In this document: piece by piece, positions 1 through 32,000 of the stretch | Layout: each line of letters begins with the position of its first letter | Position numbering within the stretch: the first letter of the stretch is position 1 | Assembly: GCF_000010065.1 (NCBI RefSeq) | Contig: NC_006576.1 | Coordinates: 1,950,001-1,982,000, forward strand | Reading direction: 5' to 3' | From: Synechococcus elongatus PCC 6301 | GTDB taxonomy: Bacteria > Cyanobacteriota > Cyanobacteriia > Synechococcales > Synechococcaceae | Length of the DNA: 32,000 nucleotides | Translations under genes and position numbers: made by a program | The notes under the pieces: model-generated | What the model was told of the DNA's origin: nothing | Database searches by the model: none | The model's input: the letters and a program-made list of their open reading frames with translations, nothing else

Positions 1-956
1 CCAAAACAGGGGTGGAGTGTGAGTTCTTCCTTCTGGATGAAACCGGAGATGCGATCGCTGATCCGCGCGATCGCCAGGCGAAACCTTGCTACGACCAGCA
101 GTCCCTGATGCGGCGCTACGACCTGATTACCCAGATCAGTGAAGCGATGGAGGAACTGGGCTGGGGGCCGTATCAAAGTGATCATGAAGATGCCGACGGT
201 CAGTTTGAAATGAACTGGACCTATGCGGATGCGCTAGTCACTGCCGATCGCCAGGCTTTCTTCAAGTACATGGTCAAAACTCTCGCGGAACGGCAAGGAT
301 TAAGGGCTACCTTTATGCCCAAGCCCTTCGCGGATTTGACCGGCAATGGTTGCCACATGCACCTTTCACTCTGGAATCGGGAGGGCACAACCAATACTTT
401 TGTCGATCCGGTTGCGACTGCTCCCCTCTCGACCCTGGGCTATCAGTTTATTGGTGGATTGCTGCATTCGGCGGCATCCCTCTGCGCCCTCACCAACCCA
501 ACCATCAACTCCTATAAGCGGATTAATGCACCGGCGACGACCTCGGGTGCGACTTGGTCTCCGAACGGTATTAGCTACAGTGGCAACAACCGCACCCACC
601 TGATCCGTATTCCCGATGCCGGTCGCTTTGAGTTGCGACTCGCCGATGGGGCTGCTAACCCTTACCTGTTGCCTGCTGCCGCGATCGCTGCCGGCTTAGA
701 TGGTATTCAGAACAAACGCGATCCAGGCCCCCGCTACGACAATGACAACTATGCTCAGCCCTTACCACCCGGCACAGTTCCGACCTTGCCCGAGCATTTG
801 CTGGATGCCCTGCGATCGCTACAAGAAAGCACTGTTCTCACCGAAGGTTTGGGAGCTGCGTTCACAAGTGCATACCTCAAGCTTAAGCATCAGGAATGGC
901 GCAGTTTTTGTGCTGAAATTACCCCTTGGGAGCGCGCTACAACCTTGGATTGCTAG
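1..956 (+). CDS. glutamine synthetase family protein, C-terminal catalytic part (5' end lies outside the window)
   Basis: The reading frame is open from the window edge; track ORF 12..956 is its in-window part. GS catalytic-domain motifs are present: GVECEFFLLD, NGCHMHLSLW, NSYKRI, NRTHLIRIP. The motifs look GSI-like (gamma-glutamyl-amine ligase type) rather than type III. Confidence 0.85.
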   Translation, partial: KTGVECEFFLLDETGDAIADPRDRQAKPCYDQQSLMRRYDLITQISEAMEELGWGPYQSDHEDADGQFEMNWTYADALVTADRQAFFKYMVKTLAERQGLRATFMPKPFADLTGNGCHMHLSLWNREGTTNTFVDPVATAPLSTLGYQFIGGLLHSAASLCALTNPTINSYKRINAPATTSGATWSPNGISYSGNNRTHLIRIPDAGRFELRLADGAANPYLLPAAAIAAGLDGIQNKRDPGPRYDNDNYAQPLPPGTVPTLPEHLLDALRSLQESTVLTEGLGAAFTSAYLKLKHQEWRSFCAEITPWERATTLDC

Positions 957-2040
957 CCCCATTGCCCACCTGTAACCAGCGTTGTAACTGCTGTTCTTCG
1001 TGGCGGCGTAAGCGTTGCCCTTTGCGGGTAAATTGCCGCCGCACGATCGCCGCACCAAACCCCAGTTGTACGTCGGCCCCGAGGGCTTGAAGGGGTACTG
1101 CAGCAGAACTGACGGTAAAGACGGGCAGTCCTTGTAGATCGGGCAATAGGCTCAGCAGAATCACTTCGATTGGCCAAAAGGCGAGTTGCGAATCCTGAAG
1201 CACTAGGGGTTCAACCCCAAGGTCAGCGATCGCGGTTGTCAGCTGCTGGAGTTTGGTGGCACTGTCTCGGGGATGGGGTTTGAGTAGCAGGGCCGACGGG
1301 AGTGACTGGTCAGCCAAAAACTGGCGATAGGCTTCAATCTCAGCCGTAAGGCTGATGTAGGCGCCGTCAGCTTGCTCTGAGAGGTTGGCTGTCAGCAATA
1401 CGCCCCACTCTCGCTGAGCCGTCAGTTGTCTCAAACTGGCGATCGCTTGTGTGGGTAAGGCGTTGGCAAGGGTATGTAGGTAGTCCTCAAGGTCAGACAA
1501 AGGGACTGGCTGGCTGGGGAAGGGAGGTTGGCGATCCCCTGAAAAGATGAAATGACCACCATCGGCTGGAAGTGGTTTGGTAGCTGGTGACCACCAAGAT
1601 CGCAGCCGCGATCGCCAGCCCCGCCGCTGCTGCAGCACAGAGTCGGCAGCCACGTAGACCCCCAGCCCATCGCCGTAGCACAGGCAGCGTGCTGTTGGAT
1701 AAAGCTGTCGCAGAAGTTGTTCTTTCGGACGCCAGCCGGTGGCCAGCCACAGTTCATCGACGGTCTCGAGTCCAATCTCTTGTCGGAGTTGTTGTTGTTC
1801 TAGAGCTGATAGGGAGCGCCCCAGCCAACTGGTAAACCGCTCGGGAGCGATTGCTGATCCCGTCAAACCCGGCTGGAGCTGGGTTGCCATGCGGGCAACT
1901 TCGGCAGAGAAAGCCGCAAAACGATCGCGCGGTGCCCATCCCGAAAAGCAGTAGCGATCGGCTTGGAGTCCTTGACTGCGGAGCGCGGCGATCGCCGCAA
2001 CCAGTTGGGCACTGCCAGGACAGTCGATGAGTCGCCGCAT
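937..2040 (-). CDS. uncharacterised GT-B-like protein with HP motif; putative CMP-sugar (Kdo/sialyl-type) glycosyltransferase
   Basis: 367-aa ORF. Its ATG (2038-2040) overlaps the stop of the upstream GT8 gene as ATGA. Its 3' end overlaps the convergent GS gene by 20 nt. The collinear pattern LSEQAD-(about 30 aa)-LLLKPHPRD-...FTVSSAAVPLQALG is shared with ORF 9966..11054. The functional call is inference only. Confidence 0.5.
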   Translation of the reverse strand: MRRLIDCPGSAQLVAAIAALRSQGLQADRYCFSGWAPRDRFAAFSAEVARMATQLQPGLTGSAIAPERFTSWLGRSLSALEQQQLRQEIGLETVDELWLATGWRPKEQLLRQLYPTARCLCYGDGLGVYVAADSVLQQRRGWRSRLRSWWSPATKPLPADGGHFIFSGDRQPPFPSQPVPLSDLEDYLHTLANALPTQAIASLRQLTAQREWGVLLTANLSEQADGAYISLTAEIEAYRQFLADQSLPSALLLKPHPRDSATKLQQLTTAIADLGVEPLVLQDSQLAFWPIEVILLSLLPDLQGLPVFTVSSAAVPLQALGADVQLGFGAAIVRRQFTRKGQRLRRHEEQQLQRWLQVGNGASNPRL

Positions 2041-2876
2041 CAGACCTTGACCGGACGCAGTTGCTGCTTAACTTGGCGCAGCCAGGACCGCAAACGCTGC
2101 CGAGTCAGCCAGCGCGGTCGGTTGCCTTCTCGGATATCGTCGCGGACGTTGAAGCGCTTAATCGCTTGGCTAATTTCTGTGTCTGTGAGGATGCCGGAGT
2201 CGAGTGCCTGCTGCATGGCCTTGAACCAGAGGTCGCCGTAGGGATGACCGGGTCGTTTCCAAGGCTGACGCTTGAGGTCGGTGTAATGGATCAGTCGAGT
2301 TTCGCGATCGGCAAAGTCAAAGCTATTCCAGCGTGGATCCAGTGCCCCGATCTGATAGGGGCGTTTGTTCAAAAAGCGCGGTCCCATGCAGGGCAGATCG
2401 CGATAGTCGTAAACACCGGCTTCCAGTTCATCAATGAACTGTTCGAGGGGAAATCGGCAGCGATCGCAATCAAACAGGACGACACTCAAACCCCAGAGAG
2501 CACCAGCGCGATCGGGATAGGCTTCGGCTTTGGCGAGGAAGTCTGCCCCTTCCAGATCAGTGTCAAACAGTTCGCCAATATCGTGTAGGCAAACCACATC
2601 GGAGTCGATGTAGATGGCGCGGCCTTGGTAGCCGCAGAGTTCTGGAATCAAAAAACGGTAGAGGCTAAACTCCGTCGCATTCCAGTACTTGACCCGCAGT
2701 GACATGGGGGCGGGACGGGGTGGCTCTCCTAAAACCTCTAGGGCGTTGTGGGTGCCGTTAAACGCCGTAATTGCCAACGGGCGATCGGTCATCCGTTGTA
2801 GCGAATCGATCGCCACTTGCCGCTCAATGCGGCTGGCTTCTCCGGAACCAATGAAGATGCGAATGGGATCGGCCAT
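2040..2876 (-). CDS. glycosyltransferase family 8 (retaining, LPS-core type)
   Basis: 278 aa. GT8 hallmarks: YRFLIPELCGYQGRAIYIDSDVVCLHDIGELFDTDL (DxD = DSD) and the C-terminal LIHYTDLKRQPW motif. It is a clear paralogue of ORF 8908..9882. Confidence 0.85.
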   Translation of the reverse strand: MADPIRIFIGSGEASRIERQVAIDSLQRMTDRPLAITAFNGTHNALEVLGEPPRPAPMSLRVKYWNATEFSLYRFLIPELCGYQGRAIYIDSDVVCLHDIGELFDTDLEGADFLAKAEAYPDRAGALWGLSVVLFDCDRCRFPLEQFIDELEAGVYDYRDLPCMGPRFLNKRPYQIGALDPRWNSFDFADRETRLIHYTDLKRQPWKRPGHPYGDLWFKAMQQALDSGILTDTEISQAIKRFNVRDDIREGNRPRWLTRQRLRSWLRQVKQQLRPVKV

Positions 2877-2908
2877 GGGGATATCCCCAGCGAGGGTTAT
2901 CGCCCAAG

Positions 2909-3358
2909 CTACTGTGCTGCTGGAGCTGACAGCAAGCCCGATTGTGCCGCTGGCAGAGGTTGCCGCATCGCAGCCTCAGGTGGGGGTGGAATAATGCCGT
3001 AGCCCTGCCACTCGGGCTCAGACTCCCCGCGACAATCAACGCGAAGGCCATAGCGTGCCAATTGATAGCGATACTCTCCGGTCAGGCAGTCGTTATCACC
3101 ATTGGGAATCAAGTTTTGGTCGATCGCATAGCGGATAGCGGCCTCAACCGTCCGATTCGGCGTGGTCTGAGAGTCAGGGGTCGCGAGTGGCAGTGCCCCC
3201 TGGGCCTGCAGAGCTTGTAGACGGGCCTGATGTTCAGCAAAGTCCCATTGAATCCGAAGCCCCATACAACCGAGAAAACCTAGGGCGATTGTGATCATCA
3301 CGATCGGTTCTCGGTAGCGTTGCCAAGTTTTCTGCAGAAAGCGCGATCGCACAGTCAT
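2909..3358 (-). CDS. hypothetical membrane-anchored protein
   Basis: 149 aa with one N-terminal hydrophobic helix (IVMITIALGFLGCMGL), a coiled QARLQALQAQ segment and a two-Cys C-terminal domain. It sits 4 nt downstream of the ligase-like gene, in the same - strand operon. Confidence 0.6.
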   Translation of the reverse strand: MTVRSRFLQKTWQRYREPIVMITIALGFLGCMGLRIQWDFAEHQARLQALQAQGALPLATPDSQTTPNRTVEAAIRYAIDQNLIPNGDNDCLTGEYRYQLARYGLRVDCRGESEPEWQGYGIIPPPPEAAMRQPLPAAQSGLLSAPAAQ

Positions 3359-3362
3359 GGCT

Positions 3363-5627
3363 TCAGGCGAGCGGAGAACTAGAGGTGGGTAGCCCCTTGG
3401 TTTGGGGAGATCGGCTGGGCATCAAGTGCCCCAGCCACGGTAAGCCCAGCAGGAGGCCAATTAACAGCTGGAGGAGGGGGAGCTTGAAGAAACTGCCCTC
3501 AAACAGGTGGAGTACGAGGCCGGTCACGAGGCTAACTAAGAGCCATTGCCTCAGTAATTGCTGGTCGGCATCGGCTGATTGTTGGATCTGTTGCCAGAGT
3601 CGGATCACAGTGGCTGTCAGCCCGACCAACACGATCGCCAGAACTAGGATGCCGTTATCAGCTAGGAGCTGCAGCACAAAGTTATGAGCGTGTGAGACCC
3701 GATTGAGGGTGAGCGGCGGCTGACAAATGGCGGCAGCTTGACCATAGCCTTGGCCCACCCAGAAACTGACGGGTCCGTTCATCCAAGCTTGACTGACATA
3801 GCAGCGAGCAATCGCGATCCGAGCGGGGTCATAGAACTCGAGGTAACGGCCGACGAGGTCAGGTCGAAGTGCGATGACACCTAGCAATAGGAGGCCAAAG
3901 CCCGGCAGCAGCCAAATCAACGATCGCCGCGATCGGCCTTGCCAGTTGAGGACGCCTGTCATACCAATCGCCAGAACGAACGCTCCCAAGCAAATGCGCG
4001 AGGCGGTTCCGAGGATAATGACGCCACCGGCCAAGCTAGAGAGTAGGTAAAGACCTCGCCAAGTGCGATCTCGCCAAGTTAGCAGCAACGCTGGCACGGT
4101 AGCGATCACAGTCAAAATGCCGACTTGGTTGATGTAGAGATCGCCCATGCTGATGCGAATCGTCCAGTTGATCGCCTGCAAATTCAGCAGTAGCCAGATC
4201 AAGGGGAGAAGACCGATCCAGCGCAGAAGCCGTAGGCTGCGATCGTGCCCGAGACCCGTGGAACCAATTAAACCAAAGCCCAGTAGGACGTAGGCTGACC
4301 AGGTTACTGAGGGATCGAGAGTCGGCTTAGCCCAGAAAGCCGGCGGCAAGAAGATCAAGGCGATCGTCGCCCAACAACCCAAACCGCGCCAATCTCGCTG
4401 CTGAAGCTGCTCAATCACGCAAATCACCAGCCAGCTACCTGCTAAAGGAACGGCCCAAAATGCACTATTGACTTGGAGTGCAAGTGCAACTAGCAAGAGC
4501 CAATCGACCGTTGTAGGGAGGCGAAGTGGTAGCGATCGCGTCCAGGGAATGGCCAAGCTTAGACCCAGCAGTAGAGGTGTTAACCCGCTGTTGAGCCAGT
4601 CGGTCTGAAATAGCAGCATCACGACCCAGAAGCCAAGGAGTGCAGCACCGCCCCCGAGCTGCGATCGCGGTAAATCACTACTGGCGAGCAATTGGCGATA
4701 GCGATCGCCTGCCACAAATCCCAGGGTGAGGACTGCCGCTAGGCCGAGTAGCCCCAACTCTGCCCAGAGTTGTAACAGGCCGCTCATGTTGTCAGCTGTC
4801 TCGCCCGTCAAGGTGCTGCAAGTGGTGGTGACAGATTGCACACCCCGCCCTACCAGCCAACGCAGCAGGTTGTGTTGAATTTGGTCCTGGGCGCAGCGCC
4901 AGAGTAACCCAGCAGGATCCGGTGCCAAAACAGCTGTCGGAAACGGCCAGAGTAGTCCGAGACCAATGCCAGTGCTAATCACCCCCAAACGTCCTAGGGG
5001 CGATCGCGTCCAGGTTCGCCAGAGAGTTATTCCCCAGCGCTGCAGCAGCACCACAATCAGTAGCCCTACCCCCCAGCCGAGACGCAGGGTAAAAGAACCC
5101 AGCCACCAACTTCCGCCCAGACCGATCGCGGCTGCGATACCGAGGGGCCAGCGCCAAGCCGGAGAGAGTCTCTGGGGTTGATCGGTGAAGTTGAAGAGAA
5201 TTGCGATCGCCCACAGCCCAGTCGCCGCCCAAGTCACGGTCAGCATCATGGGATTCAGTGAGTCCGACCAGATCAGAGTCGGCAGGCTGAGCAGCGGGGC
5301 TAGACCCAAGCTCAGCGTCACTTGCGATCGCTGTTGATCGGAAAGGCTGAGCCAACCACTAACGATCACCCCCGTCAGCCAGAGCATCTCACTTTGACCG
5401 ACTGACCAGTCCCGAGTTAAAGCCCGGACGATGGCGGGGCTGCAGAGCAGAGTGGCGATCGCGACGGGTTGCCACGGAAAGCGGCGATCGCGGTTGCTCA
5501 ACGTCTGCCAGATCAGCCACAGCCCCAGACTGGCGAGACTGGCTTCGGGCCAGAGTGGCAGCAGAGTACTGGCAAGCCAGAGGGGAATGACAGAGACCCT
5601 GAACGAGCCGGCTGGAGATGGCATCAT
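3363..5627 (-). CDS. O-antigen ligase/polymerase (Wzy_C) family polytopic membrane protein
   Basis: 754 aa, hydrophobic almost throughout. The C-terminal third carries a Wzy_C-type signature (periplasmic loop ...RVSHAHNFVLQLLADNGILVLAIVLVGL). Confidence 0.8.
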   Translation of the reverse strand: MMPSPAGSFRVSVIPLWLASTLLPLWPEASLASLGLWLIWQTLSNRDRRFPWQPVAIATLLCSPAIVRALTRDWSVGQSEMLWLTGVIVSGWLSLSDQQRSQVTLSLGLAPLLSLPTLIWSDSLNPMMLTVTWAATGLWAIAILFNFTDQPQRLSPAWRWPLGIAAAIGLGGSWWLGSFTLRLGWGVGLLIVVLLQRWGITLWRTWTRSPLGRLGVISTGIGLGLLWPFPTAVLAPDPAGLLWRCAQDQIQHNLLRWLVGRGVQSVTTTCSTLTGETADNMSGLLQLWAELGLLGLAAVLTLGFVAGDRYRQLLASSDLPRSQLGGGAALLGFWVVMLLFQTDWLNSGLTPLLLGLSLAIPWTRSLPLRLPTTVDWLLLVALALQVNSAFWAVPLAGSWLVICVIEQLQQRDWRGLGCWATIALIFLPPAFWAKPTLDPSVTWSAYVLLGFGLIGSTGLGHDRSLRLLRWIGLLPLIWLLLNLQAINWTIRISMGDLYINQVGILTVIATVPALLLTWRDRTWRGLYLLSSLAGGVIILGTASRICLGAFVLAIGMTGVLNWQGRSRRSLIWLLPGFGLLLLGVIALRPDLVGRYLEFYDPARIAIARCYVSQAWMNGPVSFWVGQGYGQAAAICQPPLTLNRVSHAHNFVLQLLADNGILVLAIVLVGLTATVIRLWQQIQQSADADQQLLRQWLLVSLVTGLVLHLFEGSFFKLPLLQLLIGLLLGLPWLGHLMPSRSPQTKGLPTSSSPLA

Positions 5628-5776
5628 TCGCTAGCGCTCCTCAGTGGGACTGCCGCACAGTTAAAAACAATGCAGGGGCGTTGGGCCACTGGGCTGGTCT
5701 GACCCAAGCTTGGCCCCGAGGGGGGTAGAGCCTGTGCTTTAATGCAGAGCCACATCGCGGCTGCCAAAGTATAGCT

Positions 5777-6748
5777 ATGGCTCCTCTCCTGTTTCGACAA
5801 ATTTTGGATTTAGAAGCAGAGGCGATCCAGCGAGCTGCTGAGCGGGCGGATGCTGAAGCTTTCGCGAATGCGACGCAATTGATTGCCAATTGTTCCGGCA
5901 AAGTAGTGCTCAGCGGGGTTGGGAAGTCGGGTATTATCGCCCGCAAAATTACGGCCACGCTGCTCAGCATTGGCACCCTCTCTGCCTTCCTTCATCCCTG
6001 CGACGCCCTGCATGGTGACCTCGGCATCGTCACTGAGCAAGATGTGGTCGTCATGCTCAGCAATAGTGGCGAAACTGACGAACTGCTGGCGATGCTGCCC
6101 CATCTGCAACGGCGTCAGGTGCCGATCATTGCGATCGTTGGCAATATGCGGTCTACACTGGCGCGGGTTGCTGCCGCTGTTTTGGATGCCTCGGTCGATC
6201 GCGAGGCCTGCCCTTTGAATTTGGCCCCGACGGCTAGCACAACGGTGGCGTTGGCGATCGGAGATGCCTTGGCTGCCCAAGTGATGGACTATCGATCGGT
6301 CACGTCTGAGCAGTTTGCCTTTAATCATCCGGCAGGACGCTTGGGTAAGCGGTTGACCCTAAAAGTGGTGGATGTGATGCATCAAGGGGAAGAGCTGCCG
6401 TTGCTGCCGCCGGAAGCTCGTTTTGTGGAGGTGGTGACGGCAATCAGTCGCGGGGGCTTGGGGGCCGTACCGATCGTGGAAGCCGATGGCCGTTTGTTGG
6501 GCTTGATCACGGATGGTGACCTGCGGCGACTCTTGGAACAGACGAGCCCGGCCAAGCTCGATCAAATTACAGCGGCAGAGTTCATGACGCCTCAGCCAAT
6601 TGCCGTTGAAGGTGACCTACTGGCCTATGATGCGCTGCATTTGATGGAAAACCGTCCGTCTCAAATTTCGGTGCTTCCCGTCGTCGATGCGGCCCAGCGC
6701 TGTCTCGGACTGGTGCGGATTCATGATTTGATCCGCAGTGGGATCTAG
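5777..6748 (+). CDS. kpsF: arabinose-5-phosphate isomerase (KpsF/GutQ/KdsD family)
   Basis: 323 aa. SIS domain (GKVVLSGVGKSGIIARKITATLLSIGT, SNSGETDEL) followed by a tandem CBS pair at the C-terminus. First gene of the Kdo operon. Confidence 0.9.
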   Translation: MAPLLFRQILDLEAEAIQRAAERADAEAFANATQLIANCSGKVVLSGVGKSGIIARKITATLLSIGTLSAFLHPCDALHGDLGIVTEQDVVVMLSNSGETDELLAMLPHLQRRQVPIIAIVGNMRSTLARVAAAVLDASVDREACPLNLAPTASTTVALAIGDALAAQVMDYRSVTSEQFAFNHPAGRLGKRLTLKVVDVMHQGEELPLLPPEARFVEVVTAISRGGLGAVPIVEADGRLLGLITDGDLRRLLEQTSPAKLDQITAAEFMTPQPIAVEGDLLAYDALHLMENRPSQISVLPVVDAAQRCLGLVRIHDLIRSGI

Positions 6749-6762
6749 GAGCAGCACAGTCC

Positions 6763-8866
<2,104 letters not shown>

Positions 8867-8907
8867 TCTCGGCTTCGATTCGCGATCGCGTTTTGAGAGG
8901 ATCCGTC

Positions 8908-9882
8908 ATGAACCTGTCTCCGATCCGCCTCTTCATTGGCAGCAGTGCCCGCAACCAAGTGGAAGAACGGGTGCTGGTCTACTCGATTCAGCGGCTGACG
9001 CAGCGACCCTTGGAAGTCTGGAGCCTGTTGGGCGATCGCGGTACGGTGCGCCGTCCTGATGGCTCAGAGCTGCCGTTGCCCGAAGCAATTCGCGATCGCC
9101 TGGGCGGTGCCACCCGCTTCTCTACAGCACGCTACGCCATTCCCCATTTCTGTGGCTATGAAGGGCGGGCAATTTACTGCGACTCGGATCAAATTCTGTT
9201 CACGGATTTGGCGGAATTGTTCGATCGCGATTTAGGGAATGCTGCCGTTGCTGCCGTGCCGGTAACTGCTGCGGTCAGCCGTCGTCGTTACGATCGCCGC
9301 CATTTGGCTCCGCTACGGCAACAAAACCACGCCAGCTACCTGACCAGTGTGATGCTGTTGGATTGCGCCCAACTGCGCCACTGGGATCCGCAGGCGATTT
9401 TGGCAGGGCTGTCGGTCGGTGACTACTCCTACACCGATTTGATGTTCTTGGGGCCGCAGTTCTGCGATCGCTTTGGCCTGAAAGTTCAGGATTTGGAATC
9501 CGGTTGGAATCACTTGGATGTGGTGCAGCCGGATACGAAGCTGCTGCACTTCACCGATCTGGAAACCCAGCCCTGGCGCTTTGCCCATCATCCAGCGGCA
9601 GATCTCTGGGAAAAACTCTACCTGGAGGCGATCGCTAGCGGAGCCCTCGATCGCACCACGATTACGGCTGCTCTGCGTGAAGGCGGTGTCTGTCGCCGGA
9701 TTGCGCTGCTGCCCGATTGGTCGGGACGGCGTGGGCGTTGGCTCAATCGCGTTTGGCGCAGTAGCAGTGCGGTTGGTCAGGAATTGCGGGATGCAAGTCG
9801 CGATCGCCTGCATCGACTCAAGCAACAGGGCAAGGCGATTGCCCAGGATTTTTTCGGGAAAAAACCGTCGTTCTCTCCTTAG
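8908..9882 (+). CDS. glycosyltransferase family 8 (paralogue of 2040..2876)
   Basis: The ATG at 8908 is preceded by GAGAGGA. Motifs: PIRLFIGSSARNQVEERV, CGYEGRAIYCDSDQILFTDLAELFDRDL, LLHFTDLETQPW. All align with the left-hand GT8. Confidence 0.8.
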   Translation: MNLSPIRLFIGSSARNQVEERVLVYSIQRLTQRPLEVWSLLGDRGTVRRPDGSELPLPEAIRDRLGGATRFSTARYAIPHFCGYEGRAIYCDSDQILFTDLAELFDRDLGNAAVAAVPVTAAVSRRRYDRRHLAPLRQQNHASYLTSVMLLDCAQLRHWDPQAILAGLSVGDYSYTDLMFLGPQFCDRFGLKVQDLESGWNHLDVVQPDTKLLHFTDLETQPWRFAHHPAADLWEKLYLEAIASGALDRTTITAALREGGVCRRIALLPDWSGRRGRWLNRVWRSSSAVGQELRDASRDRLHRLKQQGKAIAQDFFGKKPSFSP

Positions 9883-9965
9883 TTGAGCGACTTCCCCAGC
9901 GGTTAGCTCAGCGTTCTCGTCCGCAGATTGCGGCGCTGATTTACTCGCGAGCTTGTCTGCGGGTC

Positions 9966-11054
9966 TTGGTGCCTTACTTAGAGAGGTTGCGTCAGATTCA
10001 GATGACGACCGCCGGCGATCGCCCGTTTGATCTCTGGCTCCTGCTGCCAACGGAACGGGAAGTCAAAGCCCATGAATTGCGATCGCTAGTGGGCTCTGGT
10101 TGCCACCTATCGCGATCGCTATGGCCACTACGCTATCTCCGTGCTAACCCCCAGCAGAGCGTGGGGCTCTTTTGTCTGGATCATCAGCTCTTCCCCGAGG
10201 CGCATCGCTTGGGAATTCGCGTGGCACGTTGGCTGCGTCAGCAAGGGGTCACGACGATCTGCAGTCAGCACGGTGGCACCGATGCCGAGAGTTTGGCAAG
10301 TTTAGCCTCGTCTGCCTCCGAAACCCTGCTGATTTGGGGGCACTATGCCGAGCAGGTGTTGCGCGATCGCTATCATTGGCAACCTTTGCAGCTCAAAGTC
10401 GTTGGCAATCCGCTCCACGATCGCCTCTTCACGATTCCTAAACCAACTCAGCCTGATTTTGATCAGCCGCTGATTCTCGTGGCTACGACGCTGCAACGGG
10501 AGTACGACGATCGCCCCAACTCCCAGCAGTGCTACCGCGACTATTTGCGCTGTTTGTTTTCAGCCTTAGAAAGCATCAACGGACGGGTGATGATCAAACG
10601 CCATCCCCGCGACCCTCAGCAACCGGATCTCTACGCAGAAGTACTGACTGAATTCCCAGCGTTACAGCAGCGGACGACTCTACTCTGGTCTCAGGATCAG
10701 CCCGATACCTACAGGCTGTTGCAGCAGGCCGATTTGGTGATCAGTCGCGCGTCCACGGTGCTGGAGGAAGCAGACATGCTCGGGAAAGCCACGATTGCCT
10801 TTGATCTCTTTCCAAATGGCCCTGCTAGTCGTTATCTGCATTTGCAAGCATTTCCGAACTTTCAGTGGATTGCAGGTAGTGAAACCACGTCTTTAACAAC
10901 GGCAATCCAGACTGCCCTGGCAACGCCTCAACTGCAGACTGATCAAGATCGCGATCGCTGTATTGCAGCATTTAGCGATCGCCTAGATGGACGCTCAGTG
11001 GAGCGTGGTGTGGCGGTCATTCTGGAGCAGCTCCAGCGGCAGCCCAAGCTTTGA
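9966..11054 (+). CDS. uncharacterised GT-B-like protein with HP motif; putative CMP-sugar (Kdo) glycosyltransferase, capsule-synthesis (KpsS/KpsC)-like pattern
   Basis: 362 aa with a TTG start at 9966; an alternative ATG lies at 10002. Pattern: LILVATTLQREYDD-(about 30 aa)-VMIKRHPRD-...ADLVISRASTVLEEADMLGKATIAF, a typical GT-B C-terminal half. The function is inference. Confidence 0.5.
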   Translation: MVPYLERLRQIQMTTAGDRPFDLWLLLPTEREVKAHELRSLVGSGCHLSRSLWPLRYLRANPQQSVGLFCLDHQLFPEAHRLGIRVARWLRQQGVTTICSQHGGTDAESLASLASSASETLLIWGHYAEQVLRDRYHWQPLQLKVVGNPLHDRLFTIPKPTQPDFDQPLILVATTLQREYDDRPNSQQCYRDYLRCLFSALESINGRVMIKRHPRDPQQPDLYAEVLTEFPALQQRTTLLWSQDQPDTYRLLQQADLVISRASTVLEEADMLGKATIAFDLFPNGPASRYLHLQAFPNFQWIAGSETTSLTTAIQTALATPQLQTDQDRDRCIAAFSDRLDGRSVERGVAVILEQLQRQPKL

Positions 11055-11131
11055 GAGCTTCTGGAACCAAGGCCAGATCATTGGCTTTCCTCGCTAGGAT
11101 CAGGACTTAGGTCTAGTACGAGACGCCTGCC

Positions 11132-12259
11132 TTGTCTGTCACTGCCCAGCGATCGCCAATTTTGCTTGCCCCTGCTCAAGTGTTACGAGGCTGGGGCGCA
11201 CTCTCAGAGGCAGGATCTGCGATCGCCCGCGTTGGTCAGCGTCCCCTTGTGGTGGGTGGCGATCGCGCCAGAGCACTCGTCCAAGACAGTTTGACGGCGA
11301 TCGCTTCAGAACAATCCCTGACCCTAGGTTGGGGCAGCAGCTTGCCGGACTGTAGTGAAGCGGTTTTGGCACGGCTCCAGCAAGCAGCAACCGAGCATCA
11401 AGCTGATTGCATTCTAGGTGTGGGCGGCGGTAAGGCGCTCGATACGGCCAAACTGCTGGGGCATCAACTGTCGCTGCCGGTGATCACCGTGCCGACGAGT
11501 GCGGCGACCTGTGCGGCTTGGACAGCATTGGCGAATGTCTATACCGATGCCGGGGCTTGGCTCTACGATGTCGGTCTCGATCGCTGTCCTGAGTTGCTGA
11601 TTCTCGACTTTGAACTGATTGCCCAAGCGCCCCCCCGCACCCTAGCGGCGGGAATTGGGGATGCGATCGCCAAGTGGTACGAAGCTTCCGTCAGCAGTGG
11701 TCATCGCCAAGAAACTTTGGTCGTTGCGGCGGTTCAGCAAGCTCGTGTCCTGCGTGATCTGCTCTTCCAGAAATCGGCTGCCGCGATCGCGGAACCTGGC
11801 GGTGAGCAATGGTACGAAGTGGTGGAAGCCACCGTTTTACTTGCAGGCGTGATTGGGGGGTTAGGTGGGGCGCAATGCCGCACGGTGGCTGCCCATGCTG
11901 TCCACAATGGCTTGACCCATCTGCCCGCTTGTCATGATTGGCTGCACGGCGAGAAGGTTGCCTTCGGTATTTTGGTGCAGTTGCGTTTAGAAGAACTGCA
12001 AGGCACCAACCCGCTGGCAGCAACCGCACGGCAACAACTGCTGAGCTTCTATGCCGATCTGGGGCTGCCGCGCCAATGGTCTGACATGGGCTTAGCGTCC
12101 GTCAGCTTAGCGGATTTGCAGCAAGCGGCAATTCTGGCCTGTGCGCCCGAGTCGGACATTCACCACCTGCCTTTTGCGGTGGATCCTGATCAGCTTTTGG
12201 CGGCGATGGTTTCCACGACTACCCCGATCGCCCGCAGCAACAGTGTGGTGGCTGAATGA
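11132..12259 (+). CDS. iron-containing alcohol/glycerol dehydrogenase family protein
   Basis: 375 aa with a TTG start. Motifs: GVGGGKALDTAKL, VITVPTSAATCAAW, and a His-rich metal site (HAVHNGLTH...HGEKVAFG). Confidence 0.8.
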   Translation: MSVTAQRSPILLAPAQVLRGWGALSEAGSAIARVGQRPLVVGGDRARALVQDSLTAIASEQSLTLGWGSSLPDCSEAVLARLQQAATEHQADCILGVGGGKALDTAKLLGHQLSLPVITVPTSAATCAAWTALANVYTDAGAWLYDVGLDRCPELLILDFELIAQAPPRTLAAGIGDAIAKWYEASVSSGHRQETLVVAAVQQARVLRDLLFQKSAAAIAEPGGEQWYEVVEATVLLAGVIGGLGGAQCRTVAAHAVHNGLTHLPACHDWLHGEKVAFGILVQLRLEELQGTNPLAATARQQLLSFYADLGLPRQWSDMGLASVSLADLQQAAILACAPESDIHHLPFAVDPDQLLAAMVSTTTPIARSNSVVAE

Positions 12260-13167
12260 CTGCGATCGCGCCTGAAACCCGCCTCGGTTCAACCGTTGCC
12301 AACCTAACGGAAGACACCTCCAAGAACCTAGCTGCCGCAATTCAGTGGCAAGCGGTCGCTACAGATTTGCGCGAAGCCCCGATCGAAACTAGCTTTGTGC
12401 AGTTGGGACAGGGCGATCGCCCGCTGCTCTGTCTGCATGGCTTCGACAGCTCCGTGTTTGAATTCCGCCGCCTCTTGCCGCAGCTCGCAGAACAGCATTC
12501 AGTCCGAGCGCTGGACTGTCTGGGTTTTGGATTCACGGAACGGCCTGAAGGGATAGAAATTAGTCCAGATACCATTCGGCAGCATCTCTGGGGCTGCTGG
12601 CAGGCTTGGTATCAGAAACCAATCGTGCTGGTTGGGGCTTCGATGGGTGGGGCGATCGCGATCGATTTCGCCCTGAACTATCCCGAGGCGGTGGCCGGTT
12701 TGATCTTGATCGATAGCGCCGGTATTGCACCGGGGCCGTGGATTGGTCGCTTTTTGCCATCGCCCTTAGATGGCTGGGCGGTGGACTTTCTGGGACGACC
12801 GGATGTGCGTCGTCGCATCAGTGAACGGGCCTATCACGATCCGCAGCGTTGGGTGACGCCGGATGCTGAAACCTGTGCGGCGCTCCATCTCCAGCAACCG
12901 GGCTGGCGCGAGGGGCTACGACGTTTTACTCGCAGTGGCGGCTATGGCTCGATGCGATCGCGCCTCCCTGAACTTCGGCAACCCACGCAACTGGTCTGGG
13001 GTCGCCAAGATCAGATCCTCGGCACCAAAGATGCTGCTGTTTTTCAGCGCCTGTTACCGCAGAGTGAGCTGGTCTGGATTGATGACTGCGGCCACGTTCC
13101 GCATAAAGAACAACCCAGAGCGACGGCTGAAGCAATCGCGACTTTTGTGGCGACTTTACCGACTTGA
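12256..13167 (+). CDS. alpha/beta-fold hydrolase
   Basis: 303 aa. The ATG overlaps the upstream stop as ATGA. HG oxyanion motif (LCLHGFDSS), nucleophile elbow GASMGG, catalytic His in DDCGHVPHKEQP. Confidence 0.85.
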   Translation: MTAIAPETRLGSTVANLTEDTSKNLAAAIQWQAVATDLREAPIETSFVQLGQGDRPLLCLHGFDSSVFEFRRLLPQLAEQHSVRALDCLGFGFTERPEGIEISPDTIRQHLWGCWQAWYQKPIVLVGASMGGAIAIDFALNYPEAVAGLILIDSAGIAPGPWIGRFLPSPLDGWAVDFLGRPDVRRRISERAYHDPQRWVTPDAETCAALHLQQPGWREGLRRFTRSGGYGSMRSRLPELRQPTQLVWGRQDQILGTKDAAVFQRLLPQSELVWIDDCGHVPHKEQPRATAEAIATFVATLPT

Positions 13168-13173
13168 TCCCCC

Positions 13174-13917
13174 TCAAGCCAGCAGACTGACCAGCGATCG
13201 CGCTACCCAATCGATTGCCGGCGCCAGAATCAGCGCTGGCAAAAAGGTGATCGTGGGTAGTCGGGCCACGCCGAGTAAGTTCGCCGCGATCGCCAGAATC
13301 AACAGTCCGCCCGTGCCAGTGAACAGCAGCAAGGCTGGCAACTGGCTGGGATCAGGAATGCCTTGGCTCAACAGGGCTGCTGTCAGGGACATCCCGCCCT
13401 GACTAATGGCGATCGTGCCGATCGAGAACAGAATACTGCGGCCGTAGCTCCCGGCCAAGGCGATCGCACTGAGGCCATCCATCGTGCCTTTGATCAGGAG
13501 CAAGCGCGGATCGCCGTTCAGACCATTCTCCAGACTGCCGATTAGCGTCATGGGGCCGACGCAAAACAGCAGGCTCGCCGCTACGAACCCCTCGGCACCG
13601 ACTTGACCTTGCCGCAGCAGGCGATCGCTCCAGCGTTGAATGCGGCTTTCGAGCTGGTAGAACTCGCCGAGCAGTCCGCCCAGGGTCAATGCCAACAGCG
13701 CCACCACAATGCTGTCGAGGGGACCGCGCACGGACTGGAGTTGCTGAGTCATCTGCAAGCCCACAATCACGGTAATCAGCCCCACCCCTTGGGTGAGGCG
13801 CTGTCGATAGCGATCGGGTAGGCGATCGCGTAGCCAAACGCCCAAACAGCCCCCGATCGCGACGGCTAAGCCGTTGTAGACCGTTCCGTTTAGACGAGAC
13901 CAAATTTCCCAACTCAT
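13174..13917 (-). CDS. multi-pass membrane protein, DUF554 (YqgA/YdfK)-like
   Basis: Probable start is the MSWEIW ATG at 13917; the track ORF extends to 14013. LNGTVYNGLAVAIGGCLGVWLRDRLPDRYRQRLTQGVGL resembles the DUF554 N-terminus as I recall it. Confidence 0.7.
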   Translation of the reverse strand: MSWEIWSRLNGTVYNGLAVAIGGCLGVWLRDRLPDRYRQRLTQGVGLITVIVGLQMTQQLQSVRGPLDSIVVALLALTLGGLLGEFYQLESRIQRWSDRLLRQGQVGAEGFVAASLLFCVGPMTLIGSLENGLNGDPRLLLIKGTMDGLSAIALAGSYGRSILFSIGTIAISQGGMSLTAALLSQGIPDPSQLPALLLFTGTGGLLILAIAANLLGVARLPTITFLPALILAPAIDWVARSLVSLLA

Positions 13918-14012
13918 GAAAAATTGCCAAGGAACCGCAGGCAGCCTAACGCGGATGCAATCGTAGACTGAGGGAACCACGCGGCCAAAGGCAACAGACT
14001 TCGACCCCTGCA

Positions 14013-15926
14013 ATGGCTGATTCCACTCTTGCTCAGTTGCTCGAAATTTTGCGGCAGCAATCTTTTGTGGATTTGCCGCGTCCGCAAATCTACTTCAAGG
14101 CTTCGCTGACAGCCCTGTCGCATGCCCTGGAGGATTTGGTCTTTGCCACGGATGAGAAGCCATTATTAATCGCCAGTTTCCAGCGCGAGCGCTTCTATCG
14201 CCAAGAAGCCCATCGCTACGAGCGGCTGGCCCACGTGACCAGTGCTCAGTTTGTGCTGGCCGCCGCAGAATCCCGCTTTGCCGATGCGGATACCTATCCC
14301 GCCGTGGCGTTTCCACCCTCCGATCCGCTGGCCTTGGAATGGAATCTGGTGGTGATTGGCCCTCGCACCACCGGCTGCCTGATCTGCATGGAAAAACTCG
14401 ATCGCCAAGGTCCCTTAGAGCCGGCCATGGATACGGCACGCCCCTTTGAGGGCATTTGGACCACCGATCGCCGCGTCGTCACGGTTGCAGCCGAGCTTCT
14501 GCTCGATCGCATTGCTGAATTTCGACCCGATTTACAAGCCAAGACAGAGTCGGCGATCGCGGCGCTTCCTCCTGCCGAAGCCAGTGCTCCCAGCGTCGAA
14601 ACGCCTTTTGCTGAGCGCCTGCTCAACTATCTACAAGCCGGACAATACAAACTCCTCAAGGCCTATCGCGCCCAGGCCCGACAAACTCGCAAAGAACAAC
14701 TGATCAACACGATCAGTAGTGCGGTGCGCCAATCGCTCAATCCTGAAGCGGTTCTCGAAATTGCCGCACGAGAACTTGGGCTGTCGCTGGCTGCCAATCG
14801 CTGTCTGATCTATGCCTGCACGCCGGAAACGGAACAGATTCTGGTGGAGCATGAGTATCGCCAAACCGAGACCGCTTCCCTAGGCGATCGCCTCTGGCCC
14901 CTGCAAGAGAATCCACTCTTCCAGCAAGTCGCCACTGATCGCAAAGCGATTCGTCTGACCGTCGATGATCCTGAAGCGACCCTGCCTTACATCCAAGCGA
15001 TGCGACAGCAGTGGGACATCGCCCACTGGCTGCTAATTCCGGTGCAGTATCGCCAAGAACTGATCGGGATGATTGAACTCCATCGCGAAGCGACTGCCGA
15101 GCCTTGGGATCTCGCGGATCAAGAACTGGCAGAAGCGATCGCGACTCAGATTGGGGTGGCACTGATTCAAGCCCAGACCTTCCGGCAGCTGGAAAATCTG
15201 GAACGCACCCGCAGCAATCTGACGGCGATTATTGGTCACGAGCTGCGAACCCCCCTCTCGACTGTGCAAGTCTGCCTCGAAAGTTTGGCCACTGAGCCGG
15301 ATATGAGTGCGGATCTGCGCCAAGTGATGTTGCAGACGGCTTTGGATGATGCGGAGCGGCTGCGCTTGTTGGTGCAAGATTTTCTGACCCTCTCGCGTTT
15401 GGAAAGTGGCCGGATTGACTGGCATCCAGAATCGCTGGCGCTGGATGAATGCGTCGCCATGGCGATGAGTGGACTGCGATCGCGGCATCAGCGCGACTCA
15501 CTGCCCAGCATCGAACAAAAGCTGCCCGCCAGCTTGCCGCTGGTGCGGGTGGATGGCGACTGGCTGGTGGAAGTGCTGATTAAGCTGCTGGACAACGCCT
15601 GTAAGTTCACCAGCGCCCAAGGCCACGTTTCGATTACGGCGGTCGTAGAAGGCGATCGTGCCTTGCGTGTGGCGATTACCGACGATGGCCGAGGAATCGA
15701 ACCCGATCGCCTCGAAGCAGTTTTCGATCGCTTCTACCAAGAAGATGGCGCGCTACGGCGCAGCCAGGGCGGCAGTGGCCTGGGGCTCGCGATTTGTCGC
15801 CAGATTGTCGAGCGACTGGGTGGGCATATCTGGGCTGAGTCAGAAGGGCGCGATCGCGGGAGTTGTTTTCAGTTCACGCTTCCTCTGGCGACCCGGCATC
15901 CGCAGACGGCAAACGCACTGACTTAA
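14013..15926 (+). CDS. soluble sensor histidine kinase (DICT-like N-terminal domain, GAF, HisKA, HATPase_c)
   Basis: 637 aa with no hydrophobic segments. The N-terminus QIYFKASLTALSHALEDLVF...LIASFQRERFYRQEAHRYERLA looks DICT-like. The central part is GAF-like. H-box IIGHELRTPLSTV, N-box KLLDNACKFT, G-boxes DDGRGIEPD and GSGLGLAICRQIV. Confidence 0.9.
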   Translation: MADSTLAQLLEILRQQSFVDLPRPQIYFKASLTALSHALEDLVFATDEKPLLIASFQRERFYRQEAHRYERLAHVTSAQFVLAAAESRFADADTYPAVAFPPSDPLALEWNLVVIGPRTTGCLICMEKLDRQGPLEPAMDTARPFEGIWTTDRRVVTVAAELLLDRIAEFRPDLQAKTESAIAALPPAEASAPSVETPFAERLLNYLQAGQYKLLKAYRAQARQTRKEQLINTISSAVRQSLNPEAVLEIAARELGLSLAANRCLIYACTPETEQILVEHEYRQTETASLGDRLWPLQENPLFQQVATDRKAIRLTVDDPEATLPYIQAMRQQWDIAHWLLIPVQYRQELIGMIELHREATAEPWDLADQELAEAIATQIGVALIQAQTFRQLENLERTRSNLTAIIGHELRTPLSTVQVCLESLATEPDMSADLRQVMLQTALDDAERLRLLVQDFLTLSRLESGRIDWHPESLALDECVAMAMSGLRSRHQRDSLPSIEQKLPASLPLVRVDGDWLVEVLIKLLDNACKFTSAQGHVSITAVVEGDRALRVAITDDGRGIEPDRLEAVFDRFYQEDGALRRSQGGSGLGLAICRQIVERLGGHIWAESEGRDRGSCFQFTLPLATRHPQTANALT

Positions 15927-16872
15927 TCGGACGAGGGGCTTTTTGCCCTGAGGGCTGGGGCCGTGGGCGATCGCGTTGATCGACCCGGCGCGGCAGTGGA
16001 CTGCGTTGGGGGCGAACTTCACCGGCTTGCGCCGCATAACTTGCGGAACGGTGTTCGCTGCTTTGACCCTGACCTCGTAGTTGGGGCTTCGGTTTGGGGC
16101 GACGGCCCGGCAACGCCGCCACTGCTTCTGCTTGGCGAACCACCAAGACTTCACCCTGCCGTTCGACTTGAAAGTCCCAGAAGTGATGGAGCGCTCGCAG
16201 GTCGAGGTTGCCTTTAAGCACGAGCTTGAATCCGGCGGGTCGCTCACCCGGTTCAGTTTTAGCCTGCTGGCTAATGCGGACGACAATCCGCTGCAAGTCG
16301 GGCCGCGTAAAGACAACTTCACCCCGAATCGAGAAAAAGTTCTCCGAGACTTGGAGCTTGGGCGGGCTGGGTGGCCGAATGCCCGGGGTCAGTTGCGATC
16401 GCTTGGTCAGCATCTCTGGCTCCCAGAGACCGACGATCTGCATGTGCAGCCCCCCTTCGCGATCGCGGGTACGGGGGTAGACCACCCAGAGGTGCTCTTG
16501 ACTGAGATCGATGTGCTTTTTGACCAAGCTCAGCACTCGTCCCAAGAGCACAGCATCAAGGCTGACCCCATCATTGGCAATCAGGGTCCCTTTCGTGAAT
16601 ACCTCAGGATCGGGCTGATATCGTCCGCGTACCAAGCCAATAGCTCGGTATTGGAGCGGTTCACTAGCCGGGGGAATCGGAGCGGGGCGCATGGGTGACG
16701 GCGGAGGAGGAGCAATGGCCAAGATTGGCACTGGCACTAAGGATAGCGCTTGGGGCTGGCATTCCCGGCTGCTCGGCAGGAAACAGCAAATGACCCCCCA
16801 AAAAACTGCTGTTGAGGTTGTTTGAGCCATCCATGCGTTCGGGTCGGGGAGGATGTCAAAATGGCTTCTCAA
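15874..16872 (-). CDS. conserved hypothetical protein with a basic, proline-rich, disordered C-terminal tail
   Basis: The longest ORF is 332 aa. Its first 60 codons look non-coding, so the likely start is MRPAPIPP at 16692, with another candidate at 16830. The 3' end overlaps the convergent kinase gene by 53 nt. I recognise no family. Confidence 0.55.
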   Translation of the reverse strand: MRSHFDILPDPNAWMAQTTSTAVFWGVICCFLPSSRECQPQALSLVPVPILAIAPPPPSPMRPAPIPPASEPLQYRAIGLVRGRYQPDPEVFTKGTLIANDGVSLDAVLLGRVLSLVKKHIDLSQEHLWVVYPRTRDREGGLHMQIVGLWEPEMLTKRSQLTPGIRPPSPPKLQVSENFFSIRGEVVFTRPDLQRIVVRISQQAKTEPGERPAGFKLVLKGNLDLRALHHFWDFQVERQGEVLVVRQAEAVAALPGRRPKPKPQLRGQGQSSEHRSASYAAQAGEVRPQRSPLPRRVDQRDRPRPQPSGQKAPRPIKSVRLPSADAGSPEEA

Positions 16873-17793
16873 GTCACTGCTGGGTCGTCAGGGCCCGTTT
16901 GCTTCCTGACGGTCGGTTTGCGATTGCCATCTGCTAGGGGACAGCCTGTGGTTTCCAACTTCAATCAGCCCCGCCCACCGCAGCGCCAGCGGTGGGTCGA
17001 TTCCCTGCTCGGCGTTTCCTTGGTGGCATTGGTGGTGGCTGCAGCCTTGCCCCTGCTATTGCCCCTGGTGCGATTGCCTGGGGGAAGTTCGGCCCGCGAT
17101 CGCGAGTTGGCGGCAGCCCAAGCCACGGCCTTCCAGACAGTGTTGCAACGGGATCCTGACAATCTATCGGCCCTGCGATCGCTGATTGGGGTCTACCTGC
17201 AACAGCAACAGTTACAAGCTGCGATCGCGCCCTTGCAGCGTTTGGCTCGACTGCAACCCCAGCAGCCTGCCTATCGAGTCCTGCTGGCCCAAACCCAGGC
17301 ACAGCTGGGCGATCGCGAAGCTGCCGCCCAAACCTATCGCCAGATTTTGGAAACGGCACCCACAAACTTGGAAGCCCTGCGCGGTTTCACGCAGCTGCTC
17401 CTGACCCAAAAGCAGCCGACAGCAGCAGTCGATCTGTTGCAGAAAGCCCGCCAGACCGACAAAATCACCCCTGCTGACCAAGTAAGCATAGACCTCATGC
17501 TGGCTCAGGTCTATGCCAATCAGGGTCAGATTGATGATGCGATTGCCCTCTACGATCGCAGTGCCCAGAACAACGGTCGTGACTTCCGTCCCTTGCTGGC
17601 GAAAGCACTCTTACTCAAACAGCAGGGCGATCTGCAGAAAGCAACGCCAATTTTTCAAGAGGCGATCGCGATCGCGCCTGCGCAGTATCGAGATCAAATT
17701 CGTCAGCTCAGCCCCGCGAGTATGCCTGCCACTCCCCCTACTCAGCCTGCGACGAAGACCCCACCAACGGCACCCCCGCCACCACCGAATTGA
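16861..17793 (+). CDS. TPR-repeat protein with an N-terminal transmembrane anchor and a Pro-rich C-terminus
   Basis: The ATG at 16861 lies 7 nt after GGGGAGGA. TM segment LLGVSLVALVVAAALPLLLPL. Several 34-residue TPR-like units (for example AAQTYRQILETAPTNLEALRGFTQLLL). Tail PATPPTQPATKTPPTAPPPPPN. Confidence 0.8.
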   Translation: MASQVTAGSSGPVCFLTVGLRLPSARGQPVVSNFNQPRPPQRQRWVDSLLGVSLVALVVAAALPLLLPLVRLPGGSSARDRELAAAQATAFQTVLQRDPDNLSALRSLIGVYLQQQQLQAAIAPLQRLARLQPQQPAYRVLLAQTQAQLGDREAAAQTYRQILETAPTNLEALRGFTQLLLTQKQPTAAVDLLQKARQTDKITPADQVSIDLMLAQVYANQGQIDDAIALYDRSAQNNGRDFRPLLAKALLLKQQGDLQKATPIFQEAIAIAPAQYRDQIRQLSPASMPATPPTQPATKTPPTAPPPPPN

Positions 17794-18001
17794 GGCAACG
17801 AAAGCTGCGATCAGAGCGACTCACTCAGAGCAGCCAGAGTTGAGCTGGAGTCCGTAGCCTCCACCTGAATCGTTCTAACCAGTCTGCTAGCTACTGAAGC
17901 TCGATTAAGGTCTAATTCACCGCACCAGACGAAAGCGGAGCCCAGCTTAGCAACCAGACTTTGCCTGAAATTAGCTCACAGTTGCTTGCAAGCGTCAGCG
18001 C

Positions 18002-19414
18002 CTAGCGCTCTTTGCTGTAGGCATCTTCGCCGTGTAGGGCAAAGTCCAGCCCTTCCAACTCCTGTTCCTCCGTGGCGCGGACACGCATGACCGATTTCAG
18101 GATCGTCCAGATCACGAAGGTAGCGATGCCAACAAAGAGATAGGTAATCAACACGGCTTGGATCTGTGCCCAAGTCATGGCCAAAGGACCCTGGGAGATC
18201 ACCTTGAACTGGGTTGGGAAAGCTTTCTCAACGAGGAAATCCTTCTGGGCAAAAATGCCCGTGAGAATAGCGCCGACGGTTCCGCCAACGCCGTGTACCC
18301 CAAAAGCATCTAGGGAATCATCCAGTCGGATCCGGCTCTTAACTTTGGCGACGAACAGAAAGCAGACTAGGGCTGTCAAGGCACCGATGGGAAGTGCCGC
18401 CCAAACAGGAATGAACCCAGCAGACGGTGTGATTCCGACTAGACCAGCCACCGCGCCGGTTGCGGCGCCTACGGCGGTGGGCTTCCCGAGGTCAATCTGC
18501 TCGAGTAATAGCCAAGTCAGCATGGCTGTTGCTGCTGCCGTATTGGTGGTGAGGAAGGCAAAACCGGCGCCTTGGGCAGCGAAGTAGCTCGCGCCGTTAA
18601 ATCCAAACCAGCCGAACCAAAGCAGACCTGCCCCCAACAAAATAAAGGGCACATTGTGCGGCGGCGACAGACGATTCGGGAAGACGCGACGCGGGCCGAT
18701 CATTGCCACGGACACTAGGGCACCCACCCCAGAGGCAATATGGACAACGGTGCTGCCGGCAAAGTCGAGGGCGCCAATCTGGCCATAGATAAAGCCATTG
18801 CTTCCCCAGACCATGTGCGCCATAGGGATGTAGACAAGCGTGGACCAGAGCAAGCCGAACCAGAACCAAGCCTTAAAATTGACCCGCTCTACCAGCGCTC
18901 CAGAAATCAGAGCGGGCGTAATGATTGCGAACATGCCTTGAAACAGCGCAAAGCTGGAGGCAGACATACCGGAGATCATCAACTCATCGCCGGCCCAGAC
19001 AGGATCAATGCCAAACTTGCCACCGACACCATTGAAAAACAGGTTACTAAAACCGCCGATAAAGGGACTCCCTAAACTGGTGTCGAAAGCGAGACTGTAG
19101 CCATAAATCACCCAAGTCATGCCGACGAGCCCCATCATCAAGAAGCTCATCATCATGATATTTAGGACGTTCTGGGCTCTGCCAAAACCGCCATAGAAAA
19201 AGGCTAGCCCCGGTGTCATCAAAAGGACGAGGGCTGAGCCGATTAGGAGGAGTAGCGTGTCAGTTCCAGTCTTGGCGGCAGTGACGTTGCTATTGAGCTG
19301 CTCCAGCGTTAGCTGAGGTGCAGTTGCTGCCAGAGTTGGATGGGCCAGCAGAAATGCAGAAATGCCAGCCAGTGCTGCAGTCAAACCCAGAGTTCGCCAT
19401 CGTTTGTCGAACAT
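18002..19414 (-). CDS. amtB: ammonium transporter (Amt/MEP/Rh family)
   Basis: 470 aa with a signal-like N-terminus. Amt signatures are present: LDFAGSTVVHIASGVGALV and DDSLDAFGVHGVGGTVGAILTG. There are many TM segments. Confidence 0.93.
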   Translation of the reverse strand: MFDKRWRTLGLTAALAGISAFLLAHPTLAATAPQLTLEQLNSNVTAAKTGTDTLLLLIGSALVLLMTPGLAFFYGGFGRAQNVLNIMMMSFLMMGLVGMTWVIYGYSLAFDTSLGSPFIGGFSNLFFNGVGGKFGIDPVWAGDELMISGMSASSFALFQGMFAIITPALISGALVERVNFKAWFWFGLLWSTLVYIPMAHMVWGSNGFIYGQIGALDFAGSTVVHIASGVGALVSVAMIGPRRVFPNRLSPPHNVPFILLGAGLLWFGWFGFNGASYFAAQGAGFAFLTTNTAAATAMLTWLLLEQIDLGKPTAVGAATGAVAGLVGITPSAGFIPVWAALPIGALTALVCFLFVAKVKSRIRLDDSLDAFGVHGVGGTVGAILTGIFAQKDFLVEKAFPTQFKVISQGPLAMTWAQIQAVLITYLFVGIATFVIWTILKSVMRVRATEEQELEGLDFALHGEDAYSKER

Positions 19415-19486
19415 TGCCTGAGGAATCCTAGAGAGTGTGAAGGTTCGGAGATCTCACAACTCTGGCTAGGCAGACTGGTGATATAC

Positions 19487-19500
19487 GTAACTTTTGCTAC
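19487..19500 (-). promoter_or_regulatory. NtcA-type binding site GTA-N8-TAC upstream of the ammonium transporter gene
   Basis: GTAACTTTTGCTAC is a perfect GTA-N8-TAC palindrome centred about 80 nt upstream of the amt ATG (19414). The nearest -10-like hexamer on the - strand is TAGCCA (19463-19468). That gives an 18-nt spacing, shorter than the usual 20-23 nt. Confidence 0.6.
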
Positions 19501-19511
19501 TTTTTGGGGGA

Positions 19512-19529
19512 ATTTCAGATTTCTGAAAT
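19512..19529. promoter_or_regulatory. perfect 8-bp inverted repeat ATTTCAGA-tt-TCTGAAAT just upstream of the NtcA box
   Basis: Read directly from the sequence. It lies in the AT-rich amt upstream region, 12 nt from the NtcA box. Its function is unknown. Confidence 0.25.
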
Positions 19530-19787
19530 AAACTGCATTTTCTTTGAAGCAAACTGGGAAGGCTTTTCCTCTTGAAAGCGATATGAGGGTAAACCGATCG
19601 CTGGCAACTGAAAAAAGAGTCCTATCTGGCCGAGTGAAAACTCCATTCACTCTAGTAGAGGTATCAGGAGCGATCGCCTAGCAAAGCCCTTAGCGACCAA
19701 GCTACTAGAAGAGATAAAGTCGCTCGAGCCAGCGCTGGTTCAGCCCACTCGCATTGGCAGGATGAAAGGCACATCCTTGCGTGAGAC

Positions 19788-21983
19788 TCAACCCTTACTC
19801 GTACTAGCATCGGCGTAGAGAGCAGCGGCTGCCCGATGATTTTCGATGATGCGATCGCACAGCTCTGTCGGGCCGAGGACCTTAACTTCACCCCCCATGC
19901 CCATAATCCAGTTTTTGAGGGTGACCTCTTGAATCGACCAAGCAGGGAGCCAGACTTTCATTTGATAGGGATGGGTCGGATCGGCTGCTTTGGGCAGGCT
20001 GTAGATTTTCTTGAGGCCCGGCAGTGCGGTGAGGAGATGCCGATCGGGCGGCAGCGTCATTTTGACTTGTCCATCGGGAAAGCGCTGTGTGCCTTCACTG
20101 ACGAAGCGAAATAAGCGCTCGCTAAAGCGTAATTCGAGTACCTGCATCAGCTTGAGCCGGGCGGCCAAGGTCTTAATTTGCAGGAGGGCTTGTTGGGGTG
20201 CAACGGCCCCGCCGAGATACAACCCATAGCTTTGGCTGCGCAGCAGTTCAAGGGAATCGAGCGATCGCTTTTGCTCGGCGTGACTGCGGGGCTTGCCAAC
20301 AGGACCGCTCTGATACAGGCGATCGAGCCGTTCGTAGCAATACAGTCCTTTCTGGTCCCCTTCAGCCAGTTCATAGCCGAGATACCAGGCAATATTGTGG
20401 AAGACTATTTGCAAAGGCCAAATAATCTTTTCCGAGTCGGGTTGTTCTTGATATTGTCCAGCGCCTTTAAAGCGTCCCACACGAATTGCTTGGCCAGAGC
20501 GGATTGCTTGCTCTAGTTTCTGGCTCTCGTCCGCAGTGGCTAAGGATTGATTGCTTAGCAGGTCCGAGTTAACGATATTACCGCCAGCAATCGATCGCAC
20601 TGGGTAGAGATTCTTGAGGTCAAAGCGAGCCCACTCCAAGCCTTGACGAAGACGATTGACCGCACGAGTTTCGATGGGGTTATCTAAACTCAGAACTTGT
20701 TTATCGACCAACTGGTAGATTTGCAGAAGGTCATCACGGTTGAGAATTCCAGTTCCTAAGTAGTAGCCTCTGCGCATGGTAGCCTCCGGGAAGATTCGAT
20801 AGGGGTGTAAAACCCATTCAATGTCTTTGCGGAGCATGCCTTGCTCCGTAGAACTAACTAAAATACGAGCGCCAATTAATTGATCGGCCAAGATGTCTAT
20901 CCGTCTCCGCTGGGGATTGAGCAACTTGTCTTGAAGGTGATGTTCCTCTTGGGTCAGTGGGTTCTGGATGATATAGCGGATTGTTTTGAACAGTCGCTTA
21001 AAGGTATCCCAATCGCTGTAGTGATGAAAAAATAGGGGTTCGCCAGAGTCAATGAAAGAGGGCTGTGTTAATTCATGAAAGCTGACATCACTGCCCAGAA
21101 AACCCTCAGATTCTAACCAGTCTAGATCTGCTGCGATCGCTTCTGAATCGCAATAGATTTCACCATGCTGAGCCCCTAAAATGGCTGCAATTTCTGCAAT
21201 AGAATCTTGAAAGTTAGGTTGCTCTTGCGTCTTTAATAGTTGTTGCAATAATTCAGGCTGTTGCTCTTGCAGACTGCCGATGCCAGGATAGCAGCTTAAC
21301 AGTGCAATCAAGTGCAGTAGTCTGTCAAAATCACGCAAGCGAGAGTAACGATGTCGTTCGATTTTTCCGTAGCGATTTTCGTGGTTAACCGCACTGCGTC
21401 GACACTTCTTAAGTTGTTCTTGAATGGTGTTGGATAGATTGGGGTTTTTGACCGGATCAATGCTGGCAATCCCCACAAAGCCCTCGCCCTGCATTGGTTT
21501 GAGCTGTCGCTGATAGGCATGAAAGTTCTCGATCACAGCTTCAGGCACTTGCCGCGATCGCTGTTGATTCCAAGCTTTGCAGGTCTTTAAGTCAGTCTTC
21601 AGCTCCCAGCCAATCCAGCTCAAACCATGAACTTGTAATTTCTGCAAGAAGCCCATGCGCCAAGCGCGTTTGACGTTGGTCGCGTCGTAGATAATTGCTT
21701 TCTGAGCGAGCACCGCTTCCTGAATTTGGCGCTGAAGTTCTGCTTCTATTTCAGCCCAAGGTCCTTGAACGGCTGCATCTCCATACAGTCGTTCACGAAT
21801 GCCATCAGTAGAGATGATGACCGCTGCCCCTAGTTCCTGTTGCAATGCTCTGGCAAACGTGGTTTTGCCACTGGCGGGTGGGCCAATCAAGAGATGGTTC
21901 CAAGGTAAGTCGGGGGCACTCAGCACAATCAGCATGGGTAGGTTGGACGTCTTAACCCTGGCAGAGCCGGACTCACATGCCAA
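19788..21983 (-). CDS. fusion protein: P-loop kinase (AAA_33/polynucleotide-kinase-like), winged HTH, WYL domain, WCX-like C-terminal domain
   Basis: The track start at 21983 is TTG; the probable start is the ATG at 21935 (MLIVLSAPDL...). Walker A GPPASGKTT. HTH-like RLLHLIALL...SIAEIAAILG...AIAADLDWLESEGFLG. WYL core IWPLQIVFHNIAWYLGYELAEGDQKGLYCYERLDRL. C-terminus VWLPAWSIQEVTLKNWIMGMGGEVKVLGPTELCDRIIENH. Confidence 0.8.
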   Translation of the reverse strand: MACESGSARVKTSNLPMLIVLSAPDLPWNHLLIGPPASGKTTFARALQQELGAAVIISTDGIRERLYGDAAVQGPWAEIEAELQRQIQEAVLAQKAIIYDATNVKRAWRMGFLQKLQVHGLSWIGWELKTDLKTCKAWNQQRSRQVPEAVIENFHAYQRQLKPMQGEGFVGIASIDPVKNPNLSNTIQEQLKKCRRSAVNHENRYGKIERHRYSRLRDFDRLLHLIALLSCYPGIGSLQEQQPELLQQLLKTQEQPNFQDSIAEIAAILGAQHGEIYCDSEAIAADLDWLESEGFLGSDVSFHELTQPSFIDSGEPLFFHHYSDWDTFKRLFKTIRYIIQNPLTQEEHHLQDKLLNPQRRRIDILADQLIGARILVSSTEQGMLRKDIEWVLHPYRIFPEATMRRGYYLGTGILNRDDLLQIYQLVDKQVLSLDNPIETRAVNRLRQGLEWARFDLKNLYPVRSIAGGNIVNSDLLSNQSLATADESQKLEQAIRSGQAIRVGRFKGAGQYQEQPDSEKIIWPLQIVFHNIAWYLGYELAEGDQKGLYCYERLDRLYQSGPVGKPRSHAEQKRSLDSLELLRSQSYGLYLGGAVAPQQALLQIKTLAARLKLMQVLELRFSERLFRFVSEGTQRFPDGQVKMTLPPDRHLLTALPGLKKIYSLPKAADPTHPYQMKVWLPAWSIQEVTLKNWIMGMGGEVKVLGPTELCDRIIENHRAAAALYADASTSKG

Positions 21984-21991
21984 GGTTTGCC

Positions 21992-22027
21992 ATGCGAATG
22001 ATGAATCACAGAAATCGATATTCGCAT
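21992..22027. promoter_or_regulatory. candidate operator: 8-bp inverted repeat ATGCGAAT-N20-ATTCGCAT in the divergent promoter region
   Basis: Read directly. It is centred between the kinase-WYL ATG (21935) and the ATG of the Zn-ribbon ORF (22092). Extra GAAT/ATTC half-sites are nearby: GATGAAT at 22000-22006 and ATTCATC at 22073-22079. Confidence 0.3.
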
Positions 22028-22091
22028 CAACTCGATTCTAGAACGGCTGTCTACTGCCCATACTCAGGCCATATTCATCCCGGCTCAAAAA

Positions 22092-22421
22092 ATGACTGAC
22101 TCTTTGCCCGCCTTGCACTGCCCTTTCTGTGGCTTGCCTGTCCACACCGATCAATCGCACTGCCCCCACGTGCGCTTTATCTATTCCTTCGATCGCGCCC
22201 AATTCCATTTTCTGTCGCCTGATCTGGCTGCCGCGATCGCTCAGGCAGAACAACAGCAAGAAGGTTGTGCAGATGCCGAATGGCAATCACCGCCTGAACT
22301 GGCACAAAACCTGTTGTTGCAACGGCCGCAAGCAGCAGTTCTCGATCTGCAGTTGCGGCTACGGAGCTGGGCAGGTTGGTTGGTTGGGGTTGAACAATCT
22401 GCGATCGCCAGTGCGGAATAG
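22092..22421 (+). CDS. hypothetical small protein with an N-terminal zinc-ribbon-like CPFC-X9-HCPH motif
   Basis: 109-aa ORF with an ATG start, divergent from the kinase-WYL gene. The Cys/His cluster is LHCPFCGLPVHTDQSHCPH. I recognise no family. Confidence 0.5.
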   Translation: MTDSLPALHCPFCGLPVHTDQSHCPHVRFIYSFDRAQFHFLSPDLAAAIAQAEQQQEGCADAEWQSPPELAQNLLLQRPQAAVLDLQLRLRSWAGWLVGVEQSAIASAE

Positions 22422-22693
22422 CGGTTTGGATGCCTGAATTGTGGGGTTTGCCTGTGGTTGCGATCGCCCCTAGTTGCTCCGGCAATCAAGTCTGCCGTTT
22501 TGGGCTGCTATCAGTCAGCGGCAAAAATCTTACTGATTCCAACTCACATCCTTGTTGGCGATCGGGCCAAGGATCCCGCCAAAGCTTGGGGAACTTCTCT
22601 GCTGCACCCAGCAAACTTTCCAGACTTTAGGTTGCTGCATCCTCACTGGAACAGACCGCTACAACATAATTGAGAACTTTCGGAGAAATATCC

Positions 22694-23146
22694 GTGAGCC
22701 TTGCCAAACGCCTGCGCCAAACCTTGGCTAATGCTCAAACTTTTGAACAGCAACGGATTCATGCTGAGGCTCAGTTAGCAGCGGCGGCCGCTCAGCTAGC
22801 CGAGCTATCGGAAGTGGCGATCGGAACCCTAGAAACCGCCATGACTCCGCTGCCCGTGTCGCGTCTGACGGTGGCGGATTTGAAGCAGCGCTATGGCTCC
22901 TATCAAGGTTGCCGCCGCGCTGCCGCCCAGTTAGGAATTCGCTTTCCTAAAACCCCCTCTTGGGAACAGTTAGCGATCGCGCTTTCCCATGTCGGTGCGC
23001 TAAAAGCCTTTTGGCAGCAGTACTGTCTCGATCATCCTGAGTTGGCAGAGGTCAGTCTTTGTCTAGAACTCAAGAGCCTAGCCCCATTGGCATCTGCTCT
23101 CGGGGTGACGGCTCAAGGACTAGCGATTCCCGTAAACAAAGCGTAG
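22694..23146 (+). CDS. hypothetical protein
   Basis: The ORF is open from 22670 (TTG). A GTG at 22694 lies 7 nt after GGAGA. Ala/Gln-rich helical N-terminus. I recognise no family. Confidence 0.45.
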   Translation: MSLAKRLRQTLANAQTFEQQRIHAEAQLAAAAAQLAELSEVAIGTLETAMTPLPVSRLTVADLKQRYGSYQGCRRAAAQLGIRFPKTPSWEQLAIALSHVGALKAFWQQYCLDHPELAEVSLCLELKSLAPLASALGVTAQGLAIPVNKA

Positions 23147-23205
23147 TCTGGCGGTGCTGCCTCAGTCGGCAAACAGCAACCTAATTTTGTGGTCATTTTT
23201 CTTTT

Positions 23206-23337
23206 ATGGATCCCCAGGTCGAGAAGCAGCTCAGCGATCTTGTCGGAACCGTGAAGTTTCTGTTGCAAGATACGAGGCAACTGGCCAAAACCGTTCAAGC
23301 GCTGGAGGAAGACCTCGCGGAGACCCGCGATCGCTGA
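23206..23337 (+). CDS. possible 43-aa coiled-coil micro-protein
   Basis: ATG..TGA ORF reading MDPQVEKQLSDLVGTVKFLLQDTRQLAKTVQALEEDLAETRDR, with amphipathic heptad character. It is too short for the ORF track. No clear SD sequence. Confidence 0.3.
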   Translation: MDPQVEKQLSDLVGTVKFLLQDTRQLAKTVQALEEDLAETRDR

Positions 23338-23373
23338 GACTGGCTGCAAGCTTGGCGGGGCGATCGCGACTGA

Positions 23374-23446
23374 CGCCTCAGGTTGGGATCGAACCAACGA
23401 CCGACCGCTTAGAAGGCGGGTGCTCTATCCACTGAGCTACTGAGGC
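23374..23446 (-). tRNA. tRNA-Arg (anticodon UCU)
   Basis: The reverse complement reads GCCTCAG-TA-GCTC-AGTGGATA-GAGC-A-CCCGC-CTTCTAA-GCGGT-CGGTC-GTTGG-TTCGATC-CCAAC-CTGAGGC-G. It has a 7-bp acceptor stem, D and T arms, and anticodon loop CU-UCU-AA. There is one C-U mismatch at 27:43. Length 73 nt; CCA is not encoded. Confidence 0.93.
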
Positions 23447-23455
23447 AATCTGTCT

Positions 23456-23484
23456 ATTCTCGCCTGTTGTCTGCTTCTGCTCAA
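23456..23484 (-). promoter_or_regulatory. putative sigma70-type promoter of tRNA-Arg
   Basis: On the - strand: TTGAGC (23484-23479), 17-nt spacer, GAGAAT (23461-23456). The -10 element ends about 9 nt before the mature tRNA 5' end. Confidence 0.35.
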
Positions 23485-23969
23485 GTCCAGCGATCAAGCC
23501 GCTCTTCAGTAAAAACAGGAGGGGTGATAGCTTGTCCTGACCACTTATTACCATGGTTACAGCTTTATAACAGGTATAGGTTGGGCAAATTTAGCAACAG
23601 TAATATTCACCAGCTAACGGTTGCTTATCCTCACAAGGGCGTCTCCGTAAATGAAGGTCACTCAAGAGCCAATCACGCTCGACTTGCTTCGGGATTTTGA
23701 GCAATATTTTATTCGTCGACCTAAACAGAAAAATATCCCTTTGTAATATCTAACTGTGCAAGCCTTGCTTCAGTCATCAATGCCAACGGCGCGATGGCCA
23801 GAGTGGGTCTTGTCCTATGAAGACAGTCCAGATTTTCCCGCTTTTGAAGCTTATTATGATGAGTTGGTGCTGCCCTTCAAATTAGGGTTGATTTAACTCT
23901 CGTGAGGGCCCATCAATGCACGTTTGAGCATGTTGCTGGCCTGCAACTTGAGAACTGGCCCAATAACAA

Positions 23970-24003
23970 ATCTGCTTGAAGCTGAGACTCACCTCAAGCA
24001 GAT
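23970..24003 (-). terminator. hairpin downstream of chlD (possible intrinsic terminator)
   Basis: ATCTGCTTGA(A)G...CTCAAGCAGAT forms an 11-bp stem with one bulge. On the - strand it is followed by TTTGTTATT, about 30 nt after the chlD stop. Confidence 0.4.
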
Positions 24004-24031
24004 AGATGCCAAGGTTTTGCTGTGATCGCCT

Positions 24032-26089
<2,058 letters not shown>

Positions 26090-26107
26090 TCAGGATAAGA
26101 CGCCAGC

Positions 26108-26875
26108 TTACAGCTCTACTACCGGAATCTCGTCCCAACTGGCGATCGCAAGGGTGAGATCGGGGTTAGGCCAGCAGCGATCGCGTTCCTCACAGGTCTG
26201 GCAGCGCTGCAGGCGATCGGGTCGTTGGGGCAAGGACGTTTCTGGGTAAGCCTGCAGCCAGCCTTTGAATTCTTGCAAACTCTTCTCGAGCTGTTGCTGG
26301 GTTTGCTGGTGTTGTTGCTGATTCCAGTGAATCGTGACCGGTTGCTGGGGCTGACTGCGCACAAACCAGTAGTGCATCGATACGGCTTCCGGTGGTAGGC
26401 CACTGCGCTCCGTCACCAGCCAGCAGTAGAGCTGGGTTTGCCAAGTGGCGGTGAGCGTTTCCAGTGTCTGTGGACGGTTGTGGGTTTTCCAGTCGTGAAT
26501 TTGGGCGGCACGATCGCTCAATTCCAGTCGGTCAAAAATAGCGACCAGCACGAAGTCTTGAAACGGCCACTGCCAGCGGCATTCTGTCTGTCGGTGCCAG
26601 CTTGCTGGGGGTAGCGCAAACAGTTGCGGTTGAGCTGCAGCAAAATCGGCCAGGCACTGATCCAAACTACGATCGCCGGTCTGCAGCTGATCGATCGGAA
26701 TCCCTAAAGCCTGCTGCTGCATCAAACGGTGAAAGCGGCGACCCCACTCCAAGCGCTGACGGAGATCGTGCTGAAACCACCGCCCCGATAGTTCCAGCGC
26801 CTCCACTTGGAACAAACGCGGGCAATCCTGCAGGCGTTGCAGCGTACTTTGAGAAAGGGCTGGATAGTCGCTCAT
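26108..26875 (-). CDS. PD-(D/E)XK nuclease, Cas4/RecB-like, with a four-cysteine (Fe-S type) signature
   Basis: 255 aa. N-terminal Cys in LQDCPRLF. Nuclease motifs: E (TECRW), D (IFDRL), DWK (IHDWKT) and QxxxY (QTQLYCW). C-terminal C-x2-C-x5-C (RCQTCEERDRCW). Confidence 0.8.
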   Translation of the reverse strand: MSDYPALSQSTLQRLQDCPRLFQVEALELSGRWFQHDLRQRLEWGRRFHRLMQQQALGIPIDQLQTGDRSLDQCLADFAAAQPQLFALPPASWHRQTECRWQWPFQDFVLVAIFDRLELSDRAAQIHDWKTHNRPQTLETLTATWQTQLYCWLVTERSGLPPEAVSMHYWFVRSQPQQPVTIHWNQQQHQQTQQQLEKSLQEFKGWLQAYPETSLPQRPDRLQRCQTCEERDRCWPNPDLTLAIASWDEIPVVEL

Positions 26876-26901
26876 TGCTCACTCCCTCGCAAACCGCAAC
26901 T

Positions 26902-27432
26902 GTGGCCATTCTAGAAAGGACTGATTGGACCGCCATTGCAGTTGCCCTCGGCAGTAACTTGGGGAACCGTGTCAAGCACCTTCAGCAGGCGATCGCTCAG
27001 CTTGCAGCCTTATCTAGCATTCGCCGGCTACAAGTCTCGCCGGTCTACCAAACACCGCCAGTTGGCCCTCCGCAACCGGATTACTACAATGCTTGCGCGA
27101 TCGCAGAAACCTGTCTGGCACCACACGATCTGTTGCAACAACTGCAGGCGATCGAAGCGGCGGCAGGACGGGAACGGTTGCAACATTGGGGGCCGCGCAC
27201 ATTGGACCTCGATCTGCTGCTCTATGGCGATCGCCAGATTCAAACGCCCGACTTGACGGTGCCGCATCCTTACCTGACCCAGCGAGCTTTTGTCCTGATC
27301 CCCCTGGCTGCGATCGCTCCAGATTGGGTTGAACCCGTCACTGGAGAAGCGATCGCGACCTTGGCGCAACGGCTGGACTCAACTGGAATCGAGCGACTCG
27401 GTAGCATGGAAGCGTTGGCCGAGAGCCCCTAA
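26902..27432 (+). CDS. folK: 2-amino-4-hydroxy-6-hydroxymethyldihydropteridine pyrophosphokinase (HPPK)
   Basis: A GTG at 26902 is the first start clear of the convergent nuclease gene. Motifs: IAVALGSNLGN, GPRTLDLDLLLYG, PHPYLTQRAFVLIPL. The track ORF from 26602 is an artefactual extension. Confidence 0.88.
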   Translation: MAILERTDWTAIAVALGSNLGNRVKHLQQAIAQLAALSSIRRLQVSPVYQTPPVGPPQPDYYNACAIAETCLAPHDLLQQLQAIEAAAGRERLQHWGPRTLDLDLLLYGDRQIQTPDLTVPHPYLTQRAFVLIPLAAIAPDWVEPVTGEAIATLAQRLDSTGIERLGSMEALAESP

Positions 27433-27983
27433 TGGATCGCACCCCGCCGGAAATTCTGCGTCAGACCCTCTCCTATCGCAGCCGAAAATTCGACTTTGAA
27501 GTGAATCAACTGCGCCTGCCCAATCAAGTTGAGGGGGAATGGGCCTGTATTCGGCATCCAGGCGGGGCGCTAGCGGTACCAGTTTTGCCAGATGGTCGTT
27601 TGGTGCTGGTGCGTCAATATCGCTTTGCCGCAGAAGGTTGGCTCTTAGAATTTCCAGCCGGAACCGTCGAAGATCATGAAGATCCAGCCGCTACGATCGC
27701 TCGCGAAATTGAAGAAGAAACGGGTTATCGCGCTGGCACGTGGCAACACCTCGGAGACTTTTTCCTTGCACCAGGCTATTCCGATGAGGTGATTTACGCC
27801 TATCTTGCCACTGACTTAGAGAAGCTAGAACATCCGCCGGCGGGAGATGAAGATGAAGATATTGAAGTGTTGGCTTTGACCCCTGAAGAGTTGATCGCAG
27901 CCATTCGCGACGGGGAGCCAGTCGATGCAAAAACGGTGACGGCTTTTTGGCTTTATCAACAGCTAAACTCAGCCGAATTGTAA
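27432..27983 (+). CDS. Nudix hydrolase, ADP-ribose/ADP-sugar pyrophosphatase-like
   Basis: The ATG overlaps the folK stop as TAATG. Nudix box GTVEDHEDPAATIAREIEEETGY, with a Pro 15 residues downstream (FLAPGYSDE), as in ADP-ribose pyrophosphatases. Confidence 0.85.
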   Translation: MDRTPPEILRQTLSYRSRKFDFEVNQLRLPNQVEGEWACIRHPGGALAVPVLPDGRLVLVRQYRFAAEGWLLEFPAGTVEDHEDPAATIAREIEEETGYRAGTWQHLGDFFLAPGYSDEVIYAYLATDLEKLEHPPAGDEDEDIEVLALTPEELIAAIRDGEPVDAKTVTAFWLYQQLNSAEL

Positions 27984-28020
27984 TTATCGGCAACCTCAAG
28001 GGGTATGAAGTGAATTGGGA

Positions 28021-29055
28021 ATGATGCTGGACGATTGGTTTGCTGAAATTGCGGCGCTCCAAGCCTGCCATTCGCCCAGTGGTTGGGAGGGCGAGATTGA
28101 CACTTATCTCCAGCAGCGTTTTCAGGCTGTGGGGTGCAGCCCTGAGCAAGATGAAGCGGGCAATCTGATTGTGCGGATTGAAGGCGATCGCCCGGAGGTG
28201 ATTGCAGTCACGGCTCACAAGGACGAAATCGGCATGATTGTCGAGGCGATCGCGCCGGAGGGTCGGGTGCGGGTCAATCGACTGGGCGGCTCCTATCCCT
28301 GGATTTACGGTGAAGGGCCGGTGGAGTTGCTGGGCGATGGCGCGATCGTGCCTGGCATCCTTAGTTTCGGGTCGCGCCATATTTCCCACGCTTCGCCCCA
28401 AAAAGCCTTGCAGGTAGATAAAGCGCTGACGTGGCCCGATACATGGATTGAGACGAAACAGTCACTGGAAGCATTGCAAGCTGCTGGTGTACGGCCTGGA
28501 ACTCGCGTGGTAGTCAGCCGCGATCGCAAACGACCGCAGCGGCTAGGGCAACACATCGCCGGCTATGCCCTCGACAACAAAGCCTCGCTAGCCATTCTGC
28601 TGGATTTGGCTGCGCAGCTAAAACGACCGCGCTACACCGTTCATCTGATCGCCTCAGCCAAAGAGGAAGTTGGTGCAGTCGGTGCCCTGTTCCATAGTCA
28701 ACGCCAGCGGTTAGCTGCTTTGATTGCGCTGGAAATCATTCCGGTTGCGCCGGAATACCCGATCGCTGCCAGTGAAGCGCCGGTTTTGCTCTCTCAAGAT
28801 GCCTATGGGCTCTACGATGAAGACCTAAATCGAGCGTTACGGCAGGCCGCGATCGCAATCGATTTGCCAATTCAAGAAGCGATTCTGCAGGGCTTTGGTA
28901 GCGACGGCTCGATCGCCATGAAATTTGGCCATGTTCCCCGTGCCGCCTGCCTAGGCTTTGCCACCGATAACACCCATGGCTATGAAATTGCCGACCTCGC
29001 TGCGATCGCCCACTGTAGTCGCTGGCTGCAGCAGTACCTCCAGCCACAGCAGTAG
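28021..29055 (+). CDS. M42 family metallopeptidase (glutamyl aminopeptidase / FrvX-like)
   Basis: The track ORF starts at TTG 28015; the first ATG is at 28021. Motifs: SPSGWEGEI, NLIVRIEG, AVTAHKDEIGMIV, ALDNKASLAILL, EEVGAVGA. Confidence 0.85.
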   Translation: MMLDDWFAEIAALQACHSPSGWEGEIDTYLQQRFQAVGCSPEQDEAGNLIVRIEGDRPEVIAVTAHKDEIGMIVEAIAPEGRVRVNRLGGSYPWIYGEGPVELLGDGAIVPGILSFGSRHISHASPQKALQVDKALTWPDTWIETKQSLEALQAAGVRPGTRVVVSRDRKRPQRLGQHIAGYALDNKASLAILLDLAAQLKRPRYTVHLIASAKEEVGAVGALFHSQRQRLAALIALEIIPVAPEYPIAASEAPVLLSQDAYGLYDEDLNRALRQAAIAIDLPIQEAILQGFGSDGSIAMKFGHVPRAACLGFATDNTHGYEIADLAAIAHCSRWLQQYLQPQQ

Positions 29056-29083
29056 GATTGAGAGCGAATCAAGGTCGCGGTGA

Positions 29084-29821
29084 ATGACAGCAGAACCGGC
29101 GAAGGGGCCGCAAGCAGAGGATTGGGATGATTGGGTCGATGCGGATCCAGAGTCGGCAACAGCGCTGACGCCCGCCGCGATCGCAGCCCGCACAGAACCT
29201 CAAGGTCCTCTGGCGCTGGTGGAAACCGCGTTTATGGCCAGCGCCGCCGCACTACTGTGGTTGGTCAATTACTTCTTCCCGCTCGGCCCTGTCCTGCGAG
29301 TCCTGTTCCCGTTACCGATCGCCTTGCTCTACCGCCGCTGGGGTCTACGCAGCGCTTGGTTAGGCGCGATCGTCGCCAGTCTGTTGCTGTTTGTTTTGCT
29401 TGGCCCGACGCGCGGCATTCTCTTCTTGTTGCCGCCGGGCTGTCTGGGGGTCCTCTTGGGTTGCTGTTGGCAACGGCGGCTCTCTTGGGGTTGGTCGATT
29501 CTGCTGGGCGGTGGCCTCGAGACGATCGGTTTCTTCTTCCGCCTGTGGGTGCTGTCCGTGCTGTTGGGCGAAGACATCTGGACCTATGTGACCGCCCAAG
29601 CCACCGGCTTTCTAGAGTGGCTGACGGGGGTGCTGGGTTGGTTAGTCCAGATACCGCTCTCGACGGTGCAAGCAGTCGCCTTTGCGATGATCACCCTCAG
29701 CAGTTTGCTCTACATTCTGGTGGTGCATGGGGTGGCTTGGGTGCTGTTCCGCCGCTTGGGAACGCCCATCCCCGCGCCGCCCCATTGGCTCCAGACGGTT
29801 CTCGATCTCGATGCGGACTGA
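29084..29821 (+). CDS. multi-pass membrane protein (DUF2232-like by recollection)
   Basis: 245 aa with an acidic N-terminus followed by several hydrophobic helices. The 3' end overlaps the next gene by 11 nt. Confidence 0.7.
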   Translation: MTAEPAKGPQAEDWDDWVDADPESATALTPAAIAARTEPQGPLALVETAFMASAAALLWLVNYFFPLGPVLRVLFPLPIALLYRRWGLRSAWLGAIVASLLLFVLLGPTRGILFLLPPGCLGVLLGCCWQRRLSWGWSILLGGGLETIGFFFRLWVLSVLLGEDIWTYVTAQATGFLEWLTGVLGWLVQIPLSTVQAVAFAMITLSSLLYILVVHGVAWVLFRRLGTPIPAPPHWLQTVLDLDAD

Positions 29822-30956
29822 CGCGATCGCCTGCTGGGGCGGTGAGGCCCAACTGTTTCCTTGGCTCACACAAGTCCAGGGGCGATCGCCCTTGCTGGCC
29901 GTCCTGCTGGCATTCACCGAGACGGCGTTGATTCCAGGCATTTCTGCTGCCGGTAAAACCCCTCGCGATCGCCGCTACACTGCCCATGCTGATGCTGAGT
30001 TTCTCTACAACGGCCCGAATCCACAGCCTCAATACCCGCTGCCTCCGCTACAGGCAGGAGCATCACCGGTCTTGATCACACGGGCCTGTGTGGAACAGTT
30101 GGCCACACCACTGTTTTTAATTGATGCTGGCCTCACGCAACCACTCCCAGTCCCTGCAATTCGCCTCAACAGTCAGCCAGCTCGCTGCCTCAGTACGGGG
30201 CAGGCCATGCCGATCGCGATCGCTCAACAACTGTTCCAGCAAGGACAAGCCCACGGGGCTGCGATCGCGGCTCAACATCCCGATCGCTGGTTGGTTCTCG
30301 GGGAATGCGTCGTCGGTGGCACCAGTACGGCCTTGGCATTGCTGTTGGCTTTAGGCATTGAAGCGGCAGGCTGTGTTAGTAGCAGCCATCCCACTTGTAA
30401 CCACGGGCAAAAATTAGCTCTCGTGCAGCAGGGTCTAGCGGCAATTCCCGATCGCCCAGCGCGATCACCTCTAGAGCTGGCAGCAGCAATCGCTGATCCC
30501 ATGTTGATTGCGGCGGCAGGAATGGCCATGGCCGTCAGTCAGACCCAGTCAGTGCTCTTGGCTGGCGGTACTCAAATGCTGGCCGCTTACGCCTTGATGG
30601 CTGCAATCGCCCAGACTGGTGTGGCATGGCAACCCGATCGCATTGCGGTGGGAACAACTCGCTGGGTGATGGTCGATCCGAGTGCTCAGGTGGCACAGTT
30701 AGGCCCCGCGATCGCTTCACGATTCGGTTGGGAACCGTTATTGCTCTCCACCCAGCTCAACTTCCAGCGATCGCGTCATGCTCAGCTGCAGGTCTATGAG
30801 CAGGGGTTTGTCAAAGAAGGGGTGGCTGCAGGAGGCATGGCGATCGCAGCTAGCTTGGCCACTGGTGCCAGTGTCGAAACCCTCAGGCAGTGGGTTGATG
30901 ACTTGGGCGATCGCGCAATCGCGGCTAGCGGTATTGCAAGTGCGGTGACTGATTGA
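29811..30956 (+). CDS. CobT-like nicotinate-nucleotide--dimethylbenzimidazole phosphoribosyltransferase homologue (archaeal/cyanobacterial type)
   Basis: ATG at 29811 (MRTDAIACWGG...). Motifs: LAFTETALIPGISAAGKTP, GECVVGGTSTALALL, LLAGGTQMLA. The track ORF from 29727 is an upstream extension. Confidence 0.82.
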   Translation: MRTDAIACWGGEAQLFPWLTQVQGRSPLLAVLLAFTETALIPGISAAGKTPRDRRYTAHADAEFLYNGPNPQPQYPLPPLQAGASPVLITRACVEQLATPLFLIDAGLTQPLPVPAIRLNSQPARCLSTGQAMPIAIAQQLFQQGQAHGAAIAAQHPDRWLVLGECVVGGTSTALALLLALGIEAAGCVSSSHPTCNHGQKLALVQQGLAAIPDRPARSPLELAAAIADPMLIAAAGMAMAVSQTQSVLLAGGTQMLAAYALMAAIAQTGVAWQPDRIAVGTTRWVMVDPSAQVAQLGPAIASRFGWEPLLLSTQLNFQRSRHAQLQVYEQGFVKEGVAAGGMAIAASLATGASVETLRQWVDDLGDRAIAASGIASAVTD

Positions 30957-31182
30957 GCACTTGTTCTTCGAGGGCAGCAATGCGGCCGTAGGCAGCGATG
31001 AGCTGAGCATGCAGCCGCTGAACTTGCGAATCCGCATCGGGGCTGGTCTCGGATGCGGCAGGGGCAGTAGCCAAGGTCGGTTGGCGCTGCTGCAACACAT
31101 GTTGGTGAAGCTCGCTCAAGACCAACCACTGGCGATCGAGTTGAGCTTGCAAGGCCTGAATTTGAGATTCCAGATCGGTCAT
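30925..31182 (-). CDS. hypothetical small coiled-coil protein
   Basis: 85-aa ATG ORF with MTDLESQIQALQAQLDRQ... and ...RLHAQLIAAYGRIAALEEQVL. It overlaps the cobT-like 3' end by 32 nt. The antisense ORF 30961..31278 is the less plausible alternative. Confidence 0.45.
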   Translation of the reverse strand: MTDLESQIQALQAQLDRQWLVLSELHQHVLQQRQPTLATAPAASETSPDADSQVQRLHAQLIAAYGRIAALEEQVLNQSPHLQYR

Positions 31183-31333
31183 GTGGGCTGGAGCAACGGC
31201 ACTTCGGTCATCTTAGGAATCAGAAGCAAGGGAACCAGCGTTGATCCCAAAGACTTAACCTTCAGGCGGTCGCTGTAGCATGACCGAGGGGTTCGCCTAG
31301 GCCAACTGGATATTTCTGAGTCGTCGCCGTTTT

Positions 31334-32000
31334 TTGCAAGCCAGTGTGGGTCTGCCGGGCCTAGCACTGGCAGGCTGCCGCTCGGCCGATCTACAACTGC
31401 TGCTGCCGGGTAACACTGTCCCTGCACCCATCCTGCGCCGCTTTCAAGATCGCACTCAGATTACGGTGCAGCTTGATCGCGCGGCGGGCCTGGTCGATAG
31501 CAGTCGTCTATTGCTGACAGAAGACCCTAGCCGCCTGCCCAATCTCTTGGGGATTGGAGATGCTTGGCTCCAGTCTGCGATCGCCTCAGGGCGACTGGCC
31601 CCCTTTAACCCCAATCACTGGCGGCATTGGACCTCGTTGCCTCAACGTTGGCGACAGCAACTGCGGCGCGATCGCCAAGGGGTGCCTAGCGAAGCAGGAG
31701 AGATTTGGGCGGCGCCCTACCGCTGGGGCACCACGATGATTGCCTTTCGCCGCGATCGCTTGACGAGCCCACTCCAAGACTGGACAGATCTGTGGCGGCC
31801 CGAACTGCGTGGCCAGCTGATCTTGCCAGATGATCCTCGCGAAGTAATTGGTCTGACGCTCAAACGGTTGGGCTGGAGCTATAACCAAGCTAATTTGGCG
31901 GAGATTCCCCAACTCGAACCTTTGCTGGCAGCCTTACAGCAACAGGTCAAGCTCTACAGCTCCCGCAACTATTTGCAGCCGTTGTTACTCGGTGATGCTC
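31334..32000 (+). CDS. PotD-like (spermidine/putrescine) ABC transporter substrate-binding lipoprotein; 3' end outside the window, 5' end problematic
   Basis: The frame is open from 31301 to the window end, so it is absent from the ORF track. Motifs: AAPYRWGTTMIAFRRD, LILPDDPREVIGL, lipobox LALAGC (Cys codon 31376-31378). 31334 is the first canonical start (TTG), but the SRRRFLQ twin-arginine motif lies upstream of it (see findings). Confidence 0.75.
   Translation, partial: MQASVGLPGLALAGCRSADLQLLLPGNTVPAPILRRFQDRTQITVQLDRAAGLVDSSRLLLTEDPSRLPNLLGIGDAWLQSAIASGRLAPFNPNHWRHWTSLPQRWRQQLRRDRQGVPSEAGEIWAAPYRWGTTMIAFRRDRLTSPLQDWTDLWRPELRGQLILPDDPREVIGLTLKRLGWSYNQANLAEIPQLEPLLAALQQQVKLYSSRNYLQPLLLGDA

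Follow-up and report, generated by a model that had tools for sequence, protein, structure and literature searches.

A CMP-Kdo supply operon with two candidate Kdo-transferase/GT8 modules in Synechococcus elongatus PCC 6301

Cyanobacteria have been reported to carry only lpxA/C/D/B of the lipid A pathway and to be without kdtA (waaA) and lpxK (Opiyo et al. 2010, PMC3087551). Older chemistry gives about 1.5% Kdo for the LPS of Anacystis nidulans, which belongs to the S. elongatus lineage (review PMC4515613); a remark in a sequence-only reading of the present DNA that Kdo is missing from cyanobacterial LPS is thus inapplicable here. S. elongatus is one of those cyanobacteria that have few genes for EPS export (PMC4594306). 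A (K/R)xHP motif is common to sialyltransferases and retaining Kdo transferases, and KrkA combines a Kdo transferase with a ribosyltransferase (PMC12887879). The family NF046086 ('BFO_1060 family glycosyltransferase') includes genetically proven pseudaminic/legionaminic acid (Pse/Leg) transferases of Tannerella (PMC5420450).

The locus compared with these systems lies in Synechococcus elongatus PCC 6301 (GCF_000010065.1, NC_006576.1, 1,950,001-1,982,000 of the forward strand), and the window is this whole stretch of 32,000 nt. All ten open reading frames named in the sequence-only reading are present and are listed in Table 1. The locus is probably a CMP-Kdo supply operon accompanied by a WaaL-like ligase and by two Kdo-transferase/GT8-hexosyltransferase modules of non-WaaA type, and would represent the Kdo branch of surface-glycan assembly, most likely that of LPS, in S. 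elongatus. The region between the two divergent transcription units yields 1 site in a consensus promoter scan against 3.6 expected.

Table 1. Features of the locus, in window coordinates.
Feature	Coordinates	Strand	Basis
HP1, 367-aa GT-B protein, GT38 polysialyltransferase-like, candidate CMP-Kdo transferase (type 1)	937..2040	-	fold, PF07388, gene context
GT8-1, 278-aa GT8-family (retaining GT-A) glycosyltransferase, conserved HP1 partner	2040..2876	-	PF01501 33.7 bits, gathering score 24.3
149-aa protein, one N-terminal membrane anchor	2909..3358	-	hydrophobic segment, residues 18-36
754-aa polytopic membrane protein, Wzy_C / O-antigen-ligase-like C-terminal domain, first gene of its operon	3363..5627	-	Wzy_C residues 531-666
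Intergenic region, 149 bp, divergent, separates two transcription units	5628..5776	.	read directly
KpsF/KdsD, arabinose-5-phosphate isomerase	5777..6748	+	TIGR00393 295.7 bits, cut-off 203.7
KdsB, CMP-Kdo synthetase	6763..7497	+	NF003952 300.7 bits, cut-off 193; TIGR00466 191.3, cut-off 155.2
KdsA, Kdo-8-phosphate synthase	7479..8333	+	NF003543 423.9 bits, cut-off 242; TIGR01362 407.3, cut-off 314
KdsC, Kdo-8-phosphate phosphatase	8330..8866	+	TIGR01670 168.8 bits, cut-off 106.95
GT8-2, 324-aa diverged GT8-family glycosyltransferase, conserved HP2 partner	8908..9882	+	35% identity to GT8-1; PF01501 21.9 bits
HP2, 362-aa GT-B protein, TagB-like nonulosonate transferase relative, candidate CMP-Kdo transferase (type 2)	9966..11054	+	NF046086, fold (2-epimerase-like), gene context

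In the supply operon, the proposed identities of kpsF, kdsB, kdsA and kdsC are all borne out by scores above the curated NCBIfam cut-offs. KpsF/KdsD has a SIS and two CBS domains (Pfam). The overlap of kdsB with kdsA is 19 nt (7479-7497) and that of kdsA with kdsC at 8330 is ATGA, both as had been read. Family membership assigns to KpsF the conversion of ribulose-5-P to arabinose-5-P, to KdsA the condensation of arabinose-5-P with PEP to Kdo-8-P, to KdsC the removal of the phosphate from Kdo-8-P and to KdsB the conversion of Kdo to CMP-Kdo.

HP1 is a candidate CMP-Kdo transferase with a predicted GT-B structure of the GT38/polysialyltransferase type. Its AF2 model (pLDDT 87.9) has as best Foldseek match the CDP-bound bacterial polysialyltransferase 5wcn (E 1.5e-6, TM 0.53), and NST (GT52) is also among the structure matches. 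The S. elongatus protein itself falls below all curated family cut-offs; PF07388 is matched by 14 of the 15 family members, in which the motifs Y-G-D124-G and K254-P-H-P-R-D-S are invariant. In cyanobacteria, sampled from GTDB species genomes, every one of 13 loci has its HP1 homologue immediately after kdsA(-kdsC), with kdsA at most 2 kb upstream. One planctomycete-type locus combines an HP1 homologue with kdsA, kpsF and a Wzt carrying a C-terminal carbohydrate-binding module. The partner GT8-1 matches the GT8 structures 5gvv and 6u4b in profile searches and contains a DxD motif (D91-S-D93) and HYT..QPW. Its orthologues (46-57% identity) are found less than 1 kb directly upstream of HP1 homologues in 14/14 non-cyanobacterial loci spanning Planctomycetota, Acidobacteriota and Bacteroidota, and in three loci a GT8-1 orthologue sits within the kds cluster. 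In S. elongatus the two genes overlap by 1 nt at base 2040 (TGATG) instead of through the ATGA coupling described earlier.

HP2 is likewise a candidate CMP-Kdo transferase, a relative of the TagB-like Pse/Leg transferases that is epimerase-like by its modelled fold. Foldseek searches with its AF2 model (pLDDT 87.7) return UDP-GlcNAc 2-epimerases, TagF and NeuC, and the best of these matches are the 2-epimerases rather than transferases. HP2 too is below all curated cut-offs, and some members of its family pass that of Pfam Epimerase_2 (46.9 bits). All 35 family members match NF046086 (best 1.7e-18) in the part of the Tannerella enzymes that binds the donor, their C-terminal half, and Q-H102-G-G-T and K211-R-H-P-R-D are invariant. 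Directly upstream of HP2 homologues, kpsF-kdsB-kdsA-kdsC or a Kdo-like cassette is present in 10/12 loci. GT8-2 scores just under the PF01501 cut-off (24.3 bits); it retains D92-S-D94 and HFTDLETQPW and has neither GSGEAS nor FNGTHN, motifs of the GT8-1 clade. At one locus a GT8-2 orthologue (48% identity) separates kdsC from the HP2 homologue. Moreover, four protein clusters carry a GT8-2-type domain (39-50% identity) and an HP2-type domain on a single chain; these clusters are at most 45% identical to one another.

The paralogy of GT8-1 and GT8-2 proposed earlier is clear (35% identity over 277 aa, E 2e-51), and the motifs quoted for it are present. A collinear core in the two terminal proteins, also proposed, is not demonstrable at sequence level: a BLASTP alignment of HP1 with HP2 reaches E 0.042 and is confined to 29 residues around K-P/R-H-P-R-D, and a profile-profile comparison by hhalign, limited to 144 columns of the C-terminal domain, reaches only 62% probability (E 7.5e-5). 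The (K/R)xHP cytidine-nucleotide motif is present in both. HP1 and HP2 belong to different families and paralogy is limited to the GT8 genes, so the locus is not one two-gene module duplicated in mirror image. Judged by sequence, the two modules are analogous and of different ancestry and do not stem from a recent duplication.

The 754-aa protein was described as Wzy_C-type. The motif H648-N-x9-G, of WaaL type, and roughly 16-18 hydrophobic segments agree with this, but its Pfam Wzy_C match (E 3.6e-6, 27.3 bits) stays under the gathering score of 31.7. Homologues form only four clusters, all from the S. elongatus lineage, and the NCBI name is 'O-antigen ligase family protein'. The 149-aa product, encoded inside the minus-strand operon, starts 4 nt past this gene and ends 32 nt ahead of GT8-1; it is membrane-anchored as proposed, through a single N-terminal transmembrane segment, and has no match in Pfam or NCBIfam and no homologue across the related loci.

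The central proposal of the sequence-only reading, that the HP-motif proteins are non-WaaA, CMP-Kdo-dependent transferases that serve, with GT8 partners, a Kdo-containing envelope glycan, had been staked on co-occurrence with kds genes in other genomes, and such co-occurrence is found for both families. Together with the GT-B folds, the HP2 family match and the GT8::HP2 fusions, it makes HP1 and HP2 look CMP-Kdo-dependent, as candidates. In agreement with that reading, the window contains no GT30/WaaA-like ORF. The short-lived CMP-Kdo would be consumed at the cytoplasmic membrane face by HP1 and HP2 acting as soluble or peripheral GT-B enzymes. GT8-1 with HP1 and GT8-2 with HP2, arranged back to back, would each place a hexose/Kdo unit onto a lipid-linked glycan. 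Across phyla the median identity is 52% for GT8-1 and 27% for HP1, which fits a Kdo transferase, HP1, that recognises a lineage-specific acceptor, after which GT8-1 would act on Kdo, which is invariant. The WaaL-like protein, whose gene shares a transcript with those of GT8-1 and HP1, may then ligate or polymerise the product in the periplasm. The locus was also called self-contained, which it is not, as an initiating transferase, a flippase and an ABC exporter are all absent from it.

Each GT8/HP pair might instead be a two-component, alternating co-polymerase, its product a hexose-Kdo heteropolymer (capsule, EPS or O-chain) and not single residues added to the end of a chain or to an LPS core. 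The relatives of HP1 in GT38 polymerise processively, and genes of EPS type (sulfotransferases, Poly_export, ABC exporters, Wzy_C, a Capsule_synth protein) are found at homologue loci. A hexosyltransferase and an ulosonate transferase fused in one chain recall the architecture of KrkA and also the meningococcal W/Y capsule polymerases. This reading is nevertheless unlikely, given the small share of Kdo in A. nidulans LPS, the paucity of EPS export genes in S. elongatus, the lack of an exporter in the locus and the unequal conservation of GT8-1 and HP1, unexpected if a common repeat unit fixed both acceptors.

That HP2, and perhaps HP1, is a nucleotide-sugar enzyme of the 2-epimerase/hydrolase type, with Kdo moved by another enzyme, is highly improbable. 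Foldseek places some 30 UDP-GlcNAc or UDP-ManNAc3NAcA 2-epimerases at the head of the HP2 matches (E about 1e-9), but with TM-scores of just 0.5-0.6, as in generic GT-B matches, and TagF is matched as well. The family profile of HP2 matches 4neq, a UDP-GlcNAc 2-epimerase (E 0.004), and most homologues have Epimerase_2 as their precomputed Pfam label; these sequence matches, however, are restricted to the C-terminal nucleotide-binding half, and the best curated-family match is to CMP-nonulosonate transferases. The fusions to GT8, a GT4 gene after the HP2 homologue in six loci, and the putative replacement (Q-H-G-G-T) of the Glu in the epimerase motif H-x-E-A-G also argue against an epimerase. 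There is also very little likelihood that CMP-Kdo goes to a lipid A Kdo transferase, canonical or cryptic, encoded elsewhere, the GT8/HP modules using other donors (CDP-glycerol, CMP-nonulosonate) for an unrelated glycan and the clustering reflecting shared regulation only. Weak Glyphos_transf (TagB/F) matches in HP2 homologues would suit it, as would the GT8-1/HP1 pairs beyond cyanobacteria, most of which have no kds gene within 10 kb and are linked to Kdo by orthology only. Against it, two unrelated HP families each adjoin kdsA-kdsC in many independent cyanobacterial genomes, the window is without CDP-glycerol or nonulosonate pathway genes, and kdtA and lpxK are reported missing from cyanobacteria.

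The preferred reading is of two ancient, analogous enzyme pairs that would have been gathered around one kds operon. HP1 and HP2 are candidates for new Kdo-transferase families, of kinds not previously described, in a phylum reported to be without the usual one.

The Synechococcus elongatus locus consists of two divergent gene sets whose features are collected in the table below. Each set contains a GT8-family protein, GT8-1 or GT8-2, paired with a GT-B-like protein, HP1 (367 aa) or HP2 (362 aa), and HP1 and HP2 are candidate CMP-Kdo transferases. Pathway membership was defined by a score above the curated equivalog or subfamily cut-off, which KpsF/KdsD, KdsA, KdsC and KdsB all pass, and these family scores show a predicted supply of CMP-Kdo in four steps by KpsF, KdsA, KdsC and KdsB. 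The gene coordinates of the sequence-only reading agree with the ORF map, and the 19-nt kdsB/kdsA overlap and the ATGA overlap of kdsA and kdsC that it described are both real. The GT8-1/HP1 junction, read there as ATGA, is TGATG with a 1-nt overlap. Scans for promoter-like sites (1 found against 3.6 expected) and terminator-like sites (17 found against 10.7 +/- 3.2) are uninformative.

Features of the Kdo locus and of a neighbouring segment, in window positions
Feature	Position	Strand	Basis or remark
HP1	937-2040	-	ORF map
GT8-1	2040-2876	-	ORF map, PF01501
149-aa ORF	2909-3358	-	ORF map
754-aa membrane protein	3363-5627	-	ORF map
divergent gap			149 bp, separating minus- and plus-strand gene sets
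kpsF	5777-6748	+	curated NCBIfam cut-off passed, 295.7 bits against 203.7
kdsB	6763-7497	+	curated NCBIfam cut-off passed, 300.7 bits against 193
kdsA	7479-8333	+	curated NCBIfam cut-off passed, 423.9 bits against 242
kdsC	8330-8866	+	curated NCBIfam cut-off passed, 168.8 bits against 106.95
GT8-2	8908-9882	+	ORF map
HP2	9966-11054	+	ORF map
731-aa protein	19788-21983	-	N-terminal AAA_33 P-loop kinase domain, C-terminal WCX domain

The two GT8 proteins are paralogous, as had been read from the sequence (35% identity, E 2e-51). The Pfam family PF01501 is matched by all 20 clade members examined; GT8-1 itself scores 33.7 bits against a gathering score of 24.3, and GT8-2 falls slightly under it at 21.9. 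A D-S-D motif and a C-terminal HYT/HFT..QPW signature (H-x-T-D/N-L-x-x-Q-P-W) are invariant in both proteins and in the clade. Judged by Pfam score, DxD motif and C-terminal H...(K/Q)PW, GT8-1 and GT8-2 are assigned to GT8, and since only the central third of the PF01501 model is aligned, they would form a divergent GT8 subfamily.

The same kinship does not extend to their partners. HP1 and HP2 had been taken for copies of one another, a claim that fails: the BLASTP match is limited to a K-P/R-H-P-R-D stretch with an E value of 0.04, and comparison of the two family profiles gives a probability of 62% across 144 C-terminal columns. A recent duplication of the whole GT8 plus HP module is rejected because HP1 and HP2 are barely alignable and their family affiliations differ. 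Both carry a (K/R)xHP motif (K254-P-H-P in HP1, K211-R-H-P in HP2), by which the retaining Kdo transferases GT99 and GT107, and sialyltransferases from several GT families, bind the cytidine nucleotide (PMC12887879). GT8-1 with HP1 and GT8-2 with HP2 are two distinct conserved modules.

The tie to kds genes, which the sequence-only reading had proposed to check in other genomes, recurs there: in 13 of 13 cyanobacterial loci for HP1 and, Kdo-like cassettes included, in 10 of 12 loci for HP2. A family-motif scan of one genome per GTDB species gave 33 HP1 loci, and all ten window proteins were compared by tblastn with the loci retrieved. In every one of the 13 cyanobacterial or cyanobacterial-like loci with upstream sequence, kdsA, usually as kdsA-kdsC, ends less than 2 kb upstream of the HP1 homologue; they include Thermosynechococcaceae, Gloeocapsopsis, Pleurocapsa, Myxosarcina, Chroococcidiopsis, Scytonema, Leptolyngbya, Hyellaceae and Pseudanabaenaceae. 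In three loci (L012, L020 and L021) the GT8-1 orthologue lies within the kds cluster. In the non-cyanobacterial loci (Planctomycetota, a Pyrinomonadaceae, Cytophagales) a GT8-1 orthologue is found less than 1 kb upstream of HP1 in 14/14, and kdsA/kpsF lie near the pair in only one of these (L003). Identity to the window protein is 46-57% (median 52%) for GT8-1 orthologues and 23-40% (median 27%) for HP1 homologues.

For HP2, 12 loci were compared in which the sequence reaches 3 kb or more upstream. In ten of them HP2 directly follows a Kdo or Kdo-like cassette, a variant one in four (L001, L042, L043, L046) and a canonical one in six (L005, L006, L040, L041, L047, L048), where all four genes are present or as many as remain on the contig. 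The order kdsA-kdsC-GT8-HP2 of L041 is exactly that of S. elongatus, and the GT8 of this locus shares 48% identity with GT8-2 and 30% with GT8-1. The remaining two loci (L049, L050) encode a single 728-aa ORF in which a GT8-2-type domain is fused to an HP2-type domain. An exhaustive profile search over 1.84 billion representatives returned 46 clusters at E<=1e-30, four of them such fusions of 701-754 aa that are at most 45% identical to one another. Fusion proteins are found at 6819-9005 of L050, in L049, and as the protein clusters P0066, P0067, P0073 and P0076. Among the loci examined, only S. elongatus has both modules, one on each side of the kds operon.

The variant cassette precedes the HP2 homologue in four loci, Halomicronema hongdechloris among them (L001 6108-9703, L042 3023-6615, L043 4289-8140, L046 2411-5289). 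Where KpsF would be expected it encodes a ribulose-phosphate-3-epimerase::CBS fusion, and its CTP_transf_3 protein has about 40% identity to KdsB; the other members are a HAD phosphatase and a 340-aa DAHP_synth_1 protein, which is only 28-30% identical to KdsA and has a weak NeuB match. L042 and L043 also have a true KdsB (about 55% identity) next to the cassette. The cassette product may be a different 3-deoxy-ulosonic acid.

The neighbours of HP1 and HP2 homologues in other genomes are polysaccharide-assembly genes. L020 carries an initiating Bac_transf protein, Wzm, and Wzt with a Wzt_C carbohydrate-binding domain, continues with an acetyltransferase, GT8-1, kpsF-kdsB-kdsA-kdsC, HP1, a methyltransferase, GT2 and GT4, and is resembled by L003. 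Elsewhere the neighbours are three sulfotransferases, GH10, GT90 and a 432-aa Wzy_C protein (L010), Poly_export and an ABC exporter (L006), or Capsule_synth (KpsC/KpsS-like), an ABC exporter, DegT, GT2, an FkbM methyltransferase and several GT4 proteins (L050). Sulfotransferase genes recur beside or inside cyanobacterial kds-HP clusters (L010 5451-8518 and 16523-17251, L006 3712-4620, L040 6741-7580, L042 13186-14229), in L040 between kdsB and kdsA. Their recurrence hints at sulfated Kdo-containing polysaccharides.

Around the S. elongatus locus, the 3′ end of HP1 overlaps by 20 nt (937-956) a convergent ORF with a glutamine-synthetase catalytic domain (12-956, plus strand; PF00120, E 1.8e-87). 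Downstream of HP2, 77 nt away and likewise on the plus strand, come genes for a 375-aa Fe-ADH-family protein and a 303-aa alpha/beta-hydrolase (11132-13167, with an ATGA overlap at 12256), whereas in six other loci the gene after HP2 is a GT4. Further on, positions 19000-24000 have a G+C content of 0.49-0.54 against about 0.58 elsewhere, the low-G+C segment ending at tRNA-Arg(TCT) (23372-23447, minus strand). A 158-aa ORF in this region has no Pfam match, and the region looks like a tRNA-flanked acquired island.

The likeness of HP1 is to the alpha-2,8-polysialyltransferases of GT38. The corresponding Pfam model PF07388 is found in 14/15 HP1-family members (best 1.2e-12), window HP1 itself reaching 14.5 bits against a cut-off of 23.3. 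The AF2 model of HP1 (pLDDT 87.9) has as its top fold match 5wcn, a bacterial polysialyltransferase CDP complex (E 1.5e-6, 10% identity), and its next sialyltransferase match is NST (GT52) at rank 3. HP1 shares the HP motif with GT38 and reads YGDG where GT38 has the acidic motif D/E-D/E-G, that is, G-D-G at the acidic positions. A search of PDB sequences with the HP1-family profile gave nothing useful, the best match being WbpE at E 1.2. HP1 would also resemble GT38 in using a CMP-activated 2-keto-3-deoxy acid sugar as donor. It differs in that its family neighbours the Kdo pathway, whereas polysialyltransferases neighbour the sialic acid pathway, and in its constant pairing with a GT8 gene, which polysialyltransferases do not have.

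HP2 could, though improbably, be something other than a transferase. Precomputed Pfam labels of its family are Epimerase_2 or Glyphos_transf, and the AF2 model (pLDDT 87.7) matches UDP-GlcNAc 2-epimerases, TagF and NeuC with TM scores of 0.5-0.6, a predicted epimerase-like fold that keeps the non-transferase reading alive. Against the UDP-GlcNAc 2-epimerase model PF02350, for which a member should align over its full length with the N-terminal catalytic acids, window HP2 scores 23.0 bits (cut-off 30.6) over residues 194-278 only; a fused homologue reaches 46.9 bits, aligned to model positions 109-283. As for a transferase role, the C-terminal half of NF046086, the 'BFO_1060 family glycosyltransferase', is matched by all 35 HP2-family members (best 1.7e-18), and TIGR04396 by 34/35. 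Window HP2 scores 40.4 bits against an NF046086 cut-off of 200, over model positions 223-362 of 365 only; its homology to this family is confined to the donor-binding domain and falls short of full membership. At 362 aa, HP2 is shorter than most relatives (about 440-480 aa), which have some 90 further residues at the N-terminus; no in-frame start was found further upstream of 9966-11054. The Tannerella forsythia proteins BFO_1060 and Tanf_01245 are genetically proven pseudaminic/legionaminic acid transferases; they are TagB-like, carry D/E-D/E-G and HP motifs, and are encoded just 3′ of CMP-nonulosonate genes (PMC5420450). Like Tanf_01245, TFUB4_00887 and BFO_1060, HP2 has TagB-like GT-B character and the HP motif, and its gene lies immediately downstream of CMP-ulosonate biosynthesis genes. 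It differs from them in an N-terminal acceptor/sugar domain unrelated by sequence and in an adjacent pathway that leads to the eight-carbon Kdo and not to a nine-carbon sugar.

The third component, the 754-aa membrane protein, scores 27.3 bits against the Wzy_C model PF04932 (cut-off 31.7), carries a precomputed PF04932 label and is named 'O-antigen ligase family protein' by NCBI. It has about 16-18 hydrophobic segments and an H648-N-x9-G motif, and by sequence may equally be a ligase or a polymerase. Among the 50 related loci examined, none has a homologue of this protein or of the 149-aa membrane-anchored ORF, so genomic context is uninformative about their roles. Only four clusters contain the 754-aa protein, all from the S. 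elongatus lineage, within which it diverges fast (64-82% identity between strains); it is about twice as long as a typical WaaL. Comparing its N-terminal half (about 500 residues) with its C-terminal half gave no match, so an internal duplication is unsupported. A 2012 study by Simkovsky et al., which included a grazing screen, reportedly named the predicted waaL and O-antigen genes of S. elongatus. Literature searches pairing Synpcc7942 tags with kds gene names or octulosonate turned up nothing relevant.

As tabulated in PMC4515613 from Weise 1970 and Katz 1977, the LPS of Anacystis nidulans, which belongs to the S. elongatus lineage, contains about 1.5% Kdo and beta-hydroxymyristate and no heptose. 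Kdo is absent from marine Synechococcus and several other cyanobacteria (PMC4515613). Cyanobacteria reportedly possess only lpxA/C/D/B from the set of nine genes for Kdo2-lipid A, and hence no kdtA (PMC3087551); on this literature waaA is taken to be absent from the S. elongatus genome. Pereira et al. found a confined distribution of KpsF/KpsU in cyanobacteria and suggested 'different mechanisms to transfer Kdo' (PMC4594306). Within the 32-kb window the GT30 model PF04413 (WaaA/KdtA) has no match at E<=0.1 in any of the ten proteins or the other ORFs, which bears out the sequence-only reading that no waaA-like gene is present there.

In the mechanism proposed here, HP1 and HP2 would use CMP-Kdo to add Kdo to lipid-linked acceptors on the inner side of the membrane. 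Each GT8 partner, as a retaining enzyme, would attach a hexose, in the simplest case to the Kdo just added, although the reverse order is possible; action of GT8 on newly added Kdo would explain why it is far better conserved than the Kdo-transferase half. The 754-aa protein, from its sub-cut-off Wzy_C match, H-N-x9-G motif and hydrophobic segments, would ligate or polymerise the product in the periplasm. That product may be an LPS core element, an exporter-recognised O-chain cap or a hexose-Kdo polymer. In the boldest form of this proposal, which is improbable as a whole, HP1 and HP2 are two new CAZy-level families of CMP-Kdo glycosyltransferases, one of which, with its GT8 partner, joins Kdo in S. 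elongatus directly to unphosphorylated lipid A or inner core, replacing WaaA. If true, LPS with Kdo would be made without WaaA in a phylum usually called Kdo-free. The locus as such would give a concrete answer to which enzymes account for the Kdo found in A. nidulans LPS in the 1970s, and to why some cyanobacteria have kpsF and kpsU/kdsB in a phylum without waaA and mostly without kpsC/kpsS, a puzzle raised in PMC4594306. S. elongatus is a model cyanobacterium amenable to genetics, and the genes are testable targets for changing its surface, which bears on grazing, biofilm traits and the adsorption of phages.

Enzymes other than WaaA that transfer Kdo are under active study, and to these the locus would add two more candidate families, each backed by strong comparative evidence (operon linkage to kdsA-kdsC in many genomes, a conserved GT8 partner over four phyla, gene fusions). 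The known non-WaaA enzymes, GT99, GT107, GT137, GT140 and KdoT, were all defined in 2016-2026, each from one pathogen system. HP1 and HP2 would share the use of CMP-Kdo with WbbB (GT99), KpsC/KpsS (GT107), ORF7 of K. pneumoniae O4 (GT137) and KrkA of E. coli K13 (GT140), and a likeness may also be drawn to the acceptors of these enzymes, which are polysaccharides or glycolipids and not lipid IVA. GT99, GT107 and GT140 have in common a GT-B-derived fold and the (K/R)xHP cytidine-binding motif (PMC12887879), which is the sole feature common to KpsC/KpsS and HP1/HP2. HP1 and HP2 show no detectable sequence similarity to any of the four enzymes, with no match to Capsule_synth (PF05159, GT107) at E<=0.1 and no GT99 or GT140 match among PDB sequences at E<=10. 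WbbB and KpsC are outside the top 50 fold matches of both, and KrkA (9yfx) is a marginal match to HP1 (E 1.1e-2, TM 0.23). Unlike GT99 and GT107, both look like an unmodified two-Rossmann GT-B without the helical insertion described for those families. Membership of GT30, GT107, GT99 or GT140 is thus rejected on sequence and fold, and GT137, described as having a methyltransferase-like sheet topology, is set aside by that published fold description alone.

In the O12 and O4 antigens, Kdo is a chain terminator read by the carbohydrate-binding module of Wzt; similarly, Wzt_C-bearing transporters adjoin the HP1 homologues of L003 and L020. Known non-WaaA Kdo transferases often share a protein or an operon with another transferase activity, as HP1 and HP2 are paired with GT8. 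KdoT/GnaT of Acinetobacter baumannii, a non-WaaA GT-B CMP-Kdo transferase and a next-sugar transferase that are co-dependent in vivo (PMC12856342), are a precedent for such a module. KdoT shows no sequence relation to HP1 or HP2, and unlike them it is ELM1-like and adds Kdo III to WaaA-made Kdo2-lipid A (PMC12856342); its partner is a GT4 and not a GT8. The enterobacterial waa locus offers a further parallel. Its GT8 retaining hexosyltransferases are of the outer-core WaaI/J/O/R/T type, and like it the S. elongatus locus combines candidate Kdo transferases, GT8 proteins and a WaaL-like protein in divergent operons. In contrast to waa, the candidates here are not GT30, heptosyltransferases and kinases are missing, the kds genes lie inside the locus, and the ligase-like protein has twice the usual length. 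The closest functional analogues of HP1 and HP2 are the non-WaaA Kdo transferases GT99, GT107, GT137, GT140 and KdoT. By descent HP1 appears nearer the GT38 sialyltransferases and HP2 nearer the TagB-like nonulosonate transferases, which makes the two proteins candidates for new families of Kdo transferase, each with a GT8 partner of its own.

Follow-up and report, generated by a model that had tools for sequence, protein, structure and literature searches.

What would a polynucleotide kinase be doing on the body of a transcriptional regulator? The question is raised by a minus-strand gene in the 32-kb stretch of Synechococcus elongatus DNA analyzed here (the window), for which the original prediction had proposed a four-part protein made up of a P-loop kinase, an HTH, a WYL domain and a WCX. 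Profile and fold matches showed that this architecture is real, i.e., the gene product is a WYL-WCX regulator body with a probable HTH part, fused to a 5'-OH polynucleotide kinase domain of the Pnkp/T4-Pnk type. The prediction knew of no characterized protein of this kind, and our literature search likewise found no paper describing or characterizing one. Among the WYL fusions listed in the main text of Makarova et al. (2014), none has a P-loop kinase.

A kinase domain joined to a WYL regulator body

The reading frame (19788..21983, minus strand) encodes 731 aa when opened at TTG 21983. The better start is most likely ATG 21935, which gives a CDS of 19788..21935 (715 aa, stop codon included in the coordinates), because the 715-aa form is that found in databases (P0001, P0267), because homologues align from this ATG and because just 9 nt separate the TTG from a conserved palindrome upstream of it. 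All of the motifs originally quoted, i.e., GPPASGKTT, STDGIRERLYG, IIYDATN, RLLHLIALLSCYPG, the WYL core and the C-terminal VWLPAWS, were found in the translation. Over 715 aa, the window protein shares 100% identity with P0267 (ABB58308.1, BAD80012.1, AJD57226.1), of which ABB58308.1 is the S. elongatus PCC 7942 protein; the locus tag Synpcc7942_2278 was assigned by gene order, with amtB (2279) and cas4 (2273) as anchors. An AlphaFold model of the protein (pLDDT 90.8, pTM 0.77) was searched with Foldseek, and its N-terminus matched the C. thermocellum polynucleotide kinase while the remainder matched WYL regulators.

The kinase domain (21456..21902, minus strand; residues ~12-160 in the 715-aa numbering) matched Pfam AAA_33 with E = 8e-24. 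A search of the PDB with the family profile recovered the C. thermocellum Pnkp kinase (9e-19), PSTK (9e-13), Pnkp1 (3.5e-10) and T4 Pnk (1.6e-4), and the best kinase match by Foldseek was C. thermocellum Pnkp (4gp6; E = 1.9e-9, TM 0.79, 24% identity); mammalian PNKP was matched in both fold and profile searches. By its sequence, the domain is thus placed in the 5'-OH polynucleotide kinase clade of C. thermocellum Pnkp, T4 Pnk and PSTK. Walker A spans G18-T26, and the conserved catalytic candidates are D44, R47, D84-A85-T86, N123, R126 and R128. K24, D44, R47, D84, T86, N123 and R126 were invariant across 99 family sequences. K24, T25, D44, R47, D84, R126 and R128, each of them invariant or nearly so in the 99 sequences, align with the corresponding residues of C. 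thermocellum Pnkp. The features shared with this enzyme are the P-loop with its Lys, the motifs Asp-x-x-Arg and DATN, and two arginines of the Arg-rich lid, but one further lid arginine position of C. thermocellum Pnkp is occupied by W122. From the Pnkp literature, we take these residues to be the P-loop Lys and Ser/Thr, the general-base Asp with its nearby Arg, the Walker-B Asp and the lid arginines. Given that the catalytic residues are invariant and aligned in this way, the kinase is likely to be active.

The domain had also been likened to zeta-like kinases. This part of the prediction fell away, since Zeta_toxin scored 18.4 bits, below its cut-off of 22.3, and covered residues 28-69 only. 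A bacterial Pnkp RNA-repair enzyme was considered and rejected: NCBIfam bacter_Pnkp, whose cut-off is 750 bits, reached 37.8 over the kinase part only, and, unlike C. thermocellum Pnkp, the protein has no phosphoesterase, phosphatase or ligase domain by Pfam search, and no Hen1 partner or conserved methyltransferase neighbour was found in the 84 family loci. A weak P-loop match to the PADLOC Csx3 model (E = 0.018) was also recorded.

The significant structural matches of residues 193-715 were PafBC (6.7e-7), DriD (1e-6), CapW (1.9e-3) and BrxR (1.4e-2) only. These residues align to full-length DriD and PafBC at low TM, and which HTH aligns is ambiguous. A single winged HTH had been predicted; the unit named is present, but a second HTH-like unit, with the more canonical motif, appears to follow it in tandem. 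The first (21096..21353, minus strand; residues ~195-280) contains FDRLLHLIALL, SIAEIAAILG and AIAADLDWLESEGF, has an insertion between helices 1 and 2, and places its helices at 200-215, 245-257 and 264-276. The second (20736..21023, minus strand; residues ~305-400), with FKRLFKTIRYII and MLRKDIEWVLHPYRIFPEATMRRGYYLGTGIL and with helices at 309-324, 345-355 and 362-376, directly precedes the linker helices and the WYL domain. At least 90% conservation was seen at R369, K370, D371, L376, P378, Y379, G390, Y391, G394 and T395, and the motif reads as resembling a YafY/PafBC-type HTH. No Pfam HTH model matched the window protein, and a homologue that does not have the insertion (P0042) gave a weak match to HTH_PafC (E = 0.033). 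Because the Pfam models are silent, the HTH assignment is based on fold matches and sequence motifs, and it is from these that we infer DNA binding.

The WYL domain, an Sm-like beta-barrel (20298..20534, minus strand; residues ~468-546), has its beta-strands at 483-546 in the AlphaFold model. Q509, F512, W517, Y518 and R536 are invariant, and D538 is invariant in 33 sequences and at least 90% conserved in 99. Whereas Pfam WYL is weak in the window protein (E = 0.41) and matches 19 of 33 family members, the PADLOC model for CRISPR-associated WYL proteins was matched with E = 7.8e-14 (residues 488-720), and Foldseek aligned the WYL region with the DriD C-domain (TM 0.65, E ~1e-6). The WYL C-terminal extension, WCX (19791..20282, minus strand; residues ~552-715), scored 23.2 bits in the window protein against a Pfam cut-off of 23.9, but all 33 family members match the model (best 5.8e-8), so that both domains named by the original prediction were borne out. 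The family profile also matched the PafC C-terminus (E = 1e-3), and Foldseek matched the WCX region to PafBC, DriD and CapW. No CARF or SAVED sensor was matched in Pfam or PADLOC, which leaves the WYL domain as the sensor candidate.

The order of putative HTH, linker, WYL barrel and WCX is that of PafBC of mycobacteria, DriD of Caulobacter, CapW of CBASS and BrxR of BREX. Unlike these regulators, however, the window protein has an N-terminal kinase and an apparent second HTH-like unit, which together roughly double its length, and an HTH that matches no Pfam model. Family members would thus join a sensor, a putative DNA-binding part and an enzyme in a single well-folded protein.

Genomic setting of the family and of the orphan copy

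The kinase-WYL family (proteins of ~700 aa) was found in cyanobacteria only, with a patchy and often plasmid-borne distribution. In many of these organisms it accompanies type III-B (Cmr) CRISPR-Cas loci as an accessory gene, and its relatives there, like CapW and BrxR, are encoded beside a defence system. CRISPR-Cas evidence of some kind was present at 35 of the 84 family loci, and Cas10, Cmr3, Cmr5 or RAMP genes lay within 10 kb at 30 of them, both being raw counts without a background rate. Of the 16 loci outside the picocyanobacteria whose flanks reached 8 kb or more in both directions, ten were CRISPR-linked. A Csx1 gene (PADLOC CARF1-HEPN, 1e-149) was located within 1.5 kb of the family gene at 16 loci, in seven of which the gap to the Csx1-family gene was 0 to 15 nt. 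The usual placement in CRISPR loci is either right after Csx1 or divergent from the cmr operon beside an array, with arrays adjoining the family gene at three loci (L002, L024 and L004). On plasmid pAQ6 of PCC 7002 the gene order is cas10, cmr3, cmr4, ..., WYL protein, and on pSYSA a stand-alone 171-aa kinase homologue (50% identity), a natural split version of the protein, follows a type III-B array. Two plasmids have AlkB genes after the kinase gene or its WYL-fused form. In picocyanobacteria, the family is linked to an HKD+Snf2 accessory family, C3a139 (2.8e-61, 13 loci).

Two published systems invite comparison. The Csx3-AAA or Csx3' proteins of cyanobacterial type III loci (clusters 35 and 67 of Shah et al., 2018; Athukoralage et al., 2020) share the same design idea and genomic setting, but their sensor is Csx3, a cA4 ring nuclease, rather than WYL, and they have no HTH; the weak Csx3 match mentioned above is the sole link between the two P-loop domains. 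Sll7009 is a Synechocystis WYL protein that is likewise encoded with a CRISPR locus; compared by description only, it differs in that it represses a type I-D system and that no kinase domain was reported for it in the literature searched. Research on WYL regulators is active, as is that on the accessory proteins of type III CRISPR systems, and the present family has members in the genetically tractable S. elongatus PCC 7942, Picosynechococcus PCC 7002 and Synechocystis 6803.

Synpcc7942_2278 is an orphan copy outside any CRISPR-Cas locus, as follows from the 100% identity of the window protein to ABB58308.1 of PCC 7942, a strain that according to the literature has no CRISPR system. In the 32-kb window there was no cas10, cmr, csx1 or CRISPR array, and a Cas4-like gene was the sole cas gene. 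None of the conserved residues has been lost from this copy, which is intact.

As for many HTH-WYL-WCX regulators, the gene and a candidate target are oriented divergently, and a palindrome separates them. This palindrome (ATGCGAAT-N20-ATTCGCAT, 21992..22027), within the 156-nt divergent intergenic region, is a candidate operator of the HTH domains. Its arms are the best-conserved upstream blocks in a comparison with the 63%-identical orthologue (7898-7937 of locus L001), whereas the spacer differs. The palindrome was found only in the clade of the window protein and at one other locus, L026, where a similar site (GATGCGAATGAC...GTCATTCGCAT) is present upstream of a same-strand run of ORFs that ends with the family gene. 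As RNA, the hairpin was not unusually stable (z = -0.14), and a simple scan gave no sigma-70-like promoter. The candidate regulated partner, Synpcc7942_2277 by gene order (22092..22421, plus strand; 109 aa), carries CPxCG...CPH near its N-terminus, which may form a zinc ribbon. It shares 54% identity with the gene that is divergent from the L001 orthologue, its homologues form only four clusters, all of S. elongatus type, and it matched no Pfam or PADLOC family. The second small gene, Synpcc7942_2276 by gene order (22670..23146, plus strand; 158 aa), gave no family match and shares 55% identity across 125 aa with a member of that L001 module. The kinase-WYL gene, the two lineage-specific genes and the palindrome therefore constitute a small module that is conserved in the 63%-identical relative.

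Published RB-TnSeq screens cover both divergent genes. Mutants of 2277 scored +1.08 for natural transformation and +1.77 for the RSF1010 plasmid, albeit with large errors and below the authors' |t| > 4 threshold. In the same two independent screens, 2278 mutants gave phenotypes of opposite sign, i.e., -0.72 (FDR 3.5e-4) and -1.31 (FDR 2e-11), values that are not distinctive given that, by position in the sorted tables, ~15-20% of genes were lower in both screens. Since 2277 shows these effects on the uptake of foreign DNA and a Cas4-like nuclease is encoded near the family gene in PCC 7942, the module could matter for the genetic tractability of this production strain.

Proposed function and alternatives

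The original prediction had offered two hypotheses, a sensor-effector whose kinase is gated by the WYL ligand and a regulator able to produce or destroy the ligand that it reads. The best explanation overall, to which we give a probability of about 45%, is that the protein senses a ligand and acts as a repressor or other regulator, with a 5'-end kinase attached. The HTH units would bind the palindrome between the divergent promoters and would thereby control the protein's own gene together with the 2277-2276 pair, most simply as a repressor. WYL-WCX would bind a single-stranded nucleic acid or nucleotide signal made during foreign nucleic acid invasion, and the ligand would alter DNA binding. 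The kinase domain would phosphorylate the 5'-OH ends of RNA or DNA fragments, which in the CRISPR-linked relatives may be the ends left by HEPN RNase cleavage; the 5' phosphate could then direct the fragments to RNase J or RNase E, whose decay activity would depend on a 5' monophosphate, or, alternatively, block religation that requires a 5'-OH. The conserved palindrome arms, the conserved divergent genes and the opposite-sign mutant phenotypes speak for the regulator role. Against this explanation, the solved WYL regulators of the matched type bind ssDNA, not RNA, as judged by structure-entry titles, and at L004, the nearest CRISPR-linked relative, the upstream gene encodes an NYN nuclease; such nucleases leave 5'-phosphate ends, for which a kinase would not be required.

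A more far-reaching reading, unlikely but deserving some weight, is that the family provides type III CRISPR immunity with its first kinase-type output, sensing RNA fragments or oligoadenylate, phosphorylating the 5'-OH ends made by Csx1 and exerting regulatory feedback, with the module of CRISPR-less S. elongatus kept as a repressor of 2277. No kinase was described as part of a type III response in the literature searched. In eukaryotic rRNA processing, the HEPN RNase Las1 acts together with the kinase Grc3, which phosphorylates the 5'-OH product for a 5'-3' exonuclease. Such a division of labour would agree with the neighbouring positions of the Csx1 (HEPN) gene and the kinase-WYL gene at seven or more loci, but this is an analogy only; the homology extends no further than domain classes, and the biological process is a different one. 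If this reading were true, phosphorylation would commit cleaved RNA to 5'-phosphate-dependent decay or block its religation, in a bacterial counterpart of Las1-Grc3, and 2277 would be a small protein limiting foreign DNA uptake in an organism that has no CRISPR.

Rather less probable is a DNA-damage sensor or repair factor in which sensing of ssDNA activates repair genes and the kinase heals 5'-OH DNA ends in the manner of mammalian PNKP. The closest C-terminal structures are indeed those of the ssDNA-binding DNA-damage regulators PafBC and DriD, the kinase matches mammalian PNKP, the window copy is not linked to CRISPR, and the AlkB genes found on the two plasmids are nucleic-acid repair genes. 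On the other hand, AlkB and the pAQ6 methyltransferase had a counterpart in none of the 84 surveyed loci, the relatives reside in CRISPR-Cas loci and not in repair operons, and no repair genes adjoin the kinase-WYL gene within the window. The UV challenge proposed with the original prediction is already answered by RB-TnSeq, in which the fitness of 2278 mutants was not significantly altered at any of three UV levels (FDR 0.28 at high, 0.79 at medium and 0.14 at low UV).

Equally doubtful is a kinase of small nucleotide signals, which would act on linear oligoadenylates, the ring-opening products of cyclic oligoadenylates or another nucleotide, and so make or remove its own WYL ligand as a self-limiting type III regulator. 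The tight association of the family with Cas10, which produces cyclic oligoadenylate, and with Csx1, which is activated by it, would suit such a role, as would the small-molecule kinases among AAA_33 relatives; yet the best sequence and fold matches were polynucleotide and tRNA kinases rather than nucleotide kinases, none of the matched solved WYL regulators was described with a bound cyclic oligoadenylate, and the copy persists in a strain reported to be CRISPR-free.

We regard as improbable a kinase of crRNA maturation or RNA turnover that aids the host RNases J and E, with the S. elongatus copy being a near-functionless leftover. These RNases prefer 5'-monophosphate ends. Both are reported to mature the type III-Bv crRNAs of Synechocystis (PMC12464536). 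The stand-alone kinase homologue lies directly after that array on pSYSA, family genes adjoin arrays at the three loci given above, and the phenotypes of 2278 are mild. However, the ends produced by RNase E carry a 5' phosphate from the outset. A kinase is not mentioned in the RNase J paper, and the HTH-WYL-WCX part would be left unexplained. Moreover, because the orphan copy is intact and its operator candidate and partner genes are conserved, we argue that its function is under selection.

Finally, an abortive-infection toxin that phosphorylates tRNA, a cell-wall precursor or protein once WYL detects infection is very improbable, for although the kinase has weak similarity to Zeta_toxin, KTI12 and PSTK and the family is linked to defence loci, including C3a139 in picocyanobacteria, the sub-threshold Zeta_toxin match involved the P-loop region alone, the motifs on the acceptor side, Asp-x-x-Arg and DATN, match those of polynucleotide kinases, and no antitoxin-like partner conserved across the family was found in the neighbour clusters of its loci.

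Base composition of the gene

The gene had been described as atypical in composition and poor in HIP1 sites. The four HIP1 sites reported for it (19851, 20261, 21133 and 21554) were confirmed, but their depletion was not significant, since the window density of 3.25 per kb predicts ~7 sites in the gene (Poisson P(<=4) ~0.16) and other 2-kb bins of the window contain 2-3 sites. The composition is indeed atypical, and the hand-counted G+C values proved exact, both across 20881-21120 (0.517, 0.450, 0.433 and 0.450) and in the control line 4501-4560 (0.583). The dip is not shared by the kinase-WYL family and hence is not a family property; in the window copy, G+C is 0.505, compared with 0.571 for the window, and GC3 is 0.52, compared with ~0.62 in neighbouring genes.

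The kinase-WYL protein: domain composition and a conserved kinase catalytic set

The longest reading frame of the kinase-WYL gene extends over 19788..21983 on the minus strand and yields 731 aa from a TTG codon. We consider the 715-aa form starting at ATG 21935 to be the more likely product, because public databases carry this form, homologue alignments begin at that ATG, and a conserved palindrome lies 9 nt upstream of the TTG. The 715-aa product matches ABB58308.1 (S. elongatus PCC 7942), BAD80012.1 (PCC 6301) and AJD57226.1 (UTEX 2973) residue for residue (100% identity). All motifs from which the original prediction had read a fusion of P-loop kinase, winged helix-turn-helix (HTH), WYL and WCX domains were found in the translation, and profile searches bore out three of the four parts. 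The Pfam AAA_33 profile matched at 8e-24, the PADLOC model for CRISPR-associated WYL proteins at 7.8e-14, and Pfam WCX at 23.2 bits, marginally below its cut-off of 23.9. The Pfam WYL match was weak; across 33 aligned family members (cyanobacterial homologues of the protein), Pfam detected WCX in 33/33 and WYL in 19/33.

An AlphaFold model built from 99 homologues (pLDDT 90.8, pTM 0.77) was compared with the PDB by Foldseek. The nearest match of the N-terminal domain was the kinase domain of the Clostridium thermocellum polynucleotide kinase-phosphatase (E = 1.9e-9, TM 0.79), with mammalian PNKP, stand-alone fungal kinases and PSTK, a tRNA kinase, next in order. A family profile run against PDB sequences likewise retrieved C. 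thermocellum Pnkp (9e-19), PSTK (9e-13), Pnkp1 (3.5e-10), T4 Pnk (1.6e-4) and the PafC C-terminus (1e-3). In a residue alignment to Clostridium Pnkp, K24/T25 correspond to the P-loop, D44 and R47 to the Asp-x-x-Arg motif, D84-A85-T86 to DATN, and R126 and R128 to lid residues; one lid position of the Clostridium enzyme is Trp in the kinase-WYL protein. The catalytic roles of these residues are presumably those described for Pnkp. Degenerate Walker motifs in orthologues, which would have told against the original prediction, were not seen: across 99 sequences, K24/T25 and the other aligned positions vary little or not at all. The N-terminal domain thus belongs with the 5'-OH polynucleotide kinases. 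The suggestion of a zeta-like kinase fell away, the Zeta_toxin profile scoring below threshold and spanning the P-loop alone.

Residues 193-715 were also modelled alone (pLDDT 78.6), and the structural matches of this model were solely HTH-WYL-WCX regulators, i.e., PafBC (6.7e-7), DriD (1e-6), CapW (1.9e-3) and BrxR (1.4e-2). The HTH itself could be recovered only in part. Pfam gave no usable HTH match, including with isolated sub-sequences at E <= 10, and was discarded as a means of detection. From the model helices and conserved columns, we would read two tandem HTH-like units at about residues 195-280 and 305-400, the first of which is the predicted one. The second contains LRKDIE..L.PY.I.......RGYYLG, a motif that we would liken to the recognition helix and wing of YafY/PafBC-type regulators. 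With this reservation for the HTH, the models indicate that the protein probably belongs structurally with the HTH-WYL-WCX regulators and works like them.

The kinase-WYL protein is not a Pnkp RNA-repair enzyme, since neither a phosphatase nor a ligase domain is present and a Hen1 partner is missing. In design it comes closest to the Csx3-AAA fusion of cyanobacteria, likewise unstudied. Among the enzymatic WYL fusions given in the main text of Makarova et al. 2014, there is none with a P-loop kinase. The fusion in the kinase-WYL protein is real, conserved and uncharacterised, can readily be approached by experiment, and does not constitute a new category of system.

Linkage of family members to type III-B CRISPR-Cas

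A word-indexed protein search returned 339 family proteins, all from cyanobacteria wherever the source was named. Query coverage was at least 92% in nearly all of the 120 matches listed, and annotations were solely "AAA family ATPase", "WYL domain-containing protein" or "predicted kinase/YafY". When 1.84 billion cluster representatives were searched exhaustively with a profile, 407 proteins passed E <= 1e-30; the family is therefore of modest size. A universal cyanobacterial core gene was rejected, as the family is patchy, some genomes carry two copies, and its genes often lie on plasmids; tblastn located 12 full-length members on cyanobacterial plasmids. One of the genomes with two copies, a Synechococcus, has its paralogues at 4368-6584 and 10016-12127 of the locus, 3.4 kb apart. 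No separate kinase or WYL paralogues were found in the family loci.

To survey gene neighbourhoods, ORFs were called in 83 retrieved loci and their products clustered; the counts, over 84 loci, are raw. The recurrent neighbours were Cmr3, two RAMP families, two forms of Cas10, Cmr5, the CARF-HEPN RNase Csx1 (PADLOC 1e-149) and an HKD(PLD)+Snf2 helicase family, C3a139 (2.8e-61), which has been reported as a type III accessory. Cmr-type genes lay within 10 kb of the family gene in 30/84 loci, and 35/84 showed some CRISPR-Cas evidence. Outside the picocyanobacteria, such evidence was present in 34/62 loci, and in 10/16 of those whose sequence extends 8 kb or more to either side. Csx1 was found within 1.5 kb of the family gene in 16 loci, with a gap of 0-15 nt in seven of them. 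In loci of the Nostocales type, the family gene is divergent from the cmr operon and is itself followed by CRISPR arrays. The HKD+Snf2 gene was the usual neighbour in picocyanobacteria (9/13 loci with enough upstream sequence). In the nine picocyanobacterial loci L060, L064, L067-L069, L074, L075, L078 and L082 it is divergent from the family gene and Cmr genes are absent; in the CRISPR-linked loci L039, L040, L044 and L048 it lies downstream, with a sigma-factor gene between. Cyanobium sp. FGCU6 also has two copies (L064, L067); the Cmr-linked one lies 0.12 below its flanks in G+C, pointing to a recent transfer along with the CRISPR module.

The nearest outgroup of the window-gene clade, in Lyngbya confervoides (47% identity), has the order RT/Cas2, 20-repeat array, NYN nuclease, family gene. 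The NYN/LabA-like nuclease (2599-3663 of that locus, plus strand; PADLOC 1.5e-22) adjoins the array and immediately precedes the family gene at a distance of 25 nt, in place of Csx1. Plasmid pAQ6 of Picosynechococcus PCC 7002 is annotated with cas10, cmr3 and cmr4, then two more genes, a Csx1-like gene labelled "TPR", the WYL protein SYNPCC7002_RS14880, a SAM methyltransferase and AlkB, in that order. Synechocystis 6803 carries on pSYSA a stand-alone kinase homologue of 171 aa, SGL_RS01075 (8986-9501; 50% identity to the kinase domain), which directly follows the type III-B CRISPR3 array, so that kinase and regulator body also exist as separate genes in a type III-B setting. Two genes after it lies an AlkB dioxygenase (10031-10657). 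AlkB and methyltransferase were rejected as conserved partners, being confined to pSYSA and pAQ6 and absent from the 84 other loci (0/84).

The S. elongatus gene: an orphan copy in a three-gene module with a palindrome

Locus tags were assigned by gene order, anchored at one end by amtB (2279; 18002-19414) and a TPR gene (2280) and at the opposite end by cas4 (2273). The kinase-WYL gene is Synpcc7942_2278. Divergent from it are the plus-strand Synpcc7942_2277 (22092-22421, 109 aa) and 2276 (22670-23146, 158 aa), followed by tRNA-Arg(TCT) (23372-23447, minus strand) and a ChlD-like gene identified from its translation (24032-26065; about 2274). Synpcc7942_2273 (26108-26875, minus strand), only some 4 kb from the kinase-WYL gene, encodes a PD-(D/E)XK nuclease (Pfam PDDEXK_1 3.4e-25) whose PADLOC Cas4 matches are weak. 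PCC 7942 is reported to have no CRISPR system except one Cas4-like nuclease (PMC10653904), and the legacy S. elongatus strains to be without CRISPR-Cas (PMC9239245). We found no CRISPR array in the 32-kb window and, among the window ORFs profiled, no cas gene other than the Cas4-like one. The S. elongatus gene is therefore an orphan of a CRISPR-linked family. About 4 kb from it on the other side, a histidine kinase whose sensor domains are DICT, CHASE6_C and GAF (14013-15926, plus strand) is, as far as seen, unrelated.

The three-gene module recurs in another S. elongatus-type genome (L001), where a 63%-identical orthologue has other neighbours, RNase J and ppk among them. That locus keeps a divergent 109-aa gene (54% identity to 2277), a 158-aa gene (55% identity to 2276) and the palindrome, ATGCGAAT-N-ATTCGCAT. 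In the intergenic comparison, the palindrome arms were the best-conserved blocks and the spacer diverged. In a Rivularia locus, a similar palindrome precedes a same-strand ORF run whose last member is the family gene. An operator motif common to all family genes was rejected: inverted repeats were frequent, and none was shared outside the window clade and the Rivularia locus. As RNA, the window palindrome (21992-22027) has a hairpin of no unusual stability (z = -0.14), for which reason we favour a candidate operator bound by protein, even though good RNA folding would be expected of the two other copies. A sigma-70 promoter scan found no site. The 2277 protein has an N-terminal CPxCG...CPH motif, and its homologues are confined to S. 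elongatus-type genomes (4 clusters).

The atypical composition claimed for the gene stood as regards G+C. The hand counts were exact (0.517, 0.450, 0.433 and 0.450 in four 60-nt lines; 0.583 in the control line), and the dip is real, with G+C of 0.505 versus 0.571 for the window and GC3 of 0.52 versus about 0.62 in adjoining genes. The four HIP1 sites were likewise where they had been placed; their scarcity was not a significant sign of foreign origin. About seven would be expected at the window density of 3.25/kb, P(<=4) is about 0.16 by a Poisson estimate, and other 2-kb bins of the window hold 2-3 each, so the HIP1 argument carries no weight. Low G+C was also rejected as a family trait, the median gene-minus-flank difference being +0.01 over 60 loci; the closest orthologue exceeds its own flanks. 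The low-G+C block covers about 5 kb (approximately 18.75 to 24.0 kb), including genes 2276-2278 and, beyond tRNA-Arg(TCT), a 580-nt stretch without a long ORF (23450-24030; G+C 0.45-0.50) that ends before the ChlD-like gene. A genomic island at this tRNA is unproven: no directly repeated tRNA end, integrase or att-like repeat was found.

Proposed function and published transposon screens

HEPN RNases leave 5'-OH ends. We propose that the HTH units bind the palindrome and thereby control 2278 and 2277-2276, that WYL-WCX binds a single-stranded nucleic acid or nucleotide signal, and that the kinase domain phosphorylates 5'-OH nucleic-acid ends, which in CRISPR-linked relatives would be supplied by Csx1. 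The phosphorylated ends might then enter 5'-phosphate-dependent decay, or religation that needs a 5'-OH might be stopped. For the combination of palindrome control, nucleic-acid or nucleotide sensing and 5'-OH-end kinase, we infer a probability slightly short of one half (about 0.45). Three other readings remain in contention: the kinase may act on oligoadenylate-type signals; it may assist in crRNA maturation that depends on RNase J/E, in which case the S. elongatus copy would be a relic; or the protein may be a toxin-type kinase.

A literature search found no paper text that mentions Synpcc7942_2278; the gene does appear in supplementary RB-TnSeq tables. In a UV screen, insertions in 2278 were tolerated without significant effect (high -0.10, medium -0.04, low -0.14; FDR 0.28, 0.79 and 0.14, respectively; PMC9659335), so the UV phenotype put forward as a check on the original prediction did not appear. 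A role as DNA-damage regulator and repair factor, which remains a further alternative, is weakened by this absence.

In a natural transformation screen (PMC7125226), 2278 scored -0.72 (t = -4.0, FDR 3.5e-4), 2277 +1.08 (t = 2.8, FDR 0.014; 15th highest value) and 2273 (cas4) +2.68, the third highest. For RSF1010 conjugation (PMC10653904, Data Set S2), the values were -1.31 (FDR 2e-11), +1.77 (t = 3.5, FDR 0.0015; seventh highest) and +3.39, respectively. None of the three genes had a significant effect in Data Set S1 of that study, which we take to be the pANS-plasmid control. The negative scores of 2278 are ordinary, about 15-20% of genes lying lower as judged by place in the sorted tables; those of 2277 have large errors and fall short of the authors' |t| > 4 cut-off, which is why the gene was left undiscussed. 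The opposite signs of 2278 and 2277 recur in two independent screens, as would be expected if 2278 repressed an uptake-limiting factor, 2277, and the pattern agrees with the known conduct of WYL repressors of defence genes, e.g., Sll7009.
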